From NCBI GenBank assembly GCA_041748855.1, contig JBGTCK010000038.1, positions 14,514 through 78,513 on the forward strand: a DNA stretch of 64,000 bases, in the 5' to 3' direction. This document shows positions 1 through 64,000 of the stretch, one piece after another (positions within the stretch are counted from its first letter, which is position 1; the number at the start of each line of letters is the position of its first letter). Made by a program: the position numbers and the translations under genes. This DNA is from Acidimicrobiia bacterium (GTDB lineage Bacteria; Actinomycetota; Acidimicrobiia; Spongiisociales; ZC4RG35). Below the pieces are notes generated by a model that had not been told where the DNA came from, did not search any database, and saw only the letters and a list, made by a program, of their open reading frames with translations.

Positions 1-891
1 CAGGTTGCGCACAATCTGGCGCACTCGTGCCGGGTCGCCCATGCATCGGGCGGTCGTCGTATTCAACTTCACAGCCCGGCGTGACTCGGCATCCATGCCC
101 TCGACGGCCTGGGCTGCTTGTGCCCGGAGATCGACGGGAAACCTAGAGACCTCGAGTTGGCCGATGTCCGCCTTGGCCGCCACCAGCAGATCGTCGACGA
201 TGTTCGTGAGATCCCCGCTCTGCTGAACCACGAGCTCGATCATCTCCTTGCGTTCCGCCGGTGAGAGGTCAGAAGACTCGTTGAGCAAATGGGCGAACCC
301 GACAATCGAGGAAAGAGGGGTTCGGATCTCGTGGGAGACCGATGCAATCAGCTGGTCTTTCGAATCGACCAGTTTCTGCTTGTCGGAAAGCAAGGCTTCG
401 AGATCGTCCTGCGCCGTCCGGAGGTCGGTGACGTCGAGGTCCATGATGACGATCCGGTCCCAGCGAGGGTAGTCCTCATCGGTGATCGCCTTCCAATGCG
501 ATCGAACCACGACGTCACCGAACATCGTCGGGGCAGCGTGCTCTCTGATGATCGAAGTCGTGCCCGAGAATGGCGCAGTGAACTGCTCGATCAGCGTTTC
601 GTAGAGATCTGGGTATCGGGCTGGGGTGAACCTACGCTCGGCGAAGTCGGGTGGCTTGGGATCAAGGGGAGAACCGTACAGCCGGTTCCACTCGGGGCTG
701 GTGGCCACCGCTCGGGGTAGGCGGAGGACCTCGTAGAACAGTTCCTCGTCGCTTCTGAGCAGATGCCGCAGAGCGTCGCAGTCCATACCCTCGAAGCGTT
801 CGATAATCGGGGTGTAGTCGGCGACCAGGACCGGGACTGGTACCGCTGAAACGATGTCGACATCACCCAACGGCAATCTGTGAAAGGTCAT
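1..891 (-). CDS. sensor histidine kinase, N-terminal portion (3' end lies beyond the window edge)
   Basis: The minus-strand frame is open from an ATG at ~889-891 to position 1. It is absent from the ORF track because there is no stop inside the window. My translation contains DQLIASVSHEIRTPLSSIVGFAHLL, a HisKA H-box, preceded by a ~170-aa soluble sensor region. Confidence 0.8.
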   Translation of the reverse strand, partial: MTFHRLPLGDVDIVSAVPVPVLVADYTPIIERFEGMDCDALRHLLRSDEELFYEVLRLPRAVATSPEWNRLYGSPLDPKPPDFAERRFTPARYPDLYETLIEQFTAPFSGTTSIIREHAAPTMFGDVVVRSHWKAITDEDYPRWDRIVIMDLDVTDLRTAQDDLEALLSDKQKLVDSKDQLIASVSHEIRTPLSSIVGFAHLLNESSDLSPAERKEMIELVVQQSGDLTNIVDDLLVAAKADIGQLEVSRFPVDLRAQAAQAVEGMDAESRRAVKLNTTTARCMGDPARVRQIVRNL

Positions 892-961
892 TGGGAGGGT
901 ATCGTCACAAACGCATCTGCACTTGACCAGCAAGCGTGAACCAGCCCGATACCCGCTCCTT

Positions 962-991
962 TAGACTTGTGCCAGCCCTCAGCTCTATACT
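962..991 (+). promoter_or_regulatory. candidate sigma-70-type promoter for hppA
   Basis: TAGACT, 18 nt, then TATACT about 45 nt upstream of the hppA ATG, with GGAGGA 9 nt before the ATG. This is pattern match only. Confidence 0.3.
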
Positions 992-1036
992 CCCGGTCGC
1001 CCCGATTCCCCTTTTGTTCACGGAGGATTCTTCAAG

Positions 1037-3091
1037 ATGACGGAAATGATCCTGTATATCGCGCTTGCCGCGGGTCTGGCCTCGCTGCTACTGGCGACCT
1101 ACTACACCCGGGTGGTGCTGGCGGCACCGCAAGGCAATGAGCGAATGATCGAGCTCTCGGCTGCGATTCGAGCCGGGGCGATGGCCTTCATCCGCCGTGA
1201 GTACATGTGGGTTTCGGTATTCGTCGTAGTCATGGGCGCTCTCATCGCGGTGTTCCTCGATTGGGGCTGGCCGTGGGGAGCAGCTGCCTATGTATTCGGA
1301 GCGGTGCTCTCCGCGGGGGCTGGCTTCGTCGGGATGCGGATCGCAACTGCAGCCAACTCCCGGACCACGGAGGCGGCGCGTTCCGGTGGGATAACTGCAG
1401 CCCTTCCGGTCGCATTCCGGGGCGGGGCCGTCATGGGCTTCACGGTGGCCGGTCTCGGTCTCCTAGGCATCGGGTTGGGCTTCCTGGTCTTCAACCAGAT
1501 CCTCGAAGATCCCGACTGGGCCGAAATCATCACCGCAATCGGTCTCGGGGGGTCGTCAATCGCCCTTTTCGCCCGAGTTGGTGGAGGTATCTACACGAAA
1601 GCGGCTGACATCGGCGCCGACCTCGTGGGCAAAGTCGAAGCGGGCATTCCCGAGGATGATCCCCGCAACCCGGCAGTCATCGCCGACAACGTCGGAGACA
1701 ACGTAGGTGACGTCGCCGGCATGGGTGCGGACCTCTTCGAATCCTACGTCGGCTCGATTGTGGCCCCGATTGTCTACGCCGCCCTCGCCTTCGGCGGGCT
1801 TGCATTTCAAGCAGAGGCGATCATCTTCCCGCTTGCGGTAGCCGCCCTCGGCATGTTTGCGGCGATCATCGGCTCGTTCCTGGTGCGGGCCAAGAGCGAC
1901 GACGACCTTGCTGCTGCACTCCATCGCGGCACCAACTTCTCCCTCATCGCGACGGCGGCCGGGGTTCTGGGCCTTGTCTACTGGATCTTCGGCGACACCG
2001 CGGAAAACCCGCTTGGCCTCTGGATTGCAGTCGTCGCCGGGCTCGTCGTCGGCTGGTTCGTCGGGAAGATCTCCGAGTGGTTCACCTCAGACCACTACAA
2101 GACAGTCAAGGAAATCGCCCGCCAGGCACAGACCGGCCCCGCCACCGTGATCATCACCGGTATTGCTGAAGGAATGCGTTCAGCGGCCTTCTCGGTGATG
2201 GTGGTCGCGGCAGGAATCGGCGCCGCATTCTTCGCCGGCGATTGGGCACTGGGCGACGGTGGAGGAATCTACGGGGTCGCTATCGCCGCCATCGGCGTGC
2301 TTGCCACCCTCGGAATCACGATCTCCGTCGACGCTTATGGCCCGATTGCGGACAACGCCGGGGGCATCGCCGAAATGGCACACCTCCCCGCTGAGGTCCG
2401 CGAAGCGACCGACGCCCTCGACTCGTTGGGGAATACCACGGCAGCCGTCGCCAAGGGGTTTGCCATCGCCTCGGCAGCGGTCACCTCGTTGGCCCTCTTC
2501 GCCGCCTTTACACAGGCCGTCCAACTCGAGTCGATCGACATCACCAATGTCGAAACCGTTATCGGGCTCTTCATCGGGGGGATGTTCCCGTTCCTGTTTG
2601 CCGCGATGACCATGAACGCCGTGGGCCGCGCAGCCAACAAGATGATCGACGAAGTCCGGCGCCAGTTCCGTGAGATTCCGGGGCTGAGGGAAGGACACCC
2701 TGACGCCAAGCCCGACTACACGACTTGTGTGGACATCGCTACTGCGGGTGCTCTCCGGGAGATGGTCATCCCTGGCTCATTGGCCGTTGCCCTTCCGCTT
2801 GTTGTCGGCTTCATCGATGTCGAAGCGCTTGGAGGTCTCCTCGCCGGTGCCCTAGTGACCGGCTTCCTCCTCGCCATCTTCATGGCGAATGCAGGTGGGG
2901 CATGGGACAACGCCAAGAAGTTCATCGAGACCGGAGCCTTCGGCGGCAAGGGCAGCGAAGCACATCACGCGGCGGTGATCGGCGACACGGTTGGCGACCC
3001 GTTCAAGGACACCTCGGGGCCGGCGATGAATATCGTGATCAAAGTCATGACCATCGTTTCGCTGATCTTCGCCTCGGCATTCATCGGTTGA
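1037..3091 (+). CDS. hppA: membrane-bound H+/Na+-translocating pyrophosphatase
   Basis: 684-aa multi-TM ORF with the signature motifs GDNVGDVAGMGADLFES and GDTVGDPFKDTSGP. Confidence 0.95.
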   Translation: MTEMILYIALAAGLASLLLATYYTRVVLAAPQGNERMIELSAAIRAGAMAFIRREYMWVSVFVVVMGALIAVFLDWGWPWGAAAYVFGAVLSAGAGFVGMRIATAANSRTTEAARSGGITAALPVAFRGGAVMGFTVAGLGLLGIGLGFLVFNQILEDPDWAEIITAIGLGGSSIALFARVGGGIYTKAADIGADLVGKVEAGIPEDDPRNPAVIADNVGDNVGDVAGMGADLFESYVGSIVAPIVYAALAFGGLAFQAEAIIFPLAVAALGMFAAIIGSFLVRAKSDDDLAAALHRGTNFSLIATAAGVLGLVYWIFGDTAENPLGLWIAVVAGLVVGWFVGKISEWFTSDHYKTVKEIARQAQTGPATVIITGIAEGMRSAAFSVMVVAAGIGAAFFAGDWALGDGGGIYGVAIAAIGVLATLGITISVDAYGPIADNAGGIAEMAHLPAEVREATDALDSLGNTTAAVAKGFAIASAAVTSLALFAAFTQAVQLESIDITNVETVIGLFIGGMFPFLFAAMTMNAVGRAANKMIDEVRRQFREIPGLREGHPDAKPDYTTCVDIATAGALREMVIPGSLAVALPLVVGFIDVEALGGLLAGALVTGFLLAIFMANAGGAWDNAKKFIETGAFGGKGSEAHHAAVIGDTVGDPFKDTSGPAMNIVIKVMTIVSLIFASAFIG

Positions 3092-3150
3092 GGTCGGCAT
3101 TGGACGACCCTGCATGTAGGAGCTCTCGCCGCGATCAGGGCCGGCAGGGT

Positions 3151-3426
3151 GTCTCCTCCCGCCAGCGGCAGGACAGCTACGCGACGGGAGTACCGCAGCC
3201 CGCGTCTCTCCCTCCGCTTGCGGAGGGAGTACCGGCGACGAAGGAGCCGGGGAGGGTGGGAGGTTCCCACCAACGCTGGTTGCGCCGCGACCTCGCTCAC
3301 CCAAATGAGTTTCGAGCCCCCATACCTCCCCGCCCTCGGAGGGCGGGGAGGGACCTTTCCCCCATTCGGCTCCGCCTCTGGGGGAACAGCTTCGCGGACT
3401 TTCCTCCCGCAAGCGGGAGGACAGCC
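3151..3426 (+). repeat. mosaic hairpin-rich intergenic repeat, copy 1 (+ orientation)
   Basis: Shares ordered conserved blocks (CGCGTCTCTCCCTCCGC..GGAGGGAGTACC, GGGGAGGGTGGG..CCCACCAACG, CCCCC.TACCTC, GGGACCTTTCCCCCATTCGGCT.CGCCTCTGGGGGAACAGC) with 14246-14465, 38124-38426 and 47121-47362. It consists of several perfect GC-rich hairpins. Confidence 0.85.
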
Positions 3427-3449
3427 TTGAGCTTCGTCCGGGCGCGATA

Positions 3450-4688
3450 TTGAAAGAAGTCACTTTCATCCGCCACGCAGAGTCGGCCGCCAACAGCGCC
3501 GGGATCTGGAACGGGAGGTCGGACGGTCCGTTGAGCGAAGTGGGCCACGCCCAGCTCGAGGCAATAGGGGAGAGACTCCGCGATTCGGTCTTCGACGTCG
3601 TGATCTCCTCTCCGCTGGAGAGGGCGCGCCGGACCGCGGCAGCCTTCAGTGAAGATGTTGTGCTCGACCCCGAGTTCGTGGAGATCGACCTCGGCCGTTG
3701 GGACGGGTGGACCACCGAGGAAGTGCAGAGTCAGGACGCGAACGCCCTCCGGACTGCGATAAGCAGTCGGACCTCTCCGATGGGCGCCACGGGTGAAACC
3801 CTCAACGAGGCAGGGGAAAGGGTGCTCAATGCCGTCGACAAGCTGGTGGCCTCCCTGCCCGACGAATCATCTGCCGCAGTGGTCACCCATGGGGGACTGC
3901 TCCAGACGGTACTCCACCAATATCTACCGGGCGGATCGCATCGAGCCCACGCGTTTGTGGACAATTCAGCGATCACCACCGTCCGCTTTTTCGACGACGA
4001 CCACTCGAGGCTGGCAACTTTCAACGACACCGGCCATCTCGGTCCGCGCCCTTCCCAGGTTGCTGAATTCCTCGCTGCGGGCCGGCCTGTCGTCTCGCTC
4101 ATCCGCCATGGCCAGACCAAGGCAAACGTCGAGCAGCGGTGGCAGGGGCAGGGAGACTGGGACCTCGACGAAGTCGGCTATAGCCAGGCTGCTGCCCTTG
4201 GCTCTTTCTACGGGAAGTGGAGCAGCGTTTTCAGCTCGCCTTTGCAGCGAGCAAAGAACACAGCAGGTTTCGTGGCGGAGGCAGAGCCGACCTTGGTGGA
4301 TGGCCTGAAGGAGTTGCATATGGGTGAGTGGGAGGGGCTGACCACTCCCGAGATCGAGGCTCGCTGGCCCGACGTGTTGGAGGAGATCTACGGCAAAGGT
4401 GTCGATCTGAAACGGGGCACGACCGGCGAGTCGTGGGCCGAGCTGACCGCACGGTTCACGTCGGCGATCGACACGATAGAGCCAGCATCCGGCGAGCCGA
4501 CAGTGGTGGTGGCCCACGGTGGTGCGATCCGCGCCTACATCTCCTCGCTCACCGCCACGACCGACACCTACGCCGAAAGCCTTTACACCCCGCGCAATAC
4601 CAGTATCAGTCACGTCGCTCTCACCGATCGGGGCCCTCTCATCTTGGATTACGGCGTTGCGTCACACCTCGAGGCCCTGGAGTCATGA
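3450..4688 (+). CDS. tandem (two-domain) histidine phosphatase, PGM/CobC family
   Basis: 412 aa with a TTG start. There are two complete histidine-phosphatase domains, each with an RH[AG] motif (FIRHAES, LIRHGQT), SSPL.RA..TA and a distal THGG/AHGG. Confidence 0.85.
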   Translation: MKEVTFIRHAESAANSAGIWNGRSDGPLSEVGHAQLEAIGERLRDSVFDVVISSPLERARRTAAAFSEDVVLDPEFVEIDLGRWDGWTTEEVQSQDANALRTAISSRTSPMGATGETLNEAGERVLNAVDKLVASLPDESSAAVVTHGGLLQTVLHQYLPGGSHRAHAFVDNSAITTVRFFDDDHSRLATFNDTGHLGPRPSQVAEFLAAGRPVVSLIRHGQTKANVEQRWQGQGDWDLDEVGYSQAAALGSFYGKWSSVFSSPLQRAKNTAGFVAEAEPTLVDGLKELHMGEWEGLTTPEIEARWPDVLEEIYGKGVDLKRGTTGESWAELTARFTSAIDTIEPASGEPTVVVAHGGAIRAYISSLTATTDTYAESLYTPRNTSISHVALTDRGPLILDYGVASHLEALES

Positions 4689-5314
4689 CAGCCGAGTACA
4701 ACTCCGAGCGGTACGCAGTGATCAACCGTTGGGACCCATCCCATTTGGAGAAGATCGATCGTCTGCTTCCTCTGGAAGCTGGGGACAGGGTGCTCGAGAT
4801 CGGGTGCGGTCAGGGGCATTTGACCAAGCGTCTCGCCGCACGCGGAATCGACATCACAGGTATCGATGCCAACCCGAACGCGGCTCACATATCTGAGTCG
4901 GAACGCGTCGTCTACATGAGGGCCGAGGCTCTCGAATTCGACGACGGGGTATTCGATTCGGTTGTCGGCGTGCACTCGATCGAGCACATCCCTGATCTCA
5001 AAGGCGCCTTCGCCGAGATGGCACGTGTCCTCAAGCCGGGAGGTCGGGCGCTGTTTATCTATCCGGCCGAGCCGATCAAGGGCTTGTATGCGATTCCGAC
5101 TGCGATCATCCTGCACAAGAACCCGCTCATGGCCACAGAGATCCACTGCCACAAGCTCACCCCGAACAAGGTCCTCTTGATGTTGGGCCCCTACGGCTTC
5201 GAGGAGCGTCACCGTGAGTTCAATTTTCTCAAAACCCCGCAGTTCGTCTCGGTCTTGGAAAAGGTGACAGGCGGGATGCGACCGGAGGGACCCGTCGACC
5301 AGGAAAGCAGTTGA
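4685..5314 (+). CDS. class I SAM-dependent methyltransferase
   Basis: The ATG at 4685 overlaps the upstream stop (ATGA). Motif I is VLEIGCGQGHLT, and LKPGGRALF is also present. The longer 4328 start in the ORF track overlaps the phosphatase gene and is not used. Confidence 0.8.
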   Translation: MTAEYNSERYAVINRWDPSHLEKIDRLLPLEAGDRVLEIGCGQGHLTKRLAARGIDITGIDANPNAAHISESERVVYMRAEALEFDDGVFDSVVGVHSIEHIPDLKGAFAEMARVLKPGGRALFIYPAEPIKGLYAIPTAIILHKNPLMATEIHCHKLTPNKVLLMLGPYGFEERHREFNFLKTPQFVSVLEKVTGGMRPEGPVDQESS

Positions 5315-5958
5315 TGGCCGAATTCCACTGCCAGGATTGCGGCAAGGCCTTCGAGCTCCGCCAGGACGTGCTCGACCGCTACCCGGGTTGGTCGCCCCGC
5401 CAGTGCCTCGACTGCCGGAACAAATCGACCCAACCTTCGAGTTCGGAGGCGAAGCGGCCGGCGTCGAAGAGTAAGAATCGCGACCTCACCGTTGGCGAGG
5501 TACTCGATTCCTTCACTGAGGGCCCGGACACCGGGGTCTTCACCGACGGCGCATCGGAAGGCAACCCCGGGCCTGGAGGATGGGGCGCCGTCTACGTCGA
5601 GGAGGGTGTGGTCGTCGACGAGAGGATGGGCTCTGAGCCGCACACGACCAATAACCGGATGGAGTTGAGCGCCATGGTGGCCGGGCTGGAAATGTTGCCC
5701 CTCGACTCCACTGTCGACGTGTACACCGACTCCAAGCTGATCGTCGACACCCTCAATACCTGGGCGAAGGGCTGGAAGGCGAAAGGCTGGAAGAGGAAGA
5801 CCGGCCCGATCGCCAACCTCGAATTGGTCCAGAGGGCATTCGAACTTCATGAGGAGCGCCCCGACGTCAGCGTGAAATGGATCCGTGCGCACAGCGGGTA
5901 CAGATGGAACGAGTATGCGGACGCGCTCGCCACCACCTACCGCAGGAACAGCCATTGA
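5314..5958 (+). CDS. rnhA: ribonuclease HI with N-terminal zinc-ribbon-like extension
   Basis: The RNase H core is TDGASEGNPGPGGWG, NNRMELSA, YTDS and AHSGYRWNEYADALA. It is preceded by ~60 aa containing CQDCG...CLDCR (CxxC-x22-CxxC). The start overlaps the upstream stop (TGATG). Confidence 0.9.
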   Translation: MAEFHCQDCGKAFELRQDVLDRYPGWSPRQCLDCRNKSTQPSSSEAKRPASKSKNRDLTVGEVLDSFTEGPDTGVFTDGASEGNPGPGGWGAVYVEEGVVVDERMGSEPHTTNNRMELSAMVAGLEMLPLDSTVDVYTDSKLIVDTLNTWAKGWKAKGWKRKTGPIANLELVQRAFELHEERPDVSVKWIRAHSGYRWNEYADALATTYRRNSH

Positions 5959-6962
5959 CCTTCTCCGGGCCGGTGGATGCCGAGTATCTAACTGCCTGGG
6001 CGCGCCACACCCATCGATCACCCCTCTATGCCCACCTCATCGACTTGACCATCCATCGACCCGAACTGATGCGGGTCATCGAGCGGATCCACAACCGACC
6101 ACCGCCGAATGTGTACCTGGCGGCGATTCACTTTCTCCTGATGGAAGGACGATCTTCAGATCTCGCCCTTTACTATCGGTCACTGGTCGACGACCCGTTG
6201 GCGTTCGAAGATGTCGACCACGCCTTCGTCGAGTTCGTTGTTGCCAATGAAGAGGCGATCGTCGAGCTGGCCAACAGCCGTTACACCCAGACCAATGAGT
6301 GCCGTCGATGTGTGGCCTTGCTCCCGGGCGTGATGACATCGCCGTTCGAAAGGTTTCACCTGGTCGAGATAGGGGCAAGCGCCGGGCTCAACCTCGCCCT
6401 GGACAGGTATCGATACGATTTCGGCGGACTCGAGTGGGGGCCCGACTCGCCGGTCCATCTCACTGCCGGCGTGCCCGGCGACCAGCCACGCCTCCGCCCC
6501 ATCGAAATCGGTCGGCGAGTGGGCATCGACATCAACGTAATCGATCGCAATGATCGCGACGACCGGCTGTGGCTGGACGCGCTCATCTGGCCCGAGCACG
6601 AAGAGCGGCGAGAGCGCCTCCGTCGCGCCCTCGAGTTGACTTCCGACATGGACCTCGACCTCATCGAGGGCAGTGTGCTCGACCGGCTGGAACAGGTCCT
6701 GACCGATCTTCCCGGAAGAGAGCCGGTGGTGGTGATGAACAGCTTCGTCCTGATCCAGCTCGACCCGGACCAGCGTCGCGAAGTCGAACACATTGTCGCA
6801 GCTGCCCGGAACTCCCGCCCGATTTACCGGGTTTCGCTGGAATTCATCGACAAAGACGACGACTGGGCGCGTCTCGAGGTGGGCAACGAATCGGAACTAG
6901 CCGAACTGGGCCAGGCCCATCCGCACGGAGAGTGGGTCGATCTCCACTACTCGGCTATTTAG
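5955..6962 (+). CDS. DUF2332-like conserved hypothetical protein
   Basis: Long ORF whose N-terminal region (TAWARHTHRSPLYAHL...) resembles DUF2332 proteins as I remember them. The start is uncertain. The TTG at 5955 overlaps the rnhA stop (TTGA), and the ORF-track start at 5877 lies inside rnhA. Confidence 0.6.
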   Translation: MTFSGPVDAEYLTAWARHTHRSPLYAHLIDLTIHRPELMRVIERIHNRPPPNVYLAAIHFLLMEGRSSDLALYYRSLVDDPLAFEDVDHAFVEFVVANEEAIVELANSRYTQTNECRRCVALLPGVMTSPFERFHLVEIGASAGLNLALDRYRYDFGGLEWGPDSPVHLTAGVPGDQPRLRPIEIGRRVGIDINVIDRNDRDDRLWLDALIWPEHEERRERLRRALELTSDMDLDLIEGSVLDRLEQVLTDLPGREPVVVMNSFVLIQLDPDQRREVEHIVAAARNSRPIYRVSLEFIDKDDDWARLEVGNESELAELGQAHPHGEWVDLHYSAI

Positions 6963-6993
6963 ACCGAAACGCCTCACCAAGGCGGACGCGAAG

Positions 6994-7698
6994 TTAGGTG
7001 GGTCCGTAGACGGGGACCAGGGCGCCGGTCATCACACCGCTCTCCTCGCTGAGCAGGAATTCGGCGACTGCGGCGATCTCGTCGGGGGTCGGCCAGTCGA
7101 CGTAATCGGCATAGGGGAGCGAAGCCCGGGTAGCCGGGGTATCGATGACCGAAGGCATGATCACGTTCGCAGTGACACCCGAGCCGTCGAGTTCGTCGGC
7201 GACTGTCTTGCCGAGCGCCACCACGCCGGCCTTGGCGATATTGAACGCTGCTTGGCCGGTCGGATAATCGACCGCCCCGCGGCTGCCGACGAGGAGGATG
7301 CGCCCCCAGCCCGCTTGACGGAGGTAGGGGACAGCAGCGCGGACCGCGTAGAAGGCAGACCTCAGATTGAGGTCGAGCATCCTCTCGAAACGGACATCGT
7401 CGGTCTCCTCCACGTCACGACCGCCGGCCCAACCGCCCACCAGCGCACAAAGTCCGTGGATCCCACCGTTCTTCTCAGCCACTTCCTTCATGAAGTTGGC
7501 AACAGCTTCGGTATTGGTGGCATCGACGCGGGTTAGGGTGAGTTGGTCTTCGGAGACCTCGAACTGTTCCTCGAAACGGGAAGCTTCCTCGGGCAACAGA
7601 TACGTCAATGCAAGTCGGTACTCGTGCTCGATGAGGCGTCGGGTGAGGGCAGTGCCCAATCCGCCGGTCCCACCGGTGATGACAATGGTTTTGCTCAA
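6994..7698 (-). CDS. SDR family oxidoreductase
   Basis: N-terminal TGGTGGLG Rossmann motif, a 234-aa short-chain dehydrogenase layout, and Y...K catalytic spacing (FNIAKAG). Confidence 0.85.
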   Translation of the reverse strand: MSKTIVITGGTGGLGTALTRRLIEHEYRLALTYLLPEEASRFEEQFEVSEDQLTLTRVDATNTEAVANFMKEVAEKNGGIHGLCALVGGWAGGRDVEETDDVRFERMLDLNLRSAFYAVRAAVPYLRQAGWGRILLVGSRGAVDYPTGQAAFNIAKAGVVALGKTVADELDGSGVTANVIMPSVIDTPATRASLPYADYVDWPTPDEIAAVAEFLLSEESGVMTGALVPVYGPT

Positions 7699-7779
7699 CT
7701 GAATCCTTGGTTGACCTGCCCAACTCTAATGCCGGCTCGCCGGGCCGTTGCAGCAGCGGACGCGTGGGATCAGGTCCGC

Positions 7780-8367
7780 TCACACCAGCCCCCTTAGCCA
7801 GTGCCCCTCCGGGTGCGCCGTCGCCGATTCCAGGTCGCTCAGTGAATCGAGATCGTGGAGGAGACCGGTCCTGGTCACGATCTCGACATCTCCCATCTGT
7901 GCCAGATGGAGGTGGGCGCTGCCCGCTCCGTAGCGAAACTCGATTGGCAGAGGTGATGAAAGTGCGGTGGTGCCGCCATCTGCCGACGGGGCGAGGATGG
8001 CAGTTCCGCTTTCGATGGCGGCGCCGATACCGTCCAGGTCCGATCCGGTGACCAGGGGCAGGTCGGAATGGAGGACTATCCACTGCATGCCATTGGCCGC
8101 CGCCCAGTGGACTCCGTCGCTGGCGGCGCTGTTGAGCCCGCTTCGGCTCTCCTCGATCACCGGAATCCCGAGGCTTGCGGCCCAACCGGCAACACCGGGG
8201 TCGGCGGTGACGATGGCCGGCAACAGCAGCGCTTCCTCAGCTGCAACGACAATGCGGGCAGCCATCGAGGTAGCGAGCACCTGTCGGGTCCCGGGATCGA
8301 GAGCCGACGCCAGCCTTTCCTTGCCGGTTGCAAACGACCTGATCGGAATGATGGCTGCAATCGGCAT
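7780..8367 (-). CDS. cofC: 2-phospho-L-lactate/phosphoenolpyruvate guanylyltransferase (F420 biosynthesis)
   Basis: MPIAAIIPIRSFATGKERL..., HSDLPLV and GGTTAL match the CofC/FbiD pattern. I prefer the ATG at 8367 to the GTG at 8394. Confidence 0.7.
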   Translation of the reverse strand: MPIAAIIPIRSFATGKERLASALDPGTRQVLATSMAARIVVAAEEALLLPAIVTADPGVAGWAASLGIPVIEESRSGLNSAASDGVHWAAANGMQWIVLHSDLPLVTGSDLDGIGAAIESGTAILAPSADGGTTALSSPLPIEFRYGAGSAHLHLAQMGDVEIVTRTGLLHDLDSLSDLESATAHPEGHWLRGLV

Positions 8368-8380
8368 GGGACGAGGGTAG

Positions 8381-8725
8381 ATGGGGAATATCACGTCTTG
8401 GACCGTGTTGTCACGGTCAGAGCGAAGATTGGAGTCTCAAATCGCAACCGCCACATGGAACGGTCAGGTAATCGCAGAATCGGATGAGACGGAGATGGTG
8501 GAGGGGAACCACTACTTCCCGCCGAACACCATCAAAAGCGAGTTCTTTCAGCCCTCGGAGGCGTCCTCGGTATGCCCGTGGAAAGGGACTGCCAGCTATT
8601 ACGACGTTGTCGTCGATGGCGAGGTGAACGAGGGCGCAGCATGGTTCTATCCCGACCCCAAGCCGGCAGCCTCCAACATCAAGGATCACGTCGCTTTCTG
8701 GCGCGGGGTAACCGTCTCCGGCTAG
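8381..8725 (+). CDS. DUF427 domain protein
   Basis: WNGQVIAESDETEMVEGNHYFPP...CPWKGTASYYDV is the DUF427 signature. The true start may be an internal GTG/TTG (8405-8429). Confidence 0.75.
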   Translation: MGNITSWTVLSRSERRLESQIATATWNGQVIAESDETEMVEGNHYFPPNTIKSEFFQPSEASSVCPWKGTASYYDVVVDGEVNEGAAWFYPDPKPAASNIKDHVAFWRGVTVSG

Positions 8726-8735
8726 CGAGAGACAG

Positions 8736-9191
8736 CTAAAAGAACAGGTTCTGGGTGACAAGCCCGGCCGCGAGGCCGTAAAAGGCTGCGATCACGTCGT
8801 CGGCGACCACTCCGGTCGCCCCCGGTATCTTTTCGGCCCGGGCGACTCCCGGGAAGCCTGCCTTGAAGATGTCGGCCACCCTGAAGATGACCAGTGCAAC
8901 AAGGCCCGGGCCCCAACCCAGGCTGATAGTCGCGATGAATGTGCCTGCGGCTTCGTCTATGACGATCCACCCGGCATCGCCCTCGGTTGCCACCAGATGG
9001 GACACCGACCAGATCGCCAGTGCGGTGACGACGGCCGCCGCACCAATCTGGACCAGTATCCCGAAGCCCCCGAGCCAGATCGCAACGGGAAACGTCAATA
9101 TCGAAGCAACCGTGCCCGATCCGGCGTCTGAGCCACGCGCCTTGCCCAGAATCAGGCCCGACCCGAACCATGATGCAATCAGCCTTGTCAC
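8736..9191 (-). CDS. pgpA: phosphatidylglycerophosphatase A
   Basis: 151-aa membrane protein with FGSGL, GSGTVAS, VIDEAAG and DIFKAGFP motifs of the PgpA family. Confidence 0.8.
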   Translation of the reverse strand: MTRLIASWFGSGLILGKARGSDAGSGTVASILTFPVAIWLGGFGILVQIGAAAVVTALAIWSVSHLVATEGDAGWIVIDEAAGTFIATISLGWGPGLVALVIFRVADIFKAGFPGVARAEKIPGATGVVADDVIAAFYGLAAGLVTQNLFF

Positions 9192-9273
9192 CGGCGCAAC
9201 GCTAACGCCCGCACCTGTCGCGCTCCGGCACCGGGTTGAACATTGCCGGTGCGATCTGGTTTACCCTTGCGGG

Positions 9274-10188
9274 ATGCAACAGGCAACCTACATCTGGGAT
9301 GACGGCGAAATGGTCCCCTGGGCCGACGCCACCGTCCACTTCTTATCGCACGCGCTCCACTACGGAACCGCCGTCTTCGAGGGCATTCGCTCTTATGAGA
9401 CAGTCGACGGTGCAGCAGTATTCCGCCTGTTCGATCACATGGTTCGCCTCGAAGCGTCGGCCCGCGCCTACGGGATCCCGCTGCAGTACTCCGTCGATGA
9501 CCTCAACAAGACCGCAATCGAGTTGCTCCGGGTCAACGAGCTCAAAGGTGCCTACATCCGCCCGCTCGTCTTCCACGAACTGGGCGAATTCGGCCTCAAC
9601 CCGGCCGGCAGCAAGGTGAAGACGATGATGGCTGCCTTCGCGCTCGGCAGCTATCTCGGCGATGACGGTGTTGCCAACGGGATTCGCGGCAAGGTCTCAT
9701 CGTGGCGGCGGATCTCACACGAGGATTTCATTCCGACAGCTAAAGGCTCGGGTGGCTACTTGAACTCATCGTTGGCCAAGTCCGAAGCGGTCCGATCCGG
9801 ATACGACGAGGCGATCATGCTCAACCAGTCCGGGTCGATCTCGGAGGGAAGCGGGATGAACCTCTTTATCGTCTCCGAAGGCATTGTCTACACCCCACCC
9901 GTCTCCGCAGGCATTCTCAAAGGCATCACGCGAGACTCGGTGATCGAGATCCTTCGCGACCGTGGCTACGAGGTGCGGGAGGAGGAGCTGGCGCGGGGGT
10001 CGATGTATGTGGCCGATGAGATCTTCCTCACCGGCACCGCCGCCGAGGTGACCCCGATGGTCGAGATCGACGACCGCACCATCGGCTCCGGTTCTCCCGG
10101 TCCGATCACAAAGGAAGCCCAGAGCCTGTTCTCTAAAGCCGTACGCGGCGAACTCGAGGAATACACCAAATGGCTGGAAGTCTTCTGA
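9274..10188 (+). CDS. ilvE: branched-chain amino acid aminotransferase
   Basis: YIWDDGEMVPWADATVHFLSHALHYGTAVFEGIR..., a class IV aminotransferase. The ATG at 9274 is in frame with the 8863 ORF, whose N-terminal extension runs antisense through pgpA. Confidence 0.9.
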   Translation: MQQATYIWDDGEMVPWADATVHFLSHALHYGTAVFEGIRSYETVDGAAVFRLFDHMVRLEASARAYGIPLQYSVDDLNKTAIELLRVNELKGAYIRPLVFHELGEFGLNPAGSKVKTMMAAFALGSYLGDDGVANGIRGKVSSWRRISHEDFIPTAKGSGGYLNSSLAKSEAVRSGYDEAIMLNQSGSISEGSGMNLFIVSEGIVYTPPVSAGILKGITRDSVIEILRDRGYEVREEELARGSMYVADEIFLTGTAAEVTPMVEIDDRTIGSGSPGPITKEAQSLFSKAVRGELEEYTKWLEVF

Positions 10189-10204
10189 TCGTGCGCTTTA
10201 AATA

Positions 10205-10681
10205 GTGGGCCAACAACCCAACCTCGAGCTCTCCGAGTCGGACCTGCCCAGGGCGAGACTCCAGCCGGGCCCCGCTCGCCGCTGGCGTCCGATCAAACCG
10301 GGCCTGGTCACCGCTCCGGAGGAGAATCCGACCGGTGATATGTTCGGCCACATCGGGCCTGACCATGGATATGCGCTGCGATTGATCAGTGGCTTTGAGT
10401 TACCGGATGACGACCCTGACCTGAGGGCGGTGGTCGCAGGCCTGACCCAGGCCCGCGCCGCGCTGTTGGGCCGGGCGCCGATCAACGAGGACATCGAGGT
10501 CGCCTTGATAGTCTGCGGATACTGGCTGGAGAGCCCGAAGTCGCTCATGGAGAGACGCGACCGTTGGCTGGCCGCATCTCCCCACGACCGGAGACCGGGG
10601 CAGACCGCAGTCGCCGAGGTCGACGATGCCGATTTGATCTTGAAACCAGATCAGCTGCGTGCGGTGCTCCGGCGCACCTGA
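10205..10681 (+). CDS. hypothetical protein
   Basis: 158-aa ORF in the gap between ilvE and the FAH gene, on the same strand as its neighbours. I recognise no family. Confidence 0.5.
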   Translation: MGQQPNLELSESDLPRARLQPGPARRWRPIKPGLVTAPEENPTGDMFGHIGPDHGYALRLISGFELPDDDPDLRAVVAGLTQARAALLGRAPINEDIEVALIVCGYWLESPKSLMERRDRWLAASPHDRRPGQTAVAEVDDADLILKPDQLRAVLRRT

Positions 10682-10720
10682 GCTGTCGGCAGTTCCACCG
10701 GACAACTACCGTCGGGTCCT

Positions 10721-11482
10721 ATGAAAATCGTTCGTATCAAGGCAGGCGATGACATCGCCTATGGAATCGCCGACACCGAGGGGGTCGAGATCTACCGCGG
10801 ATCGCCTTTTGTCGCATGGGAACCAACGGAGTCGGTGGTCCCCTGGGCCAATGTCCAGCTCTTGGCACCGGTCATCCCGACCAAGGTGATATGCGTCGGC
10901 AAGAATTATGAAGACCATGCTGCTGAGATGGGGACCCCGGCCCCGGAAGAGCCACTGCTCTTCATGAAGCCGGCTACTTCGGTGACCGGTCCCGACGCCT
11001 CGGTGGTCTATCCGCCGATAACCGGCGAACTGCACCATGAGGCAGAGCTGGCGGTGGTCATCTCCAAGGTCGCCCGCCATGTCAAGGCCGAGGACGCAGG
11101 AAGCTTCATCCTCGGCTACACCGCAGCCAACGATGTCACAGCACGAGACCTGCAGCGATCGGACGGCCAGTGGACCCGTGCCAAGGGTTTCGACACCTTC
11201 TGCCCGCTGGGCCCGGCGATCGAGACCGAGCTCGACCCCCTGGAGCGCCTTGCCGTCATCTGCAGAGTCAACGGGGAGGTCCGTCAGGCCGGCTTCACAT
11301 CGGACATGATTTTCGGAGTCGGCGCGATTATCGAACACGTCACCGAGGTGATGACCCTCCTGCCCGGAGATGTGATCCTCACCGGGACACCGTCAGGCGT
11401 CTCGGCCGTTGATGTGGGCGACGTGATGGAAATCGAGATCGATGGGATCGGAACCCTCAGCAACCGGGTGGTGAAGCGATGA
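10721..11482 (+). CDS. fumarylacetoacetate hydrolase (FAH) family protein
   Basis: [17 protein letters not shown]..., GTPSGV and a 253-aa FAH fold. The position just upstream of gltX matches the mycobacterial arrangement as I remember it. Its stop overlaps the gltX start. Confidence 0.85.
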
Positions 11483-12903
11483 CGGTCCGGGTCAGGATCG
11501 CTCCTTCTCCCACCGGCAATCTCCATATCGGCACGGCGAGAGCCGCCCTCTTCAACTGGCTGTATGCCCGGGCCAACGACGGAGTCTTCATAGTCCGCAG
11601 CGATGACACCGACACCGAGCGCTCAACGGTCGAGTACGAAGAGGGGATTCTCGAGTCGCTCCGCTGGCTCGGCCTCGACTGGGACGAGGGCGTTTCGGTT
11701 GGCGGACCCCACGGCTCGTATCGCCAGTCGGACCGCTACGAGCGCTACCGGGAAGTTGCTGCGCAGCTGATCGAGTCGGGGGCTGCCTATTACGACCAGC
11801 GGCCGGCAGACGATCTGGAGTCTCTGCGCCAGCAAGCCCAGAAAGAGGGCAAGCACCCCGGCCACTACATTCGTCGCCCCGATGAGGAGTACGGCAGCGG
11901 GGTCATCCGAATGTCGATACCTCAGGACGCACCGATTGTCTTCGATGACATGATCCGGGATTCGGTCAGTTTCGAGCCCAGAGATGTGGACGACTTCGTC
12001 ATTCTTCGCACCGACGGAATCCCCACCTACCACCTGGCATCGACGGTCGACGACGTCGACTACGGCATCACCCACGTCGCCAGGGGTGAGGACCTTCTCC
12101 CGTCGACGCCAAAACACATCGTGATCGCACGGGCCATGGGTGCCGGTGAACCGGTGTACGCCCACCTGCCGCTTCTCTTCGGGACCGACGGCAAGAAGCT
12201 GTCAAAACGCCACGATGCGTCGTCGCTGACCGACTTTCGGGACGCTGGCTACCTGCCTGACGCCGTTTTCAACTATCTCTGTCTGCTCGGGTGGTCGGTA
12301 GACGGTGAGACGACGATCTTTTCCCGCGCTGAGGCGGTGGCAGCGTTCGATCTCGCTGACGTCTCCAAGAACCCGGCAACCTTCGATCCGGACAAGCTGG
12401 AGTGGATGAACGGGGAGTACATAAGGGCGATGGACCCGGCTCAATTCAACGAGCTGGTGGTTCCGTTCGTCGAGGAAGCCGTGGGCCGTGAGCTCGAAGA
12501 GGCCGAACTCTCCCGTTTCGAGGAGATCTCGCCCCTGGTCCAGGAGCGGACCAAGCTTTTGCCCGAGGCAGGGGAGCAGGTGACTTTCCTCTTCACAGAC
12601 ATCGATGAATACGACGAGAAGTCTTGGGACAAGGTCATGACCAAGGACGGCGTCGCCGATGTCCTCGCTGCGGCGTCACGACGTCTCGGAAGTCTCGAGA
12701 CCTTTTCAGCCGGGGCGATCGAGGAGGATCTGCGGGCCATGCTCGCCGAAATGGAGATAGGCGTGGGCAAGGGCCTGCAGCCGATGCGGGTGGCCGTAAC
12801 CGGTTCTTCGGTCAGCCCGCCTCTGTTCGAGTCGATGGCGGTGCTGGGCCAGGACAAGACGGTCGCAAGGTTGGACGCGGCGCACTCACGTCTCACTGGT
12901 TGA
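11479..12903 (+). CDS. gltX: glutamate--tRNA ligase
   Basis: [23 protein letters not shown] (HIGH region) and KLSKRH (KMSKS). Confidence 0.95.
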
Positions 12904-12980
12904 CCCGCGCCCTGTTCGCCTGCCGGAGAGTTGGGCTGGTATTCGGTGGGGCTGTATCCTGATAGCTTCTTCACCCCTTT

Positions 12981-13053
12981 GGTCCCGTCGTCCAGAGGCC
13001 TAGGACGCCGGCCTTTCAAGCCGGAAACGCCGGTTCGAATCCGGTCGGGACTG
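12981..13053 (+). tRNA. tRNA-Glu (anticodon UUC)
   Basis: Cloverleaf read by eye. The acceptor stem is GGTCCCG/CGGGACT. The anticodon stem is CCGGC/GCCGG with loop CTTTCAA. The T-arm is GGTTCGAATCC. No CCA is encoded. It lies directly downstream of gltX. Confidence 0.85.
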
Positions 13054-13107
13054 CAACCGGGCTGACATGCTGTCGGCCTTCTGCATTTGGACAGTCGAGG
13101 GTCAGGT

Positions 13108-13641
13108 ATGTCAGCACAATCGGTCGATCTCTACAACACGTTCCTGGCGACGCTCGCCCTGATCTCGCTGGCCGGCGCGCTCGGCCTCGTGGTCTACCGG
13201 GTGGCCAAAGGGAAAGAGGCTGCGCTCTCGTTGCTTGGAGACTCTGCATTGTGGTTGGCGTGGCTGGTAGCCGCGGTGGCAACTGGCGGCTCGTTGATCT
13301 ATTCAGGGTGGATTCACTTCCTCCCATGTCGGCTCTGCTGGTACCAGCGGATCGCGATGTATCCGCTTTCGGTCATCCTCCTCGTCGGTGCGCTTCGCAA
13401 GGAGCTGGTGGTTCGCTACTACGCACTCCCCCTCTCGCTGGCCGGCGCTCTTACTTCGGTCTGGCACTACCTGCTCCAGCTGAACCCGTCGCTGGAGGGG
13501 GGATCGTGTGACCCGAATAATCCATGCTCGCTCAAGTATGTGGACGTCTTCGGCTTCGTGTCGATCCCATTTATGGCGGGATCCGGGTTTATCCTCATCT
13601 CTGTATTGCTTGCCTTCTACATGAGAACTGAACGTGAATAA
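13108..13641 (+). CDS. disulfide bond formation protein, DsbB/BdbC family
   Basis: 4-TM protein with PCRLCWYQR, the BdbC-type CxxC. The ATG at 13108 is in frame with the ORF-track start at 13087. Confidence 0.8.
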   Translation: MSAQSVDLYNTFLATLALISLAGALGLVVYRVAKGKEAALSLLGDSALWLAWLVAAVATGGSLIYSGWIHFLPCRLCWYQRIAMYPLSVILLVGALRKELVVRYYALPLSLAGALTSVWHYLLQLNPSLEGGSCDPNNPCSLKYVDVFGFVSIPFMAGSGFILISVLLAFYMRTERE

Positions 13642-14245
13642 GAAACTTCTTGGAATCATCGGCGGGGTCGTCGGCCTCGCCCTAATCGTCCTTCTGGCAG
13701 TGGCTATTGCCGGCGAAGAGGAGGCTGACGCCTCGATCGGATTTGGCGATCCGGTAGTCACCGGCGACCCGCTCCCCGTCTACAACAGTGGTTCACCCAC
13801 CGACCCGGTGGTCGGTTTGCCCGCTCCCGAAACCGTCGGTGCGGACTGGGAGGAGAACGAGGTGAGGATCGAAGCGGACGGGCGCCCGAAGCTGGTCCTC
13901 TTCCTCGCCCACTGGTGCCCCCACTGTCAGGCTGAAGTCCCGGTCGTCCAGGACTGGCTGGATGCCGGGAACCTGCCCGACGATGTCGATATCTACTCGA
14001 TAGCCACACAGACCGACCGTCTCCGCCCCAACTGGCCGCCCCAGGATTGGCTGGAAGACGAAGGCTGGACCGTGCCGGTGATCATGGACGATCAGATCGG
14101 GACTGTAGGCGCTTCTTATGGCACCGCGGGGACCCCGTTCTACGTGGTTCTCGACGGTGACAACAACGTGGTCCGCCGGGTCTCCGGCGAGATCGGCACC
14201 GCTGGTCTAGACATCCTGGTCGCCGAAGCTCAAGCCGCGGGGTAA
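13634..14245 (+). CDS. membrane-anchored thioredoxin-like thiol-disulfide oxidoreductase (TlpA/ResA-like)
   Basis: N-terminal TM helix and an AHWCPHCQ active site. The GTG start overlaps the DsbB-like gene by 8 nt. Confidence 0.8.
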   Translation: MNKKLLGIIGGVVGLALIVLLAVAIAGEEEADASIGFGDPVVTGDPLPVYNSGSPTDPVVGLPAPETVGADWEENEVRIEADGRPKLVLFLAHWCPHCQAEVPVVQDWLDAGNLPDDVDIYSIATQTDRLRPNWPPQDWLEDEGWTVPVIMDDQIGTVGASYGTAGTPFYVVLDGDNNVVRRVSGEIGTAGLDILVAEAQAAG

Positions 14246-14465
14246 CAGTCCCCCGGAGCACCTCGACACGCGTCTCTCCCTCCGCTTGCGGTGGGAGTAC
14301 CTTCGACCTCTGAGGTCGAAGGGGAGGGTGGGGCGTTCCCGCCAACGGAGCTTGCTGCGCGACTGCTCTCAACTAGTGGAGTTCTCAGTCCCCCTTACCT
14401 CTCGGCCCTTTCGGGCCGACAGGGACCTTTCCCCCATTCGACTTCGTCTCTGGGGGAGCAGCCGC
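14246..14465 (+). repeat. mosaic hairpin-rich intergenic repeat, copy 2 (+ orientation)
   Basis: Same ordered blocks as copy 1. It fills the whole gap between convergent genes (stops at 14245 and 14475). Confidence 0.85.
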
Positions 14466-14474
14466 TTCAGAGAA

Positions 14475-14915
14475 CTAGTTCTCTAAAGCTCGGATCTTTT
14501 CCAGGCGTCTCACGTGGCGGTCTTCTCTGGAGAATTTGGCCTGGAGGAAGGCGTTGATCAGCTCCATGGCCACTTCCGATCCGATGACACGTGCTCCGAG
14601 GCAAAGGACGTTGACGTCGTCGTGTTCCACCATCTGACGGGCCGTGTAAGTGTCGTGGGCGACGGAGGCCCTGATCCCGTTGAGCTTGTTGGCGGCCACG
14701 GCCGCGCCCGCGCCTGATCCGCAGATGATGATGCCTCGATCGGCCCGGCCGTCGAGGACTGCGGAGGAGACTGCAGCCGCATAGTCCGGGTAGTCGACGG
14801 GGTCGGTGTTGTGGGTCCCCAGGTCGTAGACGGCGTGGCCCGACTCGGCGAGCCAGGAAGCGAGTTGGTCTTTGAGCGTGTAGCCGGCGTGGTCGGAGCC
14901 AAGTGCAATTCTCAT
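14475..14915 (-). CDS. rpiB: ribose-5-phosphate isomerase B
   Basis: [15 protein letters not shown]...ICGSGAG...; a 146-aa RpiB/LacAB family protein. Confidence 0.92.
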
Positions 14916-14998
14916 ACGGGCGGCAGGGTAGCCAGGCCGCTTGACCCAAACCGGTAGTCGACCGGGTTTTGCCGTGCTGACGGGCTATCTTCGGCTTG

Positions 14999-16252
14999 AT
15001 GTCACACCTCGTGATCAAAGGCGGCGCAAGGCTCAAGGGGACAGTCGGCGTCCTCGGAGCGAAGAACGCAGTCCTCAAGGAGATGGTTGCCTGCCTCCTC
15101 GCCCCCGGCCGCCACCGGCTCACCAATGTGCCCCGGATCCTCGATGTCGATCTCATGTGCCGGGTGCTCACTCACACCGGGTGCAACGTCACCCAGGAGG
15201 GCCACGAGCTGTTTGTGGTGGTCCCCGAAGATCTCAATCCGGAGGCGCCTATCGACCTGGTTCGACAGATGCGGGCGTCGATCGTCGTCCTCGGCCCGCT
15301 CCTCGCCCGCTGCGGTCTCGCCCGGGTGGCCTTGCCCGGCGGTGACGATCTCGGCGCCCGCCCGATCGACATGCACACCGGCGGTCTGGAGCAGATGGGG
15401 GCGGAGTTCGAGCTGGTTCACGGAGAGCTCGTGGCCCGGATCGACGGAAGGTTGAAGGGGACCGAGATCGAACTTCAGTTCCCATCCGTCGGGGCCACCG
15501 AGAACATGATCTTCGCGGGTGTCCTGGCGGAGGGTGAGACGGTGATCGTGAACGCTGCCAGGGAACCCGAGATCCTCGACCTCATCACCCAGCTGAAGGC
15601 AATGGGCGCCAAGATCGACGGCGGCGGGACATCGTTGGTCACCGTGACCGGTGTCGACTTCTTGGCGCCAGCCGATCACACCGTTATTCCCGACCGGCTC
15701 GAGGCTGGTACCTACGCCCTAGCCGGGGCGATCACCGCGGGAGACGTCACCATCACCGGATGTCAGCCGGAGAATCTGCGGATGGAGCTGAGGAAACTCG
15801 AAGACACCGGCGCCACCGTGGAACAAGGGGAAGGATGGCTGCGTGTTGTCGGGCCGGAGCGGCCGAAGGCCGTCGATCTCGCCACCCTTCCGTTCCCTGG
15901 TTTTCATACCGACATGCACCCCCAGATGGTGGCGTACCTGGCGATCGCAGACGGCACATCGGTAGTCACCGAGAACCTCTACGACGCCAGATTCAGATAT
16001 GTCGGCGAACTGGCGCGGATGGGGGCAGATATCGTCACCGAAGCGCAGCATGCTGTGATTCGCGGTGTTGAACGCCTCTCCGGCTGTCCGGTCCTCGCAC
16101 CCGATATCAGGGCCGGTGCCGCGCTCGCACTCGCGGGACTCAGGGCGGAGGGGACAACCGAGGTCGGTGACATCGCCCACATCGAACGCGGGTATGAGGG
16201 CTTTGCCGATCGGCTCACGGCGCTCGGCGCCTCCGTGGTGCGCCACGACTGA
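14999..16252 (+). CDS. murA: UDP-N-acetylglucosamine 1-carboxyvinyltransferase
   Basis: IKGGARLKGTVGVLGAKNAVLK..., an EPSP/MurA fold of ~417 aa. The ATG lies one codon after the TTG at 14996. Confidence 0.92.
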   Translation: MSHLVIKGGARLKGTVGVLGAKNAVLKEMVACLLAPGRHRLTNVPRILDVDLMCRVLTHTGCNVTQEGHELFVVVPEDLNPEAPIDLVRQMRASIVVLGPLLARCGLARVALPGGDDLGARPIDMHTGGLEQMGAEFELVHGELVARIDGRLKGTEIELQFPSVGATENMIFAGVLAEGETVIVNAAREPEILDLITQLKAMGAKIDGGGTSLVTVTGVDFLAPADHTVIPDRLEAGTYALAGAITAGDVTITGCQPENLRMELRKLEDTGATVEQGEGWLRVVGPERPKAVDLATLPFPGFHTDMHPQMVAYLAIADGTSVVTENLYDARFRYVGELARMGADIVTEAQHAVIRGVERLSGCPVLAPDIRAGAALALAGLRAEGTTEVGDIAHIERGYEGFADRLTALGASVVRHD

Positions 16253-16294
16253 CCAAGCTATGCCGTTAAGGCCCACAGCATCTAACCTGAGCCT

Positions 16295-16942
16295 ATGAAA
16301 TCACGCCTTTCTCTTGTTTTCGCCGTCTGTCTGGTTGTCGCCGCCTGTGGTGGCGACAGTTCGGAGACCACGACCACGCTTGCTGCCGAGGAAACCACCA
16401 CGTCCTCAGCAGGGGAGACCACCACGACCGTGGAAACCACGACCACAGCAGCTGATACCACCACCACGGCAGCCGCCACCGGCGGGGACGATTGCCTGGT
16501 TGGCTCCTGGGTCCTCGATGATCAGGCCTTCTTCGACCAGGTTTTCGACGAGATCGACGATGAATCGACCAGTCTTGGTGAGGTGACGTCGGTCAGCGGG
16601 GAATTCATTACCACTTTCAATTCCAACGGTTCGATCGAGGCAGTTCGTGACGATTGGGGCTTCTCCGTCGCAACGGAGGAAGGCACGTTCAATATCGTGA
16701 TCAACGGCACCCAGACCGGGAGCTGGGAGACCGACGGCACAACGCTCCTCCTGACCCTCGACGAGGGCGACACCTTCGATGTCCGGGCGTCGGTTGTCGT
16801 CGAAGGGGAGGAAATCACCCTTCCCTCCGCACCGATGGAGGTGCCCTCCGAGGCCCTGGCGTCGTCGAGTGAGTTCAGCTGCAGCGGCGACGAACTGTCG
16901 GTTACCAGCGAAGGCATAACCTCTGAGTTCGATCGCACCTGA
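16295..16942 (+). CDS. secreted lipoprotein, unknown function
   Basis: Signal peptide with lipobox VVAACGG, followed by a Thr-rich (ETTTT) linker. Confidence 0.65.
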   Translation: MKSRLSLVFAVCLVVAACGGDSSETTTTLAAEETTTSSAGETTTTVETTTTAADTTTTAAATGGDDCLVGSWVLDDQAFFDQVFDEIDDESTSLGEVTSVSGEFITTFNSNGSIEAVRDDWGFSVATEEGTFNIVINGTQTGSWETDGTTLLLTLDEGDTFDVRASVVVEGEEITLPSAPMEVPSEALASSSEFSCSGDELSVTSEGITSEFDRT

Positions 16943-17002
16943 GGGCACTGGTGAACCTGGAATCGGGAACACAAACTACGCAAAGGCTGTTTCAGGTAGA
17001 GC

Positions 17003-17344
17003 ATGAGTGACGCAACGCCAGTGACTATTTCGAGTTCAGCCCCGCACGGGGGCGACATCGACATGGCCAAGCTCGAGGAGACCCTCGAGTACATCCGGCC
17101 GGCCGTTCAAGCCGACGGAGGCGACCTGGTGCTTCTCGGTGCTGAAGACGGCAAAGTGAGCATCCAGATGGTGGGTGCCTGTGGGGGCTGTCCGCTCTCG
17201 ATGATGACCCTCAAAGCAGGCATAGAACGGATCCTGATGGACCGGGTCCCCGGCGTAACCGAGGTGACCGCAGTTGCCGACGCCCCCGAAGCCGACAACG
17301 ACGGTGGCTCCGGCATCGACATCTCCGGAATCCTCGGGTCCTAG
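17003..17344 (+). CDS. NifU-like (Nfu-type) Fe-S cluster scaffold/carrier domain protein
   Basis: LEYIRPAVQADGGDLVLL...GACGGCPLSMMTLK is the Nfu C-terminal domain signature. Confidence 0.8.
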   Translation: MSDATPVTISSSAPHGGDIDMAKLEETLEYIRPAVQADGGDLVLLGAEDGKVSIQMVGACGGCPLSMMTLKAGIERILMDRVPGVTEVTAVADAPEADNDGGSGIDISGILGS

Positions 17345-17471
17345 AAACCGTTCCTGAGGTTCTGCGTATCAAATCTGATCGCAGGGCGATCGAGAATGGC
17401 CGATTCTGTTCCTCCAGGCTCTCACAGGTGATAGCCACAGCCTTAGGGACGCGTCTCTTAGTCTTATTGGC

Positions 17472-18188
17472 GTGATCGATCCCAAGCTTCTCGACGCGGC
17501 CCGTGACGGTGACCGGCGGGCCCTGGCCCGGGCCATCAGCGGCATCGAGACTTCACCCGACGGACCGGAGATCAAACGCGACCTGTCCGTGCCGATCGTC
17601 GGGATCACCGGGCCACCCGGAGTGGGTAAATCGACCCTGGCCAACGCTCTGATCAAGACGCTGCGCGCTGACTCGAGACGGGTCGGAGTTGTTGCGGTCG
17701 ACCCTTCGAGTCCGATCACGGGCGGAGCGCTGCTCGGTGACCGGATCAGGATGCAGGACCATATCGGGGATGAGGGGGTCTTTGTCCGCTCCATGGCGAC
17801 GCGGGGCAGGCTGGGCGGCCTGTCTGCGGCAACCCGCCGGGCGGCGAGTCTGATGACCACGTCCGATTTCGACATCGTGCTGGTGGAGACGGTTGGTGTC
17901 GGCCAGTCGGAGGTCGAAGTCATGGACGTTGCCGACCTGGTGGTGCTGGTGCTCGCTCCGGGATGGGGAGATCAAATCCAGGCAGACAAGGCCGGTATCA
18001 TCGAAATCGCCGACCTGTTCGTGATCAACAAGGCCGACCGCGAGGAGGTGGCGCCGTTGCGCCGGGCTCTGCACGAGATTGCCGGGAATACCGAACGGGA
18101 GCGCCCCATCGTCGAAACCGTCGCCACCACCGGCGAAGGCGTCGACGCGCTCCTCGCTACGATCGACAGTCTTGTGGCCGGCAGCTAG
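17472..18188 (+). CDS. MeaB/ArgK-like G3E-family GTPase (short form)
   Basis: GPPGVGKST (P-loop), ETVGVGQSE and INKADR. At 238 aa it lacks the C-terminal extension of typical ~320-aa MeaB. GTG start. Confidence 0.75.
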   Translation: MIDPKLLDAARDGDRRALARAISGIETSPDGPEIKRDLSVPIVGITGPPGVGKSTLANALIKTLRADSRRVGVVAVDPSSPITGGALLGDRIRMQDHIGDEGVFVRSMATRGRLGGLSAATRRAASLMTTSDFDIVLVETVGVGQSEVEVMDVADLVVLVLAPGWGDQIQADKAGIIEIADLFVINKADREEVAPLRRALHEIAGNTERERPIVETVATTGEGVDALLATIDSLVAGS

Positions 18189-20833
18189 CCGGCTTCCTGC
18201 GCGATCTCGGCCTGGGCGGCGGCCAGCCGGGCACCCTCCACCCGGGGTGGGCTGCAGGACACATAGTCGAGGCCGATGGAGCGTACGAATGCAATCGAGT
18301 CCGGGTCGCCGCCGTGTTCACCGCAGATTCCGAGCGTCAACTCCGCATTGGCCTCTCGCCCTTCCTTGGCCGCAACCCGCATCAGCCTTCCCACGCCGTC
18401 GACATCGATGGTCTGGAACGGATCGGAGGTGAGGATGCCTCGCTCGAGATAGTCACGGAGGAACAGCCCTTCGGCGTCGTCGCGGCTCAACCCGTATGTC
18501 ATCTGAGTCAGGTCGTTGGTCCCGAAGGAGAAAAAGTCGGCGACTTCGGCGATCTCGCCAGCCGTCAGGGCGGCCCGGGGGAGCTCGATCATCGTCCCCA
18601 CCGGCACACTGATGTCGAGCCCGGTATGAGCAGTGGCGTCTGCCATCTCGGCTTCGATCATCTCGCGCATGAGTCGCAGTTCCTCGACTGTGGCCACCAG
18701 GGGGATCATGATCTCCATGACCGGGCTGCCGCCTGCATTGAGGCGGTTGGCGATCGCTTTGCCTGCGGCCCTTGCCTGCATACGGTAGAGCTGGGAGATC
18801 ATCAACCCCAGCCTCACGCCTCGCAACCCGAGCATCGGGTTGGTCTCCTCCCAGCGTGCCACCTTGTCGGACATGGCGTGAAGCTCATCGACGTTTCGGC
18901 CGGCCCGGACCATCCTCACCGCCTCCTGCTCCAGTTCCAACCGGGAAGGGAGGAACTCGTGGAGCGGGGGGTCGAGCAGCCGGACGACCACCGGCAGACC
19001 ATCCATCGCCTCGAGCAGGTCGGTGAAGTCCTCGATCTGGAGCTCCTCGAGCTCGGCCAGTGCCTCTTCGCGCGCCTGGTCGTCGACGGCGAGAATTATC
19101 TTTCGGACGGTCTCCAGCCGCTCGCCGAGGAACATGTGCTCGGTGCGGGCGAGTCCGATGCCTTCAGCGCCGAATTCCCGCGCTGTCGTGGCGTCGGCTG
19201 CAGTGTCGGCGTTGGCCCACACTCCCATCGTCCTGATCTCATCGGCCCAGGAGAGAAGCTCCAACAGCTCGTGCAAAGACTCCGGCTCGACGAGCTCTGC
19301 CGCGCCGGCGTACGCCAGCCCGTTGGTCCCGTCGATTGTGATCACATCGCCCGCCCGGATGTCGGTCGTGCCCGACGTGGCGATCTGGTTTGCGGGGTCC
19401 ACGATCAGCTTGGATGCTCCGGTGAGGGCCGGCTTGCCCATGCCCCGGGCCACCACCGCGGCGTGGGAGGTCTTTCCGCCGTGACTGGTCAGGATTCCCT
19501 CAGCGGCGTTCATCCCGTGAATGTCGTCCGGCGTGGTCTGGGGCCTGATGAGTATCACTGCTGTTCCCTCCCGGGCCAGCGCCACCGCCGAGTCGGCGTC
19601 GAAGCAGGCGACCCCGATGGCTGCGCCGGGAGAGGCTGGCACTCCATGGACGAAGGGCTCCAGCGGCGTGTTGGGATCGATCTGAGGCCTCCGCAGTTGT
19701 TCCAGATCGGCGGGCGGGACCCTGGTTACGGCAGTTCTGCGATCGATCAGGCCCTCATTGGCCATTGCTACCGCCAACCTGATGGCTGCCGGCCCGGTTC
19801 GCTTGCCAGCACGCGTCTGCAGGATGTAGAGCACTCCCTTTTCGATGGTGAACTCGATATCGCACATGTCGGTGTAGTGGGTCTCGATCTCCGACATGAT
19901 CTCGATGAGCTGGCGATGACAGTCCGGCTGGAGGTCGCTGAGATCGTCGAGAGTCAGGGGATCGCGCAATCCGGCGACGACGTCTTCGCCCTGGGCACGT
20001 GGAAGGTAGTCACCGTAGGTTCCCTTCTCACCGGTTCCGGGGTCACGGGTGAAACACACGCCGGTTCCGCTGTCGTCTCCGAGGTCGCCGAACACCATCA
20101 TCTGGACGTTGCAGGCAGTGCCTGCCTCGTCGAGAATCCCGTGGATGCGCCGGTAATCAACCGCCCTGCGGTTACCCCATGAGGAGAAGACGGCGGTCAC
20201 AGCCCCGCGGAGCTGGTCTATGGGATCGTCGGGCAGCCCGCCGGGATGCTCCTCCTCGACGACAGCTCTGAACTGTTCGGTCGCCGACCTGAGGTCGGCG
20301 GTGGTGAGGTCGGCATCGTTGTCGACCGCCCTTTCCCGACGCAGGTCGGTGAGAATCGCCTGGAATCGGTCCTCGTCGATACCGAGGACGACGTCGCCGT
20401 ACATCTGGACAAAGCGGCGGTAGGCATCCCAGGCAAAGTGCTCGTCACCGGACCAAGTCGCAAGCTTCTTCACGACGTCGTCGTTGATGCCGAGATTGAG
20501 CACCGTGTCCATCATCCCCGGCATCGACCTTGCCCCTCCGGACCGCACCGAGAGGAGGAGTGGTACCGGGCCCCCGCCGAAGGAGCGGGAAGTCTGCTCC
20601 TCGAGACGTTCGACCGCCTCGACAACCCCGTCCCAGAGGTTCTCCGGCAATTCCCCCGTTTTCATGAAATGACGGCACACCTCGGTGGTGAGGATGAAAC
20701 CGGGTGGCACCGGCAGGCCGAGAGATGTCATCCGGGCCAGCCCCGCCCCTTTACCGCCAAGCAGTTCCGGGTCGGGGGTCTTTACTTTGTCGAAGTCGAA
20801 CAGCACGAGGTCTTGCTCCATTAGAGACAACAT
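18185..20833 (-). CDS. ppdK: pyruvate, phosphate dikinase
   Basis: 882 aa, with GGKGAGLARM, the phosphohistidine region GGKTSHAAVVARGMG, and a PEP-utilizer C-terminal domain. Confidence 0.95.
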   Translation of the reverse strand: MLSLMEQDLVLFDFDKVKTPDPELLGGKGAGLARMTSLGLPVPPGFILTTEVCRHFMKTGELPENLWDGVVEAVERLEEQTSRSFGGGPVPLLLSVRSGGARSMPGMMDTVLNLGINDDVVKKLATWSGDEHFAWDAYRRFVQMYGDVVLGIDEDRFQAILTDLRRERAVDNDADLTTADLRSATEQFRAVVEEEHPGGLPDDPIDQLRGAVTAVFSSWGNRRAVDYRRIHGILDEAGTACNVQMMVFGDLGDDSGTGVCFTRDPGTGEKGTYGDYLPRAQGEDVVAGLRDPLTLDDLSDLQPDCHRQLIEIMSEIETHYTDMCDIEFTIEKGVLYILQTRAGKRTGPAAIRLAVAMANEGLIDRRTAVTRVPPADLEQLRRPQIDPNTPLEPFVHGVPASPGAAIGVACFDADSAVALAREGTAVILIRPQTTPDDIHGMNAAEGILTSHGGKTSHAAVVARGMGKPALTGASKLIVDPANQIATSGTTDIRAGDVITIDGTNGLAYAGAAELVEPESLHELLELLSWADEIRTMGVWANADTAADATTAREFGAEGIGLARTEHMFLGERLETVRKIILAVDDQAREEALAELEELQIEDFTDLLEAMDGLPVVVRLLDPPLHEFLPSRLELEQEAVRMVRAGRNVDELHAMSDKVARWEETNPMLGLRGVRLGLMISQLYRMQARAAGKAIANRLNAGGSPVMEIMIPLVATVEELRLMREMIEAEMADATAHTGLDISVPVGTMIELPRAALTAGEIAEVADFFSFGTNDLTQMTYGLSRDDAEGLFLRDYLERGILTSDPFQTIDVDGVGRLMRVAAKEGREANAELTLGICGEHGGDPDSIAFVRSIGLDYVSCSPPRVEGARLAAAQAEIAQEAG

Positions 20834-20940
20834 ACCGAAATTACCGACTGACGGCCCGCACCAACCGAGATCCAGGTCCGAAGAATCGCCGATTTTTCGC
20901 TGAGCGGAGCCTCCAGGTGAAATTCACCAATAATTCTTGG

Positions 20941-22302
20941 CTATTCCTGGACTATGAGCGCGGTCACCATCCCGAACATCCCTTCGTGGGTCTCGACGTG
21001 GCTGAGGATGTGACAATGCCAGACCCAGGTGCCGACCCGATTGGCATGGACCAGGACTGAGTAGCGTTCGCCGGGGGCGACGTTGACCGTGTCCGCCCAG
21101 AAGGGTACGTCGAGCGGAAAACCGTCCTTGGCGAATACCAGTTGCGGGAACTGATGCTGGTGCATCGGATGTACCAGGAGACCCTCGTTGTAGTAGTGGT
21201 AGACCAGCCAGTCGCCTTCGCTGGCGATGTACGGCTCGGTGGCCGGAAACGACTTCCCGTTGAGGCTCAGGCCGATGACTCCGGCGTCGTTGAGCACCAT
21301 GGGGATCTCCTGGGCGATCTCGAGGTCCTCGGGGATCTCCACACCCGAGATCGTCTGTCCGTAGGGAATCGGTGTGTCGCCGATCATGATCGCGCCGAAC
21401 ATGCCGTTGGGCACGCTGATCTGACTGTGGAGGTGGGCGTGATACATGCCGATGGCCGGCTTCTCCGCTTCGAAAGCGTAGGTGAAGGTCTCCCCGGTGA
21501 GGATCGGGTCCTGGGTGTAGGGGGCGACACCATCCATGTCGTTCGGAGTGGAGATGCCGTGCCAATGGACATCGGTGCCGAGCGGAGTGAGGTTGGTGAC
21601 GTTGATTTCGAGCATGTCGCCGACGTCCACCCGGATCCAGGGTCCGGGGACCTGGCCGTTGTAGGCCCAGGCGTCCACGAATTTGCCCGGCTCGACCTCC
21701 CATTCGATCACCCCGGCGGTCAACTCGAAGACTTTGGTGCCGTCTGCCTTGATCTCCACCGGGTCCAGGGGTTGATTTCCCTTCCCTTCGGTTTCGGCGG
21801 GGAAGGCCAGCATCGAGTCGATCATGATCTGATTCATCTCCTCGGCGCTCATCTCTTCGTGGCCCGGTGCGGCAACGTCGGGTGCGTCTGCAGTCACGGT
21901 GAGTGTCAACTCCATCCCGGCCTCGCGGTGTCCCGGAATGTCGCAGAAGATCACGTAGGTGCCTTCGGCGAGAACACCCAAGTCGAGGGTCGCCATCTCA
22001 CCGGTGTTGAGGTCCGGCGTGCGCGCCCCACTTTCCAGGACCAGGTTGTGGGCAGCGCTGCCGCTGTTGTTGGCCTGAATGATGACCGGACCCGGCCTCA
22101 CTTCCTGTGGGCCCACGATGGCGAACTCGATCAGCTCGTAGCTGAGAATCGTTGCCTCCGCCGGTGCTTCGGCTCCCGCGGTCGCGGTGTCCCCTCGTGT
22201 GATAACGACGACTACTGCGAGCAATGCGACAAGAGCACCCATGATCCCAAAGAAGAGAAGGGCGCGATCGAATGATTTTGATGAGTCCATAGCCCCATTC
22301 AA
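20941..22302 (-). CDS. membrane-anchored multicopper oxidase with an extra N-terminal cupredoxin domain
   Basis: N-terminal TM helix. A type-1 Cu-like site CDIPGHREAGM lies in the first domain, then HWHG and HCHILSHVETHEGM (MCO T1/T3 ligands). Confidence 0.8.
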   Translation of the reverse strand: MNGAMDSSKSFDRALLFFGIMGALVALLAVVVVITRGDTATAGAEAPAEATILSYELIEFAIVGPQEVRPGPVIIQANNSGSAAHNLVLESGARTPDLNTGEMATLDLGVLAEGTYVIFCDIPGHREAGMELTLTVTADAPDVAAPGHEEMSAEEMNQIMIDSMLAFPAETEGKGNQPLDPVEIKADGTKVFELTAGVIEWEVEPGKFVDAWAYNGQVPGPWIRVDVGDMLEINVTNLTPLGTDVHWHGISTPNDMDGVAPYTQDPILTGETFTYAFEAEKPAIGMYHAHLHSQISVPNGMFGAIMIGDTPIPYGQTISGVEIPEDLEIAQEIPMVLNDAGVIGLSLNGKSFPATEPYIASEGDWLVYHYYNEGLLVHPMHQHQFPQLVFAKDGFPLDVPFWADTVNVAPGERYSVLVHANRVGTWVWHCHILSHVETHEGMFGMVTALIVQE

Positions 22303-22368
22303 CCGGGGATGAGCACACGGTCATCGGGTCAAAAGTCCCGAGGCGGAAGGACCGATGGCAGGTTGGCG

Positions 22369-23139
22369 TTACCCCTCAGCTCGATAGGTGAGCCCTTCGC
22401 CCCCGGACTGGGTCAGGGTCAAGTTCTGACCGTCGACTTCGGTCCGGAACGGGCCGCCGAGGACCGAGAGGACGAGGCTGTCCTGGCTGGATAGGTCGTC
22501 GGGGCATTCCCCGTCGGCTGCAAGGGTCGGCGTTTCGATCGAACCGGCACTCTCGACATAGGTTCCGGTCACGGTCCGGCAACCGGTGGAGCCGAGGAGC
22601 GAGCCGTCGCTGAACAGCTCCAGAGTCGCCCTGTCTCCGCCCACCGAGCTCACTGAGTCTCCGTTGACCAGCCCGTCGAGGACCCATACCGTCCCGAGCA
22701 GGTCGGCGGTGGAGACCGGAGGAAGCTCTTCGAACTCGAGTGTGGTGTTGTCGCCTGAAAGGACGAGGAGGCCGTCGGTAACACTGACCCCGGAGACGGA
22801 GAGGAGGGCGACCAGGTAGTTCTCTTCCAGTTCCATCACCTCGGTGGGAAAACAAGCCATCTCGGTCCTGATCATCTCCGAGAACGAGATCTCACTTCCG
22901 GTGGTGTCGAAGGTCCCGCCGTAACCGTTGCATGCGGCGGTGCCGGTGACCTCGGCACCGTTGAAGGTCATGGTGACCGGTTGAGTGGCTATGGGTTCGA
23001 TCGCAGTTCCCTGGTGTGTGCCTGAGATCAGCTGCCACGATCCGTCCAACCCGGCTGGTGGGCCCAGCGGCTCGTTGGTCCCGCAGGCGGCGAGGGCGAT
23101 GGTGACAATGGCGATCAGGCTGGTGCTCTTGAGTCTCAT
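22369..23139 (-). CDS. lipoprotein with two META (HslJ-like) domains
   Basis: Lipobox ALAACGT. There are two repeats of the W.L......G pattern with TGCN/GCRT motifs typical of META domains. Confidence 0.7.
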   Translation of the reverse strand: MRLKSTSLIAIVTIALAACGTNEPLGPPAGLDGSWQLISGTHQGTAIEPIATQPVTMTFNGAEVTGTAACNGYGGTFDTTGSEISFSEMIRTEMACFPTEVMELEENYLVALLSVSGVSVTDGLLVLSGDNTTLEFEELPPVSTADLLGTVWVLDGLVNGDSVSSVGGDRATLELFSDGSLLGSTGCRTVTGTYVESAGSIETPTLAADGECPDDLSSQDSLVLSVLGGPFRTEVDGQNLTLTQSGGEGLTYRAEG

Positions 23140-23187
23140 GCCCGGTTCGACGCACCGTCTGGCTAGTTGGTTCCCGGTAAAACGCGA

Positions 23188-24072
23188 TCAGATCGTGATC
23201 GTTGCGCCAGCGGCGAGGGAGAGGCCGGTGAGCAGATGGAGGCGGGCTGTGAGCTTCAGCGCCCGGATCAGAGACGGGCCGTCGGTGGCGGACTGGATCA
23301 GGGACACCGGTTTGGTGGCGAAGGGAACCCAGAATGCGGCGAACAGGGTGGCAATCGGAGTCCAACCGACCAGGCCGAACACAACGATCACCGGAAATGC
23401 CCCGTAGATGAGCACGGCGAAGAGCAGCTTGGTCCGCTGTGGCCCGAGGAGCACGGCAAGGGTTCGTTTCCCGGCCCTGGCATCGGTCTCGAGATCGCGG
23501 TAGTTGTTGGCGACGAGGATCGCCGTTGCCAGCATCCCCACCGGTATCGCCAGCAGCCAGGCGGAGAGGGGAGCCGTCGAGTCGTAGACATACCGTGATC
23601 CAACTGTCGCCACCAGGCCAAAGAAGACAAAGACGAATACCTCGCCCAGCCCGTGATAGCCATACGGCTTAGGCCCGCCGACGTAACCGAGCATCGCCAA
23701 CACCGAGACGGCACCGATGACCAGGATCACCGGCCCGGCGATCAGGTAAAGGGCTACCCCTGCGACCGCTGCCACCGCGACGGCAACCGCTGTGGCAACC
23801 CACATCCGCCGCGGGGTGATGACACCGGTCGAAACCATCCGTGGTGGCCCGAGCCGGTCTTTGCTGTCGGCACCGCGACGGGCATCGGAGGCATCGTTGG
23901 CGAAATTGGCCGCGACCTGGATTGCAAGAGCCCCGATCAATGTCCAGATCAGCGCATCGTTGCGGAAGACGCCGTCGTGCACTGCAAGGCCGGCACCGAC
24001 CATCACCGGCGTCACTGCGGCGGGGAGGGTGTGCACCCTGGCGGCGACGGTCCACGCAGAGAAGGGAGTCAT
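23188..24072 (-). CDS. menA: 1,4-dihydroxy-2-naphthoate polyprenyltransferase
   Basis: UbiA-family membrane protein with an NDASDARRGAD motif. The ATG at 24072 lies 10 nt after the menB stop. The ORF-track start at 24162 overlaps menB. Confidence 0.85.
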   Translation of the reverse strand: MTPFSAWTVAARVHTLPAAVTPVMVGAGLAVHDGVFRNDALIWTLIGALAIQVAANFANDASDARRGADSKDRLGPPRMVSTGVITPRRMWVATAVAVAVAAVAGVALYLIAGPVILVIGAVSVLAMLGYVGGPKPYGYHGLGEVFVFVFFGLVATVGSRYVYDSTAPLSAWLLAIPVGMLATAILVANNYRDLETDARAGKRTLAVLLGPQRTKLLFAVLIYGAFPVIVVFGLVGWTPIATLFAAFWVPFATKPVSLIQSATDGPSLIRALKLTARLHLLTGLSLAAGATITI

Positions 24073-24082
24073 GACACGACGT

Positions 24083-24982
24083 TCAGTATCGCCACGGGAA
24101 GCGGCCGAAGTCGGGGTCCCGTTTTTCCAGGAAGGCGTCGCGGCCCTCCTGGGCTTCGTCAATCATGTAGCCGAGGCGGGTGGCCTCACCGGCGAAGATC
24201 TGCTGGCCGACCAGCCCGTCGTCGATCATGTTGAATGCGAATTTGAGCATTCGCTGAGCGTTCGGGCTCTTCTTCATGATCTCACCGGCCCACTCCAGGG
24301 CGACCGTCTCCAGATCGGCGTGGGGGACCACCGCGTTGACCATCCCCATCTCGTATGCCTCTTCGGCGCTGTAGGTGCGGCCGAGGAAGAAGATCTCCCG
24401 GGCCCGTTTCTGGCCGACCATTCGCGCCAGGTACGCCGAGCCGTAGCCGGCGTCGTAGCTGGCGACGTCGGCGTCCGTCTGTTTGAACTGGCCGTGCTCC
24501 CGGGAGGCGATGGTGAGGTCGCAGACCACGTGGAGGCTGTGTCCGCCGCCGACGGCCCAGCCGGGCACCACGGCGATCACCACCTTGGGCATGAACCGGA
24601 TCAGACGCTGGACTTCGAGGATATGGAGCCTGCCGAGACGGGCAGGGTCGACGCTGTCCCCGGTGTCACCTTCTGCGTACTTGTATCCGTCCTTTCCGCG
24701 AATCCGCTGGTCGCCTCCAGAGCAAAACGCCCAGCCGCCGTCTTTCTCCGACGGTCCGTTCCCGGTGAGCAACACACAGCCGACATCGCCGCTCTGACGG
24801 GCATGGTCGAGAGCGGAAAAGAGCTCGTCGACGGTATGGGGCCGGAAGGCGTTGCGCACCTCGGGCCGGTTGAAGGCCACCCGGACCGCCCCTGTCTTCA
24901 AGGCGCGGTGGTAGGTGATGTCGGTGAAGTCGAAGCCGGGGACCTTTTCCCACTCTGATGAATCAAATATCTGAGAAACCAC
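24083..24982 (-). CDS. menB: 1,4-dihydroxy-2-naphthoyl-CoA synthase
   Basis: Crotonase fold with AFCSGGDQ and the C-terminal FLEKRDPDF typical of MenB. Confidence 0.92.
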   Translation of the reverse strand: MVSQIFDSSEWEKVPGFDFTDITYHRALKTGAVRVAFNRPEVRNAFRPHTVDELFSALDHARQSGDVGCVLLTGNGPSEKDGGWAFCSGGDQRIRGKDGYKYAEGDTGDSVDPARLGRLHILEVQRLIRFMPKVVIAVVPGWAVGGGHSLHVVCDLTIASREHGQFKQTDADVASYDAGYGSAYLARMVGQKRAREIFFLGRTYSAEEAYEMGMVNAVVPHADLETVALEWAGEIMKKSPNAQRMLKFAFNMIDDGLVGQQIFAGEATRLGYMIDEAQEGRDAFLEKRDPDFGRFPWRY

Positions 24983-25012
24983 GATGACAGAGGATAAGGG
25001 GCAAAATCATCT

Positions 25013-25071
25013 AGTGTCCTGTCCGTTGGTCCGATCGCCTAATACACGCATGATCTGCCGGACAGGACACT
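25013..25071. promoter_or_regulatory. perfect 13-bp inverted repeat in the menB/menE divergent region
   Basis: AGTGTCCTGTCCG (25013-25025) and CGGACAGGACACT (25059-25071) are separated by a 33-nt spacer. The 3' arm ends 1 nt before the menE GTG. Confidence 0.5.
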
Positions 25072-25072
25072 C

Positions 25073-26275
25073 GTGATCGATTGGCTGGTCAACGGAGCTC
25101 AGAACGACACGTTTCTGACAACGCCCGAGGGCAGTGTCACCTATCGCCAGGTGTTCGACGCCATGGACGTCACGGTGACGGGACGGACCACGGTCCTCTC
25201 CCCGGAACCCGACCTCAGTTCGGTCCTGGCCATTTTTGCCGCCATCTCCGACGGCCCCCTCATCCTCAAGCCCCGGCAGGGATGGATCGACACCGTGATC
25301 CCCGAATCGGTGATGACTTTGCTGTTCACCTCCGGTAGCAGCGGCACCCCGAAGGCTGTTCCGCTTACCGTGGCCAACTGGAAGGCGGCAGTTGGCGCCT
25401 CCGCGGCTCATCTCGGCCACACCCCCGGGGACGAGTGGCTGATCGCGATGCCGCTCCACCATGTCGGCGGGCTCTCGGTCCTGTTCCGCTCTGCCTATGT
25501 CGGGGGGCGGGTCAGGATGCTGTCCCGTTTCGAGGCGGTCAGCTTTGCCGATGCGCTCTCCGATGATGTCACTTTTGCCTCGGTCGTGCCGACCATGTTG
25601 CGCCGGGTCCTCGACGTCGACGACCGCTCCTACCGGGGACTCAAGGCGATGCTGGTCGGCGGTGGGCCGATTCCGCCCGGCCTGCTCGAGGAGGCATGGG
25701 GGAGGGGGATCCCGGCGATGCCCACCTACGGGATGACCGAGACCTGCGCCCAGGTGGCGACGCTGGAGCCGGGCTCGGGGCTTGCCTACCGGGTCCATCC
25801 GCTTCCCGGGATCGAAATACGGATCGAAGGCGATGGGCGGATCGCCTTGCGCGGCCCCCAGGTTTTCGGCGGCTACCTCGGTGAGGAGCAGCGTGACCCC
25901 GACGACTGGTTTGTCACCGGCGATCTCGGCCGGCTTCACGACGATCGGTCTCTGCAGGTGCTGGGCCGGGCGGATGATGTCATTGTCACCGGAGGCGAGA
26001 ACGTAGACCCGGCCGCGGTCGAAGCAGTGTTGTGGGGGCTGGACGGTGTGGAGGGGGTGATGGTGGTAGGAATCCCGTCGGAGGAGTGGGGTAACGAGGT
26101 CGTCTGTCTCTTCACGGGCACGGTCACCGAATCCGACCTGGACCGGTGGGCCCGAGATCGTCTGGGGCCTTCCCAGGTGCCGAAACGCTGGATCGAGGTC
26201 AAATCTGTCCCGACCACCCCTCTCGGCAAACCCGACCGTGCGGCGGGAAGCAGTCTCGTTGGGAGACTGGGCTAG
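25073..26275 (+). CDS. menE: o-succinylbenzoate--CoA ligase
   Basis: AMP-binding motifs LLFTSGSSGTPKAV, TYGMTETC and TGDLG. It is short (400 aa) and lies next to menB/menA. Confidence 0.8.
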   Translation: MIDWLVNGAQNDTFLTTPEGSVTYRQVFDAMDVTVTGRTTVLSPEPDLSSVLAIFAAISDGPLILKPRQGWIDTVIPESVMTLLFTSGSSGTPKAVPLTVANWKAAVGASAAHLGHTPGDEWLIAMPLHHVGGLSVLFRSAYVGGRVRMLSRFEAVSFADALSDDVTFASVVPTMLRRVLDVDDRSYRGLKAMLVGGGPIPPGLLEEAWGRGIPAMPTYGMTETCAQVATLEPGSGLAYRVHPLPGIEIRIEGDGRIALRGPQVFGGYLGEEQRDPDDWFVTGDLGRLHDDRSLQVLGRADDVIVTGGENVDPAAVEAVLWGLDGVEGVMVVGIPSEEWGNEVVCLFTGTVTESDLDRWARDRLGPSQVPKRWIEVKSVPTTPLGKPDRAAGSSLVGRLG

Positions 26276-26682
26276 GACAGGTCTCCAGGGGTGATCGTCT
26301 CCAGGTCGGTGCGAGGGAAGTCGTCACCGAGGCAGACGATGGGGAGCCTGAGATCGGCTGCAAGGCCATAGACAAAACAGTCACCGAAATTGAGTGCGGC
26401 GGGGTGGCGTCCCTTTCCGAACCTCACGAACCCCCGACTCGCCAACCCTGCTTGCCGGTCGTCGACGTCAACTACCTGTATTGCAAGCGAGCGGACGAGA
26501 TGGTCGGCCGCCGTTGGACCGACCGGGCCCAACTTCTGCGTCAGGACTATTGACAGCTCGAGGAAAGAGCCGCTCGACATGAATCTGCGTTCTGTCGAGT
26601 CGAGTGTATGTGCCACCCAGCCCCCTACAGGTTCGCCGGCCACTATCGCCACGGCGGCCGAAGTGTCGACAACCACGTCCAT
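26272..26682 (-). CDS. vapC: type II toxin, PIN-domain ribonuclease
   Basis: 136-aa PIN domain with VVDTSA at the N-terminus and conserved acidic residues. Its start overlaps the antitoxin stop by 1 nt. Confidence 0.8.
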   Translation of the reverse strand: MDVVVDTSAAVAIVAGEPVGGWVAHTLDSTERRFMSSGSFLELSIVLTQKLGPVGPTAADHLVRSLAIQVVDVDDRQAGLASRGFVRFGKGRHPAALNFGDCFVYGLAADLRLPIVCLGDDFPRTDLETITPGDLS

Positions 26683-26927
26683 CAGTTGGGCAGCCCGTAC
26701 TCGTCATAACCGAGAATCTCGTCTGCTGGCCTGTCGTCGAGTACGGGGTATTGGGCGAACTCCTCCATTAGCCGACGAACGGCGTCACCAACGCTGTCCT
26801 TGGAACGCGTCCGCTCGAGTTGCTCTTTGAGGGCCATCACTATGGCCTCAGTGATGGATTTTCCGGTCAGCGCCGCAAGCTCCCTGGCGAGCTCGTCGGC
26901 CTCCTCGTTCTTGATACTAAGAGCCAT
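26682..26927 (-). CDS. vapB: type II antitoxin (VapB/FitA-like)
   Basis: 81 aa beginning MALSIKNEEADELARELAALTGKS..., the typical Rv0623/FitA-like antitoxin N-terminus, immediately upstream of the PIN gene. Confidence 0.75.
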   Translation of the reverse strand: MALSIKNEEADELARELAALTGKSITEAIVMALKEQLERTRSKDSVGDAVRRLMEEFAQYPVLDDRPADEILGYDEYGLPN

Positions 26928-26965
26928 AGCACCATTCTATACCCTCGTATAGAAATATATAACCG

Positions 26966-27724
26966 TCATCTCGGGATTATCTGTCGCAGCGGTTCGAGAT
27001 GTTGTTCCCAGGTCTTGCTTCCCACTGCTCGGTCCGGGTTGGTGTGGATACCATCGCGGAAGGCCCGTGCCGACTTGCCAGGGACATATACCCCGACCAC
27101 CGGGCGTTCCCGGCCGATCGCTGTCATGTAGGTCCTGGCCAGGGTCTTGATGTCGATGATTTCCGGTCCGGCCAGGTCGGGGAGCATCCCGGCCGGACCC
27201 GCATTGGCGCTGTCGACGAGTTGACGTGCCACCTCTCCGATGTCGACCGGTTGGAAGACGAATCCGCTCGGCACCAGACAGTACGGCCACATCCGGGCCA
27301 GCTTACCCAGCACAACAACCAGGAGCTCGTGAAACTGGGTGGCGCGGAGGATCGAGTAGTTCTCGACTGAGGCAGCAATCATCTGCTCGGCGTCGTACTT
27401 GGCCCGGTAGTAGCGGAAAGGGTGGCGATCGACTCCGACAATCGAGATGTAGACGAGATGCCGATCACCGATGAGCGGGATCAGTCGTCGAGTGCCCTCG
27501 ACATCGACCTGCTTTGACTTCGCCGGGTTGGACGACAGCAGAATCACGGTGTTGCAATCGTGAATCGCTTCGGGGAGGCCCTTCCCGGTGGCGATGTCAA
27601 CCGCGACCGCATTCGGTCCGGCTGCGGACCGTCCCGCAATAGTGTGGTCGGTCCCGTCTGTCGCCAATTCACGGACGACCTCCCGTCCGAGTAAACCGGT
27701 TCCGCCGAGGACTGCGACCTTCAC
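26966..27724 (-). CDS. NAD(P)H-binding NmrA/SDR-a-like protein
   Basis: VKVAVLGGTGLLGREV Rossmann motif. The GTG at 27724 overlaps the upstream stop (GTGA). The Arg/Pro-rich ORF-track extension to 27976 is rejected. Confidence 0.75.
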   Translation of the reverse strand: MKVAVLGGTGLLGREVVRELATDGTDHTIAGRSAAGPNAVAVDIATGKGLPEAIHDCNTVILLSSNPAKSKQVDVEGTRRLIPLIGDRHLVYISIVGVDRHPFRYYRAKYDAEQMIAASVENYSILRATQFHELLVVVLGKLARMWPYCLVPSGFVFQPVDIGEVARQLVDSANAGPAGMLPDLAGPEIIDIKTLARTYMTAIGRERPVVGVYVPGKSARAFRDGIHTNPDRAVGSKTWEQHLEPLRQIIPR

Positions 27725-28365
27725 CGGCGTCTCGCTACCAGCACTCCCTCGCGTAGGGGGAGGGCCACCGACTCGAAGTCTTCGTCGTCGGCAATGAGGC
27801 GGTTGAATGCGTCGGTCCCATGGCCTTCGTCGATCCAACCTGCACTTGTCCCGTAGACGTTGTCGGCAACGAGGAGGCCACCTGGTTTGACCAGGGGTTT
27901 GACCTGGAGGAAGTAGTCGAGGTACTCGGACTTCACCGCGTCGATGAAGACGAAGTCGACGCTCCCGGGACCCCACTGCTCGGCCAGGCGGGGGACCACG
28001 TCGAGGGCGGCTCCTTCGATTAGGTCCACGCGGCCCGCCTCTCCAGCGGCGGCGAGCTCACGACGGGCGAAATCTGCGTGTTTGGAGTCGAACTCGACGG
28101 TGGTCAGCACGCCGTCGGGGTGGAGGCCGCGGGCGATCCAGATCGCGCTGTAGCCGGCGAGGGTCCCCAACTCCAGGGCACGGCGTCCCTCCGTCATTGA
28201 TACCAGGATCTTGAGCAGGCGCCCGACATCGGAAGACACCGCAATGGGTGGGAGCCCGGCGTCGACCGCCCGGCCCATCAGACCCTCGAGATGCTCATCC
28301 TCCGAACCGAACACTTCTTTCGAGTAGCGCCCGGTGAACTCCCAGCGCTCGGGAGTCATCCTCAA
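27721..28365 (-). CDS. class I SAM-dependent O-methyltransferase (family 3, caffeoyl-CoA OMT-like)
   Basis: ALELGTLAGYSAIWIA motif I, and FVFIDAVK. 214 aa. Confidence 0.8.
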   Translation of the reverse strand: MRMTPERWEFTGRYSKEVFGSEDEHLEGLMGRAVDAGLPPIAVSSDVGRLLKILVSMTEGRRALELGTLAGYSAIWIARGLHPDGVLTTVEFDSKHADFARRELAAAGEAGRVDLIEGAALDVVPRLAEQWGPGSVDFVFIDAVKSEYLDYFLQVKPLVKPGGLLVADNVYGTSAGWIDEGHGTDAFNRLIADDEDFESVALPLREGVLVARRR

Positions 28366-28583
28366 TTTGTGCCGTCCTTCTCAACTTCGCGGTTTCGTTT
28401 CAGCCACGAGCGGAACCACCAGAGCTCGTCGTCGGGCTTGCCCGCCCCAGGAATCGGCTTGCCCGCTCCGGGGAGGTTCTCGAATTCCCCGTCCTCCTGG
28501 GCCTTGATGATGATCTCTTCGATCCAGGACGGATTCTGCTGCGGATCCTTCATGGCGACGAGGTTACAGCCCGCTGTTTCCAC
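28362..28583 (-). CDS. DUF1992 (DnaJ-C28-like) small protein
   Basis: WIEEIIIKAQEDGEFENLPGAGKP matches the DUF1992 signature. The start is either the GTG at 28583 or the ATG at 28553. Confidence 0.65.
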   Translation of the reverse strand: METAGCNLVAMKDPQQNPSWIEEIIIKAQEDGEFENLPGAGKPIPGAGKPDDELWWFRSWLKRNREVEKDGTN

Positions 28584-28994
28584 CTACCAGCCGTCGGGCG
28601 ATCTCCGGTTCTTCTTGATCTCCGAGCGGCGCCGCTTCTCGTCGAGGCGTCGCGTCTTCGACGCTCGGGTCGGCTTGGTGCGCCGGCGGCGCGCCAAGGG
28701 TTTGTTGGCCTCTTCTAGGACTTCGGCGAGCCGCTGTCGGGCGAGGGCGCGGTTGCGCCACTGGCTACGGGAGTCGGCGGCATGCACCTCCACCACCGTT
28801 TCCCCGAGCTTGGTGATCAGCCGCTCCCTCACATTCTCAGGTAGGGAGGAGGCCCGGAGATCGAGCCGCAGCGTCACCGCGGTCTCGTTCTTGTTGGCGT
28901 GTTGGCCACCCGGGCCGCCGCTGGTATCGAAACGTTCCTCTAGCTCCGCTTCGGGGATCCGCCATTCTCCGAAAGCGACCCCGTCCCGGCTCAT
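28584..28994 (-). CDS. arfB: alternative ribosome-rescue factor, peptidyl-tRNA hydrolase ArfB
   Basis: GGQHANKNETAV (GGQ motif) plus a strongly basic C-terminal tail. 136 aa. The start overlaps the ino1 stop (ATGA). Confidence 0.85.
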   Translation of the reverse strand: MSRDGVAFGEWRIPEAELEERFDTSGGPGGQHANKNETAVTLRLDLRASSLPENVRERLITKLGETVVEVHAADSRSQWRNRALARQRLAEVLEEANKPLARRRRTKPTRASKTRRLDEKRRRSEIKKNRRSPDGW

Positions 28995-30310
28995 CCCTCG
29001 TCGTAGTACTCGGTGCCGAGATGGGTGATCAGGTCCTCGCCCATGAGATGGCGCAGGTTGTTCTTCAGCTTGGTGAGCTGTATGAAGAGGTCGTTCTCCC
29101 CGTAGAGGCCTTCAGCGTGCTGGGGGCTCTTGAAGTAGAACGAGAGCCACTCCTGGATTCCGCTCTTGCCCGCCCGGGCGGCGAGGTCCATGAACAGGGC
29201 GAGATCGAGGACGATGGGTGCGGCAAGGATCGAGTCCTTGCACAGGAAGTCGACCTTGATCTGCATCTTGTATCCGAGCCAACCGAAGATGTCGATGTTG
29301 TCCCAACCCTCTTTGTCGTCTCCGCGCGGGGGGTAATAGTTGATCCGCACCTTGTGGTAGATATCGCCGTACAGCTCGGGGTAGAGTTCGGGCTCGAGAA
29401 TCTGGTCGAGCACCCCGAGCTTGGATACCTCTTTCGACCTGAAGCTCTCCGGGTCGTCGAGCACCTCGCCGTCACGGTTGCCAAGGATGTTGGTCGAGAA
29501 CCACCCGTTGATGCCCAGCATCCTTGCCTTCAGGCCGGGAGCGATCATCGTCTTCATCAGGGTTTGGCCGGTCTTGAAGTCTTTGCCGGCGATGGGAACA
29601 CCCTTCTCTTTCGAAAGCTGGATGAGGGCAGGCACGTCAACGGTCAGGTTCGGTGCTCCGTTGGCGAACGGCACGCCCATCTGCAGTGCGGCGTAGGCGT
29701 AGATCTGCGAAGGACTGATGGTGGGGTCGCTCGATTTGAGGCCTGCCTCGAAGGAGTCGAGGTCCTCGTGGCACCCGGCGAGGTCGCGGTATGCCTCGGT
29801 GGAACCGCACCAGACCATGGAAAGGCGATCGACTTCCTTCGCGGCACGGAAGCGGTCGATGTCTTCCATCAGGTTTTCAGCGAGGTGCATGTATGAGCTG
29901 CCCTCTTTGACCTGGTCGACGTCGTCGAGGTTCTTCACCCACTCGTGAGAGAAAACCGCCGGCATCGGCTTGACCTGGCGGAGCTCGTCACCGATACCCT
30001 CGATGTGGCGGGGGTCGAGGACGCCGGCCTTCATCGCAGAGGTGTAGGCGTCGTCGGAGTAGGGATCCCAACCACCGAACTCGAGGTCGTCGAGCCCGAC
30101 GAGGGGGACGAAGTCCTTGATCATGGGGTTGCGGCCTTCGGTCCTCTTGCCAAGACGGATGTGCGCCATCTGGCTGAGTGACCCAAATGGCGTGGCGTAA
30201 CCCTTGCGGGCGGCGAGGACACCGGAAACGAATGTGGTGGCGACGGCCCCCATCCCCGGGGTGAGGATCCCCAACTTCCCTTCGGCAGGAGCGATTGTGT
30301 TGTCAGACAT
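28991..30310 (-). CDS. ino1: inositol-3-phosphate synthase
   Basis: 439 aa. The N-terminal GILTPGMGAVATTF Rossmann-like segment and overall pattern recall the bacterial/archaeal MIPS family. Confidence 0.7.
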   Translation of the reverse strand: MSDNTIAPAEGKLGILTPGMGAVATTFVSGVLAARKGYATPFGSLSQMAHIRLGKRTEGRNPMIKDFVPLVGLDDLEFGGWDPYSDDAYTSAMKAGVLDPRHIEGIGDELRQVKPMPAVFSHEWVKNLDDVDQVKEGSSYMHLAENLMEDIDRFRAAKEVDRLSMVWCGSTEAYRDLAGCHEDLDSFEAGLKSSDPTISPSQIYAYAALQMGVPFANGAPNLTVDVPALIQLSKEKGVPIAGKDFKTGQTLMKTMIAPGLKARMLGINGWFSTNILGNRDGEVLDDPESFRSKEVSKLGVLDQILEPELYPELYGDIYHKVRINYYPPRGDDKEGWDNIDIFGWLGYKMQIKVDFLCKDSILAAPIVLDLALFMDLAARAGKSGIQEWLSFYFKSPQHAEGLYGENDLFIQLTKLKNNLRHLMGEDLITHLGTEYYDEG

Positions 30311-30357
30311 GCCGACAGGTTACTCCGGCGGCCGCAGGTACCCTGGGGTGGGTGGAG

Positions 30358-30798
30358 ATGACACCCGACTCCCTCGGCCCCAGCGTCGACGTGGCCCTCC
30401 TTGCCGATTCGGTGCAGGCGGTACGGGGCAAGCTGTTCATCCTCGGCGGTGGATGGGACACCCTGTGGGTCCGTGGCTTTCCGGCCCGGCATCCCTCACT
30501 TGCCATCGGTCTGCGGCTGAGGATTCCTACTTCGTGGCACAGCGAGGAGCTCAAGTTGTCGGTCGAGCTTCAGGACGCCGACGGCAGTTCGATCTTCCCC
30601 CAACCTCTGACCCAGCAAATAAAGATACCAACGACCAGCGACCCGCAGACCACCGATTTCGGACTCGTCCGATCGTTTACTTTCAACAACCTCGTATTTG
30701 CCAAAGAAGGCAGTTACTCATTCGTTATTTCGGTGGACGACGACCCCGTTTCCCGGCTCCGTTTCCGGGTGAGGACCCGCACCAACCCCGGCAGCTGA
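30358..30798 (+). CDS. hypothetical protein
   Basis: 146-aa ORF from the ATG at 30358, with no signal peptide and no family I can name with confidence. Confidence 0.5.
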   Translation: MTPDSLGPSVDVALLADSVQAVRGKLFILGGGWDTLWVRGFPARHPSLAIGLRLRIPTSWHSEELKLSVELQDADGSSIFPQPLTQQIKIPTTSDPQTTDFGLVRSFTFNNLVFAKEGSYSFVISVDDDPVSRLRFRVRTRTNPGS

Positions 30799-30918
30799 GT
30801 CACCGGAGGCACCGCTCACGGGGTTTGCATAGGTAGGGCATCCTCTTAGCGTTCCCCGTTCAAGGGACACCAGGTAATCGTCCCCGAAACCCACCCCACC
30901 AAACTGGAGGCCCAGACC

Positions 30919-31548
30919 ATGCCGTCCATAAGGATCCCGCTGCTCTTTGCCGCGGCGCTGTTCGGAGCAGCGCTGGTCGGCATCTTCGGCAGCACAACAC
31001 CCGCCCAGGCCGCGACCTCGGAGCCGCCCTTCGAGTTGCGCTTTCCCCAGGAATTGACCGCTACCGACTTCGATTCGACATTTGGTGCTGCACGGTCCGG
31101 CGGCCGGCACCATCGCGGCAACGATTTGATGGCACCGAAGATGACCCACGTCTACGCGGCGGCCACCGGGATTGTGGTAACCGTCTCCGACGGGCCTACC
31201 TCAGGCCGGTACCTGACCATCGAGCATGCCGACGGATGGTCGACCAGCTACATGCACCTCAACAACGACGATCCCGGCACCGACAATGGGCGTGCGGATT
31301 GGAGCCTTACCATTGCACCTGGTATCCATGAAGGGGCTCTGGTGCTTGCCGGCCAGCTGATCGGGTATGTCGGTGATTCCGGCAATGCGGAGTGGACCGC
31401 CCCGCATACCCACTTCGAGTTGAGGTTCAACGATCGGGCAATCGATCCGTTCGACCTGCTCGTCGAGGCGTGGGCGCGCGACTACGAAGTGCTCTTCGGT
31501 GAGCCCTGGCGGATGACCCCGCAGGCACTCCTTTTCACCTTCGGCTGA
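30919..31548 (+). CDS. secreted M23 family metallopeptidase
   Basis: Signal peptide, then HRGNDL, GWSTSYMHL and GDSGNAEWTAPHTHFE (the H.xxD / HxH motifs of LytM-type peptidases). Confidence 0.85.
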   Translation: MPSIRIPLLFAAALFGAALVGIFGSTTPAQAATSEPPFELRFPQELTATDFDSTFGAARSGGRHHRGNDLMAPKMTHVYAAATGIVVTVSDGPTSGRYLTIEHADGWSTSYMHLNNDDPGTDNGRADWSLTIAPGIHEGALVLAGQLIGYVGDSGNAEWTAPHTHFELRFNDRAIDPFDLLVEAWARDYEVLFGEPWRMTPQALLFTFG

Positions 31549-31561
31549 GCCGGACCTCAGG

Positions 31562-31993
31562 TCAGATTTTTCTGGCGTTGTCGAGCGACACCACCTTCTC
31601 GACAACGTCGGGATCATCGGGCGGGACTACCGCCACCTCGGACACGCCGGTCGCTGGTGGCTCGCCGTCGTGAACCCATATCACCCGTCGCACCCCGGCA
31701 ACTGCTGACGCCCAGGCGTTGAGTACCGCGGTCTCGTCCGGGGCGAAGGATCGCTCCCGGTCGTCCCGGGCGGCTTCAGTGATGAGGACAGCGCTGAAAC
31801 ATTGAGTGGCTGCCGCCTCGAGATGTGAGTCGTCGGAGATATCGCCCAGCGCCACTTTGACCCCCCGCTCCCTGAGCCGCAGCCCTTCGTCAGGGTCGCT
31901 TACAAAGACTCGAATCTCGCGGGCGGGATCGATCATGGCGTCGACGATTCGCGACCCTGACGGAGTATCGGCACCTACAACAATCACAGGCAT
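31562..31993 (-). CDS. short NAD(P)-binding-domain-like protein
   Basis: MPVIVVGADTPSGSRIV is a Rossmann-like N-terminus. The ATG at 31993 is in frame with the ORF-track start at 32056. Function unknown. Confidence 0.45.
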   Translation of the reverse strand: MPVIVVGADTPSGSRIVDAMIDPAREIRVFVSDPDEGLRLRERGVKVALGDISDDSHLEAAATQCFSAVLITEAARDDRERSFAPDETAVLNAWASAVAGVRRVIWVHDGEPPATGVSEVAVVPPDDPDVVEKVVSLDNARKI

Positions 31994-32054
31994 TTCGCTG
32001 GCGACATTAATTGGAGTGAAGGAATAGTGGCCGGAGCGGGCGTAACGTCTCCCC

Positions 32055-32894
32055 ATGTCGGAGAAAACATGGGAGTCGGCCCGGAGCTGGCACCAGATGC
32101 GCTGGCTCGTCTACTACCTACTCGAAGACCTCGTTCCTCCCGAGATGGCGGCGGGCGCCGATATCCTCGACTTCTCCGCAGGCTTGGGCGATCTGTCCCG
32201 GTACATGGCCGAAGCCGGCGCCCGCTCTGTCCTGGCAACCCGACCCGAGTCCGAGCCTGGCGATGACGGAGTGGAGTGGCTCACCGGTGTTGCTGCGGGA
32301 AACGTAGTGCAGAAACTTGGCGACCGTGGCTTCGATCTCGTTGTCGCCCGAATGGTCTTCCAGTTCCCCACCTGGGAGGGCGATCGGGCCGATCCCGACA
32401 CGATGAGCGCGGAGTTCGCCGAGGTGATCCGTCCTGGCGGTCGTCTCGTCGTTGCTTTTCACGAGTTCGTCGCCATCGAAGACCAGCCACTGGGACCCGA
32501 CCTTCCCGACGTCGAAGAAGTCCTCGTTTCCCGCCCCGAGCTCGGCCAGGTTGTCCGGTTTCTCAATCTGCCACCGCGTGAAGGCCCATTTGGCCAGACC
32601 GGGTTCGGACTCAAGATCCCGATGTTCATCAATTCGGTAGTAGGCAACGGTTTCGCAATCGAATCCACGTCTCACGTCGAGCCGTTCACGTTCCCGCTCC
32701 ATCTCGATCGCTATAGCGATGCCGATCTCGAGGCACTCGTTCCCGAGGTCGTCGAAATCAAACGCCGTTGGTTGGCACACGTCACCGACCCGTACGAACA
32801 CCCGGCGGCCATCCGGCGGATGCTCTCGGAACTGGCGCCGAGAATGCCCCATGTTGCCTGGCCCATTGTCCGGGTCGTCGCCCGTCGACTCTGA
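32055..32894 (+). CDS. SAM-dependent methyltransferase-like protein
   Basis: ILDFSAGLGDLS (motif I-like), FDLVVARMVF and IRPGGRLVV. Confidence 0.55.
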   Translation: MSEKTWESARSWHQMRWLVYYLLEDLVPPEMAAGADILDFSAGLGDLSRYMAEAGARSVLATRPESEPGDDGVEWLTGVAAGNVVQKLGDRGFDLVVARMVFQFPTWEGDRADPDTMSAEFAEVIRPGGRLVVAFHEFVAIEDQPLGPDLPDVEEVLVSRPELGQVVRFLNLPPREGPFGQTGFGLKIPMFINSVVGNGFAIESTSHVEPFTFPLHLDRYSDADLEALVPEVVEIKRRWLAHVTDPYEHPAAIRRMLSELAPRMPHVAWPIVRVVARRL

Positions 32895-33038
32895 CCGGCG
32901 GACCACCGAGTTGACGGCGTGTTGGGCTGGGAGGAGCCAGCGGTTACAATTTCCCTATGGGCGTAGTGGAAATACCCCGAACCGGTTTCTTGTTGTAATA
33001 AGTGAGCCGAAAACGAAACTCTTTGAGGTGATGACCCA

Positions 33039-34448
33039 GTGGCAACAGTTGACATTGATCTAGGCGGCTACCAGCTCGGGTGGCACGACGAGGTCGCGCT
33101 CGCGTTCGAGCCCAAGAAAGGGCTGGACGAAGACGTGATCCGCCAGATGTCGGCGATGAAGAAGGAGCCGCAGTGGATGCTCGACTTCCGGCTCAAGGCC
33201 TACCAGCGGTTCCTCCGCAAGCCGATGCCCCAGTGGGGTGGTGGCGGCGCGCTCGACACCATCGACTTCGACGACATCTACTACTACGTCAAGCCCGAGG
33301 GTGAGCAGCAGAAAGACTGGGACATGGTTCCCGAGTCGATCAAGCAGACCTACGAGAAGTTGGGGATCCCTGAAGCCGAGCGCAAGTACCTCGCCGGAGT
33401 GACGGCGCAGTATGAGTCCGAGGTCGTTTACCACCGCAACCGGGAAGACCTCGAAGGGCTAGGTGTCCTTTTCACCGATATGGACACCGCGCTCCGTGAA
33501 TACCCCGAGATCGTCCAGAAGCATTTCGGAACCATAATCCCGCCGAACGACAACAAGTTCGCCGCGCTCAACTCAGCGGTCTGGTCCGGTGGTTCCTTCA
33601 TCTACGTTCCGCCCGGAGTTCACGTCGACCAGCCGCTACAGGCCTACTTCCGGATCAATTCGGAGAATATGGGCCAATTCGAGCGGACCCTGATCATCGT
33701 CGACGAGGGTGCGTATGTGCACTACGTCGAAGGGTGTTCGGCTCCTACCTACACGACTGATTCGCTGCACTCGGCAGTGGTGGAGATCATTGTCAAGGAA
33801 GGCGGCCGCTGCCGTTATACGACAATCCAAAACTGGTCGAACAACGTATTCAACCTGGTCACCAAGCGCGCCGCCGCCTACCGCAACGCCACAATGGAGT
33901 GGGTCGACGGCAACCTGGGATCCCGTCTCACCATGAAGTATCCGGCGGTGTGGCTCATGGAGCCCGGCGCTCACGGAGAAGTGCTTTCGATCGCGTTCGC
34001 CGGTGAGGGCCAGCATCAGGATGCCGGCGCCAAGATGGTCCACGTCGCTCCCGACACCACCTCGACGATAGTGTCGAAATCGATCGCCAAGGGCGGCGGC
34101 CGTTCCGGATATCGGGGTCTGGTGCGGGTCGAGCCCGGAGCTGAAAATGCCAAGAGCTTCGTGCGCTGTGACGCGCTGATCCTCGACGACGACAGCCGCT
34201 CGGACACCTATCCGTATATGGAGATCGAGGAGAACGATGCCGAGATCGGCCACGAAGCCACCGTGTCCAAGGTCGGCGAAGAGCAGATGTTCTACCTAAT
34301 GTCGCGCGGCCTGACCGAAGAAGAGGCAACCTCGATGATTGTCGCCGGTTTCATTGAGCCAATCGTCAAGGAACTTCCCATGGAGTACGCAGTTGAGATG
34401 AACCGTCTCATCGAACTCAACATGGTCGAAGCCGGCGCAGTCGGCTAG
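33039..34448 (+). CDS. sufB: Fe-S cluster assembly protein SufB
   Basis: 469 aa with [21 protein letters not shown]...VEGCSAP and a C-terminal [14 protein letters not shown] start. Confidence 0.92.
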
Positions 34449-34474
34449 AAGACCGAACTCCCTTCTCAACGTGG

Positions 34475-34502
34475 AACCCCCGGGTCGTTCGACCCGGGGG
34501 TT
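34475..34502. terminator. strong GC-rich hairpin between convergent genes (probable bidirectional terminator)
   Basis: AACCCCCGGGTC-GTTC-GACCCGGGGGTT is a 12-bp perfect stem with a tetraloop, 27 nt after the sufB stop. It has only a weak T-tract, which is common in high-GC actinobacteria. Confidence 0.6.
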
Positions 34503-34526
34503 CTTGGTGTGATCTGTTGGTTCCGG

Positions 34527-34787
34527 TCAGTTGCTGCGGCTTATCGCCAGACCAAGCACAAAGCCTCCGACACCGGCCCAGACCAGCGAGAGATCGCCGT
34601 TGCCCACCGAATAGATCGCCGGCCACCCGGCAAGGGCAAATATGGCTGACAGAACGATTCCCCCGATTGCACCCATGAGGAGAGGGCCGATCAGTCGGTC
34701 GGCGCCCCCGAGAAACCCTCCGATGAGACCGAATAGCGCCCCTATGCCGGCAAGTAGGCCGAAATCTGCAAGTGTGGAGGCATCCAT
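34527..34787 (-). CDS. small Gly-rich membrane protein (GlsB/YeaQ/YmgE-like)
   Basis: 86 aa with 3 predicted TM segments rich in G/A/I/L, as in transglycosylase-associated stress proteins. Confidence 0.5.
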   Translation of the reverse strand: MDASTLADFGLLAGIGALFGLIGGFLGGADRLIGPLLMGAIGGIVLSAIFALAGWPAIYSVGNGDLSLVWAGVGGFVLGLAISRSN

Positions 34788-34841
34788 GGTGGAAAGGCTA
34801 TCCGGTGTCAGCCGGTCTGTCGATGGGTCTTTTGGACCGGG

Positions 34842-35021
34842 TCAGACGTTGGAGACGACTTTTTCCTCGACCACATCGGAGATCGGGAACTGCACTGATC
34901 TGCCGGCAAGACCGAACGGTTCGGTCAGGAAGACGACAATTGTGGATGGGCCACGGCAAACCACGTGACCTGTGTAGGTGTGGAAACCGTCGCTATTGCG
35001 TGTGATAAAGGTAACGACCAT
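34842..35021 (-). CDS. candidate small ORF (59 aa), unannotated
   Basis: One residue below the ORF-track length cutoff. My translation is MVVTFITRNSDGFHTYTGHVVCRGPSTIVVFLTEPFGLAGRSVQFPISDVVEEKVVSNV. GC3 is ~66% and the RBS is weak. It lies in an otherwise empty 362-nt gap. Confidence 0.3.
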   Translation of the reverse strand: MVVTFITRNSDGFHTYTGHVVCRGPSTIVVFLTEPFGLAGRSVQFPISDVVEEKVVSNV

Positions 35022-35149
35022 GTGTATTCGACTCTTATCTTCGGCAAACCGTTGCGAAAAGTTGATAGGCCAGTAGCCCCATCTTGCCTCGCGGGCCGCC
35101 CGACGCCCGGTTTATCCGCTTGTTATTCCGTTTCGTATAGGTTTCCGGG

Positions 35150-35827
35150 GTGAGATTGCTGGTTGTCGAAGATGAGCCCGACCTGGCCAATGCCCTGGCC
35201 AGGGGTTTGCGCCGCGATGGTCATGCGGTTGATGTCGCTCTGAACGCGTACGACGCTGACTTCAAACTCAGGACCGCCGGCTACGACCTGGTCTGCCTCG
35301 ACTGGAACCTCCCCGACGGCTCCGGCCTCGAACTCTGTCGGTCGATGATTTCGGGGGAGTTACCCCTCTTCGAGGAGGAGCGGCCGAGGATTCTCATGCT
35401 CACTGCCCGCGATGACGTGGCCGACCGGGTGCGGGGTCTCGACTCCGGTGCCGATGACTATCTGATCAAGCCGTTCTCGTTCACCGAGCTTTCGGCCCGG
35501 GTCCGCGCCCTCTTGCGCCGGGACGTCCATCCCTCACCGAAGCTCGAGGTCGGGTCTCTCACCCTGGACCCGGCGCGTTTCGAGGCCGAACGCGACGGTG
35601 TCGAACTCTCTCTCACCGCTAAAGAGTTCTCGCTTCTCAACTACTTCATGACCCGGCCGGGAGAGGTGATGACCCAGGAGCACCTGCTCGAACACGTCTG
35701 GGACGAGATGGCCGATCCGCTGACCAACGTGGTCAGGGTGACGCTGAGCAACCTACGCAAGAAACTAGGTGAGCCGCAGCTCATCGAAACTGTGCCGGGC
35801 CGTGGTTACAAGCTGGTCGACAAGTGA
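35150..35827 (+). CDS. OmpR/PhoB-family response regulator
   Basis: Receiver domain (LLVVEDE...DLVCLDWNLPDGSG) plus a winged-helix C-terminus. GTG start. MprA-like gene context. Confidence 0.9.
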   Translation: MRLLVVEDEPDLANALARGLRRDGHAVDVALNAYDADFKLRTAGYDLVCLDWNLPDGSGLELCRSMISGELPLFEEERPRILMLTARDDVADRVRGLDSGADDYLIKPFSFTELSARVRALLRRDVHPSPKLEVGSLTLDPARFEAERDGVELSLTAKEFSLLNYFMTRPGEVMTQEHLLEHVWDEMADPLTNVVRVTLSNLRKKLGEPQLIETVPGRGYKLVDK

Positions 35828-36975
35828 GCTTCATGAAGTCGATCCGCTTCAAGCTCTCTGTTCAGTACTCGGCCGTCGTGTTCGGGCTTGGTGGGGCCCT
35901 GCTCGGGCTTGTCTACCTGGGCCTGCAGTACTGGTTCCGCAATCAATCGATGAATCGTTACGTCATCTCAGGTGAGCCGGTGAGGGTCGACGGGGAAGTG
36001 ATCGGCATGATCCCCGAACTCACCGACAACGACATGGCGATGATCGAGACCGTCTACAACGAGATAGTTCTCGACGAGGTGGCCCGATTCAGCATTTTCG
36101 GTCTCTCGGGCCTGTTCTTGCTGAGCCTGGTGGTGGGGTGGTTCATGTCAGGTCGGGTGCTCAAGCCCATCGACCAGATAACCAAACTGGCCAGGGAAAT
36201 CGAGGTCTCGGATCTGAGCCGCAGGATCGACCTCAAAGGACCCGACGACGAGCTGTCCCGCCTCGCCGCCACGATCGACGGAATGCTGGAGAGGCTGGAT
36301 CGGGCTTTCCGGGGCCAGAAGCGATTCCTCGCCGATACCAGCCACGATCTGAGGACTCCACTCGCCGTGATCCGATCCAACGTCGAAGTCGCCCTCGATG
36401 ATCCTGAGACCAATCCCACAGAGTGGAGGGAGACCGGGGAGATCATCCAGCGGAACGTGGAGAAGATGGGGGAGATGATCGATAGCCTTCTGGTAGTCGC
36501 TCGCGCCGAGACCGCAAACACTTCCCCTGCCCCCATCGACCTCGCTGAGCTAGTCCAACGTAAGGCGCGTGAATATCAGCCCGCGATCCAGGAGGCGGCG
36601 TTGGCTCTGGACGTGCTGTCTGGTTCGGCCTACGTCATGGGCGTGGAACTTGCCATTGAACGAGCCTTCTCCAACCTCATCGACAACGCGATCAGGGCGG
36701 CTCCGCCGGGGTCGCGACTCAAGCTTGCCTCTGGCGAAACGGAGGGGTGGGCCTACCTGGCTGTCGATGACGAAGGCCCCGGACTCCAACTCGATTCGGA
36801 GGAACTCCCCATTGGGCTCGGTCTTTCCATCGTCGAGCGGGTTGCCGACTCACACGGCGGGGCGTTGGTGTCTTTCTCCGGTAGTCCGGGCAGCGGCGCG
36901 ACAATGGTGATGTGGCTCCCTACCACCAGGCAAAAAGGTGCACATCCGAATAACCCTCCCTTTACGAATGGTTAA
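35824..36975 (+). CDS. sensor histidine kinase (HAMP-HisKA-HATPase)
   Basis: 2 TM segments and a HAMP domain, the H-box FLADTSHDLRTPLAVI, an N-box NLIDNAIRAA, and G-boxes. It overlaps the regulator stop (GTGA). Confidence 0.9.
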   Translation: MSFMKSIRFKLSVQYSAVVFGLGGALLGLVYLGLQYWFRNQSMNRYVISGEPVRVDGEVIGMIPELTDNDMAMIETVYNEIVLDEVARFSIFGLSGLFLLSLVVGWFMSGRVLKPIDQITKLAREIEVSDLSRRIDLKGPDDELSRLAATIDGMLERLDRAFRGQKRFLADTSHDLRTPLAVIRSNVEVALDDPETNPTEWRETGEIIQRNVEKMGEMIDSLLVVARAETANTSPAPIDLAELVQRKAREYQPAIQEAALALDVLSGSAYVMGVELAIERAFSNLIDNAIRAAPPGSRLKLASGETEGWAYLAVDDEGPGLQLDSEELPIGLGLSIVERVADSHGGALVSFSGSPGSGATMVMWLPTTRQKGAHPNNPPFTNG

Positions 36976-37020
36976 AGAGTTGTCCCTACCGTCAACAGCG
37001 CCACAGAAGAACAGGAAGAC

Positions 37021-38115
37021 ATGACCGAATTCCCCGAACACCATCACTCCACGCCAGAGGAGCCGTCCCCGCGTGAGAGCAAGTGGTTTGCACGGCTCCT
37101 GCTGATGCTGTTAGTCGTGGGCTCGGCGGCCGGGATCACCTGGTTGGTCGCCACATCTCCGCCGGAACCCGAAGTGGCCGCCGTTGAGGAAACCACTACG
37201 ACAACTGAGCCTCTCGAAGTTCCAGTAACCACCCCTCTCGCAGGTGTTGAGCCGATCGCTGATGCCGCAGAGAAGATTTTGCCTTCTGTCGTCCAGATCA
37301 GGACAGCAGATGGGGTCGGGTCGGGCGTCGTCTTCGGTGAGGGGCTCATTCTGACCGCCGCCCACGTCGTCGAAGGCGAGACAACGGTGCAGGTCCGGCT
37401 CGAGGATGGAGAAAACGTAGAAGGCACCGTGCTCGGAGGCACTGCCGAAGCCGATATTGCAGTGATCCAGATCGACCGGACCGATGTCCCGGTGGCCACG
37501 CTCGCCCTGGACTACACGCCCCGGGTCGGCCAGACCGCCATCGCGGTCGGATCACCTTGGGGGCTCACCTCGACTGTCACCGCAGGCATCATCTCCGCCG
37601 TCAACCAACCGCTGGGTTGTGCACCGGGAGGTGTGTGCAGATCGATGCTGCAGACCGATGCCGCGATCAACCCGGGTAACTCCGGAGGTGCCCTCCTCGA
37701 CCGCGAGGGTCGGGTGCTGGGGATCAACGTCTCGATCTTCTCCCTTTCGGGGGCGAACGATGGCGTCGGGTTCGCCGTGCCGATCGATGTTGCATATGAC
37801 ATCGCGCAAGCAGTTATCGCAGGGGAAAACATCGAGTTCGCCTTCCTCGGGGTGATGGGCGAGGACGTCACCACCGGCCAGGCCGGTGCTCGGATAACCG
37901 ATGTGATGGAAGGCGGTGCAGCCGCCGAAGCCGGCTTCGAGGTGAACGACCTGGTCATTTCCATCGACGGGGTCAGAGTGCAGGGCATCACCGACCTGGC
38001 TTCACAGGTCCGGACTCACCGCCCGGGAGAACTGGTCGAGTTCACCATCATCCGCGACGGAGCTGAGATCACCCTCCAAGCCACCCTAGGAGTCCGCGAA
38101 GACGAAGCCAGCTGA
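37021..38115 (+). CDS. HtrA/DegP-family serine protease with PDZ domain
   Basis: N-terminal TM helix, a trypsin-like core (TAAHVV, DIAVI, GNSGGAL) and a C-terminal PDZ domain. The arrangement of response regulator, kinase and protease resembles mprA-mprB-pepD. Confidence 0.9.
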   Translation: MTEFPEHHHSTPEEPSPRESKWFARLLLMLLVVGSAAGITWLVATSPPEPEVAAVEETTTTTEPLEVPVTTPLAGVEPIADAAEKILPSVVQIRTADGVGSGVVFGEGLILTAAHVVEGETTVQVRLEDGENVEGTVLGGTAEADIAVIQIDRTDVPVATLALDYTPRVGQTAIAVGSPWGLTSTVTAGIISAVNQPLGCAPGGVCRSMLQTDAAINPGNSGGALLDREGRVLGINVSIFSLSGANDGVGFAVPIDVAYDIAQAVIAGENIEFAFLGVMGEDVTTGQAGARITDVMEGGAAAEAGFEVNDLVISIDGVRVQGITDLASQVRTHRPGELVEFTIIRDGAEITLQATLGVREDEAS

Positions 38116-38123
38116 TTCATGCA

Positions 38124-38426
38124 AGGGGGCGACCCCTGATCTGCCCCCGGAGGCGGAGCCGAATGGGGGAAAGGTCCCTGCGCCCCCAGCGAGCGAGCGA
38201 GCGGCTGTTCCCCCGGAGGCGAAGCCGAATGGGGGAAAGGTCCCTGCGCCCGACGAAGGAGGGCGGAGGTAAGGGGGCATGAAACCTCTCCAAGTTGAGA
38301 GCAGACGCGTCAACGGAATACGTCGATCAACGTTGTTGGGCACGAGCCCCCTCCCCGGCTCCTTCGTCGCCGGTACTCCTCCCACCCTTCGGGCGGTGGA
38401 GAGTTGTAGTCGGAGGGAGAGGCTCC
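38124..38426 (-). repeat. mosaic hairpin-rich intergenic repeat, copy 3 (- orientation)
   Basis: The reverse complement aligns block-for-block with copies 1 and 2. The GGGACCTTTCCCCCATTCGG...GGGGG module is present twice, separated by a (GCGA)4 microsatellite. Confidence 0.85.
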
Positions 38427-38439
38427 TGGACATCCGCTA

Positions 38440-38648
38440 TGCTGGGTTTGCCCGTCATATGCGGCGGGTGTCTGAAGAGCAGCGAAGTCGGTTGGATCCC
38501 GGCGCTGTCCCGCAACTGTGATGCCTCATCTGAGGACGAGCCAGGTCGCCTGATCTCCAGACCACAGAGAAGTCTCGGATGAAGACGGACCAGGTGACTC
38601 AGGGAAGCCACCCCATCTTCATCCTCCGGAACACGGAGGATGTTTCAT
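38440..38648 (+). promoter_or_regulatory. cobalamin (B12) riboswitch with SD-sequestering expression platform
   Basis: The core GCGAAGTCGGTTGGATCCCGGCGCTGTCCCGCAACTGTGA (38485-38522) and the B12-box-like GAGCCAGGTCGCCTG (38538-52) match the consensus as I remember it. The hairpin CATCCTCCG-GAACA-CGGAGGATG (38620-42) buries the GGAGGA SD 9 nt before the ATG at 38650. The downstream genes are B12 uptake and adenosylation. Confidence 0.75.
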
Positions 38649-38649
38649 T

Positions 38650-39627
38650 ATGAGAAGGTATTCCCTTCTGATCTCACTCGTGCTGGTTGCCTCTGCCTGC
38701 GGCAGCGACGGCGCAACGACAACGATCGCTTCGGGCGTCACGACGACCACTGTCGGCGAGACCACGACCACCTTGGCGGAGACCACAACCACCGCCGGCA
38801 GCGGATTTCCGGTGACGGTGCAGGCAGCGAACGGCGCGGTCGAGATCGCAGCGATGCCCACTGCGATCGTCTCGCTGTCGCCCTCGGCCACCGAGAACCT
38901 GTTTGCCATCGGTGCCGGCGACCAGGTGGCGGCGGTTGACGATCAGTCGAATTACCCGGAGGAGGCACCAGTTACTGATCTCTCCGGATTCACACCGAAC
39001 CTCGAGTCAATCCTCAGCTATGAGCCCGATCTGGTGGTCATCACCTTCGATCCCGGTGATCTGATTGCTGGGTTGAACGCGGTCGGAATCCCAACCTTGC
39101 TGCTTCCTTCGGCAACTTCGATTGACGATGCTTTTGTTGAGATCGAGACGCTTGGAGTCGCCACCGGACATGTAGGCGAGGCTGCTGAAGTGGTGTTGGC
39201 CATGCAAATTGACATCGATGAGGTTGTCGCCGAGTTCGGTGAGGAGCTTGCCGGTGTAACCATCTATCACGAGCTGGACAACACCCTCTACTCGGTCTCG
39301 TCATCGAGCTACGTGGGTGAGCTTTACAGCCGCCTCGGCCTCGTCAACATCGCAGATGAGGCAGATCCTGATGGTTTCGGCTATCCACAACTCTCTCCCG
39401 AGTACATCGTGTCCGCCGACCCCGATGTGATCTTGCTCGCCGATGCGGCTTACGGGGAGTCGATCGACACGCTGCGGGAACGGCCAGGATGGGCGGAGAT
39501 GACCGCAGTCCAGTCCGAAGCGGTGGTCGAAATCGATCCTGATCGTGCATCCCGGTGGACTCCGCGCAGTGTGGAGTTCTTGCGAGAGGTCGCCGAAGCC
39601 ATCGCCCTTCTGGTGCCGGTTGGTTGA
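38650..39627 (+). CDS. ABC transporter substrate-binding lipoprotein, BtuF/FhuD-like (cobalamin/siderophore class)
   Basis: Lipobox LVASACGS and a Thr-rich linker, then a class III periplasmic-binding-protein pattern. Sits under the B12 riboswitch. Confidence 0.8.
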   Translation: MRRYSLLISLVLVASACGSDGATTTIASGVTTTTVGETTTTLAETTTTAGSGFPVTVQAANGAVEIAAMPTAIVSLSPSATENLFAIGAGDQVAAVDDQSNYPEEAPVTDLSGFTPNLESILSYEPDLVVITFDPGDLIAGLNAVGIPTLLLPSATSIDDAFVEIETLGVATGHVGEAAEVVLAMQIDIDEVVAEFGEELAGVTIYHELDNTLYSVSSSSYVGELYSRLGLVNIADEADPDGFGYPQLSPEYIVSADPDVILLADAAYGESIDTLRERPGWAEMTAVQSEAVVEIDPDRASRWTPRSVEFLREVAEAIALLVPVG

Positions 39628-39650
39628 GACGTAAGGAGTCAGCCGAAGTC

Positions 39651-40667
39651 TTGCGACCGGCCCGAGTCGGACCGGTCGCTCTCGGCGTCGCATTCGGTGC
39701 CTGGCTGATGGCATCTCTTGCCGGACTCCTTCTCGGACCGATCGGCTTGGCCCCCGGTGACGCGCTGGGGGCACTGCTCGACGCGTTGCCGGGGGTGAGG
39801 ATCGAGCACGCGCTGACCGAAACCGAGTTGAGGATCCTCTATGACATCCGAGCTCCCCGGGTGGTGATGGGCTCACTGGTTGGTGCCATCCTGGCGGTCG
39901 GCGGAGCTGCCTACCAGGGCGTGTTCCGCAACCCGTTGGCCGACCCGTATCTGCTTGGTGTTGCGGCGGGGGCAGGGTTGGGGGCGACGATTGCATTCGG
40001 GCTGGGCCTCGATGCGACACTGGTGACTGCCCTGGCGTTCATCGGCGCGGTCGTGGCGGTGGCGGCTACATACCTCTTGGGCAGGTCGATGGGGAACAGG
40101 ACCGCAACCGCCCTCATCCTTGCCGGGGTGGCGGTCTCTGCCTTTGCCACCGCTTTCCAGACCTACCTGCTCCAGCGCAATGTCGAAACGCTCCGGTCGG
40201 TCTATACCTGGGTCTTCGGGCGGCTGACCACGGTGGGCTGGACACAAGTGCTCGGGTTGCTTCCTTATGCCGTCGTCGCAATTGTCCTGATCTTCATCCA
40301 CCGCCGCGCTCTCGACGTGCTCGGGGTCGGTGACGACGAGGCCGCAGCCCTCGGGCTCAATGTCGACAGAGTTCGTTGGATCGTAGTGTTGGCGGCGACC
40401 CTGGCCACCGCGGCGGCGGTCTCCGTGAGCGGCCTGATCGGGTTCGTCGGCATCATCGTGCCCCACACGGTCAGGTTGATGACAGGGTGGAGCTATCGGG
40501 TGATTGTCCCGCTGTCCGTGGTGTTCGGAGCTGCCTTTCTCGTGGCCGCAGATATCATCGCCCGCACCGCTGCCGCACCTGCTGAGTTGCCGATCGGGAT
40601 CGTCACGGCATTCGTGGGCGCGCCATTCTTCCTCGTCGTCTTGCGCTCGGTGGGGAGGGACAAATGA
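39651..40667 (+). CDS. FecCD/BtuC-family ABC transporter permease
   Basis: ~9-10 TM segments and a conserved FecCD pattern (RVVMGSLVGA..., GFVGIIVPH). I chose the TTG at 39651, after AAGGAG, in preference to the ORF-track start at 39555, which overlaps the substrate-binding protein gene. Confidence 0.8.
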   Translation: MRPARVGPVALGVAFGAWLMASLAGLLLGPIGLAPGDALGALLDALPGVRIEHALTETELRILYDIRAPRVVMGSLVGAILAVGGAAYQGVFRNPLADPYLLGVAAGAGLGATIAFGLGLDATLVTALAFIGAVVAVAATYLLGRSMGNRTATALILAGVAVSAFATAFQTYLLQRNVETLRSVYTWVFGRLTTVGWTQVLGLLPYAVVAIVLIFIHRRALDVLGVGDDEAAALGLNVDRVRWIVVLAATLATAAAVSVSGLIGFVGIIVPHTVRLMTGWSYRVIVPLSVVFGAAFLVAADIIARTAAAPAELPIGIVTAFVGAPFFLVVLRSVGRDK

Positions 40668-41404
40668 TCCGCTGGCGCGGTGTTTCGGTCGAATACAGCG
40701 GTTTCGCAGTCGGACCGGTGGACATCGAGGTCGAAAGCGGCCAGTGGGTGGCGCTGATCGGCCCTAACGGTGCCGGCAAGTCGACGATCCTGAAAGCTGC
40801 AATCGGAGGGGTCGAGCACACGGGCGAGGTCTCCTTCGGAAATGGTGCCCGGCGGCCCGGGATCGATGTTGCCTGGATGCCGCAGCGGCCGACCCTTCCC
40901 GACGAGATGACCGTCGCCGACTACGCACTGCTCGGGCGGACCCCCTATCTCGGATATCTCCAGAGTGAGCGCGCTGTCGACTTCGACGCTACCGAAGCCG
41001 CTCTACGCAAACTCGACCTTCTCGGGCTGGCGGCGAGACAGCTGGGAACCCTGTCCGGCGGTGAGGCACAACGGGTGGTGCTGGCCCGGGCGCTGGCACA
41101 GGAGAGCCCCGTGCTGCTGCTCGACGAGCCCACGTCGAGCCTCGACCTCGGGCACGCCGTCGAGGTGCTTGAACTCATCGACCGACTCCGTCTCGACCGC
41201 GGGCTCACCGTGGTTACCGCCATCCACGACCTCACCCTGGCCGAGCGGTTCGCTGATCGCCTGATCCTCCTGTCGGGAGGACGAGTGGTGGCTGAAGGCA
41301 CCGGGGCGGAGGTACTCACTCGCGATCTGCTCAAAGCCCACTACGGGAGTGGTGTGGTAGTGGTCGACCAGGGTGGGCGCCCTACTGTTATCCCGAACAG
41401 ATAG
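40664..41404 (+). CDS. ABC transporter ATP-binding protein (BtuD/FecE-like)
   Basis: Walker A GPNGAGKST, signature LSGGEAQRV and Walker B LLLDEPTSSLD. ATGA overlap with the permease. Confidence 0.9.
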   Translation: MIRWRGVSVEYSGFAVGPVDIEVESGQWVALIGPNGAGKSTILKAAIGGVEHTGEVSFGNGARRPGIDVAWMPQRPTLPDEMTVADYALLGRTPYLGYLQSERAVDFDATEAALRKLDLLGLAARQLGTLSGGEAQRVVLARALAQESPVLLLDEPTSSLDLGHAVEVLELIDRLRLDRGLTVVTAIHDLTLAERFADRLILLSGGRVVAEGTGAEVLTRDLLKAHYGSGVVVVDQGGRPTVIPNR

Positions 41405-41415
41405 GCTGAATCAAG

Positions 41416-41982
41416 ATGACCGACCAGAAGCCGCCGCGGGAGGCACCACCCAAAGGAGATGTCCGGGAGCCCTCTCTGCTTCTCGTGAACACAGGTGATG
41501 GCAAAGGAAAGTCGACTGCAGCATTCGGCACCCTGCTCCGGGCGGTCTCCCGGGGCTGGTCGGTGGCGGTGGTCCAGTTCCTGAAGTCGGGTGATTGGCA
41601 GGTGGGCGAGGAGAAGATCCTCACGGGCCTCGGGGTCGATTGGTGGGCAATGGGCGATGGGTTCACCTGGGATTCGGTGGACATTGACGAGTCCGAGGCG
41701 ATTGCACATGGCGCATGGGAGCGGGCCAGAGAAATCATCGAGTCGGGCGACTACGACGTTGTGCTGCTCGATGAGATCACTTACCCGATCAACTGGGGCT
41801 GGATCGACGAGAGCCAGGTCGTGTCTACGTTGACCTCGAGGCCGGAGCGCACCAGCGTCATCCTCACCGGCCGTGAAGCTTCGGCAGGGCTTGTCGACAT
41901 GGCCGACACCGTCACGGAGATGAAGAAGGTGAAACACGCCTATGACCGGGGCGTGATGGCGCGACGGGGAATCGATTACTAG
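41416..41982 (+). CDS. cobO: cob(I)yrinic acid a,c-diamide adenosyltransferase
   Basis: NTGDGKGKSTAAFG, VQFLKSG and LDEITYPINWGWI match the CobO/BtuR family. Confidence 0.9.
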   Translation: MTDQKPPREAPPKGDVREPSLLLVNTGDGKGKSTAAFGTLLRAVSRGWSVAVVQFLKSGDWQVGEEKILTGLGVDWWAMGDGFTWDSVDIDESEAIAHGAWERAREIIESGDYDVVLLDEITYPINWGWIDESQVVSTLTSRPERTSVILTGREASAGLVDMADTVTEMKKVKHAYDRGVMARRGIDY

Positions 41983-41997
41983 GAACCGGCTCCTGGT

Positions 41998-42717
41998 TCA
42001 GATTCCGAGGTGCTCGAAGAGAAACGCTCTCCGGTCGGTCTTCGCCTCTGCAACCGCCATGCTGTGGTCGGAGTCGTACGGAATCATGAGTTTCGGTTCC
42101 TGTGCGGCGCCGAACAGTTCGGTCGCCGTCATCGCTGATATGTAGAAATCTTTGAGGGCGAACTGGAAGAGAACCGGGGCTGAGAGACCCTTCACCGCCC
42201 TGATCGGATCGAAAGGTTCGAGCGACCGCATGTAGTCGAACCGGTCACCGGATATCGGCCAGAACCGGAGAAACCAGTCTCCCCAGCGGGTTGTAGGTGC
42301 GATCATCACCACACAAGCTGGATCGATCTCTGCCGCAAGCAGCACGCCATGCATGGCCCCGAAATCGTGTCCGACTATGGCGATCCTTCCTTGATCGATA
42401 TCTTCCCGGGTTTGGAGGTGCCCGACCGCAGCGCGTAGGGCCAGCCTCTCGGCCTCGAGCCGTTCGATGTCGGCCGTTGCCGACTCCGGGGGTGAGGTCC
42501 AGGGGAACATGAGCTGGGGGAGCAGCGAAACGGTTCCTCGTTCGGCAAGTTCTGCTGCCTCGGCGAGGAATTGGGTGCGGTTGGCATTGGGTGCCTCGTC
42601 GAACCAATGGAGGAACAAGACTCCAGTTCCGTTGGCATGTCCGATGGGTCGTGTCAGGAACGCTTTCTCAGCAAAACCTGCGATCTCGACCTCGGCCGGC
42701 GACTGACTTTCGCTCAT
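41998..42717 (-). CDS. alpha/beta hydrolase
   Basis: 239 aa with a nucleophile-elbow-like IVGHDFGAMHG (Asp in the nucleophile position, as in epoxide-hydrolase-type enzymes) and a late DSDH. Confidence 0.7.
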   Translation of the reverse strand: MSESQSPAEVEIAGFAEKAFLTRPIGHANGTGVLFLHWFDEAPNANRTQFLAEAAELAERGTVSLLPQLMFPWTSPPESATADIERLEAERLALRAAVGHLQTREDIDQGRIAIVGHDFGAMHGVLLAAEIDPACVVMIAPTTRWGDWFLRFWPISGDRFDYMRSLEPFDPIRAVKGLSAPVLFQFALKDFYISAMTATELFGAAQEPKLMIPYDSDHSMAVAEAKTDRRAFLFEHLGI

Positions 42718-42723
42718 TCCGGT

Positions 42724-43020
42724 CTATGCAGGATCTCCGCGAGGTGAGTCAGCCTGCTTTGCGGCGAAGACCGCGGACTGGACGAGAATCCCGGGGATCA
42801 GCCAGTTGATATGAGCGCCAGTTGCGGCGGCCGGGCCACCCTGGGTGATCGCCCCGCCGAAGAGAAAGTCGAACAGGACCAGGAACATCACCGGCTGGAT
42901 CGTGGCGAACACCAGGAGCTGGGGCAGTCTGATGTTCCGGAGGAGGTTCCGTCTGGTGATCACCAGGGTATGGATGAGGGTCCGCCGGAGGGTCAGCTGA
43001 GGGGAAGGTTTGACCGTCAT
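42724..43020 (-). pseudogene. truncated ABC-2 (DrrB-like) permease remnant
   Basis: Only 98 aa. The N-terminus RRNLLRNIRLPQLLVFATIQPVMFLVLF is typical of ~250-aa ABC-2 permeases. The frame ends 6 nt before the hydrolase gene. Confidence 0.7.
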
Positions 43021-43690
43021 CGGCGCTTTCCTCGAGTCCGACCCTTCTTTCCGTCCCCGAAGCCTTTCTCAACCGCAGCAGCGCTCCCGGTCAACGCGAG
43101 AAGACGTCGTCGAGTGTCGGTTTGCGGAGGGCGATGTCCCGGGGTCGGACACCGGCATTGTCGAGCTCTCACCACCTGGGTCGGTGTCTCCACGCCCCGC
43201 AGGACGGGAATGGGCAGATATAGGCCCGGACCGTCGGTTCCTCTCCGGCGACCGACTCGAGGATCTGAGTGACACGCGCGACATCATCGGGTTCGGTGTG
43301 GATTTCGACGACATCGCCACCGAGTCGGTTCTTGAGCTCATCGGGCGTGCCCTCGGCGATCAGCTTGCCGTGGTCGATCACACCGATCCTATCGGCAAGG
43401 CGATCCGCCTCTTCCAGATACTGCGTCGTCAGAAGCAGCGTCAGACCAGCCTCCACAAGCTCTTCGATCAATTCCCAGAGATCGAGCCGGCTGCCCGGAT
43501 CGACACCAGTGGTGGGTTCGTCGAGGGACAGGATCTCAGGACGGCCGACGAAGGAAACCGCCAGGTCGAGCCGTCGCTTCATCCCTCCCGAGTAGGTCTT
43601 GGCAGGGCGTCGGCGGCGTCTGTTGGCCGGATTCGCTCCAGCACTTCTTCAGCACGGCGACGGCACGCCGGGGATGATAGATCCTCTAAG
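43017..43690 (-). pseudogene. decayed DrrA-like ABC ATPase remnant (no Walker A; frameshifts and an in-frame stop)
   Basis: The ORF 43169-43582 starts inside the ABC signature ([10 protein letters not shown]), keeps Walker B ([12 protein letters not shown]) and ends at a premature TGA. ELDNAGV...PTLDDVF continues in frame after that stop. ALTGS... is in another frame, and the upstream [14 protein letters not shown] in a third. The N-terminal ~100 aa are absent. Confidence 0.75.
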
Positions 43691-44759
43691 ACCGACGGCT
43701 GGCCGACAACTCGAAGAGCCGGACGGCTCCTTCGCCGAGAGCCTCGAATCGGTCATCCCCGGTCTGGCCCCGAAGCCAGCGGATGTAGATCTGCTGGAGA
43801 ATCACTCCCAGTTTCCACGTGCCGAAGACCACATACCACTCCACGTTGGAGAGATCGCGGCCGGAACTTGTTGCGTACCGTTCGAGGGCGTCAGCCCGCC
43901 TCATCCAACCCGGTGCAGAAGTTGGCATCGGTTTGAGTGACGAAGGTGCTTCGCCGGGGTCGTACCAGGTTGCCATCAGAGTGCCGAGATCGGCTAGAGG
44001 GTCGCCGCGGGTCGCCATGTCCCAGTCGTAGACGGCCGCACATTTCCCCGGGTCGTCCGGTGACACAGCCATGTTGTCGAGGCGCCAGTCGTTGTGGATC
44101 AGTGCTGGAGCTGGAGACTCGGGGATCCGGTCCCGCAACCACTCTGCCACCTCGTCGGCAGCGTCGTTGGGCTGGTCCCGAGCGGCCTCCCATCGTTTTG
44201 ACCAGCCATCGACCTGTCTCTGCAGAAACCCATCGGGGTGTCCGAGATCGTCGAGGTCACATTCGGCGGGCTCGACAGCGTGAAGCTCGGCCAGGGTGTC
44301 GACCACTACCTCGGATAGCATTCGATTGGAGTCGACATCGGAGCCGCCTCCGAAGATGTCAGGCACAGTCTCCCGGACCACGACGCCGGGCAGACGCTTC
44401 ATGATGAAGAAGGGGCTACCGATCACGCCCGTGTCTTCGCACAGTGCCAGGGCTTGCGGGGCCAGAGGGAAGGCTTTCCACAATCGGGCAAGCACCCGGT
44501 ATTCACGGGCCATGTCATGAGATCCCTCGGCCACTGGCCCGAGCGGGGGACGTCGGAGCACCAACTCCTCTCCGTTTGGGTAGGTGAGCAGATAGGTGAG
44601 ATTCGCCCTCCCGTTCGAGAACTGGCTGACAGCAGGTACCTCGCCGGGCAGTGCGGTCTGAGCTGAAACCCACTCGTTGAAAGCGGTGATGTCGAAGACT
44701 TCGTCCTCTCGGACCGGGATCACATCTGTCACAGGGCCGAGAATAAACGGCTGCCCCAA
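43686..44759 (-). CDS. phosphotransferase (APH/ACAD10-11-type kinase-fold) family protein
   Basis: LRRPPLGP, LIHNDWRLDNM (catalytic loop) and YDWDMATRGDPLADLG. Confidence 0.85.
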   Translation of the reverse strand: MGQPFILGPVTDVIPVREDEVFDITAFNEWVSAQTALPGEVPAVSQFSNGRANLTYLLTYPNGEELVLRRPPLGPVAEGSHDMAREYRVLARLWKAFPLAPQALALCEDTGVIGSPFFIMKRLPGVVVRETVPDIFGGGSDVDSNRMLSEVVVDTLAELHAVEPAECDLDDLGHPDGFLQRQVDGWSKRWEAARDQPNDAADEVAEWLRDRIPESPAPALIHNDWRLDNMAVSPDDPGKCAAVYDWDMATRGDPLADLGTLMATWYDPGEAPSSLKPMPTSAPGWMRRADALERYATSSGRDLSNVEWYVVFGTWKLGVILQQIYIRWLRGQTGDDRFEALGEGAVRLFELSASRRS

Positions 44760-44779
44760 ACCCGGGGCGGACCAGATCG

Positions 44780-46495
44780 ATGCTCATCGCCGGGACGGAC
44801 GTAGGATTGGCGCCGCTGCCGCCCAGAGTAAGGACATCAACCTTGAGCACGCCATTTGAGATCTCCGACCGCCTCACCGAGCAGTTCTGTGACCTGTCTC
44901 CGATAGATGCGACCGGCGCCGGTGTCCCCGGCCGTGACCATCTGTGGGACGACACATCACCGGAAGGGCACGCGGCCAAGGCAGCTTTCTATTCCTCTGC
45001 GATTGCGGAGCTTGCACCCTACCTCGGCCATCCCGAGCAAAAGCAGGCCGTTGCAGCGCGGGTCGTCTCGGCGGCGCTGCAGGAGCTTCTCCAGCGGTTC
45101 GATGAGGGCCAATACCTCGCCGACCTGAACCATATTTTCAGCCCTCCCCAGATCTTTCGTGACATCTTCGATCTGATGGACCCGAACACCGACCACGGCT
45201 GGGAGGCAATTGTTGCGCGGCTCGGATCGATCGGAACACCGCTCGCCGGGTACCGGATGTGCCTGGAGAAAGGCATCGAGACCGGGAAGACGGCCGCACG
45301 GCGCCAGGTGGAGTCGGTGATCGAGCAGAGCCGCTCGCTGGCCTCCGGCGAATCTCGATTTCTCAAGTACGTGGAGATGGCACGCGAGACCGGCCGTGAC
45401 GTGGAGACTATCCAGGACGCGGTCGACGAGGCTCGCCGGGAATATGGCGAGCTCGCCGATTGGCTTGAAGCCACCTATTTACCGGAGGCTGCCGAGTCGG
45501 ACGCGGTCGGGAGAGAGCGGTATGTGCGCGCTGCGGACTACTTCCTTGGCATCACCATCGATCCCGAGGAGACGTACAAATGGGGGTGGGACGAGGTGCA
45601 CCGACTCCGTGCCGAGATGGAAGAGACGGCGGCTGAAATCGACGCTGACAAATCCATCGAGGAGGTCATCGAGCTGCTCGACACCGACCCCGAGCGGTCG
45701 GAGCCGTCACATGAGGCGTTTGCCGCGTTCGTGGAGAAGATCCAGGCGGACGCGGTCGAGCAATTGGCCGGGGAGCACTTCGACGTGCCCGATGAATTGC
45801 GCAAAGTCACCGTCAACATCGCACCCGGTGATGGTGCGCTCGGCGCCTGGTACCACCCGCCTTCGGAGGACATGAGCCGTCCGGGGTCGATCTGGTACGC
45901 GCCGGGCTCACGCACCGCCATCCCGGTGTGGCAGGAGGTGTCCACCGCATATCACGAGGGTTTCCCGGGCCATCACCTCCAGGTGGGGACTGCGGTGATG
46001 CTCAAAGACGAAGTGTCACGGTTTCACCGGCTATTTCTCTGGAAGTCCGGCGCCGGCGAAGGTTGGGCGCTCTACGCGGAGAGGCTAATGGATGAGCTGG
46101 GATTCTTCTCCAATCCCGAGCACCGGCTCGGGTTGTTGGCCAGCCAGCTGTTCCGGGCCACCCGGATCGTCGTCGACATCGGCACCCAGCTCGAGCTTGC
46201 GATCCCCGATGACGCTCCGCTCCATGCCGGGGAGATCTGGAACTATGGAATTGCTGTCGACTACATGGACAAGGTCGGTCTCCAGGAGAGGGATGTGGCC
46301 GAGTCCGAAGTGAAGCGTTACTTGGGCTGGTTTGGCCAGGCGATCTCCTACAAGGTCGGCGAACGAGAAATCCTGAAGATGAGAGAGGCCCGCAAGAAGA
46401 AGGATGGTGCCGATTTCGATATCCGACTCTTCCACAGAGATCTGCTCGAAGCAGGAGCCATCCGGCTCGATCAGGTTTGGGACCTGGTTGTTTGA
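44780..46495 (+). CDS. DUF885 family protein
   Basis: 571 aa with the family hallmark HEGFPGHHLQ. Confidence 0.8.
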   Translation: MLIAGTDVGLAPLPPRVRTSTLSTPFEISDRLTEQFCDLSPIDATGAGVPGRDHLWDDTSPEGHAAKAAFYSSAIAELAPYLGHPEQKQAVAARVVSAALQELLQRFDEGQYLADLNHIFSPPQIFRDIFDLMDPNTDHGWEAIVARLGSIGTPLAGYRMCLEKGIETGKTAARRQVESVIEQSRSLASGESRFLKYVEMARETGRDVETIQDAVDEARREYGELADWLEATYLPEAAESDAVGRERYVRAADYFLGITIDPEETYKWGWDEVHRLRAEMEETAAEIDADKSIEEVIELLDTDPERSEPSHEAFAAFVEKIQADAVEQLAGEHFDVPDELRKVTVNIAPGDGALGAWYHPPSEDMSRPGSIWYAPGSRTAIPVWQEVSTAYHEGFPGHHLQVGTAVMLKDEVSRFHRLFLWKSGAGEGWALYAERLMDELGFFSNPEHRLGLLASQLFRATRIVVDIGTQLELAIPDDAPLHAGEIWNYGIAVDYMDKVGLQERDVAESEVKRYLGWFGQAISYKVGEREILKMREARKKKDGADFDIRLFHRDLLEAGAIRLDQVWDLVV

Positions 46496-47097
46496 GCAAG
46501 CAGTACTTCGATTTCGAGGACACTGCCGGCAGGGACCGGTACAAGCTGTTGTCCGGTTTGATCGTGCCCCGGCCCATCGGTTGGATCGGGACCCGGAGGG
46601 CGAATGGCACCTTCAACCTCGCCCCGTTCTCGTTCTTCAATGTGGTGTCGACCGCGCCCCCGACCGTCCTCTTCAGTGGGAGCTCGCATTCCGACCGGCC
46701 CAAGGACTCCATCACCCTGGCGGAGGAGTCGGGCGAGTTCACGGTGAACATCGTCTCCGAGGAGGTGGCACAGGCGATGTCGGTGACTGCGGGGTCATTC
46801 GGCCCCGACGACGACGAGTTCGCCATCGCCGGGCTAACCGCGGTTGTGGGTACGGTGGTCGAAGCCCCGATGGTCGCCGAGTCGCCCGCCAATCTCGAGT
46901 GCCGGGTCACCAAGGTGCTCGACGTGGGTGAAGGCCTCACCCGGATCGTCGTGGGCCGGGTAGTGGCGCTCCATGTCGAAGAGTCAGTTTTAGACGGCAC
47001 ACGGATCGATGCCCGCAGTCTCCGTGCAGTGGGACGGATGTCGGGCAACAGCTACATAACCACCGAAGACGCCTTCGAACTAGAGCGGCCGGTCTAA
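46492..47097 (+). CDS. flavin reductase-like (FMN-binding split-barrel) protein
   Basis: YKLLSGLIVPRPIGWI...NLAPFSFFN. The TTG at 46492 overlaps the upstream stop (TTGA). The ORF-track start is 46477. Confidence 0.8.
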   Translation: MSKQYFDFEDTAGRDRYKLLSGLIVPRPIGWIGTRRANGTFNLAPFSFFNVVSTAPPTVLFSGSSHSDRPKDSITLAEESGEFTVNIVSEEVAQAMSVTAGSFGPDDDEFAIAGLTAVVGTVVEAPMVAESPANLECRVTKVLDVGEGLTRIVVGRVVALHVEESVLDGTRIDARSLRAVGRMSGNSYITTEDAFELERPV

Positions 47098-47120
47098 CCC
47101 TCACCTCGCACTTGCGGGCT

Positions 47121-47362
47121 TGGACTGTTCTCCCAGCGACCGGAGGGAGCCGCTGTTTCCCCGGAGGCGAAGCCGAACGGGGAAAAGGTCCCTGCCGGCC
47201 CAAAGGGGCCGGGAGGTAAAGGGGGCTGGGACTCGCCAAGTTGAGAGCGGTCGGTTACAAGCTCCGTTGGTGGGATCGCCCCACCCTCCCCTCCGACCTA
47301 AAGGTCGGAGGTACTCCCTCCGCGGGCGGAGGGAGAGTGGCAAGCGGAGGGAGAGTCGCGTC
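47121..47362 (-). repeat. mosaic hairpin-rich intergenic repeat, copy 4 (- orientation)
   Basis: The reverse complement aligns with copy 2 over nearly its full length. It fills the gap between convergent stops at 47097 and 47379. Confidence 0.85.
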
Positions 47363-47378
47363 TGGAGGTGCTCGCTGG

Positions 47379-48524
47379 CTACCGCTTGCAGTCGAACTGG
47401 AGCAGCGTCGGGTAGGGGTTGACCGCGTTGCCGTTCAGGTAGATGCCGAAGTGGAGATGCGGTGATGTGCCGCGGGCGTTGCCGCTGGTGCCGACGTACC
47501 CGAGGACCTCCCCGGCCGTCACTTTGCGGTCCTTGCCGTTGAATCCATCCATGTGGCTGCCGAGGTAACGGGCTCCGTCATCCCCATGGAGGAAGAACTG
47601 GTTGCCGCCGATCGATCCGACGATGTACTCCACGGTGCCTGAGACCGGCGCCACCACCGGCGTTCCCCTGCTAATGAACAAGTCGTTGCCTTCGTGATAG
47701 CGACCACCGGCCCGGGGAAAGCCCCAGTCGTTGAAGAAGCTGGCTGGCCCGACGGGGCAGATCCAGCTCGATCCGGACGGCACGTTGAGGCTTTGGCCCG
47801 ACCTGATCACATTGGGGTTGCTCAGGTTGTTCATGCTGACCAGCGTCGAAACGCTGGTCGCGTGGCGGGCTGCGATATCGCCGAGCCGGTCGCCGGACTT
47901 CACGGTGTAGGTGCCGGTACCGGGCGCCCCGGCGGCGACGTATCCAGGCCCATTGAGGAAAAGTCGGGCGCCGGTGTAGACGGTGTTTCCCACGATCCCG
48001 TTGGCCGTCCGGATGTCGGCCGCAGTCACGCCCTTGTACTTGGCGGCAATGCCCTCGACGGTTTCCCCGCTCTTGACTATGTGATAGTCGCCGCTGCGAT
48101 TGACTGTAGCCGGCGAGGACGCGCCGGGGGTGGTCGTCCTGGTTCCTGAAGACGACGAGCTTGCCGCCGGGACCAGGATTTCCTGGCCAATCAGGATCAG
48201 GTTCGGGTTGGCTAGCGCATTTGCATCGGCAAGGGTCCGCGCCGTGGTCCCGTAAGCGAGGGCGATCTTGCCCAGGGTCTCACCACGAGCGACTATGTGG
48301 ACCTGGTCGGTTCCGGGTATTACCAGGGTCTGGCCCGGGTAGATCAGGTTCGGGTTGGCCAGGTTGTTGGCATCGATCAGCTCGTTGAGCGAAATGCCGT
48401 TTTCCTGGGCGATGCGAGCCAGGGTGTCGCCGCGTTCGACGGTGTAGTCGAGGGAGAAGAGACCCACGAGGAGGGCGATCACGATGGCGACCACTGCTGC
48501 TCGGGCGCGACGGTTTTCAGGCAT
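47379..48524 (-). CDS. LysM-repeat (x4) M23 peptidoglycan endopeptidase
   Basis: N-terminal TM helix and four LysM repeats (Y.V..GDTL..IA...), then a C-terminal M23 domain ([22 protein letters not shown]). Confidence 0.9.
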
Positions 48525-48570
48525 TGAAGGTACGCTCCTTCAGCCCCTGATCCACTCCGCCCTTAAAACA

Positions 48571-49611
48571 TTAATCCGATTTTCGCGAATTGCCAGCAAT
48601 GACGCGAAGTTGTCCACAAGCGGCGTCGATGTCCTGGCCCCTTGTGTCCCGGATGGTCACGTTGACCTTCTCGCCTTTGAGGATGGAGGCAAAGCGATCG
48701 ATTCTCGATCGGGACGATGCCTTCTCCTCGGTGAGGGGGGTCGGGTTGAGGGCGATGAGGTTGACGTGGGCGTGGAGGCGGCGGGCGATCGCAGCCAACT
48801 TGAACGCCTGGTCCTCGGTGTCGTTGACGCCGTCCATCATCGTCCATTCGATCGAAAGCCGGCGCCGCTTCTTCTCGAAGTACTCGGCAGCCGCCTCCTC
48901 GAGCATGGCTAACGGGTAACGCTTGTTGATCGGCACCAGCGAAGTGCGCAGGTCGTCGTCGGCGGCGTGGAGGCTGATCGCCAGGTAGACCGGCCACGGT
49001 TCGTCAGCAAGGCGTTTTATCCCGGGGACGATGCCAACCGTCGATACCGTGATCGACCTCGCCGAGATACCCATCACCTCCACCATCCTGCGGATTGCTT
49101 CCCGGACCCGGTTGTAGTTGGCCAGGGGCTCACCCATGCCCATGAATACGATGTTGGTGATGTGATCGGGCACTCCCGGCATCCCGACCTGGTTCAGGAA
49201 AGCCTGGGCGTATGCGACCTGAGCGACGATTTCGCCGGCCTCGAGATGTCGCTCGAAGCCGAATTGTCCGGTAGCGCAGAAGGTGCAGGCAAGGGCACAA
49301 CCCGCCTGGCTGGAGATACAAAGGGTCGCCCGCCGGGGATAACCCATGAGCACCGCTTCGATTGCAGCGCCGTCTGGTGCCCGGAAGAGCCACTTCCGAG
49401 TGGTCCCCCTGTCCGAGGACTGCTCCATCTCCACCTCGAAAGGCCAGAGGGAGTCCCCAAGCTTCTCCCTCAGGCCGGATGGGAGATTGGTCATGCTCGC
49501 ACTGTCCAACACCGGGTGCTCATAGAGCCATTCGCGCAACTGATCCACCCGGTAGGAAGGCTCGCCGTCGATCAGGGTTTGGAGCTCCTCGGGTGCTGTG
49601 AGGTAGGGCAC
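48571..49611 (-). CDS. rlmN: 23S rRNA/tRNA (adenine-C2)-methyltransferase, radical SAM
   Basis: SSQAGCALACTFCATGQ (CxxxCxxC), GMGEPLAN and a C-terminal DIDAACGQL. Confidence 0.92.
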   Translation of the reverse strand: MPYLTAPEELQTLIDGEPSYRVDQLREWLYEHPVLDSASMTNLPSGLREKLGDSLWPFEVEMEQSSDRGTTRKWLFRAPDGAAIEAVLMGYPRRATLCISSQAGCALACTFCATGQFGFERHLEAGEIVAQVAYAQAFLNQVGMPGVPDHITNIVFMGMGEPLANYNRVREAIRRMVEVMGISARSITVSTVGIVPGIKRLADEPWPVYLAISLHAADDDLRTSLVPINKRYPLAMLEEAAAEYFEKKRRRLSIEWTMMDGVNDTEDQAFKLAAIARRLHAHVNLIALNPTPLTEEKASSRSRIDRFASILKGEKVNVTIRDTRGQDIDAACGQLRVIAGNSRKSD

Positions 49612-49612
49612 C

Positions 49613-49930
49613 TCAGCGGGGGATCTGGTCGAGCCAGGAACGGGCCCTGCTGCTGCTGACCCCGGCGACGTCCGCGATCTCGTCGGGATCGGTGCCAGCG
49701 AGGTCAGCCGCGGTCGAGTATCCAGCGGCTCTTAGACGTTCTGCGTAGGTGGGGCCGATACCATTTATCGACTCGAGCTCGGCAGATACAGCGTCGTCGG
49801 GCGCGTTCTTGAAAGCGGGCGGCTCGGGCTCACGGGATACGGCCACCGAGATGAAACGGTCCCGCATTGCCCAGACCAGGGCGACGACACCGCCGACGAA
49901 ACCAACGACTTTTGCGACCTTGGACACCAT
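49613..49930 (-). CDS. small membrane-anchored helix-hairpin-helix domain protein
   Basis: 105 aa from the ATG at 49930, with an N-terminal TM helix and an INGIGPTYAERL HhH motif. The rest of the 461-aa ORF-track frame runs antisense to the LLM gene and is rejected. Confidence 0.6.
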   Translation of the reverse strand: MVSKVAKVVGFVGGVVALVWAMRDRFISVAVSREPEPPAFKNAPDDAVSAELESINGIGPTYAERLRAAGYSTAADLAGTDPDEIADVAGVSSSRARSWLDQIPR

Positions 49931-49972
49931 GTCCCTAAGGCTACCGCGATGGCCCGGCTCTACGATGGTGCC

Positions 49973-50989
49973 ATGAAACTCGACTACTACTTCCCGCCTT
50001 CGCCGCCCGACGGAGCTGTGGCTGCGTCCCGGATGGCCGAAGACCTGGGCTATGACGGATTCTTTTCGGCAGAAACCCAGTATGACCCGTTCCTGCCACT
50101 CTCCTTTGCCGCAGCTGAAACCGACCGGATCGATTTGGGCACGTCTATCGCCGTTGCGTTTCCCCGATCCCCGATGACGACTGCCATGATGGCCTGGGAC
50201 CTCGCCCGCCTTTCCCGGGGAAGGTTCGTCCTTGGCTTGGGGACCCAGATCAGGGCCCACATCACCCGCCGCTTCTCGACGGAGTGGGGTAACCCCGGGC
50301 CTCGCCTCCAGGACTACATCACCGCGATGCGCGCCATCTGGGACACGTGGCAAAACGCAACACCGCTGCGGTACAAGGGCGAGTTCTATGAATTCACCCT
50401 GATGACGCCCTTCTTCAACCCGGGGCCGATTCCCCATCCTGATATCCCGGTCTACATCGCCGGGGTCGGTCCGTGGCTCTCCCGGATGGCTGGAGAAGTG
50501 TGCGACGGCTTTTTCGTTCATCCCTTTCATACCGCCCGGTACCTGGATGAAACGGTTCTCCCCAATATGGAGCAGGGTGCTGTCGCGGCGGGGCGGCAGT
50601 TGGCCGATGTCGAGAGGGCGACCTCGGTATTCGTGATGACGGGGGAGAATCAGTCCGAGATCGAACAGGCAATGGAACCGGTGCGCCAACAGATCTCGTT
50701 TTATGCCTCCACGCCGTCTTACAACCATGTGCTCGAAGCCAACGGATGGGACTTTGGTGAGCAGCTCAACGCGATGTCCAAGCGCGGCGAGTGGGCGGAC
50801 ATGCCGTCGATAGTTCCCGACGAGGCGGTCCTCGAGGTGGGCGTCGCCGCCCCAATCGACGAACTCGCCGCTGCGATCAAGGACCGCTACGAGGGGCGGG
50901 TGCAGCGCATCGGCTTCTACGGTATCGGCTCGGGGGGATCGTTGACCGACGAACAAGTCGGCGCCGTGATGAGCGGATTGCGCGCTTAG
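49973..50989 (+). CDS. LLM-class F420-dependent oxidoreductase
   Basis: MKLDYY...LGYDGFFSAETQYDPFLPL...LGTSIAVAFPRSPM...GRFVLGLGTQ matches the luciferase-like TIGR03617-type pattern as I remember it. Confidence 0.8.
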   Translation: MKLDYYFPPSPPDGAVAASRMAEDLGYDGFFSAETQYDPFLPLSFAAAETDRIDLGTSIAVAFPRSPMTTAMMAWDLARLSRGRFVLGLGTQIRAHITRRFSTEWGNPGPRLQDYITAMRAIWDTWQNATPLRYKGEFYEFTLMTPFFNPGPIPHPDIPVYIAGVGPWLSRMAGEVCDGFFVHPFHTARYLDETVLPNMEQGAVAAGRQLADVERATSVFVMTGENQSEIEQAMEPVRQQISFYASTPSYNHVLEANGWDFGEQLNAMSKRGEWADMPSIVPDEAVLEVGVAAPIDELAAAIKDRYEGRVQRIGFYGIGSGGSLTDEQVGAVMSGLRA

Positions 50990-51435
50990 GCGTCCCAATC
51001 CTCGAGGCGGCGCCAGACGAGGCTGTTGGTGACTGTCTCACCCTTGCGTGACGTGCTTTGCGCCGACAGCAACAAGTCCTGGCCACCGTGGTGGTTTGTC
51101 GCCCATTGCATCTCTCTGACCTGGTCTGTCCCGATCCAATTCGGGAACAGGCTGACTTCCACCTCATGGACCACGGTGGTTCCCTCCAGCCGGTAGCTCC
51201 CGGCATAGTTCAGGTAGCCAGCTGCCGCGGCGGCGCGCTCGGGTTCTGGTGCGGCGGCGAGTGTGTCTCCATCGACCAGTGGACGACCGACCCGCATCAG
51301 CGTGCCCCACATTCGCCCGTCTTCGGTATAGGTGATGAGTCCGGTGGTCTCGCCCCCGAAAGGGGTGATCGGCTTGCCGTCGACGGCGGCGGTCCATTCC
51401 ACCAGCTTCCAGGTGCCAACCAGGTCTTGTGACAT
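50986..51435 (-). CDS. lipocalin-like domain protein
   Basis: The GTWKLVEW...GLITYTEDGRM pattern is typical of the lipocalin-like PF13924-type family. It starts directly after the GGT stop. Confidence 0.65.
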   Translation of the reverse strand: MSQDLVGTWKLVEWTAAVDGKPITPFGGETTGLITYTEDGRMWGTLMRVGRPLVDGDTLAAAPEPERAAAAAGYLNYAGSYRLEGTTVVHEVEVSLFPNWIGTDQVREMQWATNHHGGQDLLLSAQSTSRKGETVTNSLVWRRLEDWDA

Positions 51436-52983
51436 TCAGATCTCCAGTGCCTTCGCAGTCGAAACTCTCGGGTCCGCTGCCGCACTAGCGTTATCGGTGC
51501 GCCGGTCGATTATCGACATCGGTCCCCATCCCGGCTGCGGAGAATCTTTGGTCGTCACATGGTGTCCGAGCCCGGTCAGCGCCTCTTCGACACCGGTTCC
51601 GGGCTCCAGCGAGATTGCTGACCGATCGCCGGGGCCGTACTCGGTCATCGACCACCGTGGTGCGGCCTGGGCCGCGGCCAGGTCTTCGCTACCGACGATG
51701 GCCCTGGCGGCAAGCTGGGCGACCAGTTGCGGTTGGATTTCCCCGCCGCGAGTGCCCAGAAGCCACGATGTCCGATCGTCACGGGTCCACAAGGTGGGAG
51801 AGAGGGTATGCGCTGGACGCTTCCCCGGGCCGAGCTCGTTGGGATGGCCCGGTTCGAGGGTGAAGCCCCGGCCCCGGTCCTGAAGTAGGAACCCCGACCG
51901 GGCTGCCCCGAATGGAGAACCGGTTCCGTAGTAGTTCGAGTTGATGATCGACACCGAGAGCCCATTGCCGTCGGTGACGCACATGTAGGCAGTGCCTGAG
52001 GGAACAGCGGGCGGGGTTGGCCATGATCCTGCCCGCTCCCGGGAGACTCCCGCAGCTGCCCGGTCGAGTCGCTCATCGGAAACCAGCTCATCGGGTGGTA
52101 ACGAAAACGTGTCCGGGTCGGAGACGACTTGGTCCCGCTCCCATGCGAGGGAGCGGTGGGCCTCGATCATCAAGTGCCACCAGAGAGGGTCGGCCGAATC
52201 GTCTGGCGGATCGAGCCGGAGGAACACCGCAAGGGTGGCCGGGCCCAGGTATCCCGCGGAGTTGGGCGGGATGGTCCATGCGGTTTCCTCACCGATGGCA
52301 ACGGCCAGGGGATCGATCCACTCGTACTGGGAGCGGCCCAAGTCTTCGAACGTCACGTAAGGGCCAAGGACAGCGGCGATGTCCTCGCCGGGAACTCCGC
52401 CATAGAAGGCATCACGTCCCCCGTCGGCGATATCCCGCAGAGTGCGGGCGAGGTCGGACCTGGTCACGGTCTGGCCGGCCGCCACCGGCGTTCCCCCTGG
52501 GTACAAACCGGCGACGGCCGGGTTGTCGCCATAGACGTTTCTCATCATCGAGAAAGCACGAGATTGTTCGTCGGAAGCAGGAAAACCCTCGTCGGCCAGG
52601 CCTATTGCCGGCTCCAGGCAAGCGGCGAGGGGCAGTGACCCGAGGCGGGAGGCGAGTGCGGTGAGCCCGTCGACACATCCCGGGATCGTGACCGTCAGCG
52701 GATGGTCGGCAGGTACCCGCTCATGCCCGGCTGCGCGGAGCACATCCGCGGTGGCTGCGGAGCCCGAGCGCCCCGAGGCATTGAGGGCGATCGGTCTGGC
52801 TTCACCATTGGAGTGAATCAGGGCGAAGAGGTCGCCACCGACACCACACGTCTCGGGCGCGACCACGCCCTGGGCCGCAACGACCGCGATGGCGGCGTCG
52901 ACGGCATTGCCGCCACTGAGCAGGACGTGTCGACCGGCTTCGGCCGACAGAAAGTGTGGACTGACAACTGCCGCTTGGCTCAG
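51436..52983 (-). CDS. gamma-glutamyltransferase family protein (proposed CTG start)
   Basis: GGT-family body (ETCGVGGDLFA..., the autoprocessing-site region ...GTAYMCVTD...). The conserved N-terminal segment AAVVSPHFLSAEAGRHVLLSGGNAVDAAIA lies upstream of the first canonical start (GTG at 52866). A CTG at 52983 overlaps the upstream TGA. Confidence 0.7.
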   Translation of the reverse strand: MSQAAVVSPHFLSAEAGRHVLLSGGNAVDAAIAVVAAQGVVAPETCGVGGDLFALIHSNGEARPIALNASGRSGSAATADVLRAAGHERVPADHPLTVTIPGCVDGLTALASRLGSLPLAACLEPAIGLADEGFPASDEQSRAFSMMRNVYGDNPAVAGLYPGGTPVAAGQTVTRSDLARTLRDIADGGRDAFYGGVPGEDIAAVLGPYVTFEDLGRSQYEWIDPLAVAIGEETAWTIPPNSAGYLGPATLAVFLRLDPPDDSADPLWWHLMIEAHRSLAWERDQVVSDPDTFSLPPDELVSDERLDRAAAGVSRERAGSWPTPPAVPSGTAYMCVTDGNGLSVSIINSNYYGTGSPFGAARSGFLLQDRGRGFTLEPGHPNELGPGKRPAHTLSPTLWTRDDRTSWLLGTRGGEIQPQLVAQLAARAIVGSEDLAAAQAAPRWSMTEYGPGDRSAISLEPGTGVEEALTGLGHHVTTKDSPQPGWGPMSIIDRRTDNASAAADPRVSTAKALEI

Positions 52984-53600
52984 GGGACCCTCAGGTCGGG
53001 AAGGAGGCGGTTCAATGCGTCGAGCACCGCGCGGACGACGGCCCGGGCTTCGTCGTCTTCGACGATCGCCGCACCGATCAGCATGCGCTCCGTCGCATCG
53101 GTGACCAGGACGATTTGGGCGACGGCGATGTGACGGCCACCAAGTAAGGGGACGTCCATCGAATTCACGCCGAGAGCGGCCGACTTCTGGATCCCCTGGC
53201 GGAGGGCGTCGATGGTTGCCTCGGCAATCTGCCTCGGCCTGGTGGCAGATGAAGCTGCCCCGCTGGAGGTTCCTTTGTAGAGGCTGTCATTCCAGCGCAA
53301 GCTGACCACGACCTCGGCCCTCGACCCGTCGAGAGTTTCCCCGATGTCGACAAGCGCCGGTCGCAGTCCGCCGTCGAGGTCGCCGTCGGCGAGTTGGACG
53401 ATAGAGACCACCCGTCGGTCGATGTCCTCTCCAAACAGGGCGTGAGCAAGCGACTGCACGTCGCGGACGAGTTGTTTGGGTGGCTTGGTCTTCCTGGCGA
53501 GAACGTGGATCTCGTCGATGGCCCCGTTCGAGCCGACGACTCGAACTGCCTCGACTCCTTCGATCCGGCCGATTTTCTCCTGAAGGGCGACAGCGTCCAC
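52980..53600 (-). CDS. hypothetical protein (possible small-molecule-binding/regulatory fold)
   Basis: 206-aa ORF, GTG start, first gene of an apparent three-gene minus-strand unit with the GGT and lipocalin-like genes. No family recognised. Confidence 0.55.
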   Translation of the reverse strand: MDAVALQEKIGRIEGVEAVRVVGSNGAIDEIHVLARKTKPPKQLVRDVQSLAHALFGEDIDRRVVSIVQLADGDLDGGLRPALVDIGETLDGSRAEVVVSLRWNDSLYKGTSSGAASSATRPRQIAEATIDALRQGIQKSAALGVNSMDVPLLGGRHIAVAQIVLVTDATERMLIGAAIVEDDEARAVVRAVLDALNRLLPDLRVP

Positions 53601-54076
53601 ATGCGCAGAGTACCCATATCATCGCCGAGAACGGAACAATCGGGGACATTCCTCCTGCAAGAAGTGATTTTGGTCTTGTGCCGTCACCACAAGTTGTCTA
53701 GATTTATTCGAGCTGGAGCTTTTTCCGTGGTGGCGGTGGGATCTGTGATCGAGAGATTGCCTGTTCCGCACCCGGCGGGCGAAGTCAGGGGCCTTTTTTG
53801 ACATGTTAAAAGGTTCCCGAGAAATCGGGAGCAGAGTGGGCAAGCAACGGTGTCGAACACGACAGCAAGCAAGTAGACCCTCATCAAACCAAAGCGGAGC
53901 GGATCTTTAGACACCAGCCCCCAAGGTCGGTGAAATAACAACCGTAGGTGAGTGTCCCCCATGCGTGTGACACATTCGGAACGACTCGAGGCCACCACCT
54001 TTTGGAGGCACGTGGCCACGACGAATACTCGGATCGGCTGAGTTAAAGACACCGCTTGCCCCTCTCATCAGCCAAC

Positions 54077-55489
54077 ATGTCCCACCTGACCATGGGAAAC
54101 AGACTTAAAAAGCGGTACGGGGGATGGTTTAGTCATCTCCGCCACACGGTTCGCCGCCGACTCCGTGTGGCTATTCCCTATGCCGTATTGGGCGGGGCCG
54201 TTGTGATTGCGAGCACGATCTTCTTCGATATGCCTCGCTGGGAAATCTGGGTTCCTTTCGCCGTTCTCTTCGTATTGCTGGAGTTCTTTGCAGTCGAAGT
54301 CAACGATCGCATGCTCCAATCGTCGGGCCTGATGGTGATGATGACCGCAGGAGTGATTTTTGCACTAACGCCGGACTCCAACGCCACACTGGGCATGGTG
54401 CTCATGGGCGCCGCGGGGACGATCACCCCCACAGACATCAGGGAACGGAGATGGTTCCAGCCGCTGGCGAACTTCGGCCAGATCTGCATAGCCGCAGGGG
54501 TCGCCGGACTATTGCTAGATGCGAATCTCGGGGGAGGCCTTGCCAGCGCATCAACTGATTCACTTTTCCGGGTTGCAGTGGCCTCCTCTCTCGCCGCATT
54601 CGCCTACGTTCTCACCCAAAACATCTTGGTGCGGCGAGCGGTGAAGATTGTCTTTGGATCGGACAATCTCGAGCCCTGGTCGAAGATGGGCGTCCTCTTC
54701 TCCGGTCAGGTGATGATGGGTCTGCTTGGTGGTCTGATCGGCGCCGCTTACCTGATTGCTGATCGCGATGCGATCCTGGTCCTCATCCTTGGGGTCTACG
54801 GGATCGGCCACATGTCGCTCTACGCCTTCGGCCAACTGCGTGAGTCCCACATCGGCTCCCTCCGTGGGTTCGTCAAGACGCTCGAAGCCAAGGACATGTA
54901 CACCAGGGGACACACTGAACGTGTGGCCTACTTTGCCCAACTGATCGGGGAGGAACTTGCCTTCACCGGCACCCAGCTCGAGCAGATCCGCTGGGCAGCT
55001 CTCATTCACGACTTGGGCAAACTCGCCGTACCCACCGAGCTGATCCGGAAGCGGGGACGTCTCGAGGAAAGTGAATACGAGGTGATGAAAGACCATGCCC
55101 ACCTCGTCGAAGAGATACTCGCTGAAGTCGACTTCCTGCAACCAATGGTGGAGATCGCCTCGGGTCACCACAGCCATTTCGACGGCAACGGTTATGGTGG
55201 CAGCGGCCATATCGAAGGCAAGGCACCGAGCCTGGAGTCTTGCATCGTGGCGGTGGCCGACTCGTTCGACGCGATGACATCGGCTCGCTCGTATCGGATG
55301 GCCCTCTCCCAGCAATATGCCCTCGAGGAGCTGCGCCGTCACTCCGGGGGCCAGTTCCATCCGGATGTCGTCGATGCCTTCGAGCGGGCGTTGAACAAGA
55401 CCCGACGGCGCTGGGGCGCTCCCCACGTGAACGACGAGGAGATGGCCCGGCGCCTCGCCGAAGAACCGGAGCTGACCCTTCGTGGCTGA
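54077..55489 (+). CDS. membrane-bound HD-GYP domain protein (putative cyclic-dinucleotide phosphodiesterase)
   Basis: ~260-aa polytopic N-terminus, then GHTERVAYF, ALIHDLGK and GHHSHFDGNGYGG (GYP replaced by GYG). The ATG at 54077 is in frame with the TTG at 54056. Confidence 0.85.
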   Translation: MSHLTMGNRLKKRYGGWFSHLRHTVRRRLRVAIPYAVLGGAVVIASTIFFDMPRWEIWVPFAVLFVLLEFFAVEVNDRMLQSSGLMVMMTAGVIFALTPDSNATLGMVLMGAAGTITPTDIRERRWFQPLANFGQICIAAGVAGLLLDANLGGGLASASTDSLFRVAVASSLAAFAYVLTQNILVRRAVKIVFGSDNLEPWSKMGVLFSGQVMMGLLGGLIGAAYLIADRDAILVLILGVYGIGHMSLYAFGQLRESHIGSLRGFVKTLEAKDMYTRGHTERVAYFAQLIGEELAFTGTQLEQIRWAALIHDLGKLAVPTELIRKRGRLEESEYEVMKDHAHLVEEILAEVDFLQPMVEIASGHHSHFDGNGYGGSGHIEGKAPSLESCIVAVADSFDAMTSARSYRMALSQQYALEELRRHSGGQFHPDVVDAFERALNKTRRRWGAPHVNDEEMARRLAEEPELTLRG

Positions 55490-56744
55490 GTGGAAGAGCC
55501 GCAATGTAGCCATCCTCTCCTGGCTGTTCCCGATCACTGGTGTGGCGGTCGCGATGATCGCCTTTCCCCTGGCTGTCGTCGATCCTCTCTGGCTCATTAT
55601 CGGGGTTGCGGCACTGGTAATCGGGTCGTTGATTGGAGTTGCCACCAGCAACTCGGGAAACCGTTTCACAACCGGGCTCGCCGTAGCTGCAGCACTGCCG
55701 CTTGTTTTTGTCAATGGCGAAGGCGGTGTCGACTTCGCCGGTGTCGTGGTCGTGTATGGGCTGGGCCTGTCGGTGGTCTGGGCCTTGCGCCTGTCCCGGG
55801 GCGAGAGCCATGCCGAGCTGTTACCGACGTTGGTAAGGCGGCTGGCCGGCTACTACATCTACGCCCTCGTCTACACCTCGATGCGAGTCGGAGCCTTCAG
55901 GGAGTTCGACGGAGATTGGGATGACCTGCTTCCGATAGGGGTAGCCGTCATTGCCTGGCTCGCGGTTGAGGTTGGTCTGCGCGCTCTGCTCGTGCTCGGC
56001 CCCCGGGAACTGTCCCGAACCTACCTCGCCCGGGCGTTGCTCCACGATCTCAACGTCTTCCTCGGCCTGGCGCTGACCGGTGCCCTCTTTGGCGAGTTGC
56101 TCGTACCTCTGAAGTGGTGGGCGTTGCCGATCGCCCTGCTGCCCTATACGTTCGCCCATACCGCCTTCGCCCGGTTCCAGGAGACCAAAGTCACCTATAA
56201 ACAGACCATCCGGGCATTGGCCCGGATCCCGGAGGTTTCCGGACTTGGAGTCGATGGTCATGCCGACCGCACCACTGAAATCGCAGCAGCCATCGCCAAG
56301 GAGATCGGTCTGGGACCGGTCCAGGTAGAGCAAATCGAGTTCGCCGGGCTGATGCACGACATCGGCCGGGTCAGCCTCAACGAGCCACAGGTCTTGAAGA
56401 TGGGCTACAGCGACGACGACATCGCGCGCTGGAGCGCCGAGATCATCGCCGAGGCACCCTATCTCGACCGTGTGGCAGGCGATGTCCGCAACCAGTATGA
56501 GCCCTTCCGACGTCCTGGTGAAGACATCGATCCCGGCATCTCCATCATCTCCCGGGTGATCAAAGTGTCCGCTGCCTACGACTGGCAGGTATACCAGGAA
56601 GGACGGACCCCTTTGCAGGCCCTCGAGCATCTCCATGCCGGGACCGCATACGAGTACGACCCTCAGGTGGTGGCCTCATTGCGCCGGCTCCTCACCACCC
56701 GTGGCGTCCTGGAAACCGGCCCTGCCCACATCGGGGCGCACTAA
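55482..56744 (+). CDS. membrane-bound HD-domain protein, degenerate HD-GYP paralog
   Basis: Same architecture as the upstream gene. GHADRTTEIA and GLMHDIGR are retained, but there is no HHExxDGxGYP segment. GTG start overlaps the upstream gene by 8 nt. Confidence 0.8.
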   Translation: MAEWKSRNVAILSWLFPITGVAVAMIAFPLAVVDPLWLIIGVAALVIGSLIGVATSNSGNRFTTGLAVAAALPLVFVNGEGGVDFAGVVVVYGLGLSVVWALRLSRGESHAELLPTLVRRLAGYYIYALVYTSMRVGAFREFDGDWDDLLPIGVAVIAWLAVEVGLRALLVLGPRELSRTYLARALLHDLNVFLGLALTGALFGELLVPLKWWALPIALLPYTFAHTAFARFQETKVTYKQTIRALARIPEVSGLGVDGHADRTTEIAAAIAKEIGLGPVQVEQIEFAGLMHDIGRVSLNEPQVLKMGYSDDDIARWSAEIIAEAPYLDRVAGDVRNQYEPFRRPGEDIDPGISIISRVIKVSAAYDWQVYQEGRTPLQALEHLHAGTAYEYDPQVVASLRRLLTTRGVLETGPAHIGAH

Positions 56745-56745
56745 A

Positions 56746-56872
56746 CCGCATCGATTTGCATTGTGCTCAGGGGGCCGGAATCCGCATCGATTTGCTCAGC
56801 GTGGGTTGTGACCGGGTTGCACTGTGCTCAGGGGCTCGAAATCCGCACCGATTTGCACTGTGCAAACCGTGG
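56746..56872. repeat. local imperfect direct repeats containing operator-like palindromes
   Basis: Three copies of ATCCGCA(T/C)CGATTTGC and three of TTGCA(T/C)TGTGC. The last forms the perfect palindrome TTTGCAC-T-GTGCAAA (56853-56867). Confidence 0.7.
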
Positions 56873-56881
56873 TTGGCGCTG

Positions 56882-57466
56882 TCAGTGGGCGGAACCGGCC
56901 TCCGCCGACGCACCCTTCTTGAAGTAACGGCGCGGCTTGCGCAACTCGTGTTCGAGGAAGCGGCCCAGGCCCACCGCAAGAAAGACATCTCCGAGACTGA
57001 TCACCTGACCATGGCCGGCGAGACGGAGCGGGATCAGGTCGCCAAAAGCGGGGAGGAGAGTGTCAGGGCCGAGGACCACGTGTTTGAAAGACCCGGCGAT
57101 ATCAGGGTCGGTAACCGTGAACCCGCTCGCCACCACGGCGGCTTCGGTCAGCACCGGCATCCCGCCGTTGAGCGAGATTACGGTGAAGTTCATCAGCACT
57201 CCGAACCCAGCCAGCCACATGCCGGGATGGTCCCTGTTGACTATCACCAGAACCAGGAGCAGCAGGAATGACCCCAGCACCATCAGGAGCCCTGCCGTCT
57301 CCGCCCAGTCCTCCTCGGGGAGCAGCCTCGTTGCGGCCTGGAGGCCGAAGCCGACGATGAGGAGCCACCACGATCTCAGCTCGATGTCGCCGAGGTTGGT
57401 CAGACGGCCGCCGCGAAGGACGGCAATCACCAGAGCCAGGAAGAGAACGAGCGCAAGCCACAGCAT
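56882..57466 (-). CDS. polytopic membrane protein (DUF5317-like)
   Basis: MLWLALVLFLALVIAVLRGGRL... with 5-6 TM segments. The resemblance to DUF5317 is from memory. The ATG at 57466 is in frame with the ORF-track start at 57544. Confidence 0.55.
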   Translation of the reverse strand: MLWLALVLFLALVIAVLRGGRLTNLGDIELRSWWLLIVGFGLQAATRLLPEEDWAETAGLLMVLGSFLLLLVLVIVNRDHPGMWLAGFGVLMNFTVISLNGGMPVLTEAAVVASGFTVTDPDIAGSFKHVVLGPDTLLPAFGDLIPLRLAGHGQVISLGDVFLAVGLGRFLEHELRKPRRYFKKGASAEAGSAH

Positions 57467-57525
57467 CGAGTCCGACGGTAATAGCCTTCGCTGTCCACCG
57501 ATAGGCAAAGAATGGAGAACGCGGC

Positions 57526-58293
57526 ATGATCCAGTACCGGTCATCTGACGGGCGGGCGACGATCACCATCGACGACCCCGAACGTCACAACCCGATGTCG
57601 ACTGTTGTGATGCGGGGTTTGCTCGATGCCACTCGCAAAGCCGTGCAAGATGACGAGGTCAGAGTGATCGTCTACACCGGTGAAGGCGACCGGGCATTCA
57701 GCGCGGGTGGCGATCTTTCCGGGGGTTTCGTCGATGACGCCTTGGGGCGCCACGCTGAAAGGGGAGCACTCGCCGATTTGTTCCGGCTCATGGAGCGGGG
57801 TGGCAAGCCGACCGTTGCCCGGGTCAACGGCCATGCCCTTGCCGGAGGCTTCGGCCTCGCCGTTGCCTGTGACATCACGATATGTGTGGAAAGCGCCAAG
57901 CTGGGGACTACCGAAGTCAGCGTTGGCCTGTGGCCGATGATGATCTCGGCTGTGCTTGCTCGATCGGTGCCGCGGAAGGCTGCGCTCGACCTGATGCTCA
58001 CCGGAAGGGTTATCGACGCCTTTGAGGCACAGAGGATCGGCGCGGTCAGTCGAGTCGTCACCGCTGCCGAGCTCGATGGCGCGGTCGACGAGGTGGTCGA
58101 CAAGCTGTTGAGTGCTAGCCCGGCGTCGTATTTAATTGGCAGGGACTCGTTCGCCGGGATCTACGAACTGGGTTTTGACGCCGCTCTCGACCGCCTCCAG
58201 GGGGGCCTGACCGAAATTGCCCTCACCGCCGATGCAGCAGAGGGAATCGAGGCTTTCCTCCAAAAGCGAGACCCGGATTGGTCTGGTAGCTGA
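57526..58293 (+). CDS. enoyl-CoA hydratase/isomerase family protein
   Basis: Crotonase fold: FSAGGDL, PTVARVNGHALAGG and a C-terminal FLQKRDP. Confidence 0.9.
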   Translation: MIQYRSSDGRATITIDDPERHNPMSTVVMRGLLDATRKAVQDDEVRVIVYTGEGDRAFSAGGDLSGGFVDDALGRHAERGALADLFRLMERGGKPTVARVNGHALAGGFGLAVACDITICVESAKLGTTEVSVGLWPMMISAVLARSVPRKAALDLMLTGRVIDAFEAQRIGAVSRVVTAAELDGAVDEVVDKLLSASPASYLIGRDSFAGIYELGFDAALDRLQGGLTEIALTADAAEGIEAFLQKRDPDWSGS

Positions 58294-58325
58294 GGCCAAC
58301 TCCGGGCAACCGTTACCCTCGCATT

Positions 58326-59021
58326 GTGCAACGCAAGCTTCAGGTGACCGGGTGGACTTTCATCTGGTTGTCAATTTTCATCTTCGGCTACGCCGGATAC
58401 GAGCTGTTCGTTACCGATGTCATCAACTCGCGCATACAGACCGACGCTGCTGAAGGCATTGACGGAGTATTCGAGCGGGCAACAATCCCCACGGTTCAGG
58501 AAGTGGCGGTCGAGGAGACACCCGACACCGATGAGCGGGTGGTCGAGTTCCACAGCGAGAACATTTCGGCCGAGGGCGTGGAGTTCGGCGTAATGCGTGT
58601 GCCTCGGATCGGGCTCGAGGTTGTGGTGTTCTCGGGTGTGTCCCCGGAGACGCTGAAGAAAGGTCCGGGGCATATGCCGGGGACCGTGCTCCCCGGCCAA
58701 CCCGGCAATGCGGTCATTTCCGGGCATCGGACCACCTATGGGCGGCCATTCTTCGACGTCGACCAATTAGAGCCGGGGGATCGGATCGAGATCGAAACAG
58801 CGATCGGAACTCACGTCTACGAACTCCGTGAGGAGTGGTTTGTCGTGGCGCCCACCGATGTCTGGGTGGCCGATCCCCGAGAAGGGGCGTGGCTCACTCT
58901 CACCACATGTCATCCCAAGTTCTCGGCGCGGCAGAGGCTGATCGTTACCGCGGAGCTGGTCTCCGGGCCCAATCTCGAATATGTGCAGGCATTGGAGGAA
59001 AGACTTACCGGGCTTAGCTGA
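58326..59021 (+). CDS. class E sortase
   Basis: N-terminal TM helix, NAVISGHRTTYG and LTLTTCHP (TLxTC catalytic Cys). GTG start. Confidence 0.85.
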   Translation: MQRKLQVTGWTFIWLSIFIFGYAGYELFVTDVINSRIQTDAAEGIDGVFERATIPTVQEVAVEETPDTDERVVEFHSENISAEGVEFGVMRVPRIGLEVVVFSGVSPETLKKGPGHMPGTVLPGQPGNAVISGHRTTYGRPFFDVDQLEPGDRIEIETAIGTHVYELREEWFVVAPTDVWVADPREGAWLTLTTCHPKFSARQRLIVTAELVSGPNLEYVQALEERLTGLS

Positions 59022-59574
59022 TCCCGGCGACCAATTCCTCGAGAAGTTCCTGGTCGAGGATCCCGTTGAACACCTCGACAATGACGCCGTCGGAGTCGAG
59101 GAAGAAGGTGGCGGGAAGACCCAGTGTGGGGTAGTTCTCGCGCATCGCCCCCTCGTCGAAGCCGACAGTGTAGGTGGGCTGTACTTCGGTGACGAAGACC
59201 TTGAAATCGTCGTAGCGGTCCTCGACGGCGATCCCGAGGACGAGGATACCGGGGTTGGCGTCGGCGAAGGCACTCAGCTCGGGGATCTCCACGCGGCACG
59301 GGCCACACCACGATGCCATGAGGTTGATCACGATGGGGCGGTCGTCGGCGGCGAGGAGTTGACTGAGGACGATGGGCTCGCCCCGAACGATGTTCTCGAC
59401 CTCGAACTCAGGCGCTACCTGGCCGACACCAGCCGTGTCGTCGCTGCCCGAGTTGAAGATCCATGCACCCAGAAGCCCCACGGCGACCACGATGACGAAG
59501 ACGCCGGTCAGACGGAACGACCGACCCTGAAGGGGGTCGGCGTCTTCAGGCTTTTGCCATGTGTCTGAGGACAT
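59014..59574 (-). CDS. membrane-anchored TlpA/ResA-like thioredoxin-fold protein
   Basis: TM helix and an [10 protein letters not shown] active site. The ATG at 59574 overlaps the acnA 3' end by ~29 nt. Confidence 0.8.
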
Positions 59575-62272
59575 AGTGCAGGATGCCACCGTTGCGAAGG
59601 TATTCGACCTCAATCGGGGTGTCGACCCGGGCCGAGGTATCGAACTCGATCACATTTCCGCCGGGGTGGGTTGCGGTCACCCGCACCGTCTGCCTCGGGC
59701 TGAGTTCGTCGGTCAGCTCGATGTCGTACGACTCGGTGCCGTCGAGTCCGAGACTGTCCGCCGTTTGCCCGCCGGTGTAGACGAGAGGGAGAACCCCCAT
59801 CATCACCAGGTTGGAGCGGTGGATCCTCTCGAACGAGCTGGTGATCACGGCCTTGATCCCGAGCAGGAAGGCACCCTTGGCGGCCCAGTCCCGGGACGAA
59901 CCCATCCCATAGTCGGTGCCAGCGAGGACGATCAACGGGATGTCGGCTGCTTGATAGTTCATCGCTGCCTCATAAATGCTCTTCACTTCACCGTCGGTGA
60001 AGTCCGTGGTCCACCCGCCTTCGGTGTTGGGGGCGAGCTGATTGCGTACCCGGATATTTGCGAATGTGCCTCTGGTCATCACTCGGTCGTTGCCGCGTCT
60101 CGACCCGTACGAGTTGAACATCGCAGGCTGCACCCCGTTTTCGATGAGGTACTTGCCTGCGGGGGTGTCGACACCGATTGAACCCGCCGGGCTGATGTGG
60201 TCGGTGGTCACCGAGTCACCGAGTTTGGCAAGCACCCTGGCGCCTTCAATCGGGGCGAGAGGGGTGACTTCGGGGGTCAACTTCGTGAAGAACGGGGGTT
60301 CCTGGACATATGTGCTCGCCGGGTTCCACGGGTAGAGGTCGGATTCTGCGGTGGTGATGGCTCTCCACTCGTCGGCTCCGGTGAAGACGTCGGCGTACTT
60401 CTCGGTGAACTGCGACTGGAGGACGTTCTCGCCGACGATGGAGGCGATTTCGTCCTGGGTCGGCCAGATGTCGCTCAACATCACATCGTTCCCGTCGCGA
60501 TCGGTTCCGATTGGCTCGTTGATCGGGTCCCAATCGACTGTTCCCGCGATTGCGTAAGCGACGACGAGGGGAGGTGATGCCAGGTAGTTGGCCCTGACAT
60601 CGGGGGAGATCCGGCCTTCGAAGTTCCGGTTCCCGGAGAGGACCGCCGCACCAACCATATCGGTAGCCTGAATGGCCTCCGAGATCGGTTCGGGTAGCGG
60701 GCCGGAGTTACCAATGCATGTCGTGCACCCGTACCCGACGACATGGAATCCGAGAGCCTCGAGGTCTTCGAGGAGCCGCGACTTGGTCAGGTATTCGGTG
60801 ACAACCTGGGACCCTGGCGCGAGGGAGGTCTTCACCCACGGTTTGCGGTTGAGGCCGAGTTCCCGGGCTTTGCGTGCGACGAGGCCGGCACCCACCATCA
60901 CGTCGGGGTTCGAGGTGTTGGTGCACGAGGTGATCGCGGCGATGACCACGTCGCCGTCGGTAAGGGTGAAGGTCTCACCGTCGTAAACCACCTTGACGTT
61001 GGTCTGCCTCTCGGGCCCGTTGGTCGGAGTCCCTCCCTCGTCGACCCACTCTGAAGTGGTGCCTTCGGACGCGCCGCTCGACTTGCCGAACTCGTTGGTG
61101 AGGTCCTGCTCCCACTGCTGCTTCATCCCGGAGAGGTCGATTCGATCCTGGGGCCGCTTCGGCCCGGCGAGGGAAGGCTCGACGGTCGACATGTCCAATT
61201 GGAGTTTCGAGGAGTAGGCGATTTTCCGGGAGTCGTCGCGCCACATCTTCTGCTCTTTGTAGTATTGCTCGACCGTGTCGATCAGCTTGTCCTCACGACC
61301 GGTAAGGCGCAGGTACTTGATGGTCTGCTCGTCGACGGGGAAGAAGCCGACCGTGGCCCCGTATTCTGGTGCCATGTTGGCGATTGTCGCCCGGTTGGCC
61401 AATGGCATGTCGGCAAGCCCGGAGCCGTAGAATTCGACGAACTTACTGACCACCCCGTGGGACCGGAGCATCTCGGTGACGCGGAGCACCAGGTCGGTGG
61501 CGGTGGCTCCTTCAGGGAGCTTGCCGGTCAATTCGAAACCGACCACCTCCGGAAGCAGCATGTAGATGGGCTGGCCGACCATTGCCGCTTCGGCTTCGAT
61601 GCCGCCGACGCCCCATCCGACCACACCGAGACCGTTGATCATCGTGGTGTGGCTGTCGGTGCCGACCAGGCTGTCGGGATAGAGCTCGAGGCCGTTGTCC
61701 CAAACGACCTTGGCCAGATACTCCAGGTTCACCTGATGGACTATGCCGGTTGCAGGCGGCACCACCCTGAAGTTGGCGAAGGCGGACTGGCCCCACTTCA
61801 GAAACTCGTAGCGCTCCTGGTTGCGATCGAACTCCTTCGCCGAGTTGATCATTAGTGCGTCAGGAGTGTTGTAGGCGTCGACCTGTACCGAGTGGTCGAT
61901 GACCAGGTCGGCGGGGATCAGCGGGTTCACCTTCTGTGCGGACCCTTCGTCACCGGTCATTCTCACGATCGCAGCGCGCATGGCGGCGAGATCGACCACC
62001 GCAGGAACCCCGGTGAAGTCCTGGAGGACGACCCGTCCGGGGATGAAGGGAATCTCTTGCTCACCAACGGCTGTGGCGTCGTATTCGGCAATGCGCCGCA
62101 CATCATCCTCTGTGATCGAAATGCCGTCGATGTTCCGCAGGGCCGATTCGAGCAGGACCTTTATCGAGTAGGGGAGGGTCTCGGTACCTTTGATGGCGTC
62201 GAGGCGGACAATCTCCCGGCTGCCCAGGGCGGTGTCCAGATTGGTGCGGGACCCGAATGGATCGCTTTTCAT
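59546..62272 (-). CDS. acnA: aconitate hydratase A
   Basis: 908 aa with Fe-S ligand regions [10 protein letters not shown] and [10 protein letters not shown], and a typical AcnA/IRP N-terminus. Confidence 0.95.
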
Positions 62273-62402
62273 GTCTGACCTTTCAGCGTTGCGTCAAAAA
62301 CTCCTATGTCTTTGAGGTTACAGGAGCAAATGTCGAAGAACCCAGGCCGTCAGTGCGAAGAACGCACCTTCTTTACAAATTGGAAACCCGGTGCGGTGCA
62401 GT

Positions 62403-63113
62403 TCAGCGACTGGCGAGGGTGACCGGGACCCTGGTGATGCAGTCGTCGTCGGGGCGGGAGTGGGGGATGAGGACCGGGGTGCACGGCGCCGAAAGCTCCC
62501 CAAACAAGCCCGAGACGATGCCGCGATCGAGAGAACAGACCACCTCGGGGTGGTTGCTGGCTGCCTCCCCGAAAGGGCAATGTGAGGTGAGGAGCCGCTG
62601 GCCGGAGATGTCGGGGTCCACGGCGAATCCGAGTCCCGTCATCGCCCGCGCCACCGAGTGGACAGCTTCGTCATAACCGGTCTCGTGTTGGACTCCGATC
62701 TCGGAGGCCAGCTCTTTTCCATATTGCCGACCGACCTCCTCGGCGATGTCTGAAAGGTCGTCCTTCGACACCTTCTCGAGTACCTTCATCAGTAGTTCGA
62801 CCAGCATCTCCGAACGCTGTGGAGCGAAGTGGACCGAAACCTCTTTTGCGGTTGCCTCGTATCCCTTGGCCGGGCGACCCGCGCCCGAGACCCCTTTGCC
62901 TTTGGAAGCGCTGACCCTGAGGTAGCCGTCATCGGTGAGTCGATCGAGATGGTGGCGGGCAACGTTGGGATGGATATCGAACAAGTTTGCGATGGTCGTG
63001 GTCGTCAGCGGTTCCGCCGACTCTCTAACCGCGATGTAAATGGCCCGGCGGGTAGGGTCGCCGAGGGCCGAAGTTAGATCAGAGATCCGGTTTTCAAGGG
63101 TTTTCTTGTCCAT
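62403..63113 (-). CDS. winged-helix (ArsR/SufR-like) transcriptional regulator with C-terminal four-Cys domain
   Basis: From the ATG at 63113. The HTH is LGDPTRRAIYIAV...TTIANLFDIHPNVARHHLDRLTDDGYL. The C-terminus has C-x13-C-x17-C-x13-C. Confidence 0.75.
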   Translation of the reverse strand: MDKKTLENRISDLTSALGDPTRRAIYIAVRESAEPLTTTTIANLFDIHPNVARHHLDRLTDDGYLRVSASKGKGVSGAGRPAKGYEATAKEVSVHFAPQRSEMLVELLMKVLEKVSKDDLSDIAEEVGRQYGKELASEIGVQHETGYDEAVHSVARAMTGLGFAVDPDISGQRLLTSHCPFGEAASNHPEVVCSLDRGIVSGLFGELSAPCTPVLIPHSRPDDDCITRVPVTLASR

Positions 63114-63132
63114 GAGGGGTACCAACTGATCA

Positions 63133-63144
63133 AAACTATAGTTT
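63133..63144. promoter_or_regulatory. 12-bp perfect palindrome in the regulator/mrp divergent region (candidate operator)
   Basis: AAACTATAGTTT, with a 14-of-16 extended palindrome, lies centrally in the 62-bp gap between the divergent starts at 63113 and 63176. Confidence 0.4.
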
Positions 63145-63175
63145 CGTGGGTCTTCTAACCACCCCTGGGAAATCA

Positions 63176-64000
63176 ATGGATCCTGACAACGGATCGTCTG
63201 CGAACACCGAGATCTACAACGCGGTGGCACGACTCGAATCCCCTTTGCTGGTGGGACGGACCCTGGGTGAGCTGGGTCTGCTGCGATCGGTGGAAAAGAC
63301 CCTGACCGGCAAGATCAAGGTCGGGCTGCGCATGCCTACACCCGACCACGGCCTCGATGCAGCCCTGGCCGAGGCGCTGCGACCGCACGGCCGGGGCGCC
63401 GACATCGATGTCGAGATCATGTCCGACGATGACGCCGCTGAGCTCATGGGACGTCTCACCAACAACAGCGGACCGGGAATCGGCGAGCCGGGCTCGGCGA
63501 CCCGTGTCATCGCCATCTCGTCGGGCAAAGGTGGCGTGGGCAAGTCTTCGGTGAGCTCCAACCTCGCCGTCGCCCTCCGTCGGACCGGCAAGAAGGTGGG
63601 AATTGTCGACGGCGACATCTGGGGATTCTCCATACCCAGGATGCTCGGTGTCGCCGAGCCACCCCTGATGATGGGCGAGAAGATCGTCCCCCCGGTCGCC
63701 CACGGAGTGAAGGTGATGTCCATGGACTACTTCGTCGGCGACGACAAGGCGGTTATCTGGCGGGGACCGATGCTGCACAAGGCCATAGAGCAGTTTCTCA
63801 AAGACGTTTTCTGGGACAACCCCGATTTCCTGATTGTTGACATGCCTCCGGGAACCGGGGACATCGCCATCTCGATGTCTCAGTTCCTGCCGAGGGCACA
63901 GGTGATCATCGTCACCACACCGCAGCCGACCGCACAACGGGTGGCGCGCCGCGCTGCGCTGATGGCCGAGGAGGTCGATCAGCAGGTGATCGGTGTTGTC
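63176..64000 (+). CDS. mrp: Mrp/NBP35/ApbC-family Fe-S cluster carrier ATPase (3' end beyond the window)
   Basis: Open frame from the ATG at 63176 to the window end (not in the ORF track). There is an N-terminal DUF59-like segment, then IAISSGKGGVGKSSVSSNLA (deviant Walker A) and DMPPGTGD. Confidence 0.85.
   Translation, partial: MDPDNGSSANTEIYNAVARLESPLLVGRTLGELGLLRSVEKTLTGKIKVGLRMPTPDHGLDAALAEALRPHGRGADIDVEIMSDDDAAELMGRLTNNSGPGIGEPGSATRVIAISSGKGGVGKSSVSSNLAVALRRTGKKVGIVDGDIWGFSIPRMLGVAEPPLMMGEKIVPPVAHGVKVMSMDYFVGDDKAVIWRGPMLHKAIEQFLKDVFWDNPDFLIVDMPPGTGDIAISMSQFLPRAQVIIVTTPQPTAQRVARRAALMAEEVDQQVIGVV

Follow-up and report, generated by a model that had tools for sequence, protein, structure and literature searches.

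REP/BIME sequences are extragenic and hairpin-forming, are found at gene 3' ends and between cistrons, and are co-transcribed with their neighbours; in E. coli and its relatives, BIMEs are clusters of one palindromic unit of ~35-40 bp that alternates in orientation and is separated by short linkers. MITEs such as Correia/NEMIS and Nezha are short, non-coding, structured, interspersed and co-transcribed, and their presence varies between strains. REP also serves as a target for IS110/IS621 (PMC11208160). BOX elements of Streptococcus pneumoniae are built as boxA-boxB(n)-boxC and are regarded by their authors as parasitic (PMC3049150). The 'Tuberculosis Rho-independent terminator' (TRIT) of Mycobacterium consists of one palindromic hairpin whose centre falls just within the stop codon. 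It is genus-restricted, with about 150 copies found at gene termini, is largely bidirectional and has no canonical T-tract, and a dedicated binding factor has been suggested for it (PMC3152330).

Here we analysed a 64-kb stretch of DNA from an Acidimicrobiia bacterium (the window) and confirmed that four of its segments are true copies of an interspersed, multi-hairpin, 200-300-base intergenic repeat family that is scattered across genomes of one group of uncultured Acidimicrobiia. The family is interspersed and mosaic in build, is placed independently of orientation, evolves with its structure preserved, turns over at orthologous sites and is conserved above the neutral level. We consider it probable that it represents a lineage-restricted, non-coding, non-autonomous, DNA-level interspersed mosaic repeat of the REP/BIME/BOX kind, together with the mode of spread and retention proposed below. 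Its kind is thus a familiar one, but its sequence is unlike REP/BIME and BOX, the likeness being one of kind only, and the family itself is so far undescribed in Rfam, viral contigs, plasmids and the literature. At gathering thresholds, the sole Rfam match in the whole window was a tRNA-Glu, and at E<=10 copies 1 and 4 returned nothing meaningful (best 9-18 bits against thresholds of 37-145), which upholds the first-pass annotation in leaving the repeats unassigned to an Rfam family. Two patterns found no match in viral contigs, a distant blastn search with copy 4 found none in PLSDB plasmids, and the literature yielded no description of Acidimicrobiia intergenic repeats or of RAYT/REPIN in Actinobacteria.

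Family profile HMMs recovered the four full copies from the window with E-values of 1e-42 to 5e-51, along with one extra 3' module in copy 3 (38144-38181) and no others, and the 26-nt core AGGGACCTTTYCCCCRTTCGRCTYCG matched five times against 0.00 expected from dinucleotide-preserving shuffles. Reading, alignment and these profile searches bore out the number, coordinates and orientations of the copies as first annotated (Table 1), and all four carry the same conserved blocks in the order originally proposed. The limits drawn for copy 1, 3151-3426, agree with the block conserved against its orthologous locus (~3158-3427). The 30-mer noted as common to copies 1 and 3 is real, spanning 31 nt at 100% identity, and the GAGCACCTC.A.ACGCG block ascribed to copies 2 and 4 is present in both. 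GGAGG and CCTCC strings, in which the repeat had been described as rich, reach 26.9 per kb in the copies compared to 3.4 per kb in the rest of the window (~8-fold), the window having a G+C content of 62%. The genes flanking the window copies are ordinary housekeeping genes by Pfam scan, and copies 2 and 4 do, as claimed, take up the whole space separating two convergent genes (redoxin/RpiB and flavin reductase/LysM-M23 peptidase). The sole detail that was off is the statement that every copy starts within ~60 nt of a stop codon, which fails on the 5' side of copy 3; there, ~190 nt separate the copy from the end of the nearest plausible upstream ORF of this strand (38619), and on its 3' side the stop codon of the convergent HtrA-like gene is 8 nt away. 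GC skew stays positive over the full window and copies 1-2 and 3-4 lie on opposite strands, giving no sign of a replication-strand bias, although four copies are not decisive on this point. Each copy contains an ORF in element orientation, but 1-2-nt indels in the modules keep no reading frame, and we rejected a coding element.

Table 1. Repeat copies in the 64-kb window, their modules and their neighbours
Feature	Position	Strand	Modules	Context or remark
Copy 1	3151..3426	+		Between H+-PPase gene (1037-3091) and co-directional histidine-phosphatase gene (start 3450)
Copy 1, 5' hairpin	~3158-3177		M7-like hairpin	
Copy 1, M1	3202-3233		M1	
Copy 1, M2-M3	3235-3281		M2-M3	
Copy 1, M4 to M5	3288-3348		M4/CCCCCATACCTC/M5	
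Copy 1, M6	3346..3391	+	M6	Most conserved module; nested hairpin
Copy 1, 3' tail	3392-3426		M7 tail hairpin	
Copy 2	14246..14465	+	M1-M2-M3-M4-M5-M6	Fills gap of convergent redoxin (13634-14245) and rpiB (14475-14915)
Copy 3	38124..38426	-	Orphan M1 half-arm TCTCCCTCCG without partner, then variant M1, M2, M3, M4-M5; M6 twice	Between convergent HtrA-like gene (37021-38115) and 96-aa ORF (38619-38909)
Copy 3, M6	38204-38247	-	M6	
Copy 3, M6	38144-38181	-	M6	
Copy 4	47121..47362	-	Orphan M1 half-arm, then M1-M2-M3-M4-M5-M6 and tail hairpin	Fills gap of convergent flavin reductase (46477-47097) and LysM/M23 peptidase (47379-48524)

A full unit spans ~190-280 nt, and across ~40 instances its modules keep one fixed 5'->3' order, with hairpins joined by invariant unpaired linkers whose motifs include CCCCCTTACCTC, CAGGGACCTTT and GGAGTACC. 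M1 is a hairpin, CTCCCTCC..GGAGGGAG, followed by GTACC; M2 is one of several unrelated and interchangeable hairpins, among them CCGGC..GCCGG, CCTCCGACC..GGTCGGAGG and CCGGCGAC..GTCGCCGG; and M3 comprises GGGGAGG, the hairpin GGTGGG..CCCACC and AACG. M4 is a hairpin, CTCTC..GAGAG, followed by TCTCAG, and the unpaired motif CCCCCTTACCTC separates it from M5, a variable hairpin followed by CAGGGACCTTT. M6, which reads CAGGGACCTTT-CCCCC(R)TTCG(R)CTYCG(Y)CTC(Y)GGGGG-AACAGC, forms a nested hairpin, and the optional tail hairpins of M7 end in ACAG(C/T). Modules within one copy are distinct from each other and all co-oriented, and from copy to copy they are lost, swapped between subfamilies or tandemly duplicated. 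M1 varies in number from one to three (L027, L020), the M4-M6 block occurs one to three times in tandem (up to three in L030 and L018), M6 alone is doubled in window copy 3, and the 3' half is all that is present in L024 and L025. A further 'type B' variant carries GAGGGGACCTCTCCCTCCTACCTC and has M7 directly after CAGGGACCTT (L019, L027, L029, L032).

The early comparison with REP/BIME-type modular repeats proved apt, in that both are extragenic hairpins and mosaics of a few motifs, lie at gene 3' ends or between cistrons and are targets of the IS110 family, with co-transcription probable here as well. However, the defining alternating array of one short palindrome is absent here; instead, six or seven unlike hairpins follow one another in fixed order and single orientation, connected by long invariant unpaired linkers, in an actinobacterial class rather than in Proteobacteria. 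With TRIT the family shares an actinobacterial host, conservation of both sequence and structure, the lack of a T-tract and a position near stop codons, but it exceeds TRIT 5-7-fold in length, is an asymmetric mosaic of several hairpins and, as copy 1, is also found within a probable operon, and any role in termination is putative. BOX is the closest parallel, with the same kind of modular grammar, confinement to close relatives and apparently slow current movement or turnover; fixed module order, variable internal copy number, extensive secondary structure, intergenic position and, probably, co-transcription are common to both (PMC3049150). The BOX host nonetheless belongs to another phylum, so that homology is not expected; the sequences are presumably unrelated, and the repeat described here has more modules, with interchangeable hairpins at some positions.

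Scanning species-representative genomes for the core pattern returned 15 loci, all in two Acidimicrobiia MAGs, and metagenomes added 16 further contigs or loci, for a total of 31 loci beyond the window that establish an interspersed family rather than a local duplication, as had been suspected. These loci were picked by exact core match, and the 7-8 strict-core sites per MAG bear out only in part the earlier suggestion of a high genomic copy number. Profile searches of the locus flanks uncovered extra, unselected copies without an exact core in L001, L004, L010 and L026, and the true number per genome, although uncertain, is in the tens and possibly the low hundreds. Repeats break short-read assemblies, and accordingly five of the 15 MAG loci were found at the end of a contig.

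Among copies with scorable context, 14 lie between convergent genes, often filling the whole stop-to-stop gap, and reading of the L020 sequence likewise placed its copy between convergent genes. No genuine intragenic copies were found, the apparent one in L026 being an IS30-like insertion junction. Orientation is uninformative between convergent genes. Between co-directional neighbours, the element runs the same way as the genes in copy 1/L013, L010 and the first copy in L001, and the opposite way in L008, L029 and L030, with direct reading of the flanking start and stop codons used to check L008 and L030. Many copies start 0-25 nt past the stop codon of a co-oriented gene. A promoter scan found no sigma-70-like promoters in the elements, and neither strand carries a hairpin plus T-tract terminator within or near copies 1 and 4. 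Copy 1 ends only 23 nt from the next start codon and the synteny of PPase and histidine phosphatase is conserved; co-transcription is likely at this site because of the 23-nt spacing and because gene order is conserved even at an empty site. Given that copy 1 sits in a probable operon, it is unlikely to be an efficient terminator there.

Orthologous sites in related genomes revealed both turnover and conservation. The same element occupies the PPase to histidine-phosphatase gap in L013, from a species that matches the window at about 87% of nucleotides over 8 kb, where it is 92.6% identical to copy 1 over 3158-3427 and matches at 79/80 positions in the M1-M3 stretch. In this alignment, codon position 3 is 73-75% identical, the DNA beside the element 59-72% identical with indels, and other intergenic regions 46-87% identical, and synonymous sites have diverged by ~26% between the two species. 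Further relatives, found through the PPase protein, form a gradient at this gap, from a shorter type-B version (L032) through a ~70-nt mini version (L033) to the unrelated short gaps of L034 and L035, which are empty sites in more distant relatives. At the rpiB/redoxin gap, window copy 2 has its 5' end at the redoxin stop codon, and in L037, L038 and L039 the element is reversed and its M1 lies at the rpiB stop; in L038 a degenerate remnant of M1 still points the same way as in the window. All that L036, the closest relative, has in this gap is one M7-like hairpin, and in L040 the two genes overlap and leave no gap. Copy 4 is 82% identical to the element at the same site in L003, compared to 64-69% at codon position 3, with M2 of the other type and a synteny break inside M1. 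Collectively, these comparisons show that elements have repeatedly been gained, replaced and lost at the same gaps, whichever way they face, that modules have been exchanged, that some rearrangements have broken within the repeat, and that old copies are conserved well above the neutral level without genome-wide homogenisation.

Because copy 1 and its orthologue are 93% identical at ~26% synonymous divergence and paralogues in the window are only 62-82% identical, individual copies are old and constrained above the neutral level, a further difference from BOX. Gene conversion from other copies could inflate this apparent conservation, as the differing M2 types of copy 4 and L003 illustrate. 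Rather than being selfish DNA and nothing more, the repeats could be a domesticated lineage-specific signal, a multi-hairpin cassette that is portable and has its invariant asymmetric linkers recognised by a dedicated host protein; it might set transcript 3' ends, insulate convergent genes or organise the chromosome. Such a signal would explain why copies keep ~93% identity at ~26% synonymous divergence. We regard it as a minor but credible possibility.

To evaluate the secondary structure of the 3' half, we counted a specified structure over 27 distinct copies and observed that 94.3% of cells were paired compared to 44-58% with the partners slid, and that 60 cells carried double changes compared to 23 +/- 4 in shuffles, with 0/500 shuffles reaching the observed value. 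In M6, two independent nested pairs covary across the 27 copies (G-C 13, A-U 11, other 3; and G-C 15, A-U 11, other 1), with all four G-C/A-U combinations occurring, and in the M5 stem all five inner pairs covary (columns 43-47 with 58-62). Column-wise covariation in the 5' half showed 90% of cells paired and no excess over shuffles. Because subfamilies pair in different registers, we used single-copy folds for this half, and these gave three hairpins in every copy despite differing M1-inner and M2 sequences. Folds of single copies were more stable than those of shuffles (z-scores of -2.4 to -4.0), and the reverse strand folds equally well (-106 compared to -100.9 kcal/mol). Stem mismatches comprise nine G-U and 16 A-C, the latter being G-U on the other strand, and favour neither strand. 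The hairpins are therefore under selection, though, given the symmetric mismatches and the equal fold of the reverse strand, not specifically as sense-strand RNA.

This symmetry bears on whether the repeat is a structured non-coding RNA or a cis-regulatory 3'-UTR element that acts as folded sense-strand RNA, for example as a protein-binding platform or processing signal. Compensatory changes in hairpins H5 and H6, single-copy folds that beat shuffles, the above-neutral conservation of copy 1 at its orthologous site and the many copies close behind the stop of a co-oriented gene all speak for such an RNA. Nevertheless, we consider it unlikely, given that the independent copies in L008, L029 and L030 are antisense to both of their co-directional neighbours, that A-C mismatches are at least as common as G-U and leave no sense-strand signature, that the reverse strand folds as well as the forward, that modules are freely lost and duplicated, and that the elements have neither a promoter-like site nor an Rfam match. 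Placement in either orientation, together with opposite orientations in one orthologous gap in different genomes, points to a DNA-level repeat rather than a sense-strand RNA gene.

If the repeat moves as DNA, its ends, its flanks and the neighbouring genes might betray the mechanism. When the first 45 nt were compared with the reverse complement of the last 45 nt, copies 2-4 scored within the shuffled range for terminal inverted repeats, and copy 1 scored high only through the palindromic M7 hairpin at both its ends. The 30-nt flanks contain no consistent direct repeat indicative of a target duplication, and the empty sites of L034, L035 and L040 are too diverged to fix exact junctions. In agreement with the reported absence of a transposase from the window, a Pfam scan of its ~66 ORFs found no transposase, recombinase or Y1/HUH protein, nor did we find a Y1/HUH gene beside the locus copies inspected. 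The gene between two copies in L001 was considered as a mobilising enzyme and rejected, as it appears to be of the DJ-1/PfpI type and not a transposase. Two insertion sequences were found inserted in the repeat, one of the IS110 family (L022) and one IS30-like (L026); neither has ends in common with it, and the IS110 element uses the repeat as a landing site, as with REP.

Mobilisation as in REP/REPIN systems, in which a RAYT (IS200/IS605-like Y1 transposase) or some other HUH enzyme would recognise the hairpins as single-stranded DNA, would suit the conserved hairpins with their short invariant flanking motifs, the extragenic location, the stem covariation that is symmetric between strands and the targeting by an IS110-family element, as happens to REP (PMC11208160). 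We find this explanation distinctly improbable, since the modules are all different and always co-oriented rather than inverted doublets of one short palindrome, the copies are old and divergent and not recently amplified, both orientations occur inside one stretch of uniform GC skew, and there is no RAYT or other Y1/HUH gene in the window or next to the inspected copies. Still more doubtful, to the point of being very unlikely, is a MITE, namely a DNA transposon shortened by deletion and mobilised in trans by its parent's transposase. The short, non-coding, structured and interspersed nature of the repeat and its presence or absence among related genomes are MITE-like, but the MITE-type resemblance first suggested did not hold up: copies 2-4 lack terminal inverted repeats above shuffled controls, no consistent flanking direct repeats were found, copy content is highly variable, and no parent IS came to light; the IS110 and IS30-like insertions lie within the repeat and lack its ends. 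Chance similarity or local segmental duplication of ordinary G+C-rich intergenic hairpins, for which only the generally high G+C of the window speaks, is refuted by the shuffles with no expected matches, by the profile E-values and by the 31 loci with unrelated flanking genes in the genome and metagenome scans.

The preferred reading of a DNA-level mosaic repeat, which leaves the original interpretation supported as essentially right, would involve rare spread of repeat DNA, either through a mechanism acting in trans or because copies recombine or undergo gene conversion with one another, with local slippage and recombination then remodelling the copies that have spread. Retention probably follows from the stacked G+C-rich hairpins, which would work in either orientation. 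They may serve as barriers at transcript 3' ends and as insulators or terminators between convergent genes, and in a setting such as that of copy 1 possibly as an intercistronic stabiliser; a role as a structural element at transcript 3' ends is likely. A protein probably recognises the invariant asymmetric linkers, whose strong conservation would be left unexplained by a purely structural, orientation-free role.

Acidimicrobiia are abundant, yet hardly any have been cultured and their non-coding DNA has received essentially no annotation, such that a defined repeat with module boundaries improves annotation. The repeat also explains contig breaks in MAGs of this clade and serves as a clade marker, and the family offers an IS110/bridge-RNA element target sites that occur naturally in filled and in empty form. 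Its orientation-free placement conflicts with conserved asymmetric single-stranded motifs and old copies retained above the neutral level, a combination that is hard for pure selfish-DNA models. If the binding factor or the 3'-end role is true, the family would constitute a second lineage-specific, sequence-defined terminator or insulator in Actinobacteria, after mycobacterial TRIT.

One copy of the repeat, on a locus from outside the window (L022), is interrupted by an IS110-family element whose ORF matches the Pfam families DEDD_Tnp_IS110 (1.5e-31) and Transposase_20, and another repeat-bearing locus (L025) has the corresponding empty site. The filled site reads ...GCCCCCT|AATGGG...GGTGTCT|TACCTCC, with CT flanking both junctions, which resembles the CT core of IS621. 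Within the 5' non-coding end of the element stands GAGGTAAG; reverse-complemented, it gives the target CTTACCTC, which is what a bridge-RNA target-binding loop would be expected to show. At a third locus (L026), the reverse-strand ORF adjoining a truncated M6 module (junction ...CCCACCAACC|TTTCCCCCATTCGACTTCGTCTCTGGGGGAACAG) looks, from its N-terminus, like a putative IS30-type transposase; the repeat would then carry insertions of two kinds of IS.

Comparison of copy 4 with its positional orthologue in a Lejia MAG (L003) revealed that synteny breaks exactly within module M1 (window 47309-47362 versus L003 ~1975-2050), and the gene neighbouring the copy on its M1 side differs between the two. 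The break suggests that the repeats act as recombination or rearrangement breakpoints. In the rpiB/redoxin convergent gap of one related genome (L038), a degenerate M1 remnant meets the main element head to head at CAGAGAC; either two elements may once have converged there, or one may have replaced another. The palindrome at the rpiB stop codon is kept in all four related genomes read there (L036-L039, positions ~4430-4455), independent of whether the repeat comes after it, and this native hairpin recalls the mycobacterial terminator motif TRIT in position.

Elsewhere in the window, the gap between the HD-domain and DUF5317 genes contains three direct copies of ~29-40 nt (TCAGGGG..CGNAATCCGCAYCGATTTGC) alternating with TTGCACTGTGCAA, a near-palindrome. 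This local repeat is distinct from the mosaic hairpin family and possibly comprises operator sites. The glutamyl-tRNA synthetase gene (11479-12903) is followed at a distance of 78 nt by the tRNA-Glu gene, and the VapBC-type module is surrounded by housekeeping genes.

Features located in the window and at comparison loci
Feature	Location	Remarks
IS110-family element	L022:1823-3302	~1.48 kb; precisely within the repeat's conserved unpaired motif
ORF of this element	L022:2050-3279	409 aa
Matching empty site	L025:1935-1955	CTCAAGCCCCCTTACCTCC
Region with candidate transposase ORF	L026:~1000-1450	ORF on reverse strand, start near 1358; N-terminus read by eye
Degenerate M1 remnant	L038:4600-4640	Adjoins redoxin stop codon; opposite to main element in same gap
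Perfect palindrome	window:14463-14490	AGAGAACTAGTTCTCT; rpiB stop codon at centre
Local direct repeats	window:56731-56875	In gap between convergent HD-domain (55482-56744) and DUF5317 (56882-57544) genes
tRNA-Glu (UUC) gene	window:12981-13054	Same strand as glutamyl-tRNA synthetase gene
VapBC-type toxin-antitoxin module	window:26272-26927	PIN-domain toxin, Rv0623-like antitoxin

On this evidence from L022 and L025, the repeat is a multi-copy landing site for an IS110-family element, just as REP is for IS621 (PMC11208160).

Follow-up and report, generated by a model that had tools for sequence, protein, structure and literature searches.

A multi-hairpin repeat in four intergenic gaps

The window (the whole stretch of 64,000 nt analysed here, with a G+C content of 62-63% and a GC skew of one sign throughout) contains four copies of a non-coding repeat of roughly 200-280 bases, and the segment at 14246-14465 that was flagged in a preliminary description of the sequence is one of these (Table 1). 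All sequences quoted in that description are present in the places assigned to them, and the short seed motif GGGRRRACAG was not found in the window outside the four copies. The copies differ in composition at their ends: the core of copy 1 carries on each side a hairpin-ACAGC module which is a shorter relative of the 3' module of the unit (CCTCCCGC-AA-GCGGGAGGACAGC), and the doubled 3' modules of copy 3 are the 39-nt period reported by Tandem Repeats Finder. An orthologue of copy 1 was found in L014 (MAG contig JBHJOQ010000140). Next to copy 2 there is also a perfect palindrome which runs into the end of rpiB; L092 and L094 have hairpins like it, but L093, a genome in which the corresponding site is empty, does not.

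Table 1. Positions of the repeat copies, the parts of copy 2 and the neighbouring features in the window
Feature	Position	Strand	Remarks
H+-pyrophosphatase gene	1037-3091	+	flanks copy 1
Copy 1	3148-3427	+	core 3197-3393; short modules 3154-3176 and 3399-3424
Histidine phosphatase gene	3450-4688	+	flanks copy 1
TlpA/redoxin-like thiol:disulfide reductase gene	13634-14245	+	stop codon adjoins copy 2
Copy 2	14246-14468	+	whole element; occupies the entire intergenic gap between the convergent TlpA-like and rpiB genes
H1 of copy 2	14276-14297	+	CTCCCTCCGC-TT-GCGGTGGGAG; one T.T mismatch; stem conserved in the family, no covariation
Linker GAGTACC of copy 2	14295-14301	+	conserved; precedes H2
H2 of copy 2, class A	14300-14322	+	CCTTCGACC-TCTGA-GGTCGAAGG
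Linker GGGGAGGG and H3 of copy 2	14321-14347	+	H3 GGTGGG-GCGTT-CCCGCC with one U.G pair, then AACG
H4 variable segment and small hairpin H5 of copy 2	14348-14381	+	H5 CTCTC-AACTAG-TGGAG
Linker TTCTCAGTCCCCCTTACCTC of copy 2	14382-14401	+	near-invariant
H6 of copy 2, class b	14402-14419	+	TCGGCCC-TTTC-GGGCCGA; closing T:A is C:G in copy 4
3' module of copy 2	14420-14463	+	linker CAGGGACCTTT, H8 (outer CCCCCA/TGGGGG, inner GAC/GTC, two covarying pairs), tail GCAGC
Palindrome AGAGAAC-TA-GTTCTCT	14469-14484		overlaps the stop and last codons of rpiB
rpiB	14475-14915	-	stop codon borders the other side of the copy 2 gap
HtrA-like protease gene	37021-38115	+	flanks copy 3
Copy 3	38134-38440	-	antisense to both neighbours; 3' modules at 38200-38246 and 38141-38198
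39-nt period	38143-38251		Tandem Repeats Finder
Cobalamin riboswitch match	38434-38567	+	just under the Rfam gathering score
Hairpin CATCCTCCG-GAACA-CGGAGGATG	38620-38642		3' of the riboswitch match
BtuF-like binding-protein gene (Peripla_BP_2)	38650-39627	+	flanks copy 3
Flavin reductase gene	46477-47097	+	convergent with the LysM/M23 gene
Copy 4	47098-47378	-	core 47147-47345; on one side an extra H1 5' arm and leader (to 47373), on the other tail modules (to 47098)
LysM/M23 peptidase gene	47379-48524	-	flanks copy 4
Different short repeat	56744-56882		three copies of about AATCCGCATCGATTTGCAYTGTGCTCAGGGG, internal palindrome TTGCACTGTGCAA

Organisation of the repeat unit

Read in the orientation of the preliminary description, the unit is a chain of short G+C-rich hairpins (H1, H2, H3, H4/H5, H6 and H8) with near-invariant linkers between them, ending in one to three copies of a module made up of C-tract, loop, G-tract and ACAGC, the number of which differs from copy to copy. 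At its 5' end a unit may have a leader (..ACCTC..ACGCG) and an additional H1 5' arm. In the family as a whole, H1 (CTCCCTCCGC/GCGGAGGGAG) is followed by linker GAGTACC, H2 (either class A, CCTCCGACC/GGTCGGAGG, or class B, CCGGC/GCCGG) by linker GGGGAGGG, H3 (GGTGGG/CCCACC) by AACG, and H5 (CTCTC/GAGAG) by linker TCTCAGTCCCCCTTACCTC, the H4/H5 part differing among copies in both length and pairing register. The H6 position is occupied by four hairpin classes across the family, and the unit closes with linker CAGGGACCTTT, H8 (outer stem CCCCCR/YGGGGG, inner stem GRC/GYC) and the tail AACAGC.

Conservation, across copies as well as species, is highest in the unpaired linkers GAGTACC, GGGGAGGG, TCTCAGTCCCCCTTACCTC, CAGGGACCTTT and AACAGC. 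Among the stems, a T/A variant in the H1 5' arm (CTCCCTCC vs CTCCCACC) is tightly linked to a T/G variant in the H3 5' arm (GGGTGGG vs GGGGGGG), with 13 T/T, 7 A/G, 2 T/G and no A/T copies (alignment columns 12 and 72); within the window it is copy 3 that differs from copies 1, 2 and 4. Copies of the A/G type gain a mismatch in both the H1 and the H3 simple hairpins, and the linkage may reflect either two subfamilies or an alternative fold.

Paired changes preserve the hairpins

The observation from which this analysis started, that the segments between the conserved blocks vary in sequence while the hairpins are kept, holds in larger alignments. We aligned 30 3' halves with plain MAFFT and compared a hand-drawn structure with the same structure after sliding the partners by one to three columns: 90.6% of cells were paired vs 44-62% with slid partners, and 11 pairs contained 72 cells altered on both sides, a number reached in none of 500 shuffles. 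A covariance model alignment of the 3' half of 53 distinct copies gave a similar picture: of 27 modelled pairs, 19 were altered on both sides (154 cells), and 91.5% of cells were paired, compared with 46-62% after sliding of the partners and with no shuffle among 500 attaining the observed value. Loops are free to vary, and the stems remain paired.

Covariation was clearest in H8, where the outer variable pair is A:T in 23 copies, G:C in 23, A.C in five and G.T in none (p=1e-9), and the inner variable pair is A:T in 16, G:C in 28, A.C in two and G.T in one (p=1.6e-9). All four allele combinations of these two pairs occur, and the cross-associations between the 5' base of one pair and the 3' base of the other are weak (p=0.12 and 0.08), so the covariation is pair-specific and simple two-haplotype linkage is ruled out. 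H2 class A has undergone two double changes from C:G to T:A independently of each other, one being the difference between copy 2 (CCTTCGACC/GGTCGAAGG) and copy 4 (CCTCCGACC/GGTCGGAGG) that had already been pointed out, the other located at another position in L034 and L069. After GAGTACC, copies 1 and 3 have an unrelated hairpin (CCGGC-GACGAAGGA-GCCGG), and the hairpin after CCCCCTTACCTC occurs in the four variants listed in the preliminary description. That description spoke of compensatory substitutions between copies, which is correct for the changes within a class (H2 class A, H6 class b and H8), whereas classes differ from one another by exchange of the entire hairpin.

The outer stems of H1 and H3 are essentially invariant, with covariation not above that of shuffles, and a long-range helix proposed by RNAalifold (GAGGG.GGG/CCCCCUU) is invariant at every position and thus lacks covariation. 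The GGTGGG/CCCACC stem had been said to tolerate only G:U-type changes; this does not hold, as GGGGGG stands opposite CCCACC, with a G.A mismatch, in 10 of 32 copies, and one subfamily has a mismatch in the stems of both H1 and H3.

Coding capacity, strand and expression signals

Open reading frames crossing the copies were confirmed to lie in different frames: two of the conserved blocks are 25-29 nt apart, and as this spacing shifts by one or two bases, their relative frame takes all three values modulo 3. A short repeated peptide would find some support in the ORFs of 66-115 codons that traverse each copy and in a PPYL...GTFPPFG stretch common to copies 1 and 3, but hairpin lengths differ by non-multiples of three, the complementary strand lacks a stop-free frame in 13 of 25 copies, and no reading frame is open in all copies; the unshared frames effectively refute this reading, to which we assign next to no probability. 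For annotation, this means that ORFs called across the repeat-bearing gaps are spurious. The wider proposal that selection acts on secondary structure, and not on primary sequence or an encoded peptide, therefore stands with respect to the maintained pairing and the lack of a conserved peptide, but not with respect to primary sequence, since the linkers are the best conserved part.

The two strands are difficult to tell apart. On the strand of the preliminary description H6 and H8 together contain 8 G.U vs 15 A.C cells, the intermediates in the two covarying H8 pairs are A.C in seven cases and G.U in one, and in 20 of 25 copies folding favours the reverse complement, which is more stable by 4.7 kcal/mol on average, all of these strand figures being uncorrected for shared ancestry. 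The comparison of G:U content and of folding on both strands thus identified no clear strand, with a weak hint in favour of the complementary one. According to the preliminary description, equal folding of both strands without G:U asymmetry or transcription would favour a purely DNA-level selfish element, and in combination with the presence of copies in both orientations the result leans towards a DNA-level or orientation-independent repeat and not towards a strand-specific RNA. No σ70-like promoter was found in the two copies scanned (copies 2 and 3), nor was a hairpin-plus-U-tract terminator found in these copies or on either strand of 14100-14600.

Distribution and position relative to genes

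The family extends beyond the window to over 50 additional copies, found in 21 metagenome contigs and in the MAGs of three uncultured Acidimicrobiia. When 185,579 species genomes were searched for an exact 20-mer taken from the 3' module, it was present at 17 loci, all in three Acidimicrobiia MAGs; an 18-mer search matched 74 metagenome contigs of which 21 contained true copies as judged with nhmmer, and the covariance model of the 3' half gave 54 matches in the collected related DNA. At least five of the MAG copies are located at contig ends, as is usual for repeats, and the repeat explains the assembly breaks of MAGs of this lineage at these sites. Phage and plasmid collections gave no match, and viral contigs contained no copy, the single match there being the 18-mer itself and nothing more. 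Rfam has no family matching the repeat at the gathering threshold; under permissive settings (E<=10) its sole match was a chance hit to a miRNA model, the same search of the window also having matched a tRNA elsewhere, outside the repeat.

The repeat is found preferentially between convergent genes: this is the case for 16 of the 28 arrays with two callable neighbours, a count into which one orthologue pair entered twice, vs 11 of the 61 junctions in the window (18%; p~4e-6), with gene contexts taken from our own codon log-odds caller, which has known errors and of which the BtuF-like gene call was corrected by hand. Convergent gaps of the window without a repeat measure -23 to 78 nt, those with this element 229 and 281 nt, and one of 137 nt contains a different repeat. 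Copies begin 0-25 nt from stop codons and occupy the full gap. Both kinds of orientation relative to the flanking genes were seen, as in tandem gene contexts there are sense copies (copy 1, L011, L074) as well as antisense copies (copy 3, L009, L019). Elsewhere in the window 4-nt overlaps via shared stop codons are common among convergent genes (18185-18188, 26272-26275 and 50986-50989), which shows the compactness of the genome outside the repeat-bearing gaps.

Turnover at orthologous sites

We compared the TlpA/RpiB and flavin reductase/LysM gaps with the orthologous sites in related genomes, and found turnover at both. The TlpA/RpiB gap, with a + unit in the window, contains in L094 (85% protein identity) a - unit lacking the 3' module beside a decayed + leader, in L092 (94%) a different subfamily without H1, and in L095 (81%) an unrelated two-copy hairpin repeat (CGACGCTGCGCAGGGTTACGCTCTGAGCAACCTCGTGCAGCGTCG, L095 4613-4754), whereas in L093 (86%, on a 2.6-Mb contig) there is no gap at all, the stop codons overlapping as TTAA and the genes by 4 nt. 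It seems that palindromic repeats in general tend to land in this gap. The flavin reductase/LysM gap, with a - unit in the window, is reduced to 46 nt with just two tail motifs in L096 (94%), to tail modules only in L097 (92%) and to a tail-plus-leader junction with the core missing in L098 (91%), while L099 (81%) has two partial units in + orientation and L100 (70%, on the same 2.6-Mb contig as L093) has a 12-nt gap. Both sites are thus empty in the more distant relative represented by this contig (L093/L100).

A unit is present at the second site in L004 (94%; MAG contig JBBDMR010000158), with H2 class B replacing class A and with H1 broken by an IS481-family insertion: AT-rich DNA interrupts H1 at L004 1991-2159 (corresponding to about 47320 in the window), and the first 36 residues of an ORF in this insert match IS481-family transposases (tblastn, 71% identity over 31 residues), the contig ending at that point. 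Overall, units are gained, lost, inverted, cut short and doubled module by module, and modules are exchanged with other copies, such that the H2, H6 and H8 variants combine in most ways. Given this quick modular turnover and the empty or differing orthologous sites, the family is either young or confined to a sub-clade.

Where orthologous copies persist they change slowly. Copy 1 is 92-93% identical to its L014 orthologue, compared with 73-75% for the flanking genes at third codon positions and 61-75% in non-repeat intergenic DNA, and copy 4 is 83% identical to L004 over H8 to H3, with 63-68% at third positions. The divergence of these two orthologous copies is thus two to four times slower than that of synonymous sites, which is explained by either purifying selection or homogenisation by other copies; the H2 class swap in L004 shows that homogenisation does occur.

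Comparison with known interspersed repeats

Like the REP and BIME elements of Enterobacteria and Pseudomonas, the Acidimicrobiia repeat is extragenic, G+C-rich and composed of palindromic units, located at gene 3' ends in either orientation and at places that vary between strains; it is also a target of insertion sequences, as exemplified by the IS481-family element in H1 of L004, and IS insertion into REPs has been reported (PMC1525189). The mosaic of hairpin variants and conserved linker motifs is shared with BIMEs, as two H2 classes, four H6 classes and four H8 allele combinations reassort between invariant linkers, and tandem and partial arrays of units occur. The resemblance is architectural only, the sequences being unrelated, and the differences are considerable: a REP is a single imperfect palindrome of 20-40 bp, whereas the Acidimicrobiia unit, of about 200-280 nt, strings together six to eight different hairpins in fixed order, and it shows no sequence similarity to REPs. 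One end of a REP palindrome bears the tetranucleotide tag GTAG or CGTC (PMC3733652); here GTAG is found on none of the hairpins, and CGTC precedes H1 (GCGTCTCTCC) in about a quarter of copies, others having GCAACTCTCC, GATCTCTCC and similar sequences, so it is not a general tag. While REPs are tied to a RAYT gene (an IS200/IS605-type Y1 transposase), none is known for the Acidimicrobiia repeat, and a tblastn search of 683 kb of related DNA with IS200 TnpA, a weak test with an approximate query, gave nothing below E=0.6. The published list of phyla with REPs does not include this phylum (PMC3733652).

The BOX elements of Streptococcus pneumoniae (boxA-boxB(n)-boxC) are likewise composite and modular, similar in size and equipped with one variable-number module, boxB copy number being variable (PMC3049150), and they also share tight predicted folding, enrichment between convergent genes and restriction to a narrow clade (PMC3049150). 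BOX, RUP and SPRITE are all over-represented between convergent genes, which has been read as a sign of parasitic non-autonomous elements (PMC3049150). The variable module of BOX is internal, whereas that of the Acidimicrobiia repeat is the terminal 3' hairpin-ACAGC in one to three copies; furthermore, BOX has terminal inverted repeats that pair with each other, which the Acidimicrobiia element lacks, and the latter has many more hairpins. No sequence relation between the two is apparent.

MITEs such as Correia/NEMIS, ERIC/IRU and RUP are similarly small, non-coding, multi-copy and polymorphic in presence or absence, as was found here at orthologous sites, and when inserted in operons they are transcribed into structured RNA. 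Consistent terminal inverted repeats were not found in our element, the end matches being weak and copy-specific (35 nt at 71% in copy 1, 10 nt in copy 2), and no target-site duplication is visible at the empty sites of L093/L100, where the gene ends are highly diverged. The IS200/IS605-derived PATEs are marked by subterminal hairpins, a lack of terminal inverted repeats and a single orientation relative to replication; the repeat has hairpins at both ends, but the window contains two + and two - copies under a constant sign of GC skew, a small sample (n=4). By the defining features of these families the element is not a REP, BOX or MITE, and the closest comparators are the BIMEs for their mosaic logic and, for the combination of modules of which one varies in number, the BOX elements (PMC3049150, PMC3733652). 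It behaves like a member of the already known class of modular extragenic repeats (REP/BIME, BOX), the family itself being new.

Interpretation and alternatives

We hold with moderate confidence that an uncultured clade of Acidimicrobiia has a modular interspersed repeat specific to its lineage, which is non-coding and built as a mosaic in the manner of BIME and BOX, and that the flagged segment is a copy of this repeat. Its mosaic structure, variable module, preference for gene ends, occurrence in both orientations, turnover, narrow range and IS insertion place it in the class of small interspersed extragenic repeats. Such an element would persist as a non-autonomous, largely selfish repeat, as REP/BIME and BOX do, and would be tolerated where promoters are undisturbed. 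The hairpins may be kept since the single-stranded folded form matters for spread or retention, as DNA during replication or recombination, or as RNA in the 3' untranslated regions of flanking genes, where RNA-level hairpins are possible. The invariant linkers would probably be recognition sites for a putative protein, and each copy furnishes its neighbours with a long, very stable structured 3' end that could alter read-through and mRNA decay. The loci examined yielded no mobilising enzyme, and neither target-site duplications nor terminal inverted repeats were seen there; transposition is therefore inferred only from the differences in presence/absence and orientation, which could also come from deletion, inversion and gene conversion at long-occupied sites; moreover, orthologues diverge more slowly than would be expected of a copy that is immobile and purely selfish, unless gene conversion happens often.

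It is rather unlikely that the repeat is a host-serving RNA structure whose hairpins in the 3' untranslated region block 3' exonucleases and/or stop read-through between packed genes. The position of copies within 25 nt of stop codons, their filling of the whole gap and the slow divergence of orthologous copies compared with synonymous sites all suit such a role, and since both strands form hairpins, a single copy could serve both convergent genes. It also has precedent, as REP325 acts as a terminator as well as an mRNA stabiliser, the presence of a REP between convergent genes correlates with higher expression of the two, and a dual role has recently been argued for E. coli REPs (bioRxiv 10.64898/2026.03.23.713779). 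However, the convergent genes of the window mostly overlap or adjoin each other with no element between them, as do the same gene pairs in a relative, close relatives have other subfamilies, partial units or opposite orientations at the same site, the U-tract signature of terminators is absent, and simple stabiliser hairpins have no need of invariant linkers. Somewhat less likely again is a domesticated multi-hairpin module, with linkers bound by a dedicated putative protein or forming an RNA tertiary fold, that would serve this compact-genome lineage as a standard, portable 3'-end cassette, insulating and stabilising the transcripts of abutting genes; if true, this would account for the two to four times slower evolution of orthologous copies.

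We consider it improbable that structure is not selected at all, and that template switching in quasi-palindromes corrects the arms while gene conversion spreads hairpin modules, although this would agree with the rarity of intermediates (G.U or A.C in about 2% of H6 and H8 cells), with the many differences that are whole-hairpin swaps, with the module replaced inside the orthologous copy of L004, and with the four H8 allele combinations, which imply frequent exchange or recurrent change. It is difficult to reconcile with unrelated hairpin classes that all fold at one position, with stems staying paired while loops vary freely and with an element that is better conserved than adjacent neutral DNA, and arm correction leaves the invariance of the linkers unexplained. 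A multi-copy structured RNA gene with its own promoter, encoding a trans-acting small RNA of about 200 nt or something ribozyme-like, is very improbable: conserved unpaired segments between covarying stems are a classic signature of functional RNA, and the weak strand asymmetry (A.C over G.U by 7 to 1 in the two H8 pairs, better folding of the complement in 20 of 25 copies) points the same way, but there is no matching Rfam family, no promoter-like site was found in copies 2 and 3, the long-range RNAalifold helix does not covary, and units are often cut short, permuted or doubled by module and lie in either orientation packed against stop codons.

The interspersed-repeat reading adds a well-defined and unusually complex mosaic repeat family to the Acidimicrobiia, where the literature searched describes none, our search for such repeats in Acidimicrobiia or Actinobacteria having returned nothing relevant. 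With about 50 copies, several hairpin classes, and filled as well as empty orthologous sites, the family also constitutes a natural data set for separating selection from templated mutation in the conservation of hairpins.

Neighbouring features

Two other elements of the window were noted. The cobalamin riboswitch match beside copy 3 scored 29.6 bits vs a gathering score of 31.5 (E=1e-5), and the hairpin 3' of it would sequester the predicted ribosome-binding site before the ATG of the BtuF-like gene at 38650; as copy 3 adjoins the 5' edge of the match, the promoter of this operon must be located in or beside the repeat. Finally, the different short repeat at 56744-56882 fills another convergent gap.
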